Source of the DNA: an uncultured bacterium
GTDB lineage: Bacteria > AUK180
Reading direction: 5' to 3'
DNA length: 40,351 nt
Assembly: GCA_937863565.1 (NCBI GenBank)
Contig: CALMGJ010000027.1
Span: 1-40,351 of the forward strand
Shown: piece after piece, positions 1 to 40,351 of the stretch
Numbering within the stretch: position 1 is the first letter of the stretch
Layout of the letters: the number at the start of each line of letters is the position of its first letter
The notes under the pieces: generated by a model
Database searches by the model: none
The model's input: the letters and a program-made list of their open reading frames with translations, nothing else
Told to the model about the DNA's origin: nothing
Program-made: the position numbers and the translations under genes

Positions 1-1209
1 GCAGGCTACCGGGTGTTCCATGTTATGAATATTACCGACATAGACGATAAGATCATAAAAAGGTCCCTCGAATCCGGAACGGATTTCAGGGAGTTCACAA
101 AAAAGTTCGAAGAGAGGTTTCTGAAGGATTTCAAGGCAGTGAAATGCACCATGCCGGATATGCTTCCGCATGCCGTAACCGAGATCCCGGCTATGATCCC
201 GATCATTGAAAAACTGATAAACCGCGGCTATGCATATGAGAAGGACGGCTCGGTATATTTCGACATTTCCAAATTCCGGGGATACGGACGGCTCTCCAAA
301 CTCGACCGGCGCGAGATAAGATCCGGAGCGAGGGTGGATGTGGACAGTTACGAAAAGGACGACCCCACGGATTTTGCCCTCTGGAAAAGGTCCCGCGAAG
401 GGGAGCCTGCCTTCGATTCGCCTTTCGGCGCAGGCCGCCCCGGCTGGCATATAGAATGCACGGCCATGGGATACCGGTACCTCGGAGAGAGCTTCGACAT
501 CCATACGGGCGGCGTGGATCTCATCTTCCCTCACCATGAGAACGAGATCGCGCAAAGCGAAGCCTTCTGCGGGCATAAAACCGTCAACTACTGGGTACAT
601 ACGGAACACCTTTTCGCGGACGGGAAAAAAATGTCCAAATCACTGGGGAATTTTTACACTTTGGGTGACCTGCTTGCAAAGGGATTCTCACCGCAAGCAG
701 TAAGATATTGTTTCATATCCGCGCATTACAGAACGCAGATCAATTTCACCGTTGAAGGCCTCTCGGCCGCGGCGAACACCGTATCGAACGTGAACAATTT
801 CCTAAAGCGTGCAATGAGCGAAAAAGGCGGCGGTACGGATATCGCGTATGAAGTGATTGAAATGAAGAACGCTTTCTTCAACGCCCTTTTTAATGATATC
901 AATATTTCTGCCGCTCTTGCAGCGATGTCCGAGATCATCATTGCGGCAAATAAAACAGGACTTGGCAACCTAAGCAGGAACACTCTTGATGCCGTTATCG
1001 ATGCTTTCAGGGAATTCAACGGCGTCCTGGACGTTTTTGAATTCGAGGAAAAGATCCCCTCCGAGATCCTCGCCCTCGCCGAAAAAAGATGGGAAGCGAA
1101 GATGAAGAAGGATTTTACTGCTGCCGATGCCCTGCGGAAGGAGTTGGCCGGAAAGGGCTACACCGTCGAAGACAAGGCGGACGGATTCTATTTAAGAAGG
1201 TCGTCTTGA
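1..1209 (+). CDS. cysS: Cysteinyl-tRNA synthetase (5'-truncated by window edge)
   Basis: Frame open from base 1; motifs NITDIDDKII, DFALWK, GRPGWHIEC, DIHTGGVDLIFPHHENE, KMSKSLGN; C-terminal anticodon-binding helix (ADALRKEL). Confidence 0.98.
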   Translation, partial: AGYRVFHVMNITDIDDKIIKRSLESGTDFREFTKKFEERFLKDFKAVKCTMPDMLPHAVTEIPAMIPIIEKLINRGYAYEKDGSVYFDISKFRGYGRLSKLDRREIRSGARVDVDSYEKDDPTDFALWKRSREGEPAFDSPFGAGRPGWHIECTAMGYRYLGESFDIHTGGVDLIFPHHENEIAQSEAFCGHKTVNYWVHTEHLFADGKKMSKSLGNFYTLGDLLAKGFSPQAVRYCFISAHYRTQINFTVEGLSAAANTVSNVNNFLKRAMSEKGGGTDIAYEVIEMKNAFFNALFNDINISAALAAMSEIIIAANKTGLGNLSRNTLDAVIDAFREFNGVLDVFEFEEKIPSEILALAEKRWEAKMKKDFTAADALRKELAGKGYTVEDKADGFYLRRSS

Positions 1210-1991
1210 CATTGGCCGTTATAGTGGTCGCTTCAATATTCGCCGCCGCGGCTTTCTGGGGCTTCTTCATCGAACGCCACCGTCTCATTGAAAAGACATA
1301 CTACATAGACGGTCTTCCCGAAGAGATCATACTTATCGCCGATCTTCATTTAAGGTGCGAACTGAAACTTTTCGAAAAGGTGGCGGAAGCGATCATGAAA
1401 AACCCCGCCGGGATTCTGATATCGGCCGGAGACACTTTCGAGACGATAAAGGATTACAGGATCCTGAAAGCGTTCGCAGGCAAAGCGTGTTATTTCGTTC
1501 TGGGGAACAATGATTACGGGAACATCAATTCTTACGGGAGAGAGATGAAGATAAAGGCGCTTCTTAAGAAGTATGGAGTGAAAGTCCTGCAGAACGGGAG
1601 CGTTTCGGAAGACTCTCTTACCGTGATCGGCGTAGATGATCCTCATAAAAAGAAACAGAATATTGAAAAAGCATTCAGGGATATTCCTGAGGGGACTTTC
1701 AGACTTGCAGTCGTTCATTCACCCGAGGCGAACATGGAGATCCTGAAGATGTCCCCGGACCTCGTTTTCTACGGCCACACCCACGGCGGTCAGATCCGTG
1801 TTCCGTTCATCGGTTCCATTTTCGATAATACCGAGAAATGCCTTAAAACACCGCTCGGAGTTCATCGCATAGGGAATACCGTTTTCGTGCATTCATCGGG
1901 GATCGGCACTACACTTTTCCCTCTGAGGTTCCTGAATCCTCCTGAAATCATCTATCTGAAACCTTCTAAAAAAGAGATTCCTGGATCGTAG
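1206..1991 (+). CDS. Membrane-anchored metallophosphoesterase (YkuE/YaeI-like)
   Basis: ADLH, AGD, GNND, VHSP, GHTHGGQ motifs; N-terminal TM helix; TTG start at 1206 overlaps cysS stop (TTGA) with AAGAAGG upstream, preferred over ATG 1089. Confidence 0.88.
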   Translation: MTLAVIVVASIFAAAAFWGFFIERHRLIEKTYYIDGLPEEIILIADLHLRCELKLFEKVAEAIMKNPAGILISAGDTFETIKDYRILKAFAGKACYFVLGNNDYGNINSYGREMKIKALLKKYGVKVLQNGSVSEDSLTVIGVDDPHKKKQNIEKAFRDIPEGTFRLAVVHSPEANMEILKMSPDLVFYGHTHGGQIRVPFIGSIFDNTEKCLKTPLGVHRIGNTVFVHSSGIGTTLFPLRFLNPPEIIYLKPSKKEIPGS

Positions 1992-2775
1992 GATTATTCT
2001 TGAGTATCCCAAGCGAATTGCCGAGCTGGAGCGCGTTCTTCACGGCCTTTGCCTGATAATGATTGTTAAAAAAAATGTAGACCTCGGCTCCCGGCTTGTC
2101 TTTAACGGATTTTTCGATCCTGTCCTTGATGCCCCGGATCTCCTCTTCCGAATAATAATAATCATACCTCTCGTGAGGTTCCCGGTAATTCCACCATTTC
2201 TCTGCAGCTCTACCATGCATCCGGAAATAGATCATGTCGGATGTGACCAGCTCGAGAGGGGGGAACAATTCATCGACGGGGGGAATATCCACATTAACGA
2301 CGGATACGCTTTTCTCTGAACAGTATTTGAGAACAAGCTCATTGTTCCACGAATGATGCCTGAACTCGACAGCCTGTTTAACCGGAAGATGCGTGACCAG
2401 TTTATCCAGATACTTCATACTGTCCTTATTGTATTTGAAAGAGAACGGGAATTGAAGCAGTATGCCTCCGTAATAGGGGGTCTTCACCATCTGTTTAAGG
2501 GAAGCATTGAAGGCGCGTATATCGTCGTTCACGGTCCTGTCTTGGACATGAGTTATATTCTGGTTGACCTTAATGAAGAACTTGAAATTCGGAGGAACAC
2601 GGGCTGTCATCTTCATGAAAAAGTCGGGAGGAAATATCCTGTAGAACGTTGAATTGATCTCTACGCTATTGAAATATTTAGCGTAATAGGAAAGGAAATC
2701 AGCGTTCCCGGCCGGATAGAAAGTATGGACCCATGAATCGTAATGATAACCGGAAGTGCCGAGATAAAAAGTCAT
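1966..2775 (-). CDS. DUF72 (YecE-like) TIM-barrel protein
   Basis: GTSGYHY..W, SVEINSTFY, LLQFP.SF, AVEFRH.SW, YFRMHGR, RYDY.YS, FFNNH...AVKNA. Confidence 0.93.
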   Translation of the reverse strand: MTFYLGTSGYHYDSWVHTFYPAGNADFLSYYAKYFNSVEINSTFYRIFPPDFFMKMTARVPPNFKFFIKVNQNITHVQDRTVNDDIRAFNASLKQMVKTPYYGGILLQFPFSFKYNKDSMKYLDKLVTHLPVKQAVEFRHHSWNNELVLKYCSEKSVSVVNVDIPPVDELFPPLELVTSDMIYFRMHGRAAEKWWNYREPHERYDYYYSEEEIRGIKDRIEKSVKDKPGAEVYIFFNNHYQAKAVKNALQLGNSLGILKNNPTIQESLF

Positions 2776-2791
2776 TTAATGTCAGTAGCTT

Positions 2792-3700
2792 TTATTTATC
2801 TCCCTTCTCAAAAAGAGTTTTAACCTGCGCGAGACTGCCGAGTATTCCGGACGATTCATAAGGCACGATCATCTTAGTGGCCTGCCCGTCTGCCATCTTC
2901 TGAAGCGTTTCAAGGTATTTGATCGCTATCAGGTCATTTGTGGGATTGCCTTCATGTATGGCCTTGAAAACGGCTATCAAAGCTTCCGCCTCGCCTGTGG
3001 CCAGTGCGACCTTCTCATATTTATGGGCGTCCGCTACTTTCTTGATCGCTTCGGCCTGACCTTCCGAAGAAAGGATGGCGGCCTTCTTCTCGCCTTCCGC
3101 CTTTTCGATAGCGGACTGTCTCTGACCTTCGGCGTCGAGTATCATCGCTCTTTTCAGCCTTTCCGCTTTCATCTGTCTGTGCATCGCTTCTGTGACGTCT
3201 GCCGGCGGCTCTATTCTCTGGATCTCGACCCTGTTGACCCTTACGCCCCAGACATCGGTAGCCTCATCGAGTATCTTCCTCAATTCGGAGTTTATTCGCT
3301 CCCTTGAAGTAAGAGTCTCGTCAAGTGCGAGCATACCGATGAGGTTCCTCAAGTTTGTCTGCGCGAGCTTCGTTATGGCGAAATTGTAATTCTGGATATT
3401 GTAAACGGCCTTGAAAGGATCTGTCACCTGATGATAAATAACGGCGTCCACCGTGACCACGACATTGTCTTTCGTGATAACATCTTGTGGAGGAACATCG
3501 ACCACTTTCTCGCGGATATCTGCGACGATCACCCTGTCGAAAAAGGGAATAATGATATTAATGCCTGCGTTAAGTATGCGCTGGAACCTGCCAAGCCTTT
3601 CGAGCACGCCCTTTTCGGTGGGGCGGATCTTCTTAATGGCATTGCCGAAGAAGATAAGCGCAAAAACAAAAATAATGATGTAAACGATGGGCGGTAGCAT
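2792..3700 (-). CDS. SPFH/band 7 (stomatin/QmcA-like) membrane protein
   Basis: ERLGRF, PPQDVITKDNVVVTVDAV, AQTNLRNLIG...LDETLTSRERIN, QMKAER..RA coiled coil. Confidence 0.95.
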   Translation of the reverse strand: MLPPIVYIIIFVFALIFFGNAIKKIRPTEKGVLERLGRFQRILNAGINIIIPFFDRVIVADIREKVVDVPPQDVITKDNVVVTVDAVIYHQVTDPFKAVYNIQNYNFAITKLAQTNLRNLIGMLALDETLTSRERINSELRKILDEATDVWGVRVNRVEIQRIEPPADVTEAMHRQMKAERLKRAMILDAEGQRQSAIEKAEGEKKAAILSSEGQAEAIKKVADAHKYEKVALATGEAEALIAVFKAIHEGNPTNDLIAIKYLETLQKMADGQATKMIVPYESSGILGSLAQVKTLFEKGDK

Positions 3701-3701
3701 A

Positions 3702-4127
3702 TCACACCTCCTTCTTTATTTTAAGATGAGTGCCGGAGAGTTCGGTTGAAACGATCTTGTCTCCGATCTGGAATGTGTCCCCGTCCTTCTCGGGAAGGCA
3801 TCTCCAGGTCTCCGTTTGAAATTTGGCCATATAAGCGCCATCCAGCACTTCAATGATGATGCCGTTGCGGCCCACCATCTGCTCGCCGGCCACTTTTACG
3901 TTCTCGCCTTTGGAAATTTTATTCGCGAATCTCCGGGAGAAGAACGCAAGGATCGAGGAAGAGATCACGAAAATGGCCCATTGCCAGACTGCCGAAGTAA
4001 CGCCCAGTTTGAGGGCTACGAAAGCCAGGGCGGCGCCGATACCGAACCAGAAAACAAAAAATCCGGCGGTAAAGATCTCCAGCACGAAAAAAAATACTGC
4101 CAATATGATCCAGAACAGCCAAGGCAT
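3702..4127 (-). CDS. NfeD-family (YbbJ-like) membrane protein, partner of SPFH protein
   Basis: Hydrophobic N-terminus (LEIFTAGFFVFWFGIGA), C-terminal OB fold (VGRNG..ETWRC); AGGAGG SD upstream of ATG 4127; canonical nfeD-SPFH pair. Confidence 0.9.
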   Translation of the reverse strand: MPWLFWIILAVFFFVLEIFTAGFFVFWFGIGAALAFVALKLGVTSAVWQWAIFVISSSILAFFSRRFANKISKGENVKVAGEQMVGRNGIIIEVLDGAYMAKFQTETWRCLPEKDGDTFQIGDKIVSTELSGTHLKIKKEV

Positions 4128-4158
4128 ATTACCCTCCTGTATACCATACTTTATTGAA

Positions 4159-4186
4159 ATTATAAACTTTTTTGCGGAAAAGTCAA
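4159..4186 (-). promoter_or_regulatory. Sigma70-type promoter for nfeD-SPFH-DUF72
   Basis: Minus strand TTGACT-16 nt-TATAAT. Confidence 0.6.
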
Positions 4187-4205
4187 TACTTTGCGTTAAA
4201 ATGAA

Positions 4206-4234
4206 TTGCAAACGCTCTTTGAAAGACATATAAT
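4206..4234 (+). promoter_or_regulatory. Sigma70-type promoter, probably leaderless, for TPR gene
   Basis: TTGCAA-17 nt-TATAAT, ATG 5 nt downstream, no SD. Confidence 0.65.
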
Positions 4235-4239
4235 ATTAT

Positions 4240-5274
4240 ATGGGAAAAAAGGAAGCCGGCTTTACAGCGCTGTTCATTTCTGCGCTTCGTATGAGAAGTG
4301 AAGTGCTGAATCTGATCGGCAGGAACCGGGAAGCTCTTGCAAGTATAAAGGACGCTCTATTTCAGGCTTCGCAGATCGAAGATGCGCTTTCTCTCGGAGA
4401 ATGCCTAATAATGGAAAGCAATATATACGGATCCCTCGGCGACAGAAGCGCAATGAAAAACGCTGCCGAAAAAGGCTTGGCCGCTTTCGCCAAGGCCGGG
4501 GATGAGAATGGCAAAGCGCGTTGCCTCAATAATCTCGGTTATATAGCGGGTGCCTCGGGTGACTGGAAGGCGGCTATATCACTGTATTCAGAGGCTTTGC
4601 GCCTCAAGTCCTACGAGGGAGATCTTTACGGCCAGGCGGTGACATTGAACAATATGGGGAAGCAGTATTCCCTGCTTCAAGAGAAGGAAAAGGCGATGGA
4701 GCATTATCAAAGGTCGCTGGACATACTGAAAAAAATAAATTCCCTGAATGGGCAGGCCGCCTGTCTCAACAATATAGGAAATCTCCACAGTTCTTCGGGC
4801 CGGCTTGAGGATGCGCTCGAATGCTTTCGTGAAGCATATGGTATAAGAAAGATCTCCGGCGATGTGCAGGGGCAATCGACCGCATTGAATAATATCGGGA
4901 GCATATATCAGAAAAAGAGTATGCCCTCAAAGGCTATCATCTATCTTAGAAAGGCGTGCATTCTCAGCAGGAGTATAGGCGATCTTCTTGCGGAAGCCAA
5001 TGCGGTGAACAATATAGGCGCCATACACAGGGCCGATAAAAAATGGAGATCCGCGCTCGAACACTTCAAAAGGGCATTTGATATCTGCAGAAAGATCGGA
5101 GAGGCATACGGGGCCGTGTTCAGCGGAGTAAATGCCGGTTCCGCGCTCTTTGCGATGGGAGAGGGGGAGAAGGCAGAGGAATATTTTACCGACGCTCTTG
5201 AAATAGCTAGAAAGACCGGCAATCCACGTTTGGAAAAGGACTGCCTTGCCGTGATAGATAAGATAAAGAAATAA
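4240..5274 (+). CDS. Tetratricopeptide-repeat protein
   Basis: About 40-aa repeats A..LNNIG..Y...G....A...Y..AL.I. Confidence 0.9.
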   Translation: MGKKEAGFTALFISALRMRSEVLNLIGRNREALASIKDALFQASQIEDALSLGECLIMESNIYGSLGDRSAMKNAAEKGLAAFAKAGDENGKARCLNNLGYIAGASGDWKAAISLYSEALRLKSYEGDLYGQAVTLNNMGKQYSLLQEKEKAMEHYQRSLDILKKINSLNGQAACLNNIGNLHSSSGRLEDALECFREAYGIRKISGDVQGQSTALNNIGSIYQKKSMPSKAIIYLRKACILSRSIGDLLAEANAVNNIGAIHRADKKWRSALEHFKRAFDICRKIGEAYGAVFSGVNAGSALFAMGEGEKAEEYFTDALEIARKTGNPRLEKDCLAVIDKIKK

Positions 5275-5343
5275 AGCCGGTTCCCGATATTGGATCCCCT
5301 TTTGGATATATGGCGTTCCGCCTGCGTTTTACAAAGAAAAAGA

Positions 5344-5372
5344 TTGATAAATCCCAGCAAAAAACATAAAAT
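5344..5372 (+). promoter_or_regulatory. Sigma70-type promoter, probably leaderless, for secreted nuclease
   Basis: TTGATA-17 nt-TAAAAT, ATG 5 nt downstream, no SD. Confidence 0.65.
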
Positions 5373-5377
5373 AGAAC

Positions 5378-7087
5378 ATGAAAAGATCGATGTTGGCCTT
5401 TTTTCTTCTCCCTATTATCATTTTCGCCTCCATACCTCCGGGATATTACGATACCGCTACCGGAACGGGAGAGGCATTAAAAACCCAACTTTACAATATC
5501 ATCAAGGGCCACACATCGAAATCATACGATTATCTGTGGACGGCATTCCAGACAACGGATAAAAAATCCAACGGCAAGGTCTGGGACATGTACTCCGATG
5601 TCCCCGGCGGAACCCCGCCTTACGAGTACACGTTCGTTACGGATCAGTGCGGGAACTACGGCGGAGAAGGAGAGTGCTACAACAGGGAGCATTCTTTCCC
5701 GAAGAGCTGGTTCAATGATGCTTCACCGATGTATACGGACCTCTTCCATCTATATCCTACCGACGGATACGTGAACGGTCAGCGCAGCAATTACCCCTTC
5801 GGTGACGTCGGAAGCGCCTACTGGACATCACAGAACGGTTCCAAGGTAGGCACATGCTCCGATCCGGGATATTCCGGAACGGTCTTCGAACCGCGGGACG
5901 ATTTCAAGGGTGATTTCGCGAGGACATATTTCTATATGGCGACAAGATACGAAAATGTGATCGCATCTTGGGAAACATATGACAGCAACGGTGACGCCGT
6001 TCTCGACGGCACCTCATATCCTTGTTTTGAACAATGGGCGATCGATATGCTCCTGGCCTGGCACACGGCTGACCCCGTAAGTGCAAAGGAGACGGCCCGC
6101 AATGATGCCGTGCACCTGATACAGGGGAACCGCAATCCATATATCGATCATCCCGAATGGGTTCAAGCCGTATGGGGCACTCCCGAAGAGGACACGGCCC
6201 CGCCTTCCTTTGCGGGTCTCAAGAGCATTACGGGGAATTCCGCGGCCGCTACGATCACCCTGGCCTGGGACGCGGGAAGCGACGCCTCCCTGCCTCTTAC
6301 ATATCTGATATTCAGATCGGGCACGAGCATGAGCTATAATTTTTCTTCCCCGTATGCCACGACCCAGAACCTTTTTTATTCGAACAGCTCGCTTCTTCCG
6401 GACACGACATATTACTATATAGTCAGAGCCAGAGATGCTTCAGTGAACCTCAATACCGATACAAATACTAAGGAATTTTCTCTTTATCTCGAAGAGCCTC
6501 CGCCGGATAATGAACCCCCGGTCTTTGCCGGGATAAAATCTATAACGGGCGACAATGCTTTAAAAGAGATAACGGTCTTTTGGGATTCCGCTGCCGATGC
6601 CTCCGCTCCGGTGACGTACCTCGTATTCAGGTCCACCGCCAGCATGGCATATGATTTTCTTTCCGCGTTCACTGAAACGCAGGCATTGTCCTATACGGAT
6701 ACCGTGCTTACGGAAGGAGTCACTTATTATTATATCGTGCGTGCAAGGGATTCATCTTTTGCCCAGAACACCGACTCCAATAATGTTGAGTTCTACTTTC
6801 ATATCATACAGCCGGCCACGGAATTCGCTGATGCGAATATCCTTCTGTATCCCAATCCCTATACATATGCTTTCGATTACCTCTATTTAGGCACGCCTGT
6901 CGAACTTGATTCCGCCGTACTTTATTCTGCGGACGGATTGAAAACGGCCAAGCTGGACCTTTCAATCCGGGATGAAGTCTTGAAGACTTATTCCGTTGAT
7001 CTTCCCAAGATCAAAAGCGGAGTGTATTTCCTCGTTTTAAGTTCGGGTAAAGAAGCGAGGATATTCAAACTCTGCGTGATCCGGTAA
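5378..7087 (+). CDS. Secreted endonuclease I/Bsn-family nuclease with two FN3-like domains and a T9SS-like C-terminal domain
   Basis: Signal peptide; NREHSFPKSWF, DLFHLYPTDGYVNGQRSN, FKGDFAR.YFYM, QGNRNPYIDHPEW; tandem ~100-aa repeats with TYYYIVRARD; tail LYPNP...SGVYF...KLCVIR. Confidence 0.92.
   Translation: MKRSMLAFFLLPIIIFASIPPGYYDTATGTGEALKTQLYNIIKGHTSKSYDYLWTAFQTTDKKSNGKVWDMYSDVPGGTPPYEYTFVTDQCGNYGGEGECYNREHSFPKSWFNDASPMYTDLFHLYPTDGYVNGQRSNYPFGDVGSAYWTSQNGSKVGTCSDPGYSGTVFEPRDDFKGDFARTYFYMATRYENVIASWETYDSNGDAVLDGTSYPCFEQWAIDMLLAWHTADPVSAKETARNDAVHLIQGNRNPYIDHPEWVQAVWGTPEEDTAPPSFAGLKSITGNSAAATITLAWDAGSDASLPLTYLIFRSGTSMSYNFSSPYATTQNLFYSNSSLLPDTTYYYIVRARDASVNLNTDTNTKEFSLYLEEPPPDNEPPVFAGIKSITGDNALKEITVFWDSAADASAPVTYLVFRSTASMAYDFLSAFTETQALSYTDTVLTEGVTYYYIVRARDSSFAQNTDSNNVEFYFHIIQPATEFADANILLYPNPYTYAFDYLYLGTPVELDSAVLYSADGLKTAKLDLSIRDEVLKTYSVDLPKIKSGVYFLVLSSGKEARIFKLCVIR
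6191..6804 (+). repeat. Intragenic tandem duplication of FN3-like domain
   Basis: DTAPPSFAGLKSITG...TYYYIVRARD..NTDTN (~6191-6489) vs DNEPPVFAGIKSITG...TYYYIVRARD..NTDSN (~6506-6804). Confidence 0.85.
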
Positions 7088-7117
7088 AAAAACTGTTTTA
7101 CGGCCTTTGTTCAGAGA

Positions 7118-8734
7118 TCAGAGATTTACATTATAATCCTTGGGGAACTCGATCACATATTCATTCTTGAATTTGACCTCGGCTTTGCCTTTGATATCTA
7201 TCGTCCACTTCACTATGCCGGTCTTATCATCCTTCTCAAATCCTTCGGGAATCAGTTTTATATCGTTCACTTTGATCTTCGAATCGTTCGAGACGGGTAT
7301 CCTGTCGATCACGACGATCTTGTAAGCGTCCGAGGTCAGGTTCTTCGCGGAGAGCGAATATTCGAATTCGTATTTTTTATTACCCCCGAGAATACCGGGC
7401 GCGATATATTTCCTCTTTTCGAGCTTGAAATCGACCTTCACATAGTTGACCGGCCCGAGATCAAGCGTATATTCCTCACCGGGCAGCACCTGCGATATCT
7501 CGAAATCGCCGATGAAGCTTGTTCCGTAGAATACGGATACTTTTCCCGGAAGGATCGGAGCCTTGCCTTCGTTCTTTGTTTTTATCTGGGCATAGACCTT
7601 CTTCTCCATTCTCGGTACGGCGGTGAAGATATTCTCTCCTTTCACTTCCTGCGTGATCAGATAGATCGTGCGCTCCTCATTACCGGAAGGAACCGTGGCG
7701 GCCATTTTTGCTCTATATTCCACTGAATAAGCGTTCTCTTCGACCTCGGCCGGAGGTTCGTAATCATATGCCGTGGGAGCTTCGTCCAATGCTCCGGCTT
7801 TCAATTCCTCCTTCGCCATCGAAGGCGCCAAAGCCCTTTTCGCCATCTTGGGTTTGGGCTGATAGGAATAATTATACAGGTAATACGGTGCGAGTATCGG
7901 CGCCTTCACGCCGAATCTGGGCACCGATGTGGAAAGGGTAAGATTAACATCGTTCCAGTTCTCTCCGGTGTTCTGTGAGACCGAAGCATAGTATTCCATA
8001 TTGATCTTTGCCTTGTCCTCGGTGAGGTATACCCTGTAAGTCGGGCTCCAGTAAGCATTGTAAGCGATGTACTTAACGGAGAAGGAATAGGTCCTGGCCG
8101 AATCCGATCTTCCTTTGATGTAGATCCTTCTCTCCTCCTTCCCGCGGCTCGTGATCTCGGAGAGGAGCTTGTTCTGATAATCGATATCTTCACGGAGTTT
8201 CCCGATCTTTATCTGGTTGTCGTACATCACATCCATCGTTTTCGCCAGTTCTCTCGTAATAAAAGAAAGCGTCTTGCCGAGCGCTTCGATATTGAGGACG
8301 GACTGCGAGAACTGCTTCTGCGTATCGCTCTCGACCTTCGCTTTGATAGATTTCAGTGTATCGATCTGGTTTTGAAGCGCCGTGTTCTGATTGTTCAGCG
8401 ATTGGACCTGCCTTTGAAGTTCGGCTATCTTCCTTTTGATCTCGTCCGCATTGCGGTTCGTCTCCTCCTTCAGATAGATCGTCTTATAAACGATATTGGC
8501 AAGTTTGATACCTGTGCCTTCCACATCGACATTTATGGAATTCTGGTCTATTGAAGAAGGAAGCGCTCCGATATAGATCTCGAAAACGCCCTGCTCCAGG
8601 GCCACGGTGCCGTTCCTCTCAACGAGCGCGCGGTCATTATAGACGGTAACGCTCCCGATCTTCGAAGGAAGTTCCTTGAGCGCGCTCAAAGGCATAAAAA
8701 CGCAAAGCAGTGCGATAACGATGAATTTTCTCAT
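7118..8734 (-). CDS. MuiA-like exported protein (DUF4140 + DUF4139)
   Basis: Signal peptide; I.SVTVYNDRALVER, coiled coil, A.WSPTY, VSQNTGENWNDV.LTLSTS.P, ILPG.VSVF, V.DRIPVS. Confidence 0.9.
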   Translation of the reverse strand: MRKFIVIALLCVFMPLSALKELPSKIGSVTVYNDRALVERNGTVALEQGVFEIYIGALPSSIDQNSINVDVEGTGIKLANIVYKTIYLKEETNRNADEIKRKIAELQRQVQSLNNQNTALQNQIDTLKSIKAKVESDTQKQFSQSVLNIEALGKTLSFITRELAKTMDVMYDNQIKIGKLREDIDYQNKLLSEITSRGKEERRIYIKGRSDSARTYSFSVKYIAYNAYWSPTYRVYLTEDKAKINMEYYASVSQNTGENWNDVNLTLSTSVPRFGVKAPILAPYYLYNYSYQPKPKMAKRALAPSMAKEELKAGALDEAPTAYDYEPPAEVEENAYSVEYRAKMAATVPSGNEERTIYLITQEVKGENIFTAVPRMEKKVYAQIKTKNEGKAPILPGKVSVFYGTSFIGDFEISQVLPGEEYTLDLGPVNYVKVDFKLEKRKYIAPGILGGNKKYEFEYSLSAKNLTSDAYKIVVIDRIPVSNDSKIKVNDIKLIPEGFEKDDKTGIVKWTIDIKGKAEVKFKNEYVIEFPKDYNVNL

Positions 8735-9168
8735 TCGAACTCTCCCGGATATTCCTCGCGGAGCATCCTTAAATACTTTTTCTTCTGGGCGATCCCCCTG
8801 AAAAGATCGTATAAACCGAAAATGACCGCACCCCAGAAGAGGTAGTATGTTCCCCCTCCGGAGTTAGAAGCTGCAGCGGAATAAGAGACTACGGTGGCCA
8901 CGATGCCTCCCACCGTCCAGAGTATGCCTCCCGTGATGAGCTTTTTCCCGCCCTTCAGCATCTCCAGCTTGTATTCTTTCGTCTCTTTGTAGGCTATTAT
9001 CGACTTTTCGGTCTCTTCCACATAGCGCATCGCCTCGTCGATCTCCACCTTGGTCTTCTTCGCGACATATTTCGCTATCGATTCCTTCTTCACCTTCTTC
9101 TCGAGCTGATAAGTTACATAGGTCAGAAGCTCCTGCGCCGCGCGCTGTTCCTTCTCCGCTTGATCCAT
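8731..9168 (-). CDS. Hypothetical two-TM membrane protein
   Basis: AGGAGG SD; TM segments GGILWTVGGIVATV and YYLFWGAVIFG; ATGA overlap with next gene. Confidence 0.8.
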   Translation of the reverse strand: MDQAEKEQRAAQELLTYVTYQLEKKVKKESIAKYVAKKTKVEIDEAMRYVEETEKSIIAYKETKEYKLEMLKGGKKLITGGILWTVGGIVATVVSYSAAASNSGGGTYYLFWGAVIFGLYDLFRGIAQKKKYLRMLREEYPGEFE

Positions 9169-9177
9169 ATTTCCTCC

Positions 9178-9987
9178 TTATATTTTTCGCGCTTTAAGCG
9201 TGAACATGAGGGGAACATATCCCGATGTCCCGCTCTTAAAATGCCAGAAACCGTCTTTTCCCTTCTTCATTCCCTTGAAGCGTTTGAAAAAAAGAAAAGG
9301 GTATTCCTCGAACCGCTCTATCCTGAGATCCGCTCCGATAAGCGAATTCACGATATCGCCGGCCGTCCACTGCCACTCGTATGAGGGCGATCTCACACGG
9401 TAGGACGGATCTGAATAATCCGCATCCCAATCATCAAAGCGGAGCGGTCCCGGCTTGAAATAATCGTATTCGACCCTGATGCCTTTACCTCCGCTCTCGA
9501 AAATGCATGAGAAAGGATGCCCCTCCATGATATAGAACATTCCTCCCTTTTCAAGGTAACGGCTTATGATCCTTCCCCATTCTTTAATATCCTTGAGCCA
9601 GCACAGTACGCCCTGGCCCGTATAAACGATATCGTATCCGGCTTTGAGCTTTCCTTCAAGACGGTAAATATCGGAACAGATGAAGCGCGCGTCAAGCCCC
9701 GATCTTTTTTTCAGCTTTTCCGCGAATTCTATGGACCGGGGTGAAATGTCGATCCCCGTGACATCGGCTCCGAGCCGCGCTAGCGAAAGCGTGTCCAGGC
9801 CGATATGGCACTGAAGATGAAGCACCTTTTTTCCCTTTATGCTCCCCAGATCCTTCATCTGGATAGCGTCAAGGGAAGAATGCCCGGAAAGGAATCCCTT
9901 GATATCGTATGAACGGAAATGAACGGGTGCGAGTTCATCCCACAGTTCCCTGTTATTTAAAGTATATCTGTCCGCTTCTCTGTCCAT
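9178..9987 (-). CDS. Class I SAM-dependent methyltransferase
   Basis: VLHLQCHIGLDTLSLARLGADVTGIDIS, YDIVYT..GVLCWL. Confidence 0.92.
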   Translation of the reverse strand: MDREADRYTLNNRELWDELAPVHFRSYDIKGFLSGHSSLDAIQMKDLGSIKGKKVLHLQCHIGLDTLSLARLGADVTGIDISPRSIEFAEKLKKRSGLDARFICSDIYRLEGKLKAGYDIVYTGQGVLCWLKDIKEWGRIISRYLEKGGMFYIMEGHPFSCIFESGGKGIRVEYDYFKPGPLRFDDWDADYSDPSYRVRSPSYEWQWTAGDIVNSLIGADLRIERFEEYPFLFFKRFKGMKKGKDGFWHFKSGTSGYVPLMFTLKARKI

Positions 9988-9993
9988 ATACGG

Positions 9994-10022
9994 ATTTTAC
10001 CAGAAACGGATAATAAAAACAA
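9994..10022 (-). promoter_or_regulatory. Extended -10 promoter, probably leaderless, for methyltransferase
   Basis: Minus strand TTGTTT-17 nt-(TGG)TAAAAT, ATG 6 nt downstream, no SD. Confidence 0.55.
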
Positions 10023-10035
10023 GAATTTCCGGCGA

Positions 10036-11613
10036 TCATTTCGCTTCCTTCAATTGCATTGCCTTCGAGACTAGCGCCTTGAGTTCGATGACCTTCCCGT
10101 CATTTTCGTAGGAGCGGATCCGGAGAAGTTCGTCGAGGACATCCTTGAAATTCCCGTCCTTTGCCCAATACGATTCCTTGAGGAGTTCGGCGAATTCGGC
10201 TACGCAGGCGGCCAGCCTGAGCGGGTCCGGAGCCTGAGAGAAATCCCGTTTAACAGTCTCCGCTTTTATCTGTATGTTCTCTTCTTCGACGATATCATTG
10301 TCTTTTTTATACCTTATATTGAAGGTCCCGAGCCTGTCCCCGGATGGCTTATCCCAGAGTTTGATCTCGTAAAGAGCGGTCACAGAATGTCCGGACCCTA
10401 CCTCGCCGCCGTCGACTTTGTCGTTGCGGAAGTCCTCGTCGGCAACATCGCGGTTCTCATAGCCCAGAAGACGGTAACTCCTTACGGCCGCCGGATCGAA
10501 TTCGATCTGGATCTTCACATCCTTTGCGATGACCTGGAGCGTTCCGGTGAGATTTTCAACGAATATCCTTCTGGCTTCGAGAATATCGTCAACATAAGCA
10601 TAGTGCCCGTTACCTTTGTCCCCGAGTTTCTCCATCAGTACATCATTGTAATTCTCCATACCGAATCCGATCGCGGAAAGTGTGATGCCCTTGTCCTTGT
10701 GCTCTTCGATCGTTTTAAGTATGCCTTCCGCTCCCGTCTCTCCGACATTAGCAACGCCGTCAGAGCAGAGGATGATGCGGTTTATGGCCCCGGTTTTGAA
10801 GGCCTTGCCCGCAAGCTCATATCCGAGTTTCAGCCCTTCCTCGGCATAAGTAGAACCTTCTGCGGAAAGCTGTTTGATCGCTTCCTTGATCTTTCCCTTT
10901 TCTTTGATGCCTTTATGCTCCATAAGCACTTTCCCGCGGCTTCCGTAGATCACTATGCCAACGGAATCGCTTTCCTTCAGCTCTTCCAGAAGAAGTTCCA
11001 AGGATCCCTTAACGAGCTCCAGCCGGTCCTCCCTGTCCATCGAACCGGAAACGTCGATCACGAAAGTAAGGACCGCAGGCTTCCGGTCCTTCGGTTCGAT
11101 CTTCATCCCTTTCAAGCCGAACCTCAGAAGATGGCAGTTCTTTCCGAATCTCGATCCGCATCCGTCGATGAAAACGCTGAACTCTTTTTGCGACGGCGCT
11201 ATATATCCGTAATCAAAAAAGTTGATGAACTCCTCCGTTCTCACGGCATCCTTCTCGGGGATATTGCCGTCATTTAAATAAGCGCGTGATTTTGTGTAAG
11301 ATGCCGTGTCGACGTCTATGGCAAAGGTGGACCTCGTATCATCCTCGGTATCCACGAACGGATTCACTCCGTAATTCTCGTAGAATGTAAGATCATAGGG
11401 TTTCGCATTGGGTATCTTTACTCCACCTGCAGCGAGCTGCTTTTCATAATATCCTCCCATGGAAGATCTCATTGAGGGAGAAGGCATCGGAGCTTGGACC
11501 GCTTCCTCCTTGACCGTCTCGGGCGGTACGACGGAAACGGGTTCTTTCTTTTTCTCGCAACTTGACGCGATAAAGACAAGCACGATCACAGGCAAAAGGA
11601 ATTTTATTTTCAT
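10036..11613 (-). CDS. YfbK-like vWA-domain lipoprotein (vWF_A + VWA + DUF3520)
   Basis: Lipobox IASSC; STFAIDVDTASY, VRTEEFINFFDY, MIDAS DVSGSM, NRIILCSDG, YRLLGYENR, SVTALYE; GGGAGG SD supports start at 11613. Confidence 0.92.
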   Translation of the reverse strand: MKIKFLLPVIVLVFIASSCEKKKEPVSVVPPETVKEEAVQAPMPSPSMRSSMGGYYEKQLAAGGVKIPNAKPYDLTFYENYGVNPFVDTEDDTRSTFAIDVDTASYTKSRAYLNDGNIPEKDAVRTEEFINFFDYGYIAPSQKEFSVFIDGCGSRFGKNCHLLRFGLKGMKIEPKDRKPAVLTFVIDVSGSMDREDRLELVKGSLELLLEELKESDSVGIVIYGSRGKVLMEHKGIKEKGKIKEAIKQLSAEGSTYAEEGLKLGYELAGKAFKTGAINRIILCSDGVANVGETGAEGILKTIEEHKDKGITLSAIGFGMENYNDVLMEKLGDKGNGHYAYVDDILEARRIFVENLTGTLQVIAKDVKIQIEFDPAAVRSYRLLGYENRDVADEDFRNDKVDGGEVGSGHSVTALYEIKLWDKPSGDRLGTFNIRYKKDNDIVEEENIQIKAETVKRDFSQAPDPLRLAACVAEFAELLKESYWAKDGNFKDVLDELLRIRSYENDGKVIELKALVSKAMQLKEAK

Positions 11614-11707
11614 ACGCCCTCCCATGTTTTATTGTATGAAATTTTAAGATCAAAATCAATAAAGGCGCAGGGTATCTGCGGAAAGCCTGTAAAAAAGATG
11701 AAAAAAC

Positions 11708-11736
11708 TTGAAAATCGCAGTAAAAAACAATATAAT
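11708..11736 (+). promoter_or_regulatory. Sigma70-type promoter
   Basis: TTGAAA-17 nt-TATAAT upstream of gene with GGAGGT SD. Confidence 0.65.
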
Positions 11737-11803
11737 ATTTCATGTTGGGAAAGAGGGTTAATAAAATAATACGCAACTTATTTGCGATAGGAGGTAATGA
11801 AGA

Positions 11804-13141
11804 ATGAAAAGAATGCTTCTGATTCTTCTTCTTGCGGTGTTCGTTATCGGCCATGCCGGGGACGCCAAAATGAGCTCGCTTCTTTTGCCCTACTGGGCGA
11901 TGGATGACGAGCAGGGAATCATGTATTTTCCCACCTGGCTTGCCGCCTTCCCCGATATGGCAAGGGTGGAGGCTTCACCTTTCGGCATTTATGATCCTTA
12001 CGGAGGGTTCCATTTGAGATACGGGGATTCGATGTATTTCGCGCTCTACGTGAACAGGCCTTATGCGAACGACATAGGAGAAATGTGGAGCGAACCGGGC
12101 GCTGATACGCTCGGCATTTACGCCCCCTATATCACCCCTAATAATTATCTCGATCTCATTTTATGCATGAACATGGGAGATGCGATGAAGCTCGGCTTCA
12201 AGTTCAACTATGCCAATAATTCCTGGGATGACAACTATGTCTACACTACGCAGCCGAACCCTGCGGTCGGCGATGACGACTGGACGGAAAGACAGTATGC
12301 CAGGGAGTTGAATTTCACTGTGGATCTTATGATGCTCGACTTCGCATTTTTAAAATCCTTCAATATCGGCGTGGACTTCGGTCTTCCTTCTATGCTTTAC
12401 GAGGAAGATTATCTTTCCATCACAGGTGTGGCTCCGATCGTTTGGAGCAGAGTGTACAATACTTCGGAAACGGACGGCGCTTCGTACATAGCTGTAAGGC
12501 TTTTCGGCAACACGAAAGGAACGAGGCTTTTTGCCAGCGCGGACTTCAACAATATCAGCCATTTGGAGACCTGGTCTGACGATGCGGGCAATGACGGCGT
12601 CTTTGAAGCGATCTACAATACTTCGACGGCACAGCATATAACGAGGATCAAGGCCGGACTTTCAAGATCGTTCACGAATAAAGCCATCACTTTCGTCTAT
12701 GGCGGATATCTCCACTATGACCACATGTCCTGGGAACAGCAGGATTATGACGGCCTGGCCACTCCTACGGTGATCGACGAGATGTACAATTATTCGGAAA
12801 GCGATTTCTCCATCCCAATATTCATGTCTGCGATCCTCAGGGTCAAGAACTGGTTCGAAGGTTATGCAGGCTTCTATGCTCCGATGTTCTACAGCTGGAG
12901 CTCAAAGGACGAAGATCCCGATCTGGCCGGCGGCGTATATACGGATACGACTACCGATGATTACAAGGAAGGATATTTCCCCTATGTTTATACGATGCTC
13001 GGCGTCGGGTTCAAATTCCCGAACTGGAGGGCAGACCTGACACTCTATCCGACAAGCATTTTCAATCCCTATCTGTTAACGGGAAATGTCGGAACATCGA
13101 TGGTCATGTATTTGACCCTTACGTATTACTGGAACAAATAA
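11804..13141 (+). CDS. Putative outer-membrane beta-barrel protein
   Basis: Signal peptide; amphipathic aromatic-rich strands with acidic loops; C-terminal alternating strand MYLTLTYYW. Confidence 0.7.
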   Translation: MKRMLLILLLAVFVIGHAGDAKMSSLLLPYWAMDDEQGIMYFPTWLAAFPDMARVEASPFGIYDPYGGFHLRYGDSMYFALYVNRPYANDIGEMWSEPGADTLGIYAPYITPNNYLDLILCMNMGDAMKLGFKFNYANNSWDDNYVYTTQPNPAVGDDDWTERQYARELNFTVDLMMLDFAFLKSFNIGVDFGLPSMLYEEDYLSITGVAPIVWSRVYNTSETDGASYIAVRLFGNTKGTRLFASADFNNISHLETWSDDAGNDGVFEAIYNTSTAQHITRIKAGLSRSFTNKAITFVYGGYLHYDHMSWEQQDYDGLATPTVIDEMYNYSESDFSIPIFMSAILRVKNWFEGYAGFYAPMFYSWSSKDEDPDLAGGVYTDTTTDDYKEGYFPYVYTMLGVGFKFPNWRADLTLYPTSIFNPYLLTGNVGTSMVMYLTLTYYWNK

Positions 13142-13174
13142 GCTAAGTTTTAAAGTTTTTTTTGTTCTTTATTT

Positions 13175-14737
13175 ATGAGAAAAACGGGTGTAATCTTTAC
13201 TTACGGGCCTTCAGTATCAGATTCTCGCGTCTTGAAGAAAATGCTTGCCTCCGCGGACGGAATAAGGCTCAATTTCTCCCATATGAAAAGAGGGGAGATA
13301 AAGGGCCTTACGGCCCGTATCAGAAAGATCGAGAGCGAGCTTGATGCATTCATACCCGTTTTCGGGGATATTTCCGGTACAAAGATCAGACTGAAATACG
13401 GGGGAGAGCCGAAGAAAGGGGATATCCTGAGACTTTCCCCCGAAGATCTCAATATCCCCGAGATAATCAAATTCCTAAAACCCGGCGAAAGAGTACTGAT
13501 AGACGACGGCAAGATCGCAGGGAAGATAAGATCCCTGCGCTCCGGCTCTCTTTCGGTAGCGATCACCTGCGGAGGGATACTTCCTCCCAATAAAGGCATC
13601 AGCTTTCCCGATTCGAAGCTCGAGATCCCTTGCATCAGTAAAAAGGACATCGAAGACATCGAAGAGGCCGCCTTGGCCGGCGTTGATTTTCTTTTTCTTT
13701 CTTTCGTCAACAAAGCGGACGATATTACGGGAATAAAAAAAGCAGTGCATGCTTTAAGATCGGATATACCCGTCATCGCGAAGATCGAAACGAAGAATGC
13801 CGTAAAGAACATAAAAAAAATCATCGAATGCTCGGACGGCATTCTGATCGCGCGCGGCGATCTCGGCAGTGAGATGCGCACGGAAGAGGTCCCCATTATA
13901 CAAAAAACCATCGTGAAGATGGCCAATGAAGCGGGTAAGCTCACTTTCGTTGCGACCGGCATACTCGATTCGATGATAAAAAGCGGAATACCTCTCAGAG
14001 CCGAAGTAGCAGATATTTCCAATATGGTCGAGGAAGAGGTGGATGCCGTTATGGTCACATCCGAGACCTCCATCGGCGAAGCGCCCCTTAAAGTGCTTGA
14101 AGTCCTTAACAGGGTCCTGAAAAAAAGCGAGGCGTATTACGATCCGAGGACGGATAAATCCTCTTTCGTGATAAAAAGCCTCCGTTTCTCGAGAACGAAG
14201 GCCATTGCAAGATCGATATACACTAATTCCGAGGAGAACGATGCCAGGGCGATCATCAATGTGACGAATTCCGGGGAAACATCCTTGTTCTGTTCAAAAT
14301 ACAGGCCCACATCTCCGATCTTCGCCGTATCGGATTCCGCTGTTACTTTAAGACGGTGCAGGATAATGTGGAATGTCCGGCCGCTTTTCATCAAAAATGC
14401 TCAAAAGGCCGGCACGGACCGCATCATAGAAGAAGCCGGGAAAAGGATCCGCCTCAAAGCCGGTGATATCGTTCTTATTTCCAAAGGTTTTCCTGAGGGA
14501 GCAGCAGGCAATACGAACAGTTTTTCGGTGTTTACAGTGAAAAGAAAAGGGCCCGGGAACAGTAAAAACCCCGGGATCGACAGCGGCCTCTGCGTCCTCT
14601 GCGGAAAATGCGTCAATATATGTCCGTTCGGGATCTTCTATTTCGATAAAGGCATTATTAGAACAAGGGATCACGAAAAATGTATTAAAGACGGCTTATG
14701 CACAGCAGGATGCCCGGTCAAGGCGGTGAAAATATGA
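13175..14737 (+). CDS. pyk: Pyruvate kinase with C-terminal ferredoxin-like Fe-S domain
   Basis: RLNFSH, D..GTKIR, LIDDG, IAKIE, DGILIARGDLG.E, RAEV.D..N, PK_C domain; tail CVLCGKCVNICP...CIKDGLCTAGCP. Confidence 0.93.
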   Translation: MRKTGVIFTYGPSVSDSRVLKKMLASADGIRLNFSHMKRGEIKGLTARIRKIESELDAFIPVFGDISGTKIRLKYGGEPKKGDILRLSPEDLNIPEIIKFLKPGERVLIDDGKIAGKIRSLRSGSLSVAITCGGILPPNKGISFPDSKLEIPCISKKDIEDIEEAALAGVDFLFLSFVNKADDITGIKKAVHALRSDIPVIAKIETKNAVKNIKKIIECSDGILIARGDLGSEMRTEEVPIIQKTIVKMANEAGKLTFVATGILDSMIKSGIPLRAEVADISNMVEEEVDAVMVTSETSIGEAPLKVLEVLNRVLKKSEAYYDPRTDKSSFVIKSLRFSRTKAIARSIYTNSEENDARAIINVTNSGETSLFCSKYRPTSPIFAVSDSAVTLRRCRIMWNVRPLFIKNAQKAGTDRIIEEAGKRIRLKAGDIVLISKGFPEGAAGNTNSFSVFTVKRKGPGNSKNPGIDSGLCVLCGKCVNICPFGIFYFDKGIIRTRDHEKCIKDGLCTAGCPVKAVKI

Positions 14738-15888
14738 GAAGAAGAGTGGCATTGATAATCGCGGGTGGAGAGGGAGAGAGGTTCTGGCCTTATTCCACGC
14801 CGGACCTTCCCAAGCAGTTTTTAAGCGTTTTCACGGAGAAATCCCTTATCCGGCTCACTTTTGAAAGGATCGCCAAGATGATACCTCCCGAGGATATCTA
14901 TGTCGTGACCGGTAAAAGGTACGGAGCCCTCACTAAGGAATTCCTTCCCGAGCTTGGGGAGCAGAACATCATCCTGGAACCTGCGAAAAGGAACACATTC
15001 CCTGCTATCGCCTATTCCGTCTTCCTATTGAGAAGGCTGCTCGGGGAAATTACGATAGGCGTTTTTGCCGCCGATCATGTAATAAAGGAAGAGGATGTCT
15101 TCCTTAAACGCTGCCGTGAAGCGTATATCGCGGCCGGAGATAAGAAGAAGATCGTCACCTTCGGCATCATTCCGACCCGGCCGGAAACGAACTACGGATA
15201 CATCCGGAGCCTCCGGTCCGAATTGATCGGAGATATAAGGATCTTCAGCGATGTCATGTTCATAGAGAAACCTCCGATCGAAAAGGCCAGGGAATATTTC
15301 AGTTCGGGGAATTTCTTCTGGAACTCCGGTATGTTCGTTTTCGATTCGGATGTGCTGATATCCGAGATAGAGACCCTCAGACCGGCCGATCATACCCTTT
15401 TGAAAAAGCACGTCCTGGAGAACGATGATCCCGAAGCGCTTTTCGGCAAGATAACATCTGATTCGATCGATTATGCCGTAATGGAAAAAAGCAGGAATAT
15501 ACTCATGATAAAAGGGGATTTTTCATGGGACGATATCGGGAACTGGGACGCGCTTTTACGGATGAAGGAAAAGAGCGATCCGAATTATGTGCTCGGAGAA
15601 CACTCCGTTGAGAACTGTACGGGGTGCGTGGTCATCTCGGAAGGGACCAGATTCGAGATCAGAAACGGGAAAGACCTCGTCTGCGTGGAGAACGGAGGAA
15701 AACTTCTCGTATCTGCTCTTGCCGGTCTCGAGCATCTAAAAACGGCGATCAGAAAGGGCGGGAATACGACGATCGAGTGCGTAAATGTGAAAATGACCGG
15801 CAATCCCGGTTCTTATATCATGCTCGGGCTTAAAAACCTGACCCTCGAAACGGATGGAAAGATAATACTGATAAATGTGAACGATTGA
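14734..15888 (+). CDS. manC: Mannose-1-phosphate guanylyltransferase (monofunctional, no isomerase cupin)
   Basis: IIAGGEGERFWPYS..DLPKQFL, EPAKRNT, ADH.I, GI.PTRPETNYGYI, F.EKP, WNSGMF, SIDYAVMEK, WDDIG.W; ATGA overlap with pyk. Confidence 0.93.
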   Translation: MRRRVALIIAGGEGERFWPYSTPDLPKQFLSVFTEKSLIRLTFERIAKMIPPEDIYVVTGKRYGALTKEFLPELGEQNIILEPAKRNTFPAIAYSVFLLRRLLGEITIGVFAADHVIKEEDVFLKRCREAYIAAGDKKKIVTFGIIPTRPETNYGYIRSLRSELIGDIRIFSDVMFIEKPPIEKAREYFSSGNFFWNSGMFVFDSDVLISEIETLRPADHTLLKKHVLENDDPEALFGKITSDSIDYAVMEKSRNILMIKGDFSWDDIGNWDALLRMKEKSDPNYVLGEHSVENCTGCVVISEGTRFEIRNGKDLVCVENGGKLLVSALAGLEHLKTAIRKGGNTTIECVNVKMTGNPGSYIMLGLKNLTLETDGKIILINVND

Positions 15889-16017
15889 TGACAACCCGGC
15901 ATCGCGCCTCTCTGCCGCATGAAACCCGGAGTGCGGTGTGTCAAGTTATATTATGTCCTACGTTCCGCTTCGCAAAACGCTCTATGGTCAAAGAAATTTT
16001 TATTATTCATTCTTTAT

Positions 16018-18483
16018 TTATCGTATCACGGCGATCTTGCCGGTAAAAGTGACGCCGCCATATTTTTCGACCGTGTAGAAATAGATCCCGCTTTTTACCG
16101 TTCTCCCGTCTTCGTTCTTGAGGTCCCAGATATGCCCGTTCTTGGGGAGAGTCCTGACAAGTACTCCTGCTGCATCGTAGATCCTTATGATGCCCTGCCC
16201 GTCGAGTTCGATGAACCTTACTTCCCCGCCTTTCACAACAGGATTGGGATAGGCAAGGGCATCGTCCGGATCGAAATGATATTCATCAGTAAGCCCGGCG
16301 AACCAGGCGATGGCACGCTCCAGGAATTCAGCGAGAGGATCGGTTATTCGTTCTATTGAGAAAGGGCAGAAGATGGATTTGAAACCGAGGTCTTCTGAAT
16401 AACGGGGATTGCGTATCCCGATCTTCGAGCCGGAGATATTTTGGAAAATATGCACTGCATTATCCACGGGATTCGTACGGTAGATGGAGAGTTCATACGC
16501 CGGATCGGAGAGCGTAACTGCAAGGCCTTCCGTCACAGGGTCCTTAAATATTCCGAAGAGGTTCTCTTCGTTCGCGAATTCAAGTTTGGCGAAACCGGCA
16601 ATGCCGAGATAATCGGAAGAGAATTCCCGTATTTCGGGACTGTCGACGGCATCGAAATTCTTCAGAAGATAACGGCTCGAGATCAGGATATTGCCGCCGG
16701 CATCGAGGAAATCTTCTATCAAAGATATCTCGCCTCTTTCGAACAGTTTCTCGGAACCCTTGATCCCCGTATTCCAGACAACATGCCGGAATCCGTCCAG
16801 GAGCGTTCCGGGGAAAGTATCTCCGGAAGATCTTATGTCGTAGACGGTATGGTTGATGTATCTTTCCGAAAGCGCTTCCGAGATGATCTGCTCGAACGTG
16901 TCCCCGTCATCGTCGTCCACGAGAAGGACGATAGGTTCGCCGATATTGAGATAAGCGTAAAGGGTCTCGGAAAAATCGAAATATCCCGTGGAAAGATCGA
17001 TCCTGAGGCGTTCCGTACCGAAGCCTGTATAAGCGGCATTCACCGTACCGGCGACTGTCAGCGTGAAAGTATCTTTGTCCCTGACATCGCTTCTGGTCAA
17101 TATCTCCGCGGATATATCGGAGAAATCGTACACCTCGGATACGGCAGCCGTGACAGTGTCGATCTTGAAATTGGAATCATTGCGCAAGGTCATCGTGCAT
17201 AAGAAACTCTCTCCCTGTTCCAGAATGCCGTCTGTATCGCCGTCGTCAAGATCCGTTGAAATGAGAGTAAAGCCCTGCCACGGTTCGGTATGCTTTATGT
17301 ATTCGTTCCAGAAAGTATCCGAGGCAAAAAGGTTCTCTTCGTAATATTCATTGTAATAAGCGGCCTCGGGAAAATACGCAGCGATGCCGAAAGATCTGCT
17401 GTCATAAGAGAAGTTGCTTATCACTGCGCCTTCGACGGAACCGATAAGGGCCTGGATAGAATAGAAAAGGTCATCAGGGATGCTGTAAGCCTTTATAAGC
17501 GTAAGATAATCAATAAGATCGATATTGAGAGCATTGGCCGATACATAATATTTAAGAGCCCCGTCGTATGCATCGTTCAGTTTCTGGCTGTAGCCGTTGT
17601 GATAGTAATGTCCGGCCATGACGGCGAACCTGTTCATCGCGCTTTTTACTTCCCCGAAAGCGGTGCTGTCAACTGCGGACATGGTTCTTCCGGTGATGAT
17701 CGGATTTGAGGTATTATCCCCGTTGTCGCCCTGTGAATATGCCTCGATGATCTTCTGTGCTACCTCTTCAGCATCGACATTCCCGGCATTTGCCCGTATA
17801 TAATCGAGGAAATACCAGTATGACCACCCGTCGCCCCAGACCGTATCCTCCGAACCTATCACATAATCGGCGAACGGAGTTATATAGTTCAGATTCTCGG
17901 CCATCTGATTGAAGCAAACATCGAAGCCGATGATGTCTAACTTTCTGCCCAGATAAGAGTACATTCCGTTCAATGCCGCAGTGACATCGCCTTCCGTATA
18001 GTATAGGAAATCCATCGAAGTATCGTCCTGGAGAACAGCTTTGCTGTCATCCCCTCCGTTCCTCGAGACCGCGGTCTTGAACCATCCCGTTCCGTGATCC
18101 CAGATCACGAAAAGATATCTGTCGGCGGGGTAATTATCCACTCCCCATTCAAAAAAATCTATAAGGCTCTGCGGATCGGCCATATTGACCTCGCCGAGGC
18201 CCATTTCTGCATTCGATGTTTCCGGCGTCATATCTTTTTCTACTTTGAAGCGCCAGCAATCGGTCCAATCCCCGTACGCTGTTGAATAGGAAGGCCTTCT
18301 GTCGAACTGAACGAGGATATTAAGAAATGTATCCGATCCCGTTTTTGCCATCTCCATGAAATCATCCACGGCATATGCTTCGAGATTGTTATCCCCGTCG
18401 AGGAAGACCATTACGGTCCATGATGCGGCCGATGCAATTGCACAAATAGAAAGTAAGGATAGAAGAAAGACCGCTTTTTTCAT
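16018..18483 (-). CDS. Secreted clostripain-family (peptidase C11) protease with T9SS/FlgD-like C-terminal domain
   Basis: Signal peptide; WTVMVFLDGDNNLE, catalytic WDHGTGW and FDVC; VLLVDDD accessory domain; tail AYPNP...IYDAAG.LVR..WD.KN..G..V.SGIYFY..GKIAVIR. Confidence 0.9.
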   Translation of the reverse strand: MKKAVFLLSLLSICAIASAASWTVMVFLDGDNNLEAYAVDDFMEMAKTGSDTFLNILVQFDRRPSYSTAYGDWTDCWRFKVEKDMTPETSNAEMGLGEVNMADPQSLIDFFEWGVDNYPADRYLFVIWDHGTGWFKTAVSRNGGDDSKAVLQDDTSMDFLYYTEGDVTAALNGMYSYLGRKLDIIGFDVCFNQMAENLNYITPFADYVIGSEDTVWGDGWSYWYFLDYIRANAGNVDAEEVAQKIIEAYSQGDNGDNTSNPIITGRTMSAVDSTAFGEVKSAMNRFAVMAGHYYHNGYSQKLNDAYDGALKYYVSANALNIDLIDYLTLIKAYSIPDDLFYSIQALIGSVEGAVISNFSYDSRSFGIAAYFPEAAYYNEYYEENLFASDTFWNEYIKHTEPWQGFTLISTDLDDGDTDGILEQGESFLCTMTLRNDSNFKIDTVTAAVSEVYDFSDISAEILTRSDVRDKDTFTLTVAGTVNAAYTGFGTERLRIDLSTGYFDFSETLYAYLNIGEPIVLLVDDDDGDTFEQIISEALSERYINHTVYDIRSSGDTFPGTLLDGFRHVVWNTGIKGSEKLFERGEISLIEDFLDAGGNILISSRYLLKNFDAVDSPEIREFSSDYLGIAGFAKLEFANEENLFGIFKDPVTEGLAVTLSDPAYELSIYRTNPVDNAVHIFQNISGSKIGIRNPRYSEDLGFKSIFCPFSIERITDPLAEFLERAIAWFAGLTDEYHFDPDDALAYPNPVVKGGEVRFIELDGQGIIRIYDAAGVLVRTLPKNGHIWDLKNEDGRTVKSGIYFYTVEKYGGVTFTGKIAVIR

Positions 18484-18496
18484 AATTTAATATTAA

Positions 18497-18525
18497 ATGA
18501 TAAAGGAAAAACGGAGAAATGTCAA
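18497..18525 (-). promoter_or_regulatory. Sigma70-type promoter for protease gene (very short leader)
   Basis: Minus strand TTGACA-17 nt-TATCAT, ATG 13 nt downstream, no SD. Confidence 0.6.
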
Positions 18526-18622
18526 TACATTTCTATTCCGGCAGTTACCGGTCTTAAAGATCATTGCTTTCATCTCTTCCTTTTTTTCTGGAAAGTCGTT
18601 ATAATTGAACAAGGAGGGAAAA

Positions 18623-19294
18623 ATGAAAAAGGCTCATTCCGTTCACGAAATGAATGTTCTGTTCCTGAAGACGGCGGTTTTCGTTCTTGCCTTATCCTTT
18701 TCGCGGAATGCTTTTGCTACTGCGCAGATGCCGGATGCCCTTATCTACGAAGGGGAAAAGTATTCCATGTTCACGAATCCCTTGGAGATCTATTTCAGGG
18801 ACCACCCGGAAAGAAGGCCTAAAAGCGACGGCTGGTGCACGGCACTTTGGAGGGGATATCTTGCCACTTTCATTATCGAGAACGGTTCCTTGTATGTAAA
18901 AGCCGTTGAAGTGATGGCTCCCGGCCGGGAAAAGTGGAAGAATGTGACAAAAAAGATATTCCCGAAGAAGAAAAAAGTGAAGGCGGATTTTTTCTCCGGG
19001 CTTCTTGTCCTGCCTCAGGGAGATCTGATCGAATATGTTCATATGGGTTATGCCTCGATATACGAGAAATACACTTTGATAGAGATAGAGAAAGGTGAAG
19101 TGAAAAAGATCCTGAAATTTACCGGCGAAGAGTATATGAAATTCAAGGAAAGGCAGTTCGCTGCTTTTAAAAAGACCGAGGAGTACGCAAAACTTCTTCT
19201 GGAACTGTCCAAAGACGGAGGCGATCCCGAATTTCTCGAAGAGTTCATTAAAGATTATATTATCGAATATTCGAATAAATTACTTACCGATTGA
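18623..19294 (+). CDS. Hypothetical exported protein
   Basis: AAGGAGG SD; signal-like segment ending AFA; TAQ.PD..IY.G, NPLE.YF, CTALWRGY block. Confidence 0.8.
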   Translation: MKKAHSVHEMNVLFLKTAVFVLALSFSRNAFATAQMPDALIYEGEKYSMFTNPLEIYFRDHPERRPKSDGWCTALWRGYLATFIIENGSLYVKAVEVMAPGREKWKNVTKKIFPKKKKVKADFFSGLLVLPQGDLIEYVHMGYASIYEKYTLIEIEKGEVKKILKFTGEEYMKFKERQFAAFKKTEEYAKLLLELSKDGGDPEFLEEFIKDYIIEYSNKLLTD

Positions 19295-19353
19295 CCTGCC
19301 GCCTTTCCATTTTTGCCGTAAGGATTCCGGGTATTTCACTTAAAATTATCGGT

Positions 19354-19382
19354 TTGAAAAAAAATATAAAATATGGTATTAT
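19354..19382 (+). promoter_or_regulatory. Sigma70-type promoter with extended -10, probably leaderless
   Basis: TTGAAA-17 nt-(TGG)TATTAT, ATG 7 nt downstream, no SD. Confidence 0.65.
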
Positions 19383-19389
19383 AAAAATT

Positions 19390-19986
19390 ATGAAATGCCG
19401 AATGATCCTATTCATTTCAATTGCCCTCGTGTTCGCCTCGTGTGCTCCAAAGGTGAAGCCCGTTCAGGAGAATACCGGAAAAATAGAAGAGGAGGTCAGC
19501 GTTTTCAAATACGCCTCGTCCGACCTGAAAGGATTGATCAACATTCCGGCCAATATTAAAGTAAATAAAGAAGATGTTTCCGAAGTAAGGAGCAATGAAT
19601 TCTCTGTGAACATCTATCGCGCCGAGCTTGAGGTGATCGCTGAAGCGTGTACCGATACGGGTGCGGGATCGGCCGATCCGGAAATCACCGCGGAAACAAA
19701 AGCGATGACCATGAAGATTATCGATGCCGGCGATTCGAAAAGTTACCCTTTGTTCCTATCGCATACGATGTTCTTTAAATTCGGGGAGAAAAAGGATACG
19801 ATGACCGAATACAAGGATAAAATGACAGTGAAGGACTGGCAGATCGTCTGTGATCATGACAAGAATTCGGGCAAGGGAAGTATTTCCGCGGTTTCGGGCC
19901 AGATCATGGTCGTAATGAATTTCGAGAACTATGATTTTGAGCTTTGCAGATCCATTTTCAGGGAAATGCTGAGCCTGAATAATTAA
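19390..19986 (+). CDS. Hypothetical lipoprotein
   Basis: MKCRMILFISIALVFASC lipoprotein signal. Confidence 0.78.
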   Translation: MKCRMILFISIALVFASCAPKVKPVQENTGKIEEEVSVFKYASSDLKGLINIPANIKVNKEDVSEVRSNEFSVNIYRAELEVIAEACTDTGAGSADPEITAETKAMTMKIIDAGDSKSYPLFLSHTMFFKFGEKKDTMTEYKDKMTVKDWQIVCDHDKNSGKGSISAVSGQIMVVMNFENYDFELCRSIFREMLSLNN

Positions 19987-19993
19987 ATTTTTA

Positions 19994-20264
19994 GGGAGTT
20001 GTGATAGGTGGGGAGGCAGCGGTTCCCTGTAGCCTGAAACCCGCTTTAGCAGGACCGAATACCCTTCAGAGGCCCCCCGTTCTTTGTGGAACCGTTCGAA
20101 GAAAGCGTTGAAGCCGGGGTCCGCCGCTTCGAAACCGGGCGAACCCTGTGAGATCCGGAAGGAAGCAGCAGTAAACCGCGGATCGCTGCCGGTGGAGCGC
20201 CTTGGCGGAGCCGGATGCGTACGGAGAAGCCGGGACGGAAGGTCGAAGAAGGGGCACAACTTCC
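19994..20264 (+). ncRNA. ffs: Large (Alu-domain) bacterial SRP RNA
   Basis: Terminal helix GGGAGTTGTG/CACAACTTCC; 5' GGGGAGGCAGCGGTTCCCTGTA Alu-like domain similar to Bacillus scRNA; helix 8 TCCGGAAGGAAGCAGC; directly upstream of dnaX. Confidence 0.93.
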
Positions 20265-20275
20265 GAGGAACAGAT

Positions 20276-21910
20276 ATGGCAGAGGAAAAGTATATAGTAT
20301 TTGCTAGAAAGTACAGGGCTCAGAAGTTCGACGAAATGGTCGGACAGGAACACATAGTGAAAACCCTTAAAAACGCCGTTCTGACGAAGAATATAGGTCA
20401 TGCCTACCTGTTCTCGGGTCCGCGCGGCGTGGGAAAAACCTCGATGGCCCGAATACTCGCCAAAAGCCTCAACTGCAGTGAAGGGCCTACACAGGAGCCC
20501 TGCGGGAGGTGCAATTCCTGCATTTCGATCACGAAAGGCTCGTCGCTCGACGTGGTCGAGATCGACGGCGCTTCGAACAGAAGGATCGATGATATTAGAA
20601 ATCTTATCGATCAGTTGAAATATCCGCCCGTCGAAGGGCGCGATAAGAAGAAGATATATATTATCGACGAAGTCCATATGCTTACTAACGAAGCTTTCAA
20701 TGCGCTTTTAAAATCGCTGGAAGAACCGCCCGAATATGTGATATTCGTTTTCGCAACGACCGAACCCTATAAGGTCCCCGCAACGATCCTGTCCAGATGC
20801 CAGCGTTTTGATTTCAGGAGGATCCCGCTTAAGAAGATCTCAGATAAGCTGGCAGATATCGGGAAACTCGAGAACATCGACGCGGAACCGGAGATATATT
20901 CCTATATTGCGATGCATGCCGAGGGTTCTCTCCGTGATGCAGAAGTGATGCTCGACCAGATCAATTCATTCTCCGACGGCAGGATCACGCTTCAGGGAGT
21001 TGAGGATTTCCTCGGCGTCATCAGCATTGACTGGGTAATGAAGATCCTTGAAAAGGTCTTCCAGAAGGATATCGGGAGTTCTCTGGACCTCGTGAACAAG
21101 ATCTACTACAACGGCCTCAACCTGAAAGATCTCCTCATCGCCGTGCTCAAGGTCTGCCGGGATATGATCATCCTGAAGACTTTATCCTCTGACGAGAAAG
21201 TGATGCTCTACTTCCCTGAAGAAAGCTACGGTAAGTGGCAGGAACTGATCAAGGACAAGGACCTCGAGATCATAATGACCTTCATGAGATGCGTACAGAA
21301 AACATACGACAAAGTGAAATACTCCGAGAATGTTAACCTTGACATTGAAACGATGCTTGTAGAGATGATACATCTTTACGAGGCTTATTCCATAGATGAG
21401 CTGATCTCTCTGAGCGAAGCAGCCAATATTAAAAGAAAAATAAGAGGCGCTTCACCCGCTCCCGCCGAGACATCGACCGCTCCGGCAGCAGCGGCTGCGG
21501 ACACGGCGGCTTCGTCCGAAGCGATAATAGACAACGATAATTTCGAAGCTTTCAAGTCCTACATCAGATCCGCCTCCCCCGCTCTTTATGCGGATTATCT
21601 CGATCTTACTTTCCTTCACAGTGTCGAAGGCGGCAAGCTCAAGGTATTTTTCAAGGATATCTCAAAATTAAAGTATAAGGAGAGGCAGGCCGCCTCATGG
21701 GTAGAGGTCGAGAAGATGGCCTCCAAGTTCTTCGGGATCAAGGATATCAGTATAACGATCAATCTCGGAGGTTCGTCCTTTATCGATAAGAAGGGAGCAT
21801 TGCCCGGGAGCGGTCTTGAAGACGATGTAGAGGCTAATATTCCTGAGATAAAAACGATCAAGGAGGCGTTCTCTGCAAAGGTCAAAGTGAAGAAGAAGGA
21901 GAACCAATGA
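20276..21910 (+). CDS. dnaX: DNA polymerase III subunit gamma/tau
   Basis: ARKYR, HAYLFSGPRGVGKTS, C4 zinc site, IIDEVHML, AFNALLKSLEEPP, TILSRCQ; GAGG SD before ATG 20276. Confidence 0.97.
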   Translation: MAEEKYIVFARKYRAQKFDEMVGQEHIVKTLKNAVLTKNIGHAYLFSGPRGVGKTSMARILAKSLNCSEGPTQEPCGRCNSCISITKGSSLDVVEIDGASNRRIDDIRNLIDQLKYPPVEGRDKKKIYIIDEVHMLTNEAFNALLKSLEEPPEYVIFVFATTEPYKVPATILSRCQRFDFRRIPLKKISDKLADIGKLENIDAEPEIYSYIAMHAEGSLRDAEVMLDQINSFSDGRITLQGVEDFLGVISIDWVMKILEKVFQKDIGSSLDLVNKIYYNGLNLKDLLIAVLKVCRDMIILKTLSSDEKVMLYFPEESYGKWQELIKDKDLEIIMTFMRCVQKTYDKVKYSENVNLDIETMLVEMIHLYEAYSIDELISLSEAANIKRKIRGASPAPAETSTAPAAAAADTAASSEAIIDNDNFEAFKSYIRSASPALYADYLDLTFLHSVEGGKLKVFFKDISKLKYKERQAASWVEVEKMASKFFGIKDISITINLGGSSFIDKKGALPGSGLEDDVEANIPEIKTIKEAFSAKVKVKKKENQ

Positions 21911-22221
21911 CAAATTTCAACAAGATGATGAAGGATGCGATGAAACTTCAGACCGAAATGCTGAAGAAACAGGAAGAGATAAAGAAAGTCGAGGTCGGAG
22001 GTGAAGCCGCCGGAGGCATGGTCAAGGTCACGATGACATGCGGGTTCGAGGTGAAATTGATCACTATCGGAGAGGAGATCTGGAAAGAGAACGACAAGGA
22101 TATGCTTGCCGATCTTATTGCTGCCGCTTTTAATAATGCTCTTAGAAAAGCTCAGGATGTAATGGCGGAAGAGATGTCCAAACTTACCGGAGGACTGGGT
22201 ATACAGCTTCCTAATATGTGA
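21907..22221 (+). CDS. ybaB: YbaB/EbfC nucleoid-associated protein
   Basis: MMKDAMKLQ, GEAAGGMVKVT, DMLADLIAAAFN; dnaX-ybaB-recR synteny. Confidence 0.95.
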   Translation: MTNFNKMMKDAMKLQTEMLKKQEEIKKVEVGGEAAGGMVKVTMTCGFEVKLITIGEEIWKENDKDMLADLIAAAFNNALRKAQDVMAEEMSKLTGGLGIQLPNM

Positions 22222-22225
22222 TGCT

Positions 22226-22819
22226 ATGCTGAAGAATATAAGACGTCTGCTTAAAACTTTCCACGATCTCCCTTATCTGGGAAGGAAGACTGCGGAACGT
22301 GTCGTGTTCTCTCTTTTGGAGGCCGATGAAAGTAAACTCAGGGTTCTTCGCGATCTGATATCCGAACTATCTGAAAAAAGGACCGTATGCGAAGTGTGCA
22401 ATGTGGCCTCGTCATCTTCTGTATGCGATGTATGTGCCGACGCGGCCAGGGAGAAGATCCTCTGCATCGTGGAAAATTCCAAGGAGTACTACAAGATCGA
22501 GTTGGCCGGCATATTCAGCGGGAAATATCATGTGCTCGGCGGCTTGATCTCGCCGTTCCAGAGCAAGACCTTCGGTGAACTCAATACTTCAAATATCAGG
22601 GAAAGGATAGAGAAAGAAGGGATCAAAGAGGTCATGATCGCGCTCTCTCCGCTTCCAGAAGGGGACATTACAGCATCGTACATCATCGATCTTCTCAAAG
22701 GATGCGATGTGGAGATAACCAAGACGGCTGTAGGAGTTCCCAGCGGGATATTCATGGAGAATGCCGACGAGATAACATTGAAGAACGCAATAACGGGGAG
22801 GGTCCGTGTCAAAAAATAG
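22226..22819 (+). CDS. recR: Recombination mediator RecR
   Basis: HhH LPYLGRKTAER, CxxC..CxxC zinc finger, Toprim ICIVE, YHVLGG.ISP, EGDITA, GVP.G..E.ADE.TL. Confidence 0.95.
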   Translation: MLKNIRRLLKTFHDLPYLGRKTAERVVFSLLEADESKLRVLRDLISELSEKRTVCEVCNVASSSSVCDVCADAAREKILCIVENSKEYYKIELAGIFSGKYHVLGGLISPFQSKTFGELNTSNIRERIEKEGIKEVMIALSPLPEGDITASYIIDLLKGCDVEITKTAVGVPSGIFMENADEITLKNAITGRVRVKK

Positions 22820-24392
22820 GTTTTTATCCCTTATCCTTATTTTCCTCGCCTCTGCGGTCATTTCCGGGGATACTTATTTTGTGATCGACAACAATACCAA
22901 TACTGTGCTGAACAGGTATTTTGCCGCTATTTACAAGAATCCGGCCGCCCATTTCAATCATCCGCACGTCACTTATTCGCTTACCTTCAAAGATGCCCTG
23001 GAGCTGGACAATATCGGCTTTATCATTCCGCTCGGTAACCTTTATATCGGATTGGGATCCTTCAATAAGACTCCGTATTACGAGAATGCCGTCAATCTGA
23101 AATACGGGTTCGGCGATTATCTTAATATCGGAATGACCTATTTTGGCGTGATCGATACCTCCACTTCTTCGCCTCCAATCGAGAGTATGGTAAATATCGG
23201 GGTTACTATTTACCCTTTTACCCGCGAATTTAAAAAGGGAGGGCAACTGACCAATTTCTGCTTATCTTTCTACTATGACGGACTTGTCAGGAGCGAAGAC
23301 CTGAAATCTTTATTCCCCCGCGTTCTCGGTATAGGCGCCGGTTTCTTTTATAAGGAATCCCTGAAGATCTTTTTTAATTCCGAAAAAACGGAAGGTGATG
23401 ATCCGGAACTCGGCATAGGATTCGCTGCTAAACTGAGGGAAGGGTTCAACCTCTACTTCGGAGGCAAATTGAACGGAGTATCCGTCGGATGCGAATACAT
23501 CTACGGAGATGTGAGTTTAATGGCGGGTTTCAACCGGACCGACGGAAGAAATACCGCAAGGGTAAATATAAATTTCATACCGGGCAACACTCATAATCTT
23601 CTCGCCCGTGAACTTCTTAGAAGCGGCATTGAGGCTTACAAGAATATGGATTATGAAAGGGCGATAGAAATATTCAATCAGGTGCTGGGGATAAACCCAG
23701 GCAATGATGAAGCTAAGCAGTTCATTAACCTTTCAAAAGAGAGGATTCAACGTGAAGCGGATCTGATCGTCAATAAAAAGATGCTTAACATCGTTCAGTT
23801 GATAAGGGATAAGAAGGTGGAAGAAGCTAAACAGGAATTCGACGAATTAAAAAAATACCATCCCGGATATGAGAGCAAGTGGAGTCAACTCCTTGAAAAA
23901 TTCCCGAAGGAAGCGAAACACATCCGGGAGAAACTCGATGAGGCGCCTAAGGAGAACGGAGCGGCCTTTACAAGGAAACTTGCCGAAGTGAACAAACTTA
24001 TTGCCGAAAAGGATCTTCCGGAAGCAAAGAGGTCCTTCTCAATATTGAAGGATATCCCGAAATCCGCTGAAAGAGAATATCAGAAAACGAAGGACGATCT
24101 TGAAAAAGCGATCGCCGAGAGGGTCTCCATTCTAGTAAATGGCGTACAGAAAGGCATTAATGATGATAATCTTACGTTTTTTGAAGAGATACTCGCTCTT
24201 GACCGCGAGAATGTATTTGCAAAAAATTCAATAATTTCGTATTATTTAAATAAGGGCGAGGTTTTTTACAGGAACCAGGATTTTGAAAATGCCCTGCGGA
24301 TGTGGCAGAAAGTACTTGAATATGAAACGTCGAACAGCAAAGCTTTACAGTATATTGAGACGACAAAGAAAAAAATGGAGCAACGGAAGTGA
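22806..24392 (+). CDS. Exported protein: N-terminal PorV-like beta-barrel plus C-terminal TPR/helical region
   Basis: Signal peptide; AIYKNPA motif (cf. A..WNPA of PorV/FadL-like barrels), beta-strand pattern to ~aa 260; TPRs GIEAY...YERAIEIFNQVL.INP and KGEVFYRNQDFENALRMWQKVL. Confidence 0.7.
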   Translation: MSKNRFLSLILIFLASAVISGDTYFVIDNNTNTVLNRYFAAIYKNPAAHFNHPHVTYSLTFKDALELDNIGFIIPLGNLYIGLGSFNKTPYYENAVNLKYGFGDYLNIGMTYFGVIDTSTSSPPIESMVNIGVTIYPFTREFKKGGQLTNFCLSFYYDGLVRSEDLKSLFPRVLGIGAGFFYKESLKIFFNSEKTEGDDPELGIGFAAKLREGFNLYFGGKLNGVSVGCEYIYGDVSLMAGFNRTDGRNTARVNINFIPGNTHNLLARELLRSGIEAYKNMDYERAIEIFNQVLGINPGNDEAKQFINLSKERIQREADLIVNKKMLNIVQLIRDKKVEEAKQEFDELKKYHPGYESKWSQLLEKFPKEAKHIREKLDEAPKENGAAFTRKLAEVNKLIAEKDLPEAKRSFSILKDIPKSAEREYQKTKDDLEKAIAERVSILVNGVQKGINDDNLTFFEEILALDRENVFAKNSIISYYLNKGEVFYRNQDFENALRMWQKVLEYETSNSKALQYIETTKKKMEQRK

Positions 24393-25891
24393 AATTTTTT
24401 AGTTTTAGGTGGAAACTCCTTTCCGTAATAGTCTCTGTCCTTATTCTGGCGCTTATTCTATTTTCCCTACTTATTAATATTTATGAGAAAAATCTCCTTT
24501 TAAAACTTTCATCGGAAAAGGGGAAGATCGTGAATGATACGATATTCAACAATCTTGAGATCCTGATGGATACGGGAAGCAAACTCCAGATCTACGACCT
24601 TCTTGAAAAGCATTTTACGGACGAGATCGTTTCAGTTTCAATAATAGACTTGGGTACGGGAAAAATTGTATACTCCTCTGTAAGGGAAAATGAGAACGGC
24701 ATGATTCCAGGTGAGATGCTTGAGAGGATTAGAGAGATCAAGGTCAGACTTCCGACCATCTCAATAACTGCAAATAAATCAAGATTCTTCTATTCTTACA
24801 TTGGGAAGAACTTCTTCGACCTGGAAGGGGATTTCTATTCGGAGATCATATATTCCGAGAAGAAGATCTATGATTCCATTGCCGGTCAGACAAAGCAGAT
24901 ATTTCTGATCTCTTTTGTCATCCTGGTGATCGGTTTCCTGGCAAGTTTCTTTTTCGGGATGATCATTAATAAACCTGTGGAAACACTGATCCTGGGCACA
25001 AAAGAGATCGGTAACGGCAATCTCGACTACAATATTCCGCTCAGGACCTCCGATGAGTTCGGGAAACTCGCGGAATCATTCAATAGGATGTCCCAGAACC
25101 TGAAATTCGCTCAAAAACAGGTGATCGTGAAAGAATTGATGGAAAGGGATATCAAACTCGCTCAGGATATTCAGAATTCGCTTTTTACGAAGGAACTTCC
25201 CAAAAGCGAGTTCCTTGATATCACAACGCATTACGAGTTCGCCCGGGTCATCGGTGGAGATTATTATGAAGTGCTCACGAAAGACTCGACCACGGCCGTG
25301 CTCGTTGCGGACGTTTCCGGAAAGGGAATACCCGGTTCGCTTATAATGGTCATGCTGCGAAGTCTGATAAAGTCGCTTTTCTATCAGGAAAACGATCTTA
25401 AAGAATTGATGTTGAAGGTGAACCACCTCCTCATGAGGGATATCACTCCGGGGAAATTCGTAACCCTGCTCATGGCTCAGATCGCTGAAAAAACGGGCCA
25501 GGTCAGCATCCTGAACGCGGGGCATTTACCTCTGTACAAATACGATGCTGCCCAGAAAAAAGTAGTTGAGATCAATCCCGGCGGTTTGGGTCTGGGCCTT
25601 AATGACGGGATCATCTTCAAAGAGAACATGAAGCTCGCACAGGACGAATTGAGAGAAGGGGATATCTACCTCTTTTGCACTGACGGCGTAACTGAGGCCA
25701 TGAACCCCAATAAAGAGCAGTTCGGCGAGGAGCGGCTGAAGCAGGCGATAATCGATAATCATGACGGTACTTCCGCCGATATTCTGGAAGCGGTAAAAAG
25801 GGAAGTGAGGAATTTCCTGATCGGCGAAGAATTGCACGACGATTTCACTATGGTCGTCCTAAAAAAGAAAAAAGGAGGTTTGAATGGCTAA
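24389..25891 (+). CDS. Membrane HAMP-domain PP2C phosphatase (RsbU/SpoIIE family)
   Basis: Two TMs with periplasmic domain; HAMP DEFGKLAESFNRM; A.DIQ, IGGDYYE, VADVSGKG, NAGH, CTDGVTEA, HDDFT. Confidence 0.93.
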   Translation: MKFFSFRWKLLSVIVSVLILALILFSLLINIYEKNLLLKLSSEKGKIVNDTIFNNLEILMDTGSKLQIYDLLEKHFTDEIVSVSIIDLGTGKIVYSSVRENENGMIPGEMLERIREIKVRLPTISITANKSRFFYSYIGKNFFDLEGDFYSEIIYSEKKIYDSIAGQTKQIFLISFVILVIGFLASFFFGMIINKPVETLILGTKEIGNGNLDYNIPLRTSDEFGKLAESFNRMSQNLKFAQKQVIVKELMERDIKLAQDIQNSLFTKELPKSEFLDITTHYEFARVIGGDYYEVLTKDSTTAVLVADVSGKGIPGSLIMVMLRSLIKSLFYQENDLKELMLKVNHLLMRDITPGKFVTLLMAQIAEKTGQVSILNAGHLPLYKYDAAQKKVVEINPGGLGLGLNDGIIFKENMKLAQDELREGDIYLFCTDGVTEAMNPNKEQFGEERLKQAIIDNHDGTSADILEAVKREVRNFLIGEELHDDFTMVVLKKKKGGLNG

Positions 25892-26225
25892 TTTAGACAT
25901 TAGACCTGAAGATAAGAACGGCGTAATGATACTGCATTTAAAAGGATTTCTTGATGCGTATACCTTCCAGGATTTCGAGAACAGACTTTCCGAGCTGATC
26001 GGAGAGAACAAGGTGAAGATAGTCGTTGCCATGGATGAACTCGATTATATCTCTTCTGCCGGCCTCGGTGTTTTCATGAGCAAGATAGGAGAGATAAGAA
26101 GCCGCGGCGGAGATATTAAATTGACACAGCTCAATACAAAAGTGTTCAAGGTCTTCGAGCTTCTGGGATTTACGAAATTATTCCAGACATTCGATAATAT
26201 TCAGGAAGCATTAGAAAGTTTCTGA
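25884..26225 (+). CDS. STAS anti-sigma-factor antagonist (RsbV/SpoIIAA-like)
   Basis: LKGFLDA, LDYISSAGLG with phospho-acceptor Ser, VFELLGF; AGGAGG SD. Confidence 0.93.
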   Translation: MANLDIRPEDKNGVMILHLKGFLDAYTFQDFENRLSELIGENKVKIVVAMDELDYISSAGLGVFMSKIGEIRSRGGDIKLTQLNTKVFKVFELLGFTKLFQTFDNIQEALESF

Positions 26226-26337
26226 TGAGCGTCCTGTGTGTCCGCTCTTCCACTCGGGCTGATTCCTTCCGGGTTTCAATCCCGTTTATCATCAAAGAAA
26301 ATCATCTGATAAAAATACTTCGTTATCCGCTCATTAT

Positions 26338-26359
26338 CCGGGGCTGTTCCCGGTTTTTT
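26338..26359 (+). terminator. Putative intrinsic terminator
   Basis: CCGGGG-CTGT-TCCCGG hairpin followed by T6. Confidence 0.45.
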
Positions 26360-26402
26360 GCCGGATATTATCCGTGTCCCGGACAAAGATAGGGGATACT
26401 TA

Positions 26403-27020
26403 ATGTCCGCTGAAGATCTTCGCAGGATTGAGCATGAAATAGCACTGGCAGCATCCGGCTTCGAGATACTGAAAAAATCAAGCACATTAAAGGATTTCAC
26501 TCTTGCTGCGGAACTTATACGCGAGACCTTGAATAAAGGAAATAAGATATTGATCGCAGGGAACGGAGGTTCTGCTGCGGACGCCCAGCACATTGCCGGA
26601 GAATTCATCGTCCGTCTTTTCCCGGAAGAGAGAAGGGGAGCACTTCCGGCGATCGCTCTCACTACCGATTCATCCGTGCTCACGGCCTGCGCTAATGATC
26701 TCGGCTTCAAATATATCTTCTCCCGCCAGATCGAAGCTCTGGGAACTCCGGGAGATCTTTTCTGGGGCATATCCACGAGCGGTTCTTCAGAGAATATTCT
26801 TGCCGCTTTTGAGACGGCAAAAGCAAGAAAGATGAAAACTCTTCTTTTCAAAGGGCCGAAAAAATGCCCTTTGAAGGTTGATGTATGCGTCTCCGTCCCG
26901 GGAAATGATACGCCCACCATTCAATTATATCATCTTTTCTTCGAGCATATGGCGGTCAAATTCGCCACAAGCACTAAGGCAAAGACACCTCATCCGCCTA
27001 AAGGTTCAACAAGGCGCTGA
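26403..27020 (+). CDS. gmhA: D-sedoheptulose 7-phosphate isomerase
   Basis: GNGGSAADAQHIAGE, PAIALTTDSS.LTA.AND, ISTSGSSENI, T.TIQ..H; AGGGG SD before ATG 26403. Confidence 0.92.
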   Translation: MSAEDLRRIEHEIALAASGFEILKKSSTLKDFTLAAELIRETLNKGNKILIAGNGGSAADAQHIAGEFIVRLFPEERRGALPAIALTTDSSVLTACANDLGFKYIFSRQIEALGTPGDLFWGISTSGSSENILAAFETAKARKMKTLLFKGPKKCPLKVDVCVSVPGNDTPTIQLYHLFFEHMAVKFATSTKAKTPHPPKGSTRR

Positions 27021-27661
27021 TGATGCCGGAACACTCACTGGAAGAAGATCTCAGTATAATGAATATTTTCAATGATTTGAGAAAGAGCGAAGGAGTGCTA
27101 AAAAAGACCCTGATGCATTCTGCCGCGCTTTTGCTCTCTGTCTTCATAGTCGGTATAGGATTCAGCTGCGGGTATCTTTACCGTTACGTTAAACAACTCT
27201 TAGATACGGGAGAGGACAACCTTCCCCGGTGGGAAATCATGAACATCGAAGATCTGAAAGCAATGTATATAAGCGGGTGGAGAGCTTTTCTCCCGCTTCT
27301 GCCGTTCATTGTTCTGCTCACGATCCTCTACCTGACCGTTCCGCACCGCTGGTTCATCATACCTGTTCTGATGTCGGTCCTCTCGTTCATTCTTATCCCG
27401 TATGTGTTCATCAGATATGCGTCGAGGGGTTCTATCAAGGAAACTTTTTCACCCTCCGTCTTTTTTATTTTTCTAAAAGAACGGTTTCTTTATATAGGCA
27501 TAGCGCTTGTGATCAGTCTGCTGCTTTTCGCTGTTTCCCTTCTGGGTATTCTATTCATTATCGGCTTTTTCTTTACTTTTTCCTGGTTTTTAGTTATAAT
27601 ATTAAATATGTGGACGCGAATATATAAATTTGAAAACAAAAACGGAGGGCATTATGTTTAA
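27020..27661 (+). CDS. DUF4013-like membrane protein
   Basis: Multiple TMs; GY...............LPRW motif. Confidence 0.7.
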   Translation: MMPEHSLEEDLSIMNIFNDLRKSEGVLKKTLMHSAALLLSVFIVGIGFSCGYLYRYVKQLLDTGEDNLPRWEIMNIEDLKAMYISGWRAFLPLLPFIVLLTILYLTVPHRWFIIPVLMSVLSFILIPYVFIRYASRGSIKETFSPSVFFIFLKERFLYIGIALVISLLLFAVSLLGILFIIGFFFTFSWFLVIILNMWTRIYKFENKNGGHYV

Positions 27662-28139
27662 GAAGGTTAAAAAGTATCTGATCTTTTCGCTGCCTTTGAT
27701 CCTCGCGCTGGCTCTTTTCGCGGGATGCTCGGAAGAGGATTCTCCTCTTACTTTCTATGTGAAGGATGTTGATCCTCTATCGACAAGTTATTCCGGCGCG
27801 GCCGTTCCCGTAACGGTCGATCTGGCGCTTGAGTACACAGGCTCGAACAATGATGCCGCCCCTTCGGGTGCGACCATAGATAAATTGACCTTATCGGCGA
27901 GGACGATCTCCGGTACGGATATCGGCACGGTCACCCCCATCACGCTCGTATTCACAGCGTATGTGGCGACTGGCGGAACATCGACTTTCACGGCCGATGA
28001 TGTTATTTGGACGAGTATGAAAACTTATATGGACGCTGCGGCAACCCCAAGCCAGACCGTTGTGCATTTTGTTTTCAATGCTACCGACACGTCCGGGAAC
28101 ATCCTTACGGCCGAAGGGGATATGACCCTTACCAAATAA
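27654..28139 (+). CDS. Hypothetical lipoprotein
   Basis: GGAGG SD; lipobox LFAGC; Thr-rich beta-type body. Confidence 0.8.
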   Translation: MFKKVKKYLIFSLPLILALALFAGCSEEDSPLTFYVKDVDPLSTSYSGAAVPVTVDLALEYTGSNNDAAPSGATIDKLTLSARTISGTDIGTVTPITLVFTAYVATGGTSTFTADDVIWTSMKTYMDAAATPSQTVVHFVFNATDTSGNILTAEGDMTLTK

Positions 28140-28181
28140 GGATTCGGCAGCATCTTTCATATTTTTTCCCGAACATGATAA

Positions 28182-28255
28182 CGGGGAGTAGCGCAGCCGG
28201 CTAGCGCGCATGGTTTGGGACCATGAGGCCGCGGGTTCGAGTCCCGCTTCCCCGA
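28182..28255 (+). tRNA. tRNA-Pro(TGG), CCA not encoded
   Basis: Acceptor CGGGGAG/TTCCCCG, anticodon stem CATGG/CCATG with loop TT-TGG-GA, T-arm GCGGG-TTCGAGT-CCCGC. Confidence 0.96.
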
Positions 28256-28367
28256 TATTCTGTTCACCACCCTCCGTATCCCGCACATCCCTTGCCGCCT
28301 TTGAAAAGGATCTTATTTTGATTTTCAGACCGGCAGATGCGGACAGATACAACGACAATAGCATTGC

Positions 28368-28440
28368 GCACCCTTAGCTTAACGGATAGAGCACCGGACT
28401 TCGACTCCGCAGGTTGCAGGTTCAAATCCTGCAGGGTGCG
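28368..28440 (+). tRNA. tRNA-Arg(TCG), CCA not encoded
   Basis: Acceptor GCACCCT/AGGGTGC, D-loop GGATA, anticodon loop CT-TCG-AC, T-arm GCAGG-TTCAAAT-CCTGC; C27:C43 mismatch. Confidence 0.93.
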
Positions 28441-28510
28441 CTTATGCTTTGATTTTTTTCCCTTGTTATCAGTGAAAATAGATTAAACCGGTGAATCCCT
28501 GATTACGCTT

Positions 28511-30511
28511 TCAGCTCAGCGGAAAGAATTCCATCTTTTTCTGTTCGATCGCTTTCAGAACTATATCCCGATTCTCATGATCATTGAAGTGATCATTGCT
28601 TTGAGACCTGATGTTCTTAAAAGCCCTTCTGTATGATTCCGTATCGGGTTTCGGCTCATTGCCGCTCAATATGTCCACGCGAATAAGTCTGCCCTTATCG
28701 AAAAGAAGCGAATTCAAAATGCCTTTCCCGTTCTTGAAAAGAGCATATCCCGTAAGCCCCTTGCTTTTGATCCCGTCCTCGATCTCGGTAATCATCTCCT
28801 CGTATGCCGCAATAAATTTTTCCTTTCCCGGATTGCTCCCGTTGAAATTAAAGATGAATTCCTTTATCGCATTTACGGGATCTTCCCAGAAGCCTTTGAA
28901 AAAAGCCTCAAAACTCCTCCTGTTCGCTTCCTTGCAGGGAGCGAGGCACTCCGTTTTCAAATAGTGGGTGCAAAACAGGGAATCCTCGATGGGATGCTCG
29001 ATGCAGAAAGGGAATCCCATCTTCTTGAGAAGATAATCCATGGCTTCGGCCTTCAGCGGAGTGGCCGAAAAAGGTCCGAGAAAAGCTCCCTCGCCCCCGC
29101 AGGGATGTTCGCACAGTACGGCTGTCCTTATTGAGTTCCTTCCGATCGCTTTAAGGAAAAAATAATCTCTTGGCAGATGGTTCACTTTTCTGAAAAGGGC
29201 TTTCTCACTGCGATACCTATTGAATTCATTGATCATATTCTGAACCGAATCTTCACAAATAGAATATTCAATGTCGCAAGTCTTCTCAACCAGAGTTTTA
29301 ATGAACGGGTATTTATCAACTTTCTTCAGCATTTCAAGGAGCATTTTCTTAACATTTTCCGTCTTTGTCAAAAAGAGAACACGTTTCTCTTTGTTCTTGA
29401 AGACGAGAAGCCCGGGCTTTTTCGGAAGGGCATTCAATTTCTCGGGTTTCACTTTAAGATCGACTATAGTCCCTGAATCCCCTTTAAGATCAGTGCTTTT
29501 AAAAAGAAAAATATGTCCTTCAGTACTTTTAAGGCGCAGATCCTTAAAGTTGAAATGGCATTTAAATGCTTTCTGCTTCAAAGCATTAAGATCGAGCTTC
29601 TCGAGCTCCTCTTTGGTAAGAACACCCTCGAATCGGATCTTCCCGTAACTCTGAGGTTTGATAAGAGAAAGAATGCGCTTCACTTCGCGCTCGTTCTTTT
29701 CAGGCTCATTTTCAAAAAGCTGTATTCTGAATTCGAACATATCCCTGGCGGGAAGCTCGATGAAATCGGTTTTAAAGGATGATCTGTCGCCGACCTGCAC
29801 CCGTAAAAAACCCTTTGGTTCATTGATCTCGGAGAATGTTACGCGTTCGGAGGAACCCGGAAAATGAAACCGTCCCATCTTCTGATATTTATGTATGTGG
29901 CCTGCAGCGATGTAATCGAATGCCTTAAATTCCGGAAGATGCGAAACAACATCCGGGAATTTCCTGAACGCAAAGTTCGTGGGCCCTACTTTGGCTTTGT
30001 GAACGAGCTGATGCATCATGAGAATATTGAAATCGGCTCTTTCGGTGAACCCCGCGCTTTTCAGGCTCTCCTCGAAGACGGGGTCTATATTGCTCTTCTT
30101 GGAGTTGATATAGGGTATCCCGGTTATGGAAACGGTCTTTCCCTTCACTTCAAACCTGAAGGTGCCCGGTTCGTTGAATACGACGATATTCTTGAACGTG
30201 GACGCCACTTCGTTCAAAAGAAGCGACCTTTCGTGATTTCCGGGTACAACGAATATCCGTATTCCTTTCCCGTCAATGTATTTAAGGGGCTTCAGAGCCA
30301 TTTGAAGGATATAAAGAGGGGGCGTTTCATTCTCAAAAAGATCGCCCGTATGTAGAATAAAATCGATGTCTTTTATGTTCTGAAGGATGTAGTTCACAAC
30401 TCTGAAGTAGTTCGAAAGGAAATCAAAACCCCTGAAGGCAGTGTAGTCCTTCGGCGGTTTTACCGGAAAATGATCGCCAAGGTGATTGTCGCTGAAATGG
30501 ATAAAAAGCAT
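28511..30511 (-). CDS. SbcD/Mre11-like metallophosphoesterase nuclease fused to degenerate UvrC-like (GIY-YIG + 4-Cys) module
   Basis: SDNHLG, TGDLF, PGNHE, MMH, AAGHIH, FPGSSER..FSE...KGF; then LPKKPG..., FLGPF, C-x10-C-x7-C-x3-C. Confidence 0.85.
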   Translation of the reverse strand: MLFIHFSDNHLGDHFPVKPPKDYTAFRGFDFLSNYFRVVNYILQNIKDIDFILHTGDLFENETPPLYILQMALKPLKYIDGKGIRIFVVPGNHERSLLLNEVASTFKNIVVFNEPGTFRFEVKGKTVSITGIPYINSKKSNIDPVFEESLKSAGFTERADFNILMMHQLVHKAKVGPTNFAFRKFPDVVSHLPEFKAFDYIAAGHIHKYQKMGRFHFPGSSERVTFSEINEPKGFLRVQVGDRSSFKTDFIELPARDMFEFRIQLFENEPEKNEREVKRILSLIKPQSYGKIRFEGVLTKEELEKLDLNALKQKAFKCHFNFKDLRLKSTEGHIFLFKSTDLKGDSGTIVDLKVKPEKLNALPKKPGLLVFKNKEKRVLFLTKTENVKKMLLEMLKKVDKYPFIKTLVEKTCDIEYSICEDSVQNMINEFNRYRSEKALFRKVNHLPRDYFFLKAIGRNSIRTAVLCEHPCGGEGAFLGPFSATPLKAEAMDYLLKKMGFPFCIEHPIEDSLFCTHYLKTECLAPCKEANRRSFEAFFKGFWEDPVNAIKEFIFNFNGSNPGKEKFIAAYEEMITEIEDGIKSKGLTGYALFKNGKGILNSLLFDKGRLIRVDILSGNEPKPDTESYRRAFKNIRSQSNDHFNDHENRDIVLKAIEQKKMEFFPLS

Positions 30512-31005
30512 CAGAATTTCTTTTCCAGATACATTTTCAGAAGGCCGCGTTCGCTTTTTACGCTCACTTCAAGGTAATGCGCATCAAAAAAAGCATCGAA
30601 AGCATTGTATAACCAGAACAAAAGCACTCCGGAGATCAGGTATTGATGAAGAAAGTATTTATTCACATATTCATCGTAAAGGGGCTCAGAGCCTTCCGGT
30701 CCGTTCTTGGAGAAATAATCCTCATAGGTTTCATAAGCCTTCTGGACGGTACCGTAACTTTTAAAAGTCCCGTAGAGCATTCCGCCTGCGAAGGAAAGGA
30801 ATACGGCGGATTTAATATATTTCCCGTTGGAAAACTGTCCGAAACCCGGAACGATCGCCGATTGCACGAGCCGGAGAACCGGTTTACTTACAAGCTCTTT
30901 TCCCGTTGCTCCTGAAGGAGATAGAAAGAGAAGTATTGCGGCAATAACGCTCAGTCCGCCGAATTGAATTTTGCGAATATTTTTTCCTGAAGGAGTTTTT
31001 TCCAT
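30511..31005 (-). CDS. DUF5683-like exported/membrane protein
   Basis: SAIVPGFGQFSNGKYIK and WLYNAFDAFFDAH motifs; start uncertain (55-nt overlap with upstream gene). Confidence 0.75.
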   Translation of the reverse strand: MEKTPSGKNIRKIQFGGLSVIAAILLFLSPSGATGKELVSKPVLRLVQSAIVPGFGQFSNGKYIKSAVFLSFAGGMLYGTFKSYGTVQKAYETYEDYFSKNGPEGSEPLYDEYVNKYFLHQYLISGVLLFWLYNAFDAFFDAHYLEVSVKSERGLLKMYLEKKF

Positions 31006-31673
31006 TCTTCGTTGATGAACTCTACTTTGGGAACATATCTTCCCTCAACTTTCACGGAAGGTTCCCCTATATTGTTCCCTCTCTGGCTCATGAATATAGG
31101 TATGCTTTTAATCCAGTATTCCCCATTCAGTTCAACCTCGGCCCATCCCTTTAAAGCACCGCTTTCATATTTTTTTATCTTGATCTCCGTGATAGAAGGC
31201 AGCGGCCCTTTTCCGGCAACGGACTTTTTCTGGATGCCATCTCCGAGGAAGTTCAGGAATTTGATCTCATTGGCCCAGAGGAAATAATACTTGCTTTCGC
31301 CGGAAACGGAATAGGGGAGAACGATCCTTCCGTCCTCGAATGTTATCCCTTTTACCAGCACGGCGCCGTCCAGTTCGACCGAGTATTCTTCCGCGCTCTG
31401 GTTCACAGCGGTGATCCTGGTAGCATATGCCTTGGCGGGAACGGCCGTTTTCGGGGTGTCTGCAGGAGCTTTATCCGTAACCGTAGTTGAAGGGGCTTCT
31501 TCGCGTATTTCCTCGCCAGGTCCGGAGGCTTGAGGCTCGGCAGTCTCTTTCCCGGGCGTTTCAAGGGTTTTTTCCGCTTCGAATTTCCTTTCTACTTTTT
31601 CAACGTTCTCCGCCTTTTTACATGAGAAGAACGCGAGCATCAATACGAGAGCTACAATGATCGTCTTTTTCAT
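30951..31673 (-). CDS. Lipoprotein with P/A/T/E-rich linker and tandem SpoVG-like domains
   Basis: MKKTIIVALVLMLAFFSC lipobox; C-terminal ITEIKI..ALKGWAEVELNGEYWIKSI.I......IGEPS.K.EG.Y....FINEEWKKLLQEKIF follows the SpoVG pattern. Confidence 0.72.
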   Translation of the reverse strand: MKKTIIVALVLMLAFFSCKKAENVEKVERKFEAEKTLETPGKETAEPQASGPGEEIREEAPSTTVTDKAPADTPKTAVPAKAYATRITAVNQSAEEYSVELDGAVLVKGITFEDGRIVLPYSVSGESKYYFLWANEIKFLNFLGDGIQKKSVAGKGPLPSITEIKIKKYESGALKGWAEVELNGEYWIKSIPIFMSQRGNNIGEPSVKVEGRYVPKVEFINEEWKKLLQEKIFAKFNSAD

Positions 31674-31676
31674 CTT

Positions 31677-32327
31677 CTAACCTTCCTTAAAATTTTCTTT
31701 CCATATATTGAAAAAATGCGCAGTATGTTTCTGCGGTATCAGGATCCTCTCCACGGTCCCGTATATCTTTACATGATATCCGCGGTCGAATATCTCAAAA
31801 ACAGGCTTGGCGTTCTTGTCGAGGAAAGAAAGTTCCTTTCCGTTATTGAAGAACATGAACTCGCCGCTTTGAGACATCCGCTCCATCTCATTCTCCACAA
31901 GACCCTGTATCTCCTTTTTTATATAGAATTTTTCGGAGAACCGGACATTGATAACGGTGAAGTCCTGGCTTTCAACGAACGCTTCTTCTATATTGAAACG
32001 GCTGATATTGCCTTTATTGAGAAGCACGCGCTTCCAGGCAAGCTCTTCAAGGTTATTCGTTCCTCCAAGAGAGAAGAGATTAACTCCGGGTTCTGTCAGA
32101 TTGTGGGCATGTTTTTCGTGGAGTACGGCGATGAATTTCGTGAACCGCAGCTCTGAAGACGGCTTTACGGCAAATTCACCCTTTTTTATCTTCTGGGAGT
32201 ATTTCAAAAGAGCGTTCTTGTATCCGAGTTGCTCGGTCATATATAAAAAAAGGATCAGTACGGAATCAAAGGCGGTTTTATTTAAAAATTCATTCAAGTA
32301 ATGAAGCGCAAGGAAATCCTCGCTCAT
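31677..32327 (-). CDS. Hypothetical protein
   Basis: 216-aa ORF translationally coupled to pilB (TAATG overlap); no motif recognised. Confidence 0.75.
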   Translation of the reverse strand: MSEDFLALHYLNEFLNKTAFDSVLILFLYMTEQLGYKNALLKYSQKIKKGEFAVKPSSELRFTKFIAVLHEKHAHNLTEPGVNLFSLGGTNNLEELAWKRVLLNKGNISRFNIEEAFVESQDFTVINVRFSEKFYIKKEIQGLVENEMERMSQSGEFMFFNNGKELSFLDKNAKPVFEIFDRGYHVKIYGTVERILIPQKHTAHFFNIWKENFKEG

Positions 32328-34033
32328 TAATTGCTATCCGCGGCGGTAGTCCTGAATATCTCCTCGACTGTAGTCGTTCCCTTGAGGGCCTTTATTACGG
32401 CAGACTCGCGCAGCGTTTTCATTCCCTGTTTCCTGGCCAGGGCTTTAATGTCGTCCACAGATGCTCTTTTTACGATAAGGGACCGCATCTCCTCGGTGAC
32501 GAAAAGCACTTCGTAAACGGCGGTTCTTCCTTTATAACCGGTATTGTTGCATTTAGAGCAGCCTTTGCCTTTATAGAAATCAGTCGTAGAGACCTTATCC
32601 TTGGGAATGCCGAGGTCCATCTTCGTCTCCGGAGTGACATCCTCGTCAACGATCTTGCAATTCGAACAGACCTTTCTTACGAGTCTCTGTGCAATGATCA
32701 TCACGAGGGAGCTTGCTATATTGAAAGGTTCGATGCCCATATTGCCGAGTCTTGCGATCGTGTCCGGGGCTGAGTTCGTATGAAGCGTTGCAAAGACAAG
32801 GTGGCCGGTTTGAGCGGCCTTAACGGCGATCTCTCCGGTCTCGAAATCTCTAACTTCACCTATCATGACTATGTCGGGATCAGCTCTGAGGAACGATTTC
32901 AACGCGGAAGCAAAGGTAAGCCCTACTTCCGGTTTTGCCTGGACCTGATTCAATCCCTCGATATCGAATTCGACAGGGTCCTCCGCTGTCATGATGTTCA
33001 CGTCCTCGGTATTCTTCAATTTCAAGGACGTGGACAGTGTCCAGGTCTTGCCCGATCCTGTTGGTCCCGTTATCAGGATCATTCCCCACGGCGAATCAAT
33101 GCCCTTCGTAAAGCGCTCGAGTTGAGCCTGCTCGAAACCGAGCATATCGAGAGTAACTTCTCCGGAACCTTTGTCCAGAATTCTTATGACCACTTTTTCC
33201 CCCCATACGCACGGTATTATGGCAACTCTGAGGTCTATGTTCCTGTTATCATAGGTCACCCTCGCCTTGCCGTCCTGAGGCACTCTTTTCTCAGCAATAT
33301 TAAGATGCGAAATGATCTTGATCCTCGAAACAAGTCCGGCGTTGATTTGCCTGGGCAGCTTGTCGGCGGTATGAAGGACGCCGTCCATCCTGTATCTTAA
33401 CCTCGTGTACTTTTCATAGGGTTCTATATGGATATCCGAGGCCTTCTTCCTGATGCCGTCAAGGATGATCTGATTAACTAGTTTGACGAGAGGTTTATCA
33501 TCGGCAGCGACGCCGGCCACGGCCTCCTCCTCCATCTCGTCGCTTTCCGATACGACATCCATGACCGTTTCCGAAAGGTCTTTAGTCTTATCCTCCAGAT
33601 GCTCTCTTGCCGATTTATAATATTTATCCACGGCAGCCGTAAGGCTCCTTTTCGTTGAGATCGCAGGTTCGATATTAAGGTTTGTGATGAACTTAAGGTC
33701 GTCCAGTATCTTCCTGTCCGTCGGGTCCATCATAGCCACGGTAAGAGTATCTCCGAGCTTCTCTATTGGGATAACGAGATGTTTTTTTGCGACCTCGCCG
33801 GGAATGAGTTTGAGTATCTCCGGGTCCACTTCCCATTCATCGAGGTTCACAGCTATCATTCCGAGCTGTTGCTGCAGGAAGAAGAGGATCCTCTCTTCCG
33901 GAACGAATCCGAGATCGATAAAGATCTGGCCAATTTTACCGCCGTTCTTTTTCTGTTCGTCAAGAGCCTGCTGCAGCTGTTCGGGCGTAAGCAGACCTTC
34001 TCCGATCAGAATCTCGCCGAGTTTCATTTCCAC
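32327..34033 (-). CDS. pilB: Type IV pilus assembly ATPase PilB (GspE family) with MshEN domain
   Basis: KLGEIL...LT.EQL..AL..Q N-terminus; ASDIHIEP, R.DGVL, PQDG, Walker A GPTGSGKT, EDPVE, GEVRD, TGHLVFATLH, tetracysteine zinc motif. Confidence 0.95.
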   Translation of the reverse strand: MEMKLGEILIGEGLLTPEQLQQALDEQKKNGGKIGQIFIDLGFVPEERILFFLQQQLGMIAVNLDEWEVDPEILKLIPGEVAKKHLVIPIEKLGDTLTVAMMDPTDRKILDDLKFITNLNIEPAISTKRSLTAAVDKYYKSAREHLEDKTKDLSETVMDVVSESDEMEEEAVAGVAADDKPLVKLVNQIILDGIRKKASDIHIEPYEKYTRLRYRMDGVLHTADKLPRQINAGLVSRIKIISHLNIAEKRVPQDGKARVTYDNRNIDLRVAIIPCVWGEKVVIRILDKGSGEVTLDMLGFEQAQLERFTKGIDSPWGMILITGPTGSGKTWTLSTSLKLKNTEDVNIMTAEDPVEFDIEGLNQVQAKPEVGLTFASALKSFLRADPDIVMIGEVRDFETGEIAVKAAQTGHLVFATLHTNSAPDTIARLGNMGIEPFNIASSLVMIIAQRLVRKVCSNCKIVDEDVTPETKMDLGIPKDKVSTTDFYKGKGCSKCNNTGYKGRTAVYEVLFVTEEMRSLIVKRASVDDIKALARKQGMKTLRESAVIKALKGTTTVEEIFRTTAADSN

Positions 34034-34046
34034 GCTACACTCCTAT

Positions 34047-35468
34047 TTATTTGTTCTCGAAAAAAGCCCGGTACGCCCTGAAAGTCTCCCATAGATCCGC
34101 TTTAGATACAACCTCATAGGGCGAATGCATGCCGAGAAGTCCGGGTCCGCAATCTATCGTGTTCATGCCCCATTTCGAGAGATATTTCGCGATCGTGCCT
34201 CCGCCGCCCTCGTCTATTTTGCCGAGCTCGGCGAACTGCCAGTGTACGCGAGCCTTATTAAATATACCTCTTATTCTTGCCGTGAATTCTGCAGTGGCCT
34301 CATTCGTGGAATACTTGCCTCCGCTTCCGGTGAATTTAGTGAGAACTACGCCATAGCCTGAAATGGCCGCATTGTTGATCTCATGAACTTCCTTGAACAT
34401 CGGATTAACAGCCGCGTTAACATCCGCGGAGATCGCTTCGGAGCGTGAAAGGACATCATTGATCTGAGCAAAATCATTCTTCCTGCCTGTGAACGCGAGT
34501 AATTTCACGATAATATCGAGAAGCCAGCTCGACTGCGCACCTGTCGGTCCGTCGCTGCCGATCTCTTCTTTGTCTATAAGAAATGCGATAGAAGTATAGT
34601 CGGGCTGTTCTTTCAGTCCCTCTACGGCTTTCCAGGCAGTATAACCGCAGATGCGGTCATCCTGGCCGTAAGCTCCCACGAAAGTCCTGTCGAATCCCGC
34701 ATCACGGGCTTTATCGGCCGGCACTATCTCCAAATCGGCGGAAACGAAATCCTCTTCCTTGATCCCGTACTTCTTATTGAGAAGTCCCAGCAGGAATTCT
34801 ACAAGTTTTGCTTTTGATTTCTCATTCCGGACTTCTTTCTGGCCTGCAATAACGTTCAGCTGCTCGCCGGTGATGATATCGGGAAGGGTCTTCGTATACT
34901 GTACGTTCTTTGCAAGATGCGGAAGGAGATCCGGTATTACGAAAACGGGATCATTATCGTCCTCGCCCATTTCGATCTTCACTTTTTTACCGTTCTCCAG
35001 AACTGCTATTCCGTGAATGGCAAGCGGCCTGGAAACCCACTGGTATTTTTTTATCCCGCCGTAATAATGTGTTTTCATAAGTGCGATATTCGAGTCCTCA
35101 AAAAAAGGTTTCTGCTTGAGATCAAGCCTTGGGGCATCGATGTGAGCGCCCACTAACCTGAATCCGTTCTCGATCCCTTTCTTGCCGAGATAAACAACAG
35201 CCAGGGCACGGTCCCGGTTCCCTATCAGGACCTTTTTCGTGCCTTTTCCGGCTTTGCCGAAGAACTCCCATCCGCTCTTCTTCGACATCTCCGAGAAATA
35301 CACATAAGATTCTCTTTCCGTTTTACAGGAAGAGATGAATTTTTTGTAGTCTTCGGCAAATGCGAATACGCTCTTGGTATCCTTCTCGGAATAAATGCTC
35401 CAGAGGTTCTTGAGCTCTATTCTCCTCAAAGAAGGTTCAGTCCTCCGTTTTCTTGCGGTTTTTGCCAT
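34047..35468 (-). CDS. M18-family aminopeptidase (ApeA-like)
   Basis: GAHIDAPRLDLK, THYYGGIKKYQW, GQDDRIC, DKEEIGS, SADV, MHSPYE. Confidence 0.95.
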   Translation of the reverse strand: MAKTARKRRTEPSLRRIELKNLWSIYSEKDTKSVFAFAEDYKKFISSCKTERESYVYFSEMSKKSGWEFFGKAGKGTKKVLIGNRDRALAVVYLGKKGIENGFRLVGAHIDAPRLDLKQKPFFEDSNIALMKTHYYGGIKKYQWVSRPLAIHGIAVLENGKKVKIEMGEDDNDPVFVIPDLLPHLAKNVQYTKTLPDIITGEQLNVIAGQKEVRNEKSKAKLVEFLLGLLNKKYGIKEEDFVSADLEIVPADKARDAGFDRTFVGAYGQDDRICGYTAWKAVEGLKEQPDYTSIAFLIDKEEIGSDGPTGAQSSWLLDIIVKLLAFTGRKNDFAQINDVLSRSEAISADVNAAVNPMFKEVHEINNAAISGYGVVLTKFTGSGGKYSTNEATAEFTARIRGIFNKARVHWQFAELGKIDEGGGGTIAKYLSKWGMNTIDCGPGLLGMHSPYEVVSKADLWETFRAYRAFFENK

Positions 35469-36111
35469 TCATATACTCCTTTATTATTCTCATTTGTTCC
35501 AAGTCCGTCGCGTTGAGATTTACCATTGCTGAAAGTATCGCGAAGTAACCGTTGGCTTCCGTGTAGAATCCGTGTTCGAAGGCGGCTCTTGTCAGCATTC
35601 TCACGAAAGTAATACCCTCCTCGCCTTCAAGATCGGTCTCCGCCGCTCTGCGTAATATTCGTTTACCCGTGTGGAAGGCCTTCAAAGAATCCTTTTCCAC
35701 AAGATAAAGAAAATTGGCATAAGCCATCCAGATCCTTATACTGTCGGGATTGTTCCGGAGCCCCTCCATCAGGAAATCCCTGGCCTCAATCATTTTCCCG
35801 TTAAATTTGTAAAGCAGGAAAGCGCCAAGGGAATATACTTTTTCATTTCGGGGATTAATGAGAGCCGCTGCTCTAATAAGAAAAAGCGAGTTATTCTCCA
35901 GAGATGGTGCCTTTCCGGAGAATTCCCAGAGATGATGATAGATATCCATGCGGTTCCAGAGATAATCAGACAGGAATTCCCGGTATTTTTTTGAAACGGA
36001 AGAAGAGAACCCATCGGCATTCTTTTCTATCTGATTAAAATTTAAATATGTGGCGGTGATCCCTACTGTAAGGACTGAAAAGATAACTGCGGCGGCATAT
36101 ATGGGTTTCAT
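35437..36111 (-). CDS. Membrane-anchored TPR-like protein (PilG/XapA-like)
   Basis: N-terminal TM; SDYLWNR.D.Y.H, INP....Y..GAF.L, A..FL.EGLRNNP; ATGA overlap supports start at 36111. Confidence 0.7.
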   Translation of the reverse strand: MKPIYAAAVIFSVLTVGITATYLNFNQIEKNADGFSSSVSKKYREFLSDYLWNRMDIYHHLWEFSGKAPSLENNSLFLIRAAALINPRNEKVYSLGAFLLYKFNGKMIEARDFLMEGLRNNPDSIRIWMAYANFLYLVEKDSLKAFHTGKRILRRAAETDLEGEEGITFVRMLTRAAFEHGFYTEANGYFAILSAMVNLNATDLEQMRIIKEYMNGKNRKKTED

Positions 36112-36470
36112 TTTCTTATATTCCTGAAATAGACCACGGTGGAAAGAAGAAGAAAGGCAATGCCCTGAAAGAACATCATCGAAACGATCATGATATTGTT
36201 CCATGGCTTGTTCAAAAGACGGATATGGAGATAATCGAGCTCGCCTCCGTGCTGATTATGTTCTGTTCCTCTGTTGCATGTATGTTCGGTCTCCCCAATA
36301 CACGTATTCGCAAGTTCATGTATGTCTTCCCGATCATGATTGACACATTTATCAATGCTCCCGGGAATACGCATTGAAGATCTGTAATGTCTGAAAAAGA
36401 ACAGAAAAAATGAGAAGAAGGCTAAAAGGAGGAAAAAGAAAAGTATTGTAAGGAAAACCTTCGCTTTCAA
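36108..36470 (-). CDS. Small two-TM protein with His/Cys-rich loop
   Basis: Coupled at both ends (TTGA and ATGA overlaps); two hydrophobic helices. Confidence 0.7.
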   Translation of the reverse strand: MKAKVFLTILFFFLLLAFFSFFLFFFRHYRSSMRIPGSIDKCVNHDREDIHELANTCIGETEHTCNRGTEHNQHGGELDYLHIRLLNKPWNNIMIVSMMFFQGIAFLLLSTVVYFRNIRK

Positions 36471-37234
36471 AATTCCTTCTCCTTAAAAGCCCATGCCGAA
36501 AGAAGCAGGGTGAAAACAGAATACCCGGCTATATAAAAAAACACTGCGATAAAATAGGCGAAATGAAGTTTCGCGCCCTGCATGACCGCATATGAAATAT
36601 CGAGGTAATCCTTGTTGGGCAGAACGAATTTGATCAGTTTCAGAAGGAACAGGACCGGGCCCGGATAGTTCTGGGCGACAATAAGTTCGATATAATCATT
36701 GTCAATGCCTGAAATGAAATAACAAAGAGAAATAACGGCCACAAGGATCGTCGGTCTTAAAAAAACGGAGAAGAAAATTGAAAGGCCGAGGATGATGAAA
36801 AGATATAAAAACTTCATGATGATAGCGAGCACGAGCATTCCTTCATAGCTTTTTATCCCGCTTCTAAGCATGATCAGGGCGCCGGCTATCGTGATCAGAG
36901 TAAAGATCAGAAGATAAACGGCGCAGGAGAATATCTTGCCGAGTATGTATTCAACTTTGGTTACAGGTTTGGAAAGGATAAGATAGATCGTCCTATTCTC
37001 TATATCTCTTCTGATATTATAAGCGCTGACTGCGAGAATGAGCGCTAATCCCAGGACTTCATAGAGAAAAAGGACAGATTCGATCGAGATGAAAGGATGG
37101 CTGCCAATGCCGAAGGCATTGAGAGAGCTGATCAGATAGATGAAAAGAAGAGCGATGAAGAATATCCCGTACAGGATCCTGGTCCTTAAAAATTTCCGAA
37201 AATTATAAAGGGTCAAATTCATCAAAGAGCTCAT
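36467..37234 (-). CDS. ABC-2 type transporter permease (PilI/XapB-like)
   Basis: Six TMs; DIENRTIYLILSKPV...YILGK motif. Confidence 0.9.
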   Translation of the reverse strand: MSSLMNLTLYNFRKFLRTRILYGIFFIALLFIYLISSLNAFGIGSHPFISIESVLFLYEVLGLALILAVSAYNIRRDIENRTIYLILSKPVTKVEYILGKIFSCAVYLLIFTLITIAGALIMLRSGIKSYEGMLVLAIIMKFLYLFIILGLSIFFSVFLRPTILVAVISLCYFISGIDNDYIELIVAQNYPGPVLFLLKLIKFVLPNKDYLDISYAVMQGAKLHFAYFIAVFFYIAGYSVFTLLLSAWAFKEKEF

Positions 37235-38136
37235 CTCTCTTCCCCGATAGTGCGCAAGAAGAAGTCGGCCATACTTTCTGCCCGCCGCCTGTATTCTATT
37301 ACTTCGATGCCCTTCTGTTTGAGCAGATTCAAGAATTCAGGTTTTTCGCGGTCGGAGACCGGAATAATATGCTCGTCTTCCTTATATTTCTCCCCGCCGT
37401 ACTTCTTTATTATATCTTCAGCTTTGTTCCTTTTTATTATAACTTCATAATTGGTTCTATATTGGATCAGCTTGTTTTTGTCCCCGAACCGGAGCAGTTC
37501 GCCTTTGTGCAATACTCCGATCTGATCGCACAGATCATCAACTTCGTCCAGATAATGAGATGAGAGGAATATCGTATTGCCTTTCGTTTTCTCCTTTCTC
37601 ACAAAACGTCTGATCTCATCCTGGGAGATCGGGTCAAGTCCCGCTGTCGGTTCATCAAGTATCAGAAGTCTTGGGCAGTGGAGGACGGCTTGGATTATCG
37701 CAACTTTCTGAAGCATCCCTTTTGAGAAAGTTGAAAGTTTCATGTCCTTGAACGTATAAAGCCCGAAGTCATTAAGAAGTTCATCGATCCTGGTCTTCAA
37801 TTCCTTCTTGTCGCGCGTAAAAAAAGCGCCGAAGAAGTGAAGTATCTCAAAAGCGGAGAAATCGGCATCCAGATACGATACTTCGGGAAGATATCCGATG
37901 TACTTTCTTACGGAAGCATCGTCGGGATTTTTATCGAAGATCCGTATCTCACCCGAATCCGGTTTGAGAAGTCCGAGGAAAAGTTTGATTGCAGTGGACT
38001 TCCCGGCCCCGTTGCGTCCGAGGAAACCGACGATATTCCCTTCCTCGACGGAAAGGTTCAATCCTTTAAGGGCCGTTATCTTCTGCCCGTTCTTTTTGTA
38101 TGTTTTAACAAGGGAAGATGTCTGGATCGCTCTCAC
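37231..38136 (-). CDS. ABC transporter ATP-binding protein (PilH-like)
   Basis: GRNGAGKST, FSKGMLQK, LILDEPTAGLDP, SSH. Confidence 0.95.
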   Translation of the reverse strand: MRAIQTSSLVKTYKKNGQKITALKGLNLSVEEGNIVGFLGRNGAGKSTAIKLFLGLLKPDSGEIRIFDKNPDDASVRKYIGYLPEVSYLDADFSAFEILHFFGAFFTRDKKELKTRIDELLNDFGLYTFKDMKLSTFSKGMLQKVAIIQAVLHCPRLLILDEPTAGLDPISQDEIRRFVRKEKTKGNTIFLSSHYLDEVDDLCDQIGVLHKGELLRFGDKNKLIQYRTNYEVIIKRNKAEDIIKKYGGEKYKEDEHIIPVSDREKPEFLNLLKQKGIEVIEYRRRAESMADFFLRTIGEER

Positions 38137-39824
38137 TCCTTCTCCCAGGCTGAAAGGTCAATGTTCTTGAATACGCCGTCTATCTTCTCCAGATGTTCCA
38201 GATAGCTTCTATCCGGATCTTCCATTTTCTTTTTGCCTTTGTATTTCCCGTAAAGCGCTGCGACTTTTACAAAATTCTCGTAATGGAATGTCACTCTGTT
38301 CTCGGCATAATCCCTTGCCGACCATGTCGATATCAAGAACTGCCAGTCGGAGGATTCCAGAAGCAGGAGTTCTCTTGCCATCTGAATGAGTATCCTGTTT
38401 TCGAATGCATTGCCGGCGTTCCTTGTTTTAACAGCTTTTCTCAATGTTTCTTCGGCCTCATAGATATATTTCCAGGTCCATTTTGTCCAATCGTTAAGCC
38501 AGATATAATGGAACCCGCCTTCACCCCATGAACCTTCGGGAAGGCTTATCTTTCCGAAAGGCCGGTTCGTTTCAATGTGTTTATGCGCCATTTCGCCCTT
38601 TACCGTCTTGGACGAAGCAAGGCAGCGGAACACGTTCTCGATCCATTTAATCCCTTCGAACCACCAATGCCCGAAGAGCTCGGCATCATACAGTGCCACG
38701 ATCCCATTGGAATCTTTGTCTTTGATCGCCCCGGCGATATTCTCGAGAAGGGAGACGAAATGCTCTGCATGCGATTGAGCTCTTTCGAGCGCAATTGCGG
38801 GGTCGTATTCGAGTTTATCCCCTAAAGAGACATTATTACCGGTCACTTTCCAGTATTTATGCCCGCCGGGGAATTTCTTTTTATGGAATTCAAGATAATT
38901 CCCGTCCCCGGGATAACCGTTCTGGGCGCTCCATACCTGCGACCCGGTCTTTTCGTCCCGGATAAGAGCGTAAACAGGTTTTTCATTGTGTTCATGAACA
39001 AGATAGTATGAATGCTCAGGGAATTCACTTGTAAGAAGGTCCCTTTTCGCCATCCCTTTCTTGAACTGGTCCCACAAAACCTGGAGCGCTTTAAACCTTT
39101 CCAAATAGACTCCCTTTGCTTTGGAGTTCCTGATAAGATGAGTATCTACAAAAAAATATCTGATATCGTTCCTGGAAAGTATCTCTTCAACGCCTTTCCT
39201 CTTGAACCCTCTTCCTCCAAGCGGGGATTTCCAGATATATGAAGGCCTGTAGGCGTTCTCGGGAAGCCAAATGCCCAAAGGTTTCTTCTTAAAATAACTC
39301 TTGTATGTATTGACCGCAGTTGAGACCTGTCCGTTCACCGCCTCGTCATTTCCGAGAAGCGGAAGATATCCGTGTGTAGCGCAACATGTAATGATCTCGA
39401 TCTGACCGCGGTCCTGGGCTTTCTTGAATTCGCCAATAAGGTTCTCATTGATCCCGATGAAGTATTCAAGCGTCCCTTTATAAAAATCCTCCCAGAAATT
39501 CGACAGTTCCCCGTAAACCTTCTGATTTGTTTTCTTGAAATATATTGAATCATCGTAAACATGCTTCAGTTTGTTCTTCAGGTAATCCTTAAAGCCCTCC
39601 TTGAACTCCGGAGCTGCGAATTGTTCGAGCAGTATTGGGGTTATATTGATCGTAATAGGGGAGGGTATCCCGTCATTATAGAGATTGTCCAGCGCTTTCA
39701 GAAGAGGGATGTAGGTTTCGGCCGCTGCTTCAAAAAGCCAATCGGTACCATGGGGCCAGGTCCCGTGATTGAGAACATAGGGCAAGTGAGCATGAAGAAC
39801 AAGGATAAAATTTTTCTTTTTCAT
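38133..39824 (-). CDS. GH57 1,4-alpha-glucan branching enzyme (with DUF1957)
   Basis: LHAHLPYV, WLFEAAAETYIP, ATHGYLPL, nucleophile WLPE, QVWS..GYPGD, acid/base YDAELFGHWWFEG, ARELLLLESSDWQF. Confidence 0.95.
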   Translation of the reverse strand: MKKKNFILVLHAHLPYVLNHGTWPHGTDWLFEAAAETYIPLLKALDNLYNDGIPSPITINITPILLEQFAAPEFKEGFKDYLKNKLKHVYDDSIYFKKTNQKVYGELSNFWEDFYKGTLEYFIGINENLIGEFKKAQDRGQIEIITCCATHGYLPLLGNDEAVNGQVSTAVNTYKSYFKKKPLGIWLPENAYRPSYIWKSPLGGRGFKRKGVEEILSRNDIRYFFVDTHLIRNSKAKGVYLERFKALQVLWDQFKKGMAKRDLLTSEFPEHSYYLVHEHNEKPVYALIRDEKTGSQVWSAQNGYPGDGNYLEFHKKKFPGGHKYWKVTGNNVSLGDKLEYDPAIALERAQSHAEHFVSLLENIAGAIKDKDSNGIVALYDAELFGHWWFEGIKWIENVFRCLASSKTVKGEMAHKHIETNRPFGKISLPEGSWGEGGFHYIWLNDWTKWTWKYIYEAEETLRKAVKTRNAGNAFENRILIQMARELLLLESSDWQFLISTWSARDYAENRVTFHYENFVKVAALYGKYKGKKKMEDPDRSYLEHLEKIDGVFKNIDLSAWEKE

Positions 39825-39830
39825 AGCTTT

Positions 39831-39859
39831 ATTATATGCTTTTTTATAAAAATTATCAA
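39831..39859 (-). promoter_or_regulatory. Sigma70-type promoter, probably leaderless, heading the GH57-pilB operon
   Basis: Minus strand TTGATA-17 nt-TATAAT, ATG 6 nt downstream, no SD. Confidence 0.7.
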
Positions 39860-39963
39860 GATTTTTACAGCCTCATCCCTTTTGATTCACTAAATAATAT
39901 TCCCAATAATAAAATACATATGAAAAGCCGGGGAGTATTTATCCTATAAACCGAGATAATTAT

Positions 39964-39991
39964 TTGAAAAAAAACGATTATTTTGTAAAAT
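39964..39991 (+). promoter_or_regulatory. Putative promoter for tRNA-Arg/tRNA-Ser
   Basis: TTGAAA-16 nt-TAAAAT, 10 nt before tRNA start. Confidence 0.55.
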
Positions 39992-40001
39992 ATACCTTCA
40001 T

Positions 40002-40078
40002 ACGCCCGTAGCTTAATGGATAGAGCATTGGATTGCGGATCCAAAGGTTTAGGGGTTCAAGTCCCCTCGGGCGTGCCA
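40002..40078 (+). tRNA. tRNA-Arg(GCG), CCA encoded
   Basis: Acceptor ACGCCCG/CGGGCGT, D-loop GGATA, anticodon stem TTGGA/TCCAA with loop TT-GCG-GA, T-arm AGGGG-TTCAAGT-CCCCT. Confidence 0.95.
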
Positions 40079-40079
40079 T

Positions 40080-40171
<92 letters not shown>

Positions 40172-40173
40172 AT

Positions 40174-40208
40174 CAGTGAAAAGTGAACAGTGAACAGTGA
40201 ACAGTTGA
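40174..40208 (+). repeat. Heptamer tandem repeat (CAGTGAA)x5, imperfect
   Basis: CAGTGAA AAGTGAA CAGTGAA CAGTGAA CAGTTGA. Confidence 0.85.
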
Positions 40209-40351
40209 GGTAATGATCACATAGGTCTATATGAGAGGGAGAAACATGAACTGCTTCATGTTTTGTAGGGATTCGAAAGCCGGAGCCATGTCAGTTGACA
40301 GGCGAGGCGGGGTCGCGAAAACGGTAAGTGAAGCGAAACGTTATTCGTGAC

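Follow-up and report, generated by a model that had tools for sequence, protein, structure and literature searches.

The window, the 40,351-nt stretch of DNA analysed here, encodes a pyruvate kinase (PK) whose reading frame continues through a short linker into a ferredoxin-type domain. PKs with such a ferredoxin tail are an undescribed subfamily, the fusion is conserved across several phylum-level lineages, and in the aligned sequences it is accompanied by a histidine (His192) at the position where PKs carrying a PEP-utiliser (PEPut) tail have a glutamate. Because this conserved iron-sulfur (Fe-S) tail seemingly stands where other bacteria have a regulatory tail, the final glycolytic reaction may here be coupled, through PK, to redox or oxygen status.

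A pyruvate kinase with an intact catalytic core

The PK-ferredoxin gene (13175..14737, + strand) is one open frame with an ATG start, encoding 520 amino acids plus stop. Its PK barrel (A domain) with inserted B lid covers residues 1–306 (13175..14092, +) and matches the Pfam PK profile (PF00224) with 224 bits against a cut-off of 30; the C (allosteric) domain, recognised by PK_C (PF02887, 79.3 bits against 28) and by alignment, covers residues 343–452 (14201..14530, +), and the pyruvate kinase profile TIGR01064 scores 359.3 bits against a cut-off of 306.4. Together with the Pfam and TIGR01064 matches, the single frame bears out the architecture of PK A, B and C domains, linker and ferredoxin domain that had been proposed in an earlier, sequence-only reading. 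In the alignment, the C domain terminates in a GFPEGAAGNTN segment resembling the effector loop of PK, which is described in passages of PMC4448766. The AF2 model (mean pLDDT 88.5) shows the three-domain A/B/C fold, with a Foldseek TM of about 0.8 to solved PKs and, in the VIA comparison with solved PKs, a Z of about 50 and an rmsd of 2.1–2.4 over about 450 residues.

Lys203 (codon 13781..13783, +), which we take to be a catalytic residue, lies within the invariant AKIE motif and is Lys in 210/210 aligned PKs. The columns of RLNxSH, D65, K203/E205 of AKIE, D229, T261 and E297/T298, presumably the active-site residues with catalytic roles, are likewise invariant in 84 sequences and in 15 fused ones. 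Judged on its sequence, the PK catalytic core is intact and the protein is the organism's housekeeping pyruvate kinase, predicted to convert PEP + ADP to pyruvate + ATP; no other PK match occurs in the genome, which is 95.51% complete.

The gene sits tightly between its neighbours. Its TGA stop (14735–14737) overlaps the ATG (14734–14736) of the downstream gene as ATGA at 14734–14737, as had been noted before. This downstream gene (14734..15888, +) encodes a mannose-1-phosphate guanylyltransferase-like protein, with 119 bits to the NTP transferase profile PF00483 and 242.8 bits to TIGR01479, below the cut-off of 372.95, and a neighbour of this kind lies directly 3' of the fused PK in 5/5 same-family loci. 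Upstream, a gene for a 445-aa protein with no family match (11804..13141, +) ends 33 nt before the PK start and may form one transcription unit with the PK-ferredoxin gene; the best promoter-like site of the scanned region (11708–11736, 11/12 matches, a consensus match only) is upstream of this 445-aa gene.

The tail has the motifs of an Asp-type ferredoxin

Between PK_C and the ferredoxin domain lies a linker of 12 residues, KRKGPGNSKNPG (residues 455–466; 14537..14572, +), whose length and sequence differ between relatives and whose pLDDT falls below 50 at residues 460–465 with a mixed alignment and at residues 460–463 with a fused-only alignment. The linker being poorly conserved and of low confidence, the ferredoxin domain could be freely tethered.

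The dicluster ferredoxin-type domain itself (residues 467–520; 14573..14734, +) exceeds the cut-offs of Fer4 (39.9 bits against 21.1, in two stretches), Fer4_6 (37.5 against 25), Fer4_7 (31.4 against 27, residues 473–517) and Fer4_10 (27.9 against 25.5), and scores below those of PorD_KorD (23.2 against 60.05) and HgcB (36.7 against 99). A Pfam search at E <= 0.01 gave no match to the PEP-utiliser family PF00391 in the protein. The first motif, CVLCGKCVNICP (14591..14626, +), has the form CxxCxxCxxxCP, with Cys473, Cys476, Cys479 and Cys483 each Cys in 42/42 fused sequences. The second, CIKDGLCTAGCP (14681..14716, +), reads CxxDxxCxxxCP, and its three cysteines (Cys503, Cys509 and Cys513) are also found in 42/42, so that all seven Cys are retained throughout. 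Position 506, encoded by GAC (14690–14692), is Asp in 39/42, Glu in 3/42 and never Cys. With its second motif of this form, the tail differs from eight-Cys dicluster ferredoxins, which have two CxxCxxCxxxCP motifs, and matches the pattern of Asp-type ferredoxins, where one motif has a carboxylate for Cys II but retains its remote CP Cys; the two motifs with Asp for the second Cys had been recognised correctly in the sequence-only reading.

In AF2 models, the pLDDT of the ferredoxin domain was 50–64 with the mixed alignment and 81–89 with the fused-only alignment, the latter model having helices at 478–482 and 508–512 and strands at 488–491 and 494–497. The tail very probably binds Fe-S clusters. 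From the ligands, we infer a [4Fe-4S] cluster bound by Cys only, together with a Cys3-Asp cluster that would be labile and able to switch between [4Fe-4S] and [3Fe-4S] forms; as 7Fe ferredoxins can be air-stable, a non-Cys ligand position need not mean lability.

The fusion recurs in distant lineages

Full-length fused matches were present in 5/6 same-family genomes and 2/2 genomes of the class's other family, giving 7/8 in the class, and in 0/32 genomes outside it. Sequence databases extend this range. An exhaustive profile search of 1.84 billion representatives yielded, among the 150 matches listed, at least 26 clusters (50% identity) that span the PK_C tail and the ferredoxin domain, and both motifs were present in 29/30 candidates examined. 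Their source labels include Planctomycetota, Wallbacteria and Bacteriovoracaceae/Oligoflexia metagenome-assembled genomes, and 5/6 of the Bacteriovoracaceae/Oligoflexia loci are fused. The fusion is therefore conserved across several phylum-level lineages, answering the question of its spread that the sequence-only reading had raised with its proposal of a domain-architecture search. A word-indexed search with residues 415–520 returned only the query, a sensitivity limit of that search, and its profile version with 15 fused PKs gave six fused proteins among 120 matches listed, the remaining fused clusters being absent from its candidates. Since relatives with just 30–48% identity share this architecture, the pattern is far beyond chance, and we regard the fusion as real with near certainty.

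The number of origins was approached by phylogeny. In the free tree, the fused PKs are scattered, with six changes needed, so that monophyly is not demonstrated, and they do not group with PEPut-type PKs. On PK-only columns, a tree uniting all 18 fused PKs exceeds the free tree by 11.75 in log-likelihood (p-AU 0.697); a single origin is thus not rejected and appears compatible with the AU test, with long branches as a caveat.

Among titles and abstract starts, our literature search found no paper describing a PK-ferredoxin fusion. All sources seen are metagenome-assembled genomes in which the gene is annotated simply as 'pyruvate kinase', and this annotation may explain how the fusion went unnoticed.

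A histidine at the domain contact position accompanies the tail

In Bacillota PKs, the extra C-terminal domain is the PEPut domain; the sequence-only reading had named it as the extra domain known for PKs, in agreement with many PF00391-bearing matches and with passages of PMC11834443. According to parts of PMC9009071, this domain contacts the catalytic domain of a neighbouring subunit through an E209–L536 hydrogen bond (Suzuki 2008 structure) and, in a manner dependent on this contact, reduces the activity of PykA by up to 16-fold. His192 of the fused PK (codon CAT, 13748..13750, +) occupies the position of this residue, corresponding to Glu209 of Geobacillus stearothermophilus PK (2E28) and to Glu206 of the aligned PK P0304.

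The residue follows the type of tail. His is found in 29/29 fused rows covering the position; by type, the column is His in 15/15 ferredoxin-type PKs versus Glu in 30/30 PEPut-type PKs (defined by the TSH/PEPut motif), and with Glu also in 12/12 other long PKs, Glu stands in 42/42 long PKs that have no ferredoxin domain. Among 153 plain PKs, the column holds 16 different residues, with His in five. L024, closely related but lacking the ferredoxin domain, carries Asn in this column and a 7-residue insertion. The protein thus has His192 where PEPut-type PKs are marked by Glu at the A-domain contact position, and the co-occurrence of His192 with the ferredoxin domain, as seen in these alignments, is new here. 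The association reflects few independent events, possibly one origin and one loss.

Docking was also modelled directly. A prediction with the PK body (residues 1–456), the ferredoxin domain (464–520) and two 4Fe-4S clusters gave scores of 0.06 and 0.03, the mark being 0.32, which speaks neither for nor against the contact.

Comparison with PEPut tails and Fe-S sensors

The closest counterparts are the PEPut PKs of Bacillota, including Geobacillus (2E28, 3T05), which resemble the fused PK in that the extra domain follows directly after the last C-domain strand and in that the A-domain Glu209 column is fixed in each type (Glu 42/42 versus His 15/15). Solved PKs with the extra C-terminal domain are also among the best structural matches, 3T05 at rank 1 and 2E28 at rank 4 (tied with 8EDS, Z 50.6). 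They differ from the fused PK in that its added domain is a predicted Fe-S ferredoxin fold, not PF00391, and its contact residue is His, not Glu; moreover, the fused PKs stand apart in the tree and their hosts are uncultured lineages of other phyla. As a weak hint, the alignments of 3T05 and 2E28 are the only ones to reach the ferredoxin region, covering 1..493 of the model.

For the tail itself, the best sequence matches among solved structures are MvhB (9SW6_G), the ferredoxin 9SFI_O and FwdF (5T5I_F), with E-values of 3e-16 to 5e-13 that apply to whole chains, single units scoring a modest 15–20 bits or so each. One repeat unit of 9SFI_O contains the CxxDxxCxxxCP motif in the alignment. Unlike the PK tail, these polyferredoxins are multi-repeat electron wires inside redox complexes.

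The CxxDxxC...CP pattern, with Asp for the second Cys, is carried by Desulfovibrio africanus ferredoxin III and Pyrococcus furiosus ferredoxin, and the PK tail shares it. As excerpted in PMC13111528, the two clusters of the D. africanus protein differ in character: one is a stable [4Fe-4S] cluster, the other a reactive [3Fe-4S]/labile [4Fe-4S] cluster at which a coordination site is potentially vacant. Such ferredoxins are free electron carriers of ~60 residues, whereas the PK tail is fused to a non-redox enzyme and its cluster content is predicted. A second precedent comes from sensors, since B. subtilis Fnr is an Asp-ligated [4Fe-4S] sensor. Excerpts on NsrR likewise describe an Asp8-ligated [4Fe-4S] sensor, in which cluster state controls protein function. 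Both use three Cys and one carboxylate ligand, as predicted for the PK tail; they are transcription factors of unrelated folds, and we claim likeness in the ligand set, not in sequence.

A possible Fe-S input to pyruvate kinase

By analogy with these PKs, the chances are about even that the ferredoxin-type domain fills the slot of the extra C-terminal domain, occupied by PEPut in Bacillota PKs, as an Fe-S regulatory tail. We lean slightly towards a regulatory tail domain that docks at the His192 site. That its signal would be redox, O2 or cluster integrity is a tentative suggestion, which we would not call the expected outcome.

The mechanism that we propose would begin with the ferredoxin domain docking on the A domain of the adjacent subunit via His192, near the effector loop and the C–C interface. 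By analogy with the autoinhibitory Bacillus domain, docking would bias the T/R equilibrium of the tetramer, and docking would itself depend on whether the Asp-ligated cluster is oxidised, reduced, in the 3Fe form or lost, so that redox, O2 or Fe-S status would set PK flux. In its most specific form, the Asp-ligated cluster would convert between [4Fe-4S] and [3Fe-4S] or apo in response to O2, to oxidants or to the ferredoxin pool's redox state, making or breaking the trans His192 contact and flipping the tetramer between T and R; in this detail the scheme is speculative and on balance doubtful. The extra C-terminal domain is reported, in portions of PMC11834443 and PMC9009071, as regulatory and autoinhibitory in B. 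subtilis and, in the former, as autoinhibitory in several Bacillota; the same portions of PMC11834443 report it as activating in S. aureus and of little effect in Geobacillus, so that any effect may go in either direction.

If the cluster-gated scheme holds, PK-ferredoxin may be the first case of an iron-sulfur cluster gating a glycolytic kinase, and the enzyme would cease to consume PEP under oxidative stress or during gluconeogenic operation of pyruvate synthase and PPDK; PPDK is present in the window's genome. PK is among the most studied allosteric enzymes, and the controls known to us comprise the PEPut tail of Bacillota besides metabolites, phosphorylation and cysteine oxidation. A conserved PK subfamily, probably of single origin, with a metallocluster domain in this regulatory slot would bring a new input (redox, O2 or Fe-S status) to the last glycolytic step, and would mark the extra C-terminal slot as a docking site of general use in PK, filled twice in evolution by unrelated domains. 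The invariantly acidic position of Asp506 and the co-varying His192 offer two precise point-mutant targets for the regulatory idea.

Alternative explanations

The alternative that survives best is a purely structural tail, in which the Fe-S domain would only stabilise the tetramer by bridging subunits and sense no signal; we consider this unlikely, but it deserves serious weight. The Asp/Glu found in 42/42 sequences would be unneeded in a scaffold, for which a fully Cys-ligated cluster would be more robust, and, as excerpted in PMC11834443, Bacillus PK without its extra C-terminal domain is still tetrameric. These points are to be set against an attachment point identical to that of the C' domain, which in passages of PMC4448766 potentially stabilises the tetramer across the C–C interface, and against the conserved residue at the contact position; thermal or subsurface habitats, suggested by some source labels, would also suit a stabilising tail.

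It is improbable that the tail is an electron-transfer or docking module, in which the ferredoxin would accept electrons from, or recruit, pyruvate:ferredoxin oxidoreductase, with pyruvate being channelled. PK chemistry requires no electrons, a carrier fixed to a ~230 kDa tetramer (4 x 520 residues) would presumably be a poor shuttle, the match to the PorD family model is far too weak for its cut-off, and no conserved oxidoreductase gene neighbours the fused loci compared (same-family and Bacteriovoracaceae/Oligoflexia). The window's genome would suit such a module, with five loci above cut-off for POR_N (2-oxoacid:ferredoxin oxidoreductase) and no match to heme-copper oxidase, as would the resemblance of the domain to polyferredoxin units of the MvhB and FwdF electron-transfer complexes. 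The four fusion-carrying Bacteriovoracaceae/Oligoflexia genomes point the other way: heme-copper oxidases are found in 4/4, and 3/4, in genomes of unreported completeness, have no POR_N match. Of the two roles put forward in the sequence-only reading, docking to pyruvate:ferredoxin oxidoreductase is weakened by these four genomes, while regulatory coupling gains indirect support from the acidic residue in 42/42 sequences and from the His192 contact position. Since its hosts are found both with and without heme-copper oxidase, the PK-ferredoxin module is not tied to one lifestyle, and, by the same contrast between the window's genome and the other four, one common redox signal is not obvious.

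Slightly less probable again is an oxygen-triggered inactivation or degradation tag, in which an enzyme that loses its cluster would be destined to unfold or be proteolysed rather than be reversibly tuned, as modelled by B. subtilis glutamine PRPP amidotransferase. Such a tag would fit the labile Asp-type site and the placement of the domain at an exposed C-terminus after a flexible linker, but it would leave the conserved His192 contact position unexplained and would be costly for the genome's only PK.

Finally, a frameshift, mis-assembly or read-through joining a separate ferredoxin gene to pyk is hardly credible and, judged by conservation, effectively refuted: linker continuity is known from assembled sequence alone, but independent assemblies at 30–48% identity have the frame equally uninterrupted, and the two findings named beforehand as fatal to the fusion, a stop or frameshift and a separately encoded ferredoxin in relatives, were seen in none of them, no relative having a stop within its match or a separate ferredoxin gene at that place. 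A separate ferredoxin in genome G006, considered as a split form, was rejected as such, being an unrelated 117-aa eight-Cys ferredoxin encoded beside a Gly-rich protein.

A pyruvate kinase with a C-terminal ferredoxin domain

The pyruvate kinase (PK) and its ferredoxin domain share one open frame in the ORF listing of the window (13175–14737, + strand, 520 aa). Pfam places a PK barrel (224 bits) and PK_C (79.3 bits) on the protein, followed by a linker, KRKGPGNSKNPG (residues 455–466), and a ferredoxin domain on which several Fer4 models pass their cut-offs. This domain carries motif 1, CVLCGKCVNICP (14591–14626, +), and motif 2, CIKDGLCTAGCP (14681–14716, +), so the architecture proposed in the sequence-only reading, a single frame running from PK and PK_C into Fer4 with both motifs, is borne out as described. 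The NCBIfam pyruvate kinase equivalog was passed (359.3 vs a cut-off of 306.4), and the protein fell far under the cut-offs of the NCBIfam PorD and HgcB ferredoxin family models. At 14734–14737, an ATGA overlaps the PK stop with the start of the next gene. A 290-aa antisense ORF inside pyk (13201–14073, −) has weak matches in relatives' loci that overlap their pyk on the opposite strand, and was read as a shadow frame of conserved PK coding sequence and not as a gene.

Exactly one PK match, this gene, occurs in the window's genome (95.51% complete; 2.27 Mb in 38 contigs). Searching the whole protein against 40 related genomes returned full-length matches (residues 1–519 or 1–520) in five of six same-family genomes and in both genomes of the class's other family; outside the class (32 genomes), no PK match reaches beyond residue 459. 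An internal stop or frameshift, or relatives encoding the ferredoxin separately, had been named beforehand as findings that would undo the fusion. The full-length matches of all seven relatives are free of internal stops and none of the relatives has the domain as a separate gene, and on this comparison frameshift or mis-assembly is effectively excluded as the source of the fusion. No PK match came from the sixth same-family genome (69% complete); its small ferredoxin match, considered as a split-off domain, proved to be an unrelated 117-aa eight-Cys protein. At locus L025 of that genome (G006:C34, 664–1481, −), a 117-aa eight-Cys dicluster ferredoxin adjoins a 140-aa Gly-rich protein that has a dicluster ferredoxin domain at its end.

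The finding is real: the fused PKs add a further kind of extra C-terminal domain, unrelated to the one already known. Bacillota PKs carry the PEP-utiliser domain (PEPut) in this position, whereas the fused PKs carry an Fe–S module. A literature search at title and abstract level found no paper on the PK–ferredoxin architecture.

Distribution and origin of fused PKs

A profile made from 8 sequences and covering PK_C tail, linker and ferredoxin domain served for an exhaustive search of 1.84 billion representative proteins. Among the best 150 matches, 26 span the PK_C tail and the ferredoxin domain in one stretch, and both ferredoxin motifs are present in 29 of 30 inspected candidates. The remaining candidate, of 1063 aa, has four complete Cys motifs and shows no PK-type C-terminal tail. 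The spread of PK + PK_C + Fer4, which the sequence-only reading had suggested mapping, thus covers at least 26 clusters at 50% identity. Source names attached to fused PKs are 'bacterium', 'Candidatus Calescamantes bacterium', 'Candidatus Dependentiae bacterium', 'Planctomycetota bacterium', 'Candidatus Wallbacteria bacterium HGW-Wallbacteria-1' (a UniRef entry), and 'Bacteriovoracaceae', 'Oligoflexia' and 'Deltaproteobacteria'. All are metagenome-assembled genomes, and the proteins bear no label beyond 'pyruvate kinase' or '4Fe-4S protein'.

We inferred a tree from PK-only columns (residues 1–455) of 18 fused and 66 unfused PKs; the unfused set was drawn from the nearest matches to the window and the fused profile, rather than from those of the individual fused lineages. 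The window's class groups as an 8-member clade (100% support). The remaining fused PKs lie on long branches close to the base, where long-branch attraction is possible. The free tree implies 6 changes of the fused label, of which well-supported branches force 1 only. Holding all 18 fused PKs together gave a log-likelihood 11.75 above that of the free tree; a single origin, under which this better tree was found, is therefore not rejected (p-AU 0.697).

Putative cluster ligands of the ferredoxin domain

Across 42 fused sequences, all seven Cys are strictly kept, as is the Pro that follows the last of them, and the motifs are spaced 30–35 residues apart. Where motif 2 (CxxDxxCxxxCP, Asp506) lacks its second Cys, 39 of the 42 have Asp and 3 have Glu, and none has Cys or another residue. 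The best sequence matches of the domain among solved structures are polyferredoxin units (MvhB, FwdF), and one unit of 9SFI_O likewise has CxxDxxCxxxCP. AF2 modelled the ferredoxin domain at pLDDT 81–89 and the linker below 50 from a fused-only alignment; a mixed alignment gave 50–64 for the domain.

In dicluster ferredoxins, one cluster is bound by ligands 1–3 of motif 2 together with the final Cys of motif 1; a carboxylate in second place typifies 3Fe/4Fe-convertible clusters, such as those of P. furiosus ferredoxin and D. africanus ferredoxin III. One report describes the D. africanus protein as having one stable [4Fe–4S] and one reactive [3Fe–4S]/labile [4Fe–4S] cluster (PMC13111528), and NsrR is documented as an Asp-ligated [4Fe–4S] sensor.

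A histidine in the PK body tracks the ferredoxin domain

Comparing 12 representative fused with 66 unfused PKs, we found His192 to be the sole column outside the ferredoxin domain that is fixed in fused and rare in unfused PKs. His occupies this column in 18/18 fused and 2/66 unfused PKs of the tree set and in all 29 fused rows covering it, an association that rests on few independent evolutionary events. A 210-PK alignment has His in 15/15 ferredoxin-type PKs, Glu in 30/30 PEPut-type PKs (at least 545 aa with the TSH motif) and in 12/12 other long PKs, and 16 different residues in the 153 plain PKs (among them K 32, E 26, A 18 and H 5).

Five of six Bacteriovoracaceae/Oligoflexia loci encode a fused PK, and the four newly counted also have His here. 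The PK of the sixth, L024 (7971–9464), is 54% identical to P0178, the fused query, and stops directly after PK_C at 497 aa; it has Asn and a 7-residue insertion at this column. L024 offers a natural 'domain-minus' counterpart for comparison.

His192 aligns to Glu206 of an intermediate PK, P0304, which aligns to Glu209 of the G. stearothermophilus PK structure (2E28); by this mapping, the one PK-body position that tracks the ferredoxin domain coincides exactly with the docking site of the other known PK tail domain. PMC9009071 describes a PEPut contact with the catalytic domain, an E209–L536 hydrogen bond between neighbouring subunits in the Geobacillus structure, and contact-dependent lowering of PykA activity by up to 16-fold. 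PMC11834443 calls PEPut autoinhibitory in several Bacillota, with S. aureus and Geobacillus as exceptions. Among structural matches of the PK–ferredoxin model, 3T05 ranked first and 2E28 fourth; both are solved PKs with an extra tail, and only their alignments continue into the ferredoxin part of the model (range 1..493), a weak hint that agrees with placement in the tail slot.

The C domain terminates in GFPEGAAGNTNSFSVFTV, which aligns with the PK-conserved G-x-P-x-G-x-x-G-T-T-N segment. According to PMC4448766, the M2PYK effector loop (Gly514–Phe521) lies just before the C-terminus, and the extra C-terminal (C') domain of Geobacillus PK is drawn as replacing it, possibly bridging the C–C interface. 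Since the ferredoxin domain is attached 12 residues beyond the end of the C domain, we infer that it must lie near the effector pocket and the small interface.

Possible function and host physiology

Most likely, the ferredoxin tail would bind clusters and regulate the PK tetramer by contacting His192 in trans, with the state of the Asp-ligated cluster as the input. Next in our confidence comes a tail that serves purely as a structural bridge, then one with an electron-transfer or docking role, on which the host genomes bear; a degradation tag ranks last.

The window's genome has no heme-copper oxidase match, five loci matching the pyruvate:ferredoxin oxidoreductase-type profile (POR_N) and one PPDK-type gene; it thus has pyruvate-forming and PEP-regenerating routes, and therefore a reason to control PK. 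Within G000:C11:151571–157076, the PPDK-type gene (918-aa frame) lies ~4 kb from one of the five POR_N matches (C11:156537–157076), and the two may form a pyruvate-node gene cluster. Four Bacteriovoracaceae/Oligoflexia genomes each have 2–4 heme-copper oxidase matches, and POR_N matches only one of the four (completeness not reported). This argues against the docking to pyruvate:ferredoxin oxidoreductase entertained in the sequence-only reading, and favours a function intrinsic to PK over one tied to that enzyme. Three of these four genomes have no PK besides the fused gene; the other also has a second, unfused PK (498-aa frame; G041:C26:11879–12778).

Gene neighbours

Neighbour genes of fused PKs differ between lineages. 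In the window, PK is followed by a gene for a mannose-1-phosphate guanylyltransferase-like NTP transferase, under the equivalog cut-off, that aligns to positions 3–342 of a 467-position bifunctional model. In 5/5 same-family loci a manC-like gene shares bases with the PK stop; none was found in L009, and the short L008 locus does not allow a call. All six Bacteriovoracaceae/Oligoflexia loci (L019–L024), including the unfused L024, have a ~650-aa coiled-coil-like gene that runs into the PK start; its product (e.g. L019 6071–8026) has a Lys/Glu/Gln-rich coiled-coil-like C-terminus, and the gene ends ~25 nt inside the PK start.

Upstream of pyk, a gene for a 445-aa protein with a hydrophobic N-terminus (11804–13141, +) ends 33 nt before the PK start; it matched no Pfam or NCBIfam family and was not found beside pyk in relatives' loci. 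Because the best promoter-like site of the scanned region (11708–11736, 11/12 consensus matches) lies just upstream of this gene, the 445-aa gene, pyk and the manC-like gene may share one transcript. Farther along, an 821-aa protein (16018–18483, −) has an N-terminal region resembling clostripain (TIGR02806, 64.7 bits, well under its cut-off) and a C-terminal T9SS type A sorting domain (TIGR04183, 28 bits vs a cut-off of 23), and is probably a secreted peptidase of a T9SS-using organism.

Follow-up and report, generated by a model that had tools for sequence, protein, structure and literature searches.

The window, a stretch of 40,351 nucleotides that makes up positions 1 to 40,351 of contig CALMGJ010000027.1 from an uncultured bacterium of the GTDB lineage AUK180, carries on its reverse strand one unbroken open reading frame at positions 28,511..30,511, which starts with ATG, contains no internal stops, ends with a stop codon at 28,511-28,513 and encodes a fusion protein of 666 amino acids. 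The architecture of this protein is that of an Mre11/SbcD nuclease followed by the N-terminal part of UvrC/Cho, and its full-length AF2 model has a mean pLDDT of 83.7 and a pTM of 0.71. The upstream neighbour, on the same strand at 30,511..31,005, encodes a DUF5683 membrane protein that is present in the relatives of the family too; its TGA overlaps the ATG of the fusion gene by one base, and the two genes are likely co-transcribed and translationally coupled. The remaining neighbours in the window include a type II/IV secretion-type ATPase, a SpoVG-domain protein and tRNAs. Conserved neighbours with a repair function were found neither in the window nor at the loci inspected, four from the window's family and four from Planctomycetota, and the gene neighbourhood is uninformative about repair.

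Residues 1-300 (29,612..30,511, reverse strand) form an Mre11/SbcD-type metallophosphoesterase nuclease with its capping domain and intact metal-binding motifs, in agreement with the initial annotation of this gene. The Pfam Metallophos model matches residues 1-209 (E 3.9e-14, 54 bits, with a cut-off of 21.5), while a phmmer search against the PDB aligns Mre11 of M. jannaschii (3auz) to residues 1-295 (E 3e-14). Moreover, the top Foldseek matches of the full-length model are all Mre11/SbcD proteins (E 7e-17 to 1e-15, TMt 0.63-0.74), and the match to 7dog (E 7e-17, TMt 0.73) comprises both the nuclease and the capping domains. Phosphoesterase motifs I-V are present with the metal-binding residues D8, H10, D57, N92, H93, H167, H205 and H207, and D8, H10, G56-D57, G91-N92-H93-E94, H167, G204-H205 and H207 are invariant in all 30 sequences of an alignment of fused and stand-alone relatives. 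This half evolves at a normal rate, with an end branch of 0.62 in the tree (median 0.36) and with 41-46% identity to its relatives, as compared with 40-52% between other genera of the family. The intact motifs point to the Mre11 domain as the putative cutter of the fusion protein.

Mre11/SbcD nucleases are normally partners of Rad50/SbcC, the genes of which are usually adjacent. Although the window protein shares with Mre11/SbcD the nuclease and capping domains and the complete set of phosphoesterase motifs, it differs from the Mre11/SbcD of SbcCD complexes in falling far below the equivalog cut-offs (46.4 bits against 77.65 for SbcD TIGR00619, and 56.3 bits against 500 for Mre11) and in that no Rad50/SbcC was found in its genome. 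The reported lack of sbcC holds for the window, and the only genomic match to the SbcC model is SMC (TIGR02168, 834 bits) in an assembly that is 95.5% complete, so that absence from the organism is not proven. The genome-wide search for SbcD gave 30.4 bits, below the cut-off. Furthermore, the nearest stand-alone relatives are proteins of 339-397 amino acids, and there is no adjacent SbcC at the four of them for which the gene and its neighbours were scanned, nor at the four Planctomycetota loci scanned. The genome does encode a separate UvrC (404 bits) and a separate UvrB (957 bits).

The capping domain is joined to the second half of the protein by a linker, residues 301-354 (29,450..29,611, reverse strand), which matches no assigned family and is conserved among the fused relatives. 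According to DSSP of the full-length model, this region consists of two short helices (300-304 and 308-314) and a three-stranded beta unit (317-328, 333-341 and 344-352), with pLDDT values of about 88-96. The string resembling the N-terminus of UvrC, placed by the initial annotation at about position 29,440, begins at L359 (about 29,437), and from residue 355 to residue 585 the protein runs collinearly with the N-terminal portion of UvrC/Cho, comprising in order a GIY-YIG fold, a beta motif, a four-Cys motif and the region of the UvrB-binding helices. In hhalign, the UvrC profile is matched with a probability of 100% and an E-value of 2e-39 over 236 columns (UvrC columns 6-244). Residues 353-530 match the NCBIfam models for DEDD-exonuclease/GIY-YIG proteins at 5.6e-13, the best NCBIfam score for this half, and also match UvrC model positions 3-172 at 9e-7, although the cut-off of UvrC TIGR00194 is not reached (27.9 bits versus 285.45). 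Structural comparison of residues 355-445 (29,177..29,449, reverse strand) leads to the same assignment, since VIA superimposes this domain on the UvrC GIY-YIG domain 1ycz with Z 14.3 and an rmsd of 1.5 Å over 88 of 89 residues, and the top nine Foldseek matches are all UvrC GIY-YIG domains (TMt 0.79-0.86). The C-terminal half is thus UvrC-like by profile as well as by structure, as had been proposed from the letters of the sequence. Pfam GIY-YIG (PF01541) gives no match to the window protein at E<=1; relatives reach 20.0 and 20.8 bits, short of the cut-off of 22.6. Four Planctomycetota copies were scanned, of which three score above it (28.3-33.9 bits) and one, L052, has no match at E<=1e-4.

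The GIY-YIG modules of UvrC and Cho are understood to make the 3' nick in excision repair. In the window protein, the initial annotation regarded this module as apparently inactive, and a residue census over a 122-sequence alignment bears out the substitutions on which that view was based, namely Leu, Phe-Leu-Thr and Met, and adds one more: L369, F380, T382, M390 and R441 replace the Tyr, Tyr, Gly, Arg and Asn of other sequences. A correction to be made is that E429, the Glu that binds metal, and K383, the Lys that follows the YIG motif, are retained. At least 108 of 109 proteins of the UvrC/Cho-like kind keep both Tyr residues, the Gly and the Asn, and 12/12 fused relatives keep these four together with the Glu. 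The catalytic Arg is kept in eight of those 12, the exceptions being three near-identical species of genus g2 and one species of g3.

Could such a domain still be an active endonuclease with a non-canonical site, so that the protein is a two-nuclease enzyme like its relatives? We consider this very unlikely, since all five residues are replaced, four of them (Tyr, Tyr, Gly and Asn) at positions that are nearly invariant elsewhere. Truglio et al. reportedly found in 2005 that incision needs Tyr29, Arg39 and Asn88. To judge by their titles, entries of the PDB include the domain of T. maritima with the mutations Y19F, Y29F and N88A, made to probe these residues, a further point against activity. 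What would speak for an unorthodox active site is the retention of E429 and K383, the presence of Lys residues on both sides of M390, and two precedents, namely GIY-YIG members with unusual active sites (PMC2630997) and Slx1, which lacks the Asn (PMC1564403).

Sequence comparison indicates that the GIY-YIG site is degenerate only in the lineage of the window, and its predicted inactivity is therefore a trait of this lineage and not of the family. Since all 12 fused relatives keep both Tyr residues, the Gly, the Glu and the Asn, the fused family was probably a two-nuclease enzyme originally. In turn, because four of the 12 also lack the canonical Arg, GIY-YIG activity may already be dispensable, or differently built, in part of the family.

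Downstream of the GIY-YIG fold, the protein continues as the middle region of UvrC does. Residues 446-502 (29,006..29,176, reverse strand) correspond by hhalign and in the model to the beta-sheet motif and the first helix of the bundle, with model strands at 450-482 and a helix at 485-497; the stretch that the initial annotation had read as a retained FLGPF is represented by G479-P480, which are present. A UvrC model is described in PMC10085695. The four-Cys motif follows at residues 503-526 (28,934..29,005, reverse strand), where C503, C514, C522 and C526 have exactly the coordinates and the C-x10-C-x7-C-x3-C spacing previously noted for the Fe-S site of UvrC/Cho. These residues are invariant in 14/14 fused proteins, and in the 122-sequence alignment they are kept in 12/12 fused relatives and in 107-109 of 109 UvrC/Cho-like proteins. 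The claim that the motif is retained needs one qualification, since the window sequence fits the Fe-S consensus CX6-14CX3(H/Q)X3CX3C, as given in PMC10085695, except for a Leu at the H/Q position; Fe-S binding is predicted.

Residues 527-585 (28,757..28,933, reverse strand), modelled as helices 528-543, 545-555 and 563-582, align in hhalign with the UvrB-binding (UVR-like) helices of UvrC up to profile column 244. However, the conserved UvrB-binding residues of UvrC are not kept in these aligned helices, and Pfam UVR has no match at E<=1; binding to UvrB is, therefore, only putative, and the Cho-like module may target UvrB or DNA. A complex prediction that paired residues 479-589, the bundle and Cys region, with the final 70 residues of UvrB from this genome scored 0.00 in two runs, which were made without controls and with an uncertain fold of the UvrB piece, so that this result counts neither way.

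The AF2 model is confident through about residue 580, and residues 586-666 (28,514..28,756, reverse strand) form a family-specific C-terminal alpha/beta tail of low model confidence (pLDDT 38-62). Homology of this tail to UvrC or Cho is not demonstrable by profile. A tail-only profile (residues 575-666) compared with those of UvrC, short Cho-like proteins and DEDD fusions gave non-significant hhalign probabilities of 0.4-1.4%, and VIA found only weak and mixed structural matches, with Z at most 4.5. The long alignment to the DEDD fusions may merely run on through the tail. Atlas searches provide leads only: the feature search of the tail returned Cho_C-bearing clusters (0.91, 163 shared features), and the structure neighbours of residues 531-666 are clusters of DEDD-exonuclease/Cho-like fusions. 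In the Atlas output, PF27096 is named UvrC_M and PF27115 is named Cho_C.

The two halves of the window protein have changed at different rates. Whereas the Mre11 half is ordinary in this respect, the C-half has an end branch of 3.35 substitutions per site in the tree (median 0.6), and the GIY domain is only 14-24% identical to those of its relatives, as compared with 26-33% between other genera of the family. This very long branch, together with the loss of five active-site residues and of the UvrB-binding motif residues, and with the existence of stand-alone relatives of the Mre11 half that evidently work without such a module, would suit a Cho-like half that is a decaying relic with no remaining role, on its way to being lost from a protein that acts as a stand-alone Mre11-like nuclease. 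At the present depth of sampling, a half drifting towards loss would indeed look similar. We nevertheless regard decay as unlikely, since the 312-residue C-half still forms a single open frame free of stops and frameshifts, the four Cys residues, G479-P480, P363, G367, E429 and P525 stay invariant, AF2 folds the chain confidently to about residue 580, and the losses cluster at catalytic positions instead of being spread evenly across structural ones.

The fusion occurs in 7/7 species genomes of the window's family, which are independent assemblies with conserved synteny, and a fused frame of 670-685 amino acids is present in each of the six other genomes. It was also found in at least seven Planctomycetota sequences; six Planctomycetota loci and P0006 are fused. 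This distribution virtually eliminates the assembly chimera that the initial annotation had named as a danger, or an error of gene calling that joined two genes, because the same unbroken frame recurs in independent assemblies of the family and in a second phylum. A fused-family profile search of word-indexed proteins returned P0001, P0002, P0003 and P0006 and missed known Planctomycetota loci, so that it gives no family size. In public records, the fusion proteins are named only "metallophosphoesterase".

In the C-half tree, the fused C-halves form a supported set (96) with six Cho-like proteins of 352-381 amino acids, apart from the main UvrC group, and the Planctomycetota set is joined by one Cho-like protein. 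Both half-trees recover each fused group as a clade, and in the Mre11 tree the order of branching between these groups and stand-alone proteins is not resolved. Both nuclease types also occur in defence systems, and a rare and patchy distribution over two phyla is what might be expected if the fusion were a defence nuclease of an anti-phage or other conflict system instead of a repair enzyme. Such a role is nonetheless highly improbable, given that all genomes of the window's family share a conserved, housekeeping-like gene order, that the fusion gene is not adjoined by a methylase, an ATPase or any other partner typical of defence in the loci of this family or of Planctomycetota, and that the C-half has its place in the tree among chromosomal Cho-like proteins.

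Among known systems, the protein resembles UvrC in the succession of GIY-YIG fold, beta motif, Cys-rich Fe-S motif and helices. Unlike UvrC, however, it ends at residue 666 with neither an RNase H/EndoV-type 5'-incision domain nor (HhH)2, and only E429 is kept of the catalytic Tyr/Tyr/Arg/Glu/Asn set. It shares with Cho (E. coli YdjQ-type) and short Cho-like proteins the N-terminal half of UvrC without a 5' nuclease, but differs from them in its N-terminal Mre11 domain. The parallel to the DnaQ-exonuclease/UvrC-like fusions that had been drawn at the outset is upheld by the NCBIfam match described above and by an hhalign comparison with five DEDD-fusion proteins (E 2e-36, 321 columns, template columns 204-539 of 568). 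As in the DEDD-exonuclease/Cho-like fusions (PRK07883), an N-terminal nuclease precedes a GIY-YIG domain, a four-Cys motif, UvrB-binding-type helices and a C-terminal domain. In contrast to these, the N-terminal nuclease is an Mre11/SbcD metallophosphoesterase of unrelated fold and not a DnaQ/ExoIII-type enzyme, and the window copy has a degenerate GIY-YIG active site. The available text of PMC1564403 describes the DnaQ-exonuclease fusions ("Cho+Exo" and "Cho-like+Exo") with a proposed role in digestion from the nick, and the words Mre11, SbcD and phosphoesterase are absent from it. By analogy, the fused family appears to be the Mre11 counterpart of these proteins.

The best explanation, to which we assign a probability of roughly 0.6, is that the gene encodes a Rad50/SbcC-independent Mre11-type nuclease with a Cho-like module, in which the GIY-YIG domain of this copy is a pseudo-nuclease and the half that contains it has been kept as an Fe-S scaffold. 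In the family at large, the GIY-YIG domain would nick 3' of the lesion, and that nick would be the point from which the fused 3'-to-5' nuclease degrades the damaged strand. As for the window copy, its folded Cho-like half would bring the protein into position, be it at DNA or at the complex of UvrB with the lesion, leaving the cutting to the Mre11 domain, either by an endonuclease activity of its own or after incision by the ordinary UvrC.

A bolder and more tentative proposal, which we hold to be rather doubtful, is that Mre11-Cho fusions constitute an undescribed branch of excision repair, in which a Cho-type Fe-S module directs a Rad50-independent Mre11 to lesions marked by UvrB in order to nick and chew back, while in the lineage of the window the nickase is now a pseudo-nuclease and a NER-guided Mre11 does the cutting. 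If true, this would directly connect, in evolutionary terms, the toolkit of excision repair with that of Mre11.

A literature search limited to titles and the start of abstracts found no description of a fusion of Mre11/SbcD with GIY-YIG/UvrC, and an Mre11 nuclease joined to the front half of UvrC, with the catalytic residues lost and the Cys residues kept, is apparently a rare and undescribed arrangement. The conserved weld of Mre11 to a Cho-like module in the absence of SbcC suggests an unstudied repair route, analogous to the role that has been proposed, with little testing so far, for the DnaQ-Cho fusions found in Actinobacteria. The role that UvrC's Cys-rich region plays is listed among the unanswered questions in PMC10085695. 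The window copy would represent a natural separation-of-function variant, which has lost the GIY-YIG chemistry but retains the Fe-S/UvrC-middle scaffold, and it could, therefore, help to reveal the non-catalytic job of this Fe-S region.

The fusion protein is encoded by an uninterrupted reading frame of 666 codons at 28511–30511 on the minus strand, starting with ATG, and its N-terminal half is, as judged from sequence and model, an Mre11/SbcD-type nuclease, a type of enzyme that combines 3'-to-5' exonuclease and endonuclease activities. Residues 1–209 match Pfam Metallophos (E 3.9e-14), and a phmmer search against PDB sequences aligned residues 1–295 best with Mre11 of M. jannaschii (3auz, E 3e-14), followed by P. 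furiosus and T. maritima Mre11 and by SbcD. The full-length AF2 model (mean pLDDT 83.7, pTM 0.71, pLDDT >90 across most of residues 1–440) retrieved in Foldseek, as top matches, solely Mre11/SbcD structures comprising nuclease and capping domains (7dog, E 7e-17, TMt 0.73). Moreover, the metal-binding residues D8, H10, D57, N92, H93, H167, H205, and H207 show no variation among the 30 fused and stand-alone relatives aligned, so the Mre11 site is intact. The closest relatives of this half are stand-alone proteins of 339–397 aa from Gemmatimonadota, Desulfobacteraceae, and others, and SbcC does not adjoin the gene in any of the four readable loci among the five scanned (L032 was unreadable). Orthology to SbcD or Mre11 was rejected, given that no Rad50/SbcC partner was found and given scores below the curated NCBIfam cut-offs (46 versus 77.65 bits for SbcD and 56 versus 500 for Mre11).

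The C-terminal half corresponds, on profile and modelling evidence, to the N-terminal half of UvrC/Cho. Residues 353–530 match NCBIfam models of DEDD-exonuclease/GIY-YIG fusions (5.6e-13) and positions 3–172 of the uvrC model (9e-7). When residues 340–666 were searched against 1.84 billion representative proteins, 171 matches were obtained at E ≤ 1e-3; the 150 matches listed include four fused proteins (666–681 aa) and a few DEDD fusions aligned from residue ~200–270, and nearly all others align N-terminally and are as long as UvrC (~600 aa) or Cho-like proteins (~280–380 aa). In hhalign, the 13 fused C-terminal halves match a 21-sequence UvrC profile over 236 columns (UvrC 6–244) with a probability of 100% and E 2e-39, and profile alignment with five DEDD-exonuclease/Cho-like fusions extends over 321 columns (E 2e-36). 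The AF2 model of residues 340–666 has a mean pLDDT of 77.8, with high values at model residues 11–240, and its nine best Foldseek matches are all UvrC GIY-YIG domains (TMt 0.79–0.86, rmsd 1.3–1.7 Å). VIA, a Foldseek-independent structure search, likewise placed the UvrC GIY-YIG domain 1ycz first (Z 14.3, rmsd 1.5 Å, 88/89 residues), followed by other GIY-YIG nucleases. The Mre11/SbcD–UvrC/Cho-like fusion proposed in the initial annotation is thus confirmed by the Metallophos and profile matches and by both structure searches. Since no solved structure covers the middle region of UvrC, assignment to that region is based on sequence profiles. About 80 residues at the C-terminal end are poorly modelled, and a profile of this tail alone gave no significant match to UvrC, Cho-like, or DEDD-fusion profiles; the Cho_C- and UvrC_M-bearing clusters retrieved with it in an Atlas search serve as a lead only. 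UvrC identity was rejected, as the protein lacks the 5' nuclease and HhH domains found in UvrC and scores below the UvrC cut-off.

The catalytic positions were examined in an alignment of 122 sequences, in which the window protein stands beside 12 fused relatives and 109 UvrC/Cho-like proteins. Both usual Tyr residues and the Gly, present in 12/12 fused relatives and 109/109 UvrC/Cho-like proteins, are replaced in the window protein by Leu (position 369), Phe (380), and Thr (382), respectively. Likewise, the usual Asn at position 441 (12/12 and 108/109) is Arg, and the usual Arg at position 390 (8/12 and 108/109) is Met. According to this alignment, the GIY-YIG active site is gone in the window's lineage only, among the sequences compared. 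The four fused relatives missing the Arg have Ala (L025, L026, and L028, loci of near-identical species of genus g2) or Thr (L027, genus g3), keep both Tyr, Gly, Glu, and Asn, and carry another Arg 1–2 positions away; GIY-YIG activity may be in the course of stepwise loss in the window's family. The Tyr, Arg, and Asn of the UvrC GIY-YIG domain are reportedly needed for incision (Truglio et al. 2005), and PDB titles record structures of its Y19F, Y29F, and N88A mutants. The window protein retains K383, the metal-binding E429, P363, G367, and G479–P480, as well as C503, C514, C522, and C526 in the spacing C-x10-C-x7-C-x3-C, so that the degenerate GIY-YIG site with a preserved Cys motif, noticed initially in the single protein, holds up in the larger comparison. 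PMC10085695 gives E76 (T. maritima UvrC) and E72 (D. radiodurans UvrC) as counterparts of E429, reports that E72A abolishes incision in the latter, and defines the consensus of the UvrC Fe–S site as CX6-14CX3(H/Q)X3CX3C, which the window motif matches but with Leu at the H/Q position.

The two halves have changed at unequal rates. In the C-half tree (122 rows), the window protein falls inside its family with a support of 97 but has an end-branch length of 3.35 substitutions per site, versus a median of 0.6 and 1.19 for its nearest relative; in the Mre11-half tree (30 rows), the corresponding length is 0.62, the median being 0.36 and the value for that same relative 0.56. Identity to other genera of the family is 41–46% in the Mre11 domain (40–52% among those genera) and 14–24% in the GIY-YIG domain (26–33% among them). 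These branch lengths and regional identities therefore indicate an ordinarily constrained Mre11 half and a fast-changing Cho-like half, altered above all at catalytic positions, with the structural landmarks kept. The main rival explanation is that this half is a relic drifting toward loss; this is unlikely, since its frame is intact, its structural and Cys positions are invariant, and its fold is confidently modelled.

The phylum is represented in the genome collection by nine species genomes, seven of the window's family and two of a sister family. The fused frame occurs in 7/7 family genomes (670–685 aa in the six others), and the same queries found no match in the two sister-family genomes (80% and 72% complete). 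Outside the family, a search of 185,579 species, each represented by one genome, recovered the fusion in Planctomycetota only, at ten loci: six with full fused frames (686–785 aa), two on 1.8-kb contigs, and two, L042 and L045, with frames of 501 and 522 aa that may reflect truncation, frameshifting, or misassembly. The L042 frame covers the Mre11 half and breaks off within a GIY-YIG domain whose initial part looks intact. P0006, a relative of 715 aa, is also fused. The Pfam GIY-YIG cut-off was passed by three of four Planctomycetota copies scanned (28–34 bits), and the fourth, L052, gave no Pfam GIY-YIG match at E ≤ 1e-4; the canonical catalytic residues are kept in all six full-length copies. 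Among 301 evenly sampled Planctomycetota genomes, both halves were matched in the query's own genome only, and thus the fusion is rare in this phylum. In the trees of both halves each fused group forms a clade, and the two groups may stem from a single fusion event or from separate ones. An assembly chimera, raised at the outset as a possible explanation, was rejected, given the presence of the fusion in every family genome with conserved gene order and also in Planctomycetota. Two fusion-bearing Planctomycetota genomes have a separate, genuine uvrC (G061:C18:23313-24614 and G062:C1:70376-71713). The frames measure only 461 and 543 aa and align with the uvrC model in two segments (positions ~2–229 and 369–544), and both genes appear to lack the intervening part of the model.

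The fusion gene is the final member of a tightly packed minus-strand run comprising a type II/IV secretion-type ATPase with an MshEN domain (32327–34033), a 216-aa protein of no family (31677–32327), a 240-aa protein with a C-terminal SpoVG domain (30951–31673), and a DUF5683 membrane protein (30511–31005), the TGA of which overlaps the fusion ATG by one base. Downstream, tRNA-Pro(TGG) and tRNA-Arg(TCG) (28182–28441, plus strand) lie convergently, ~70 bases from the stop codon. Family relatives keep the order M18 aminopeptidase, secretion-type ATPase, one or two small genes, DUF5683, and fusion, with the same gene set as in the window on the far side; no functional link between the run genes (30511–34033) and the nuclease is evident. 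A HAMP-SpoIIE (PP2C-type) phosphatase followed by a STAS-domain protein (24389–26225, plus strand), a partner-switching regulatory pair, is also kept beside the locus in relatives. An RmuC-family gene lies near one Planctomycetota fused gene, with a 303-aa opposite-strand gene between them, and one stand-alone Mre11-like relative shares a single base with the end of a gene for AlkD-type DNA alkylation repair (L034:11421-12986 and L041:7270-7995); these neighbours hint in isolated cases at a DNA-repair context, and neither recurs across loci. No dinB adjoins the fusion gene in the window or in the four Planctomycetota loci scanned for neighbours. The assembly (2.27 Mb, 38 contigs, 95.5% complete) contains NER genes elsewhere, a genuine, separate uvrC (404 bits) and uvrB (957 bits), and no second SbcD-like gene. 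An sbcC gene, initially remarked as absent beside the fusion gene, was likewise not found in the assembly, where the sole match of the SbcC model is an SMC protein (TIGR02168, 834 bits).

Public records name the fusion proteins 'metallophosphoesterase', and neither the full-text literature searches nor the 2006 GIY-YIG survey yielded a mention of an Mre11/SbcD–GIY-YIG fusion. Fusions of Cho-type proteins to a DnaQ-like 3' exonuclease are described in PMC1564403; this Cho-like+Exo class is collinear with the window protein and probably works alike, whereas its defining N-terminal DEDD domain is absent from the window protein. In UvrC, according to PMC10085695, the 3' incision is the task of the GIY-YIG domain, and an Fe–S cluster, the role of which is still open, resides in the Cys-rich region. 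We regard the family as the Mre11 counterpart of the DnaQ-exonuclease/Cho-like fusions and the Cho-like half of the window copy as an Fe–S scaffold guiding the Mre11 nuclease, a reading to which we assign a probability of about 60%. The family at large would operate by 'nick, then chew back'. The window's lineage would have given up the nicking chemistry, with the Cho-like half persisting as a folded Fe–S scaffold by which the Mre11 nuclease would be brought to DNA or to the UvrB–lesion complex, and incision would then come from Mre11 itself or from ordinary UvrC. UvrB binding is the weakest step of this scheme: the helices after the Cys motif align in hhalign with the UvrB-binding region of UvrC, but the conserved residues of that region are not kept. 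As an added point of interest, the window copy would represent, judging by its sequence, a natural pseudo-nuclease variant of this family.

What the first reader, a model, noticed from the sequence alone, without database searches (positions are those of the whole stretch)
30951..31673. Exported lipoprotein carrying tandem SpoVG-like nucleic-acid-binding folds
Seen: lipobox signal, ~65-aa flexible P/A/T/E linker, a degenerate domain (~31415-31220, ITAV...SVELDGAVLVKGI......IVLP) and a clearer one (~31193-30951). Established: SpoVG is a small cytoplasmic dimeric DNA/RNA-binding protein. Inference: a single-chain pseudo-dimer tethered outside the cytoplasm; lying two genes downstream of pilB, it could be a periplasmic or surface nucleic-acid receptor analogous to ComEA.
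Basis: partly seen in the sequence, partly recalled or inferred. Interest (0 to 1): 0.75.

Follow-up and report, generated by a model that had tools for sequence, protein, structure and literature searches.

The report
Exported lipoprotein with doubled SpoVG fold
This gene encodes a lipid-anchored, exported protein built from two copies of a fold otherwise known from a small DNA/RNA-binding regulator that works inside the cell, so it may bind nucleic acid outside the cell, but that is untested.

Summary
Window 30951..31673 (-) is a real 240-aa gene under purifying selection (dN/dS 0.06-0.10 among close orthologues). It has a lipobox (Cys18) and a 65-residue disordered E/A/K/T/P linker. Two equal beta7-alpha domains follow (pLDDT >90).

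The C-terminal domain is SpoVG by Pfam (35.8 bits against a cut-off of 29.6) and by fold (TM 0.73-0.87 to solved SpoVG). The N-terminal domain is a degenerate SpoVG copy. This shows only through family profiles (hhalign 97.3%), through relatives with two Pfam stretches (5 of 16), and through a weaker fold match.

The protein belongs to a sparse family of exported tandem-SpoVG proteins from uncultured bacteria (17 relatives among 1.84 billion representatives, one of them a false hit).

- The pilB adjacency sits inside a ~20-kb block collinear across all related MAGs, so it is not independent evidence.
- Only one of the two basic residues essential for SpoVG DNA binding is kept in the C domain, and none in the N domain.
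- The constant partner is a DUF5683 membrane-protein gene (8 of 8 loci).

Nucleic-acid binding outside the cytoplasm is my best guess (about 0.4). I found no paper on exported SpoVG.

The parts
30951..31673 (-). Whole gene: 240-aa exported tandem-SpoVG lipoprotein (P0001), stop codon included
   Evidence: ORF. Orthologues in 7 genome loci. dN/dS 0.06-0.10 among L004-L006.
31620..31673 (-). Signal peptide with lipobox (residues 1-18, lipidated Cys18 predicted)
   Evidence: A PROSITE-like lipobox rule is met. It is conserved in 11 of 15 full-length relatives and in L001-L006.
31425..31619 (-). Disordered tether, residues 19-83, rich in E/A/K/T/P. It holds the invariant VERKF motif (residues 27-31, window 31581-31595).
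   Evidence: pLDDT 48-61. Composition. V27 E28 R29 K30 are invariant in A2, and VERKF is seen in all of L001-L006. Linker identity to orthologues is 15-33%.
31224..31424 (-). N-terminal degenerate SpoVG-like domain (residues 84-150). It carries the invariant aromatic strand YYF.W (129-133).
   Evidence: No Pfam hit in this protein. hhalign of N against C profiles: 97.3%, E 1.7e-11 family-wide, but 3.5% within the close subfamily. Same order of secondary-structure elements as the C domain. Folded alone, 8 of the top 10 PDB matches are SpoVG chains, at E 0.17-0.42.
30954..31202 (-). C-terminal SpoVG domain (residues 158-240)
   Evidence: Pfam PF04026, 35.8 bits against cut-off 29.6, residues 161-237. 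Family profile against PDB SpoVG: E 1.2e-17. Foldseek top 10 are all SpoVG chains, TMt 0.73-0.87, rmsd 1.6-3.4 A.
30511..31005 (-). Downstream partner gene: DUF5683 membrane protein (164 aa). Its start overlaps the lipoprotein gene's 3' end by 55 nt.
   Evidence: Pfam PF18935, 33.8 bits against 26.7. The gene follows the lipoprotein gene in the window and in 7 of 7 loci.
31677..32327 (-). 216-aa ORF between pilB and the lipoprotein gene. It is lineage-specific and of unknown nature.
   Evidence: No Pfam, NCBIfam or PHROG family. Absent from 7 of 7 related loci. Atlas model is poor, with no neighbour above TM 0.38 by query.
32327..34033 (-). pilB: type IV-A pilus assembly ATPase with an N-terminal MshEN / c-di-GMP-binding domain
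   Evidence: TIGR02538, 698.8 bits against cut-off 675.65. Pfam T2SSE + MshEN.
28511..30511 (-). Last gene of the same-strand run: 666-aa Mre11/SbcD-like phosphoesterase with a UvrC-like (GIY-YIG region) middle part. No signal peptide seen.
   Evidence: Pfam Metallophos. NCBIfam partial hits to Mre11/SbcD (residues 1-211) and to the UvrC/DEDD-exonuclease N-regions (residues 353-532). Present downstream in 6 of 7 loci.

Best explanation
Shown:
- The gene encodes a protein that is exported by a lipoprotein signal and lipid-anchored at Cys18.
- A ~65-residue disordered tether holds a rigid two-domain head.
- The head is an internal duplication of the SpoVG fold: the C-terminal copy is close to canonical, and the N-terminal copy has diverged.
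- The protein belongs to a sparse family of exported tandem-SpoVG proteins from uncultured bacteria. In its own lineage the gene is always followed, with overlapping reading frames, by a DUF5683 membrane-protein gene.

Inferred (about 0.4):
- The head binds a nucleic acid (single- or double-stranded DNA, or RNA) in the periplasm or on the cell surface.
- Binding would go mainly through the C-terminal copy. That copy keeps K208 (equivalent to S. aureus R51) and K225 (the basic position in the helix that sets specificity in SpoVG).
- The tether would let the head reach away from the membrane, so that extracellular or periplasmic nucleic acid is held at the envelope, for retention, uptake or feeding.

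I do not infer a mechanistic tie to the pilus motor PilB.
For: Export:
- Lipobox rule met.
- Conserved in 11 of 15 full-length relatives and in 6 of 6 complete genome orthologues.
- Two further relatives (P0007, P0017) have a signal-peptide-like N-terminus without Cys (by eye).

Fold:
- Pfam SpoVG above its cut-off.
- Family profile against PDB SpoVG, E 1.2e-17.
- AF2 pLDDT 91-98 over residues 81-240.
- Top 10 PDB fold matches are all SpoVG.

Duplication:
- hhalign of N against C profiles, 97.3%, E 1.7e-11.
- Two Pfam SpoVG stretches in P0007, P0011, P0013, P0015 and P0017 (5 of 16 true relatives).
- The N domain folded alone has SpoVG as its best PDB matches.

Nucleic-acid link:
- SpoVG proteins bind DNA and RNA (PMC3688583, passages; PMC4959528 and PMC11086051, abstracts in the listing).
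- K208 aligns with the essential R51. K208, K225 and K235 are invariant in the close subfamily.
- Atlas structural neighbours that align over both domains (149-166 residues) include clusters annotated SpoVG + DnaG zinc ribbon. A DNA polymerase B + SpoVG cluster aligns over 120 residues at TM 0.38.
- Some exported relatives are strongly basic: P0017 net +35, P0011 +12, P0003 +11.

Real gene: dN/dS 0.06-0.10.
Against: - The first residue of the essential basic doublet (S. aureus K50; the single mutant K50A abolishes binding, PMC3688583) is V207 here, and V or I in all five close relatives.
- The N domain has no basic residue at either doublet position.
- The folded part of this protein has net charge 0 and pI 6.7. 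Relatives range from -15 to +35, so there is no consistent polyanion-binding signature.
- Within the close subfamily alone the N and C domains are not detectably homologous (hhalign 3.5%).
- HMM-to-sequence cross-hits between the domains are mostly not significant: C profile on N domains iE 0.66-24; N profile on C domains iE 8.8e-4 to 10.
- No competence or DNA-transport gene lies in the 40-kb window.
- No binding experiment exists for any exported member. I found no paper.
Confidence: 0.4

Rival explanations
1. Envelope scaffold. The SpoVG fold has been re-used outside the cytoplasm as a protein-, glycan- or peptidoglycan-binding module. It works with the DUF5683 membrane protein encoded by the overlapping downstream gene. 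Nucleic acid plays no part.
For: - The DUF5683 gene follows the lipoprotein gene in the window and in 7 of 7 loci. This includes L007, where the genes further downstream differ.
- The reading frames overlap by 52-58 nt in the window and L001-L006, and by 11 nt in L007.
- Half of the SpoVG basic doublet is lost in the C domain and all of it in the N domain; net charge is 0.
- The N domain carries a subfamily-invariant aromatic strand, YYF.W, that canonical SpoVG lacks at the aligned place.
- A VER[KF]F motif is shared between the lipoproteins' tethers and the N-terminal extension of the L007 DUF5683 protein.
- A DUF5683 protein (PG0140) is listed in a P. gingivalis outer-membrane-vesicle proteome (PMC13744359, one passage).
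Against: - No known example of a SpoVG fold binding anything other than nucleic acid (my knowledge; none seen).
- K208 and K225 are kept invariant.
- Gene adjacency within one lineage may be inherited rather than functional.
Confidence: 0.3
2. One reading: a ComEA-like DNA receptor that works with the type IV pilus driven by the neighbouring PilB, taking up DNA.
For: - In 6 of 6 loci that reach upstream, pilB lies directly upstream on the same strand. In the window it is one ORF away.
- The architecture is tethered and extracytoplasmic, like ComEA.
- The window also encodes a 569-aa Endonuclease I homologue at 5378..7087.
Against: - The whole ~20-kb block is collinear in the related MAGs. It includes an M18 aminopeptidase, an ABC transporter, a GH57 branching enzyme, recR and dnaX. 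Adjacency therefore carries no independent weight.
- PilB is 65-74% identical across these loci while the lipoprotein is 33-42%, so they do not co-vary.
- There is no pilin motif, and no pilC, pilM-Q, comEC or comEA-type HhH domain in the window.
- The gene contexts of the distant relatives could not be seen.
Confidence: 0.1
3. A cytoplasmic SpoVG-type regulator whose N-terminus has been mis-read: wrong start, or an uncleaved membrane anchor with the head inside the cell.
For: All characterised SpoVG proteins are cytoplasmic (PMC3688583).
Against: - The MKK + hydrophobic + lipobox-Cys N-terminus is conserved in every complete orthologue.
- The only other Met residues are M12 and M195, so no alternative start would give a soluble two-domain protein.
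- The N-terminal positive charge followed by a lipobox predicts export of everything after Cys18 (established signal-peptide rules; inference).
Confidence: 0.03

Closest known systems
SpoVG (Pfam PF04026; B. subtilis, S. aureus/epidermidis, B. burgdorferi, L. monocytogenes; PDB 2ia9, 2i9x, 2i9z)
   Same: The C-terminal domain matches the Pfam model above its cut-off. It superposes on solved SpoVG at TMt 0.73-0.87. The P-S-x-K and helix-K positions are kept.
   Different: - This protein is exported and lipid-anchored, not cytoplasmic.
- It has two fused copies instead of one ~100-aa chain that oligomerises.
- It scores far below the NCBIfam SpoVG equivalog cut-off (22 against 108 bits).
- The first residue of the essential basic doublet is lost.
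ComEA (competence DNA receptor of the periplasm / cell surface)
   Same: Predicted placement only: a membrane-tethered head outside the cytoplasm that might hold DNA.
   Different: There is no helix-hairpin-helix domain and no competence genes nearby. DNA binding is untested. The ComEA features are recalled, not taken from a call.
Tandem-SpoVG modules in other proteins (ESM Atlas clusters: 219-aa and 176-aa Elusimicrobiota proteins; 619-aa DnaG-zinc-ribbon + SpoVG; 810-aa DNA polymerase B + SpoVG)
   Same: Structural alignment over both domains: 149-166 residues, TM by query 0.54-0.59 for four clusters.
   Different: The primase and polymerase fusions are replication proteins without export signals, as far as the automatic names tell. 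The polymerase row has TM of only 0.38.
Surface lipoproteins of Bacteroidota with the lipoprotein export signal C-X-K-(D/E)2-X (PMC5080379)
   Same: A Lys or Arg sits at +3 in 7 of 8 sequences compared. There is an exact C-A-K-E-D match in L004, L005 and L006. The window has C-K-K-A-E.
   Different: The window protein does not match the optimal motif. The phylum of the organism is unknown (record titles say only 'bacterium'; one says Candidatus Atribacteria).

Membership tests
SpoVG domain family (Pfam PF04026) | Match to the Pfam model at or above the gathering score (29.6 bits) | tested here: met
   The C-terminal domain, residues 161-237, scores 35.8 bits, E 9.1e-9. The N-terminal domain gives no stretch in this protein.
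SpoVG domain family (Pfam PF04026) | SpoVG three-dimensional fold | tested here: met
   Full model: the top 10 PDB matches are all SpoVG chains, TMt 0.73-0.87, prob 1.00, E 6.6e-4 to 1.2e-2. N domain alone: 8 of the top 10 are SpoVG chains, TMq 0.50-0.74, but E 0.17-0.42.
SpoVG orthologue (NCBIfam NF009749 'septation regulator SpoVG', equivalog) | Score at or above the curated cut-off (108 bits) | tested here: not met
   22 bits, E 1.2e-4. The protein is a SpoVG-domain protein, not an orthologue of the regulator.
SpoVG as a nucleic-acid binder | Conserved doublet of basic residues (S. aureus K50-R51, B. burgdorferi R53-R54), each needed for DNA binding | tested here: not met
   The doublet aligns to V207-K208 in the C domain and to non-basic residues in the N domain. 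Requirement from PMC3688583 (passages).
SpoVG as a nucleic-acid binder | Binding of DNA or RNA | not testable with these tools
   Needs a binding assay.
Bacterial lipoprotein (signal peptidase II substrate) | Basic n-region, hydrophobic core and lipobox ending in Cys within the first ~40 residues | tested here: met
   A regular expression after PROSITE PS51257 (recalled) matches with Cys18. It is conserved in orthologues. No dedicated predictor such as SignalP or LipoP was on hand.
ComEA | Helix-hairpin-helix DNA-binding domain | tested here: not met
   Pfam scan at E up to 1 lists only SpoVG.
ComEA | Genomic or functional association with the DNA-uptake machinery (comEC, competence pilus) | tested here: inconclusive
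   pilB is adjacent, but within a collinear 20-kb block. No comEC, pilin, pilC or pilQ in the window. The rest of the genome was not available.
Type IV pilus lipoproteins (PilP, PilF/PilW type) | Match to the respective Pfam/NCBIfam models | tested here: not met
   No such family.

The most novel reading that the evidence does not exclude
A previously undescribed extracytoplasmic nucleic-acid receptor. A lipid-anchored single-chain SpoVG pseudo-dimer on a long tether works with the DUF5683 envelope protein encoded by the overlapping gene. Together they capture extracellular DNA or RNA at the surface of uncultured diderm bacteria. This would be a functional counterpart of ComEA built from an unrelated fold, and would give DUF5683 its first function.
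Probability: 0.15. Interest if true: 0.75.

Novelty: new variant of a known kind. Interest (0 to 1): 0.5.

Why it matters
SpoVG is known only as a small cytoplasmic DNA/RNA-binding regulator. A conserved family in which the fold is duplicated into one chain, given a lipoprotein signal and hung on a long tether outside the cytoplasm would extend where and how this fold is used.

If the head still binds nucleic acid, these proteins are candidate receptors for extracellular DNA or RNA in lineages where no such receptor is known. Possible roles are uptake, biofilm matrix anchoring and nutrient scavenging.

If it does not bind nucleic acid, the family is a clean case of a nucleic-acid-binding fold re-used for an envelope function.

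Either way it offers a first handle on DUF5683, a widespread family without a function. The protein is small and predicted with high confidence, so one expression construct and a gel shift would decide the main question.

Tried and rejected
- **Complex of the mature lipoprotein (19-240, alignment A1) with the DUF5683 protein (33-164, alignment A4).** Complex prediction returned 'no answer', score 0.00 in two runs, and the controls were not run. This is no evidence either way.
- **Fused or longer forms.** A search with profile A1 among proteins of 449-2000 residues found none at E <= 0.001. The tool itself calls this weak evidence.
- **Profile search at near lengths.** It returned only 4 proteins, all already known.
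- **Single-sequence phmmer against PDB.** It found no SpoVG entry, only two chance hits at E 0.15 and 1.2. The family profile did find SpoVG.
- **P0008 (1978 aa, E 6e-8).** Rejected as a relative. It is a TIG-repeat protein with no SpoVG match, and I dropped it from the alignments.
- **P0009, P0014 and P0018.** Left out of A1: P0009 is a fragment, and P0014 and P0018 are four-domain proteins.
- **PHROGs.** Only two marginal, non-SpoVG hits for the window protein (E 0.006). phrog_27338 (unknown function) matches P0007 and P0017.
- **Atlas search by features.** No usable hit for the lipoprotein or for the 216-aa ORF.
- **Viral fold library.** Only single-domain phage SpoVG proteins, none at E <= 0.001.
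- **Promoter and terminator scans of 28000-36500.** 15 sites of each kind against 9.7 expected from shuffles. I treated these as uninformative.
- **Composition of 26000-36000.** Even, GC 0.40-0.51, with no sign of a foreign island.
- **Other SpoVG-like ORFs or prepilin motifs.** None in the window or the loci.
- **The search for related loci with A1.** It failed because the alignment was too divergent. I repeated it with the closer alignment A2.
- **The listing of cluster members.** Could not be run because the database was switched off. Source names and accessions of the relatives are therefore unknown.
- **Closed collections.** The gene neighbourhoods of the distant relatives (P0006-P0018) stayed unchecked.
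- **Pseudo-dimer geometry.** Whether the two domains pack like a SpoVG homodimer could not be tested. No coordinates were available.
Full report
**The gene**

Window 30951..31673 (minus strand) is a 240-aa ORF with an ATG start. An AAGGAAGG motif ends 7 nt upstream of the start. It lies in a run of same-strand genes that abut or overlap:
- M18 aminopeptidase, 34047..35468
- pilB, 32327..34033
- a 216-aa ORF, 31677..32327
- this gene
- a DUF5683 gene, 30511..31005, which overlaps this gene by 55 nt
- a 666-aa Mre11/SbcD-like phosphoesterase with a UvrC-like middle region, 28511..30511

The gene is real. Orthologues exist in seven genome loci. Among the three closest to each other (L004-L006) dN/dS is 0.06-0.10 over the whole gene and 0.05-0.13 in the linker and domain slices, with no non-synonymous change in the C domain of one pair.

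**Anatomy**

- *Signal.* Residues 1-18 (MKK, a hydrophobic run, FFSC) meet a PROSITE-type lipobox rule with Cys18. I recalled that rule and wrote it as a regular expression.
- *Tether.* Residues 19-83 are a 65-residue stretch of E12, A10, K9, T8, P7, with pLDDT 48-61. Its only conserved feature is VERKF at residues 27-31. V-E-R-K is invariant in the five-member close alignment, and the motif is present in all six complete genome orthologues.
- *Head.* AlphaFold2 on a 14-sequence alignment gives pLDDT 91-98 for residues 81-240. There are two domains with the same order of elements, seven short strands then a helix, at 87-148 and 161-238. pTM is 0.66 although a third of the chain is disordered, so the model treats the two domains as one rigid body. 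The Atlas's own model (pTM 0.64) aligns over 149-166 residues to other two-domain proteins.

**The C-terminal domain is SpoVG**

- Pfam PF04026 scores 35.8 bits against a gathering score of 29.6, over residues 161-237.
- The family profile hits the three solved SpoVG sequences at E 1.2e-17 to 4.9e-16.
- The ten best PDB fold matches are all SpoVG chains: TMt 0.73-0.87, rmsd 1.6-3.4 A. Only the first is at E <= 0.001. The next non-SpoVG match has E 0.21 and probability 0.08.
- It is not an orthologue of the regulator. The NCBIfam equivalog scores 22 bits against a cut-off of 108.

**The N-terminal domain is a degenerate copy**

Evidence for:
- Among 16 true relatives scanned, five (P0007, P0011, P0013, P0015, P0017) give two SpoVG stretches. 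In alignment A1 their first domain aligns with residues 84-150 of the window protein.
- Profile-profile comparison of the N-domain columns against the C-domain columns of A1 gives 97.3% probability, E 1.7e-11, over 55 columns.
- Folded alone from seven orthologues (pLDDT 82.6; the five models ranged 48-83), the N domain has SpoVG chains as 8 of its 10 best PDB matches (TMq 0.50-0.74).

Evidence that the signal is weak:
- Pfam does not see this domain in the window protein.
- Those PDB matches have E-values of 0.17-0.42, and none reaches 0.001.
- Within the five close relatives alone the signal vanishes (3.5%, E 0.012).
- HMM-to-sequence cross-hits between the domains are mostly not significant.

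So 'tandem SpoVG-like folds, one degenerate' is correct. The degeneracy is real, and homology shows only through intermediates.

**The family**

- An exhaustive phmmer run over 1.84 billion representatives found 18 proteins at E <= 0.001, including the query. Five are at <= 1e-10.
- One of them, P0008, is a false hit on TIG repeats.
- Of the 15 full-length members, 11 meet the lipobox rule.
- P0007 and P0017 look like ordinary secreted proteins (by eye). P0006 has a long hydrophobic N-terminus. P0010 has a GYF_2 domain instead.
- P0014 and P0018 carry four domains behind a lipobox.
- The family is therefore overwhelmingly extracytoplasmic.
- Atlas structural neighbours add Elusimicrobiota and Bacillota clusters, plus clusters named SpoVG + DnaG zinc ribbon and SpoVG + DNA polymerase B.
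- The word-index searches found few members and no longer fusions.
- I found no paper on an exported or tandem SpoVG. The searches were SpoVG + lipoprotein + signal peptide (7 papers, none relevant by title or abstract), a six-term search, and 'SpoVG-like / domain / fold / family protein' (3 papers, none relevant by title or abstract start).

**Neighbourhood**

The genome scan gave seven loci, all MAGs titled 'bacterium', one titled Candidatus Atribacteria.
- In the six loci that extend upstream, pilB lies directly before the lipoprotein gene. The 216-aa ORF of the window is absent from all seven.
- The whole stretch from dnaX and recR to the GH57 branching enzyme, about 20 kb, is collinear in these MAGs. 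PilB is 65-74% identical and the aminopeptidase 64-71% identical. These are members of one lineage, so the pilB adjacency is inherited synteny rather than independent evidence of a shared function.
- The window holds no pilin-type motif, no other pilus gene and no competence gene.
- The lipoprotein evolves much faster than its neighbours: 33-42% identity overall, with the C domain at 41-63%, the N domain at 30-39% and the linker at 15-33%.
- The one association that survives a change of context is with DUF5683. In L007 the downstream genes are different (a 131-aa lipoprotein, a HIT-like protein), yet the next ORF is still a DUF5683 homologue. It has the invariant PG.GQ and DA..DAH motifs and a terminal Phe.
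- The frames overlap by 52-58 nt in seven cases and by 11 nt in L007.
- A complex prediction for the pair gave no verdict.

**Does it bind nucleic acid?**

Background:
- For SpoVG, a doublet of basic residues (S. aureus K50-R51, B. burgdorferi R53-R54) is essential. Each single alanine mutant loses DNA binding.
- A six-residue stretch of the helix sets specificity (PMC3688583, passages read).

What the alignment shows:
- In the profile alignment to solved SpoVG, P-S-K-R corresponds to P205-S-V207-K208.
- All five close relatives have V or I then K at the doublet. The N domain has no basic residue at either position.
- K208 and K225 are invariant in the subfamily. K225 falls at the fourth position of the specificity stretch, which is Arg in both the S. 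aureus and the B. burgdorferi sequences quoted in the paper.
- The head has net charge 0 here. Relatives range from -15 to +35.

The fold, the partial retention of the site and the replication-protein fusions favour a nucleic-acid ligand. The lost Lys and the neutral charge speak against the canonical mode. I put nucleic-acid binding at about 0.4, a non-nucleic-acid envelope role with DUF5683 at about 0.3, and a pilus-coupled ComEA-like role at about 0.1.

**Where the protein ends up**

This is open. Bacteroidota send lipoproteins to the surface with C-X-K-(D/E)2-X (PMC5080379, abstract and section 9). L004-L006 match exactly (C-A-K-E-D). The window (C-K-K-A-E) does not. The phylum is unknown.

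Weak hints of a diderm of the Bacteroidota-related kind are a below-threshold CHU_C type IX signal on a clostripain-like protease (21.6 against 27 bits) and DUF5683 itself.

**Verdict**

This is a new variant of a known kind: the SpoVG fold, duplicated and exported.

Noticed in passing
window 31677..32327 (-): A 216-aa ORF sits between pilB and the lipoprotein gene. It abuts both (it shares base 32327 with pilB and leaves a 3-nt gap before the lipoprotein ATG). It is absent from all 7 related loci and has no Pfam, NCBIfam or PHROG family and no Atlas neighbour. It is either a lineage-specific insertion or not a gene.
   Followed up: partly
window 31581..31595 (-); L001-L006 orthologues; L007 206..904: The motif VERKF lies 9-11 residues after the lipidated Cys and is invariant in the window protein and all six complete orthologues. 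The DUF5683 protein of L007 carries KKVERFFKVE in its own N-terminal extension. This may be a shared short linear motif for sorting or for a common partner.
   Followed up: partly
window 30511..31005 (-) and L001-L007: The DUF5683 gene always follows the lipoprotein gene, with a conserved long overlap (52-58 nt; 11 nt in L007). All eight DUF5683 proteins end in Phe and share the PG.GQ and DA..DAH motifs. One DUF5683 protein (PG0140) is listed in a P. gingivalis outer-membrane-vesicle proteome (PMC13744359).
   Followed up: partly
window 28511..30511 (-): A 666-aa protein joins an Mre11/SbcD-type phosphoesterase (residues 1-211) to a region resembling the N-terminal (GIY-YIG) part of UvrC (residues 353-532). 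It is conserved downstream of DUF5683 in 6 of 7 loci at only 32-37% identity.
   Followed up: no
window 13175..14737 (+): A pyruvate kinase (barrel + C-terminal domain) has a 4Fe-4S dicluster ferredoxin domain fused at its C-terminus (residues 466-519). This is an unusual architecture.
   Followed up: no
window 5378..7087 (+): An Endonuclease I homologue of 569 aa. The Pfam domain covers only residues 30-260, which leaves about 300 unassigned C-terminal residues. It is a likely secreted nuclease, in the same genome region as a candidate extracytoplasmic nucleic-acid binder.
   Followed up: no
window 32327..34033 (-): PilB carries an N-terminal MshEN / c-di-GMP-binding motif domain (NF053729, 66.7 bits against 38). 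It stands alone: no pilC, pilM-Q, pilT or pilin gene lies in the 40-kb window.
   Followed up: partly
window 16018..18483 (-): An 821-aa clostripain-family (C11) peptidase has a below-threshold CHU_C type IX secretion signal at its C-terminus (21.6 against 27 bits). This hints that the organism is a diderm related to Bacteroidota.
   Followed up: no
proteins P0014 (424 aa) and P0018 (456 aa): These distant relatives have a lipobox followed by two tandem units, so four SpoVG-like domains in one chain. P0010 replaces the signal peptide with a GYF_2 domain.
   Followed up: no
window 28182..28441 (+) and 40002..40169 (+): tRNA-Pro(tgg) and tRNA-Arg(tcg) lie just beyond the end of the gene run. tRNA-Arg(gcg) and tRNA-Ser(cga) lie near the window's end.
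   Followed up: no
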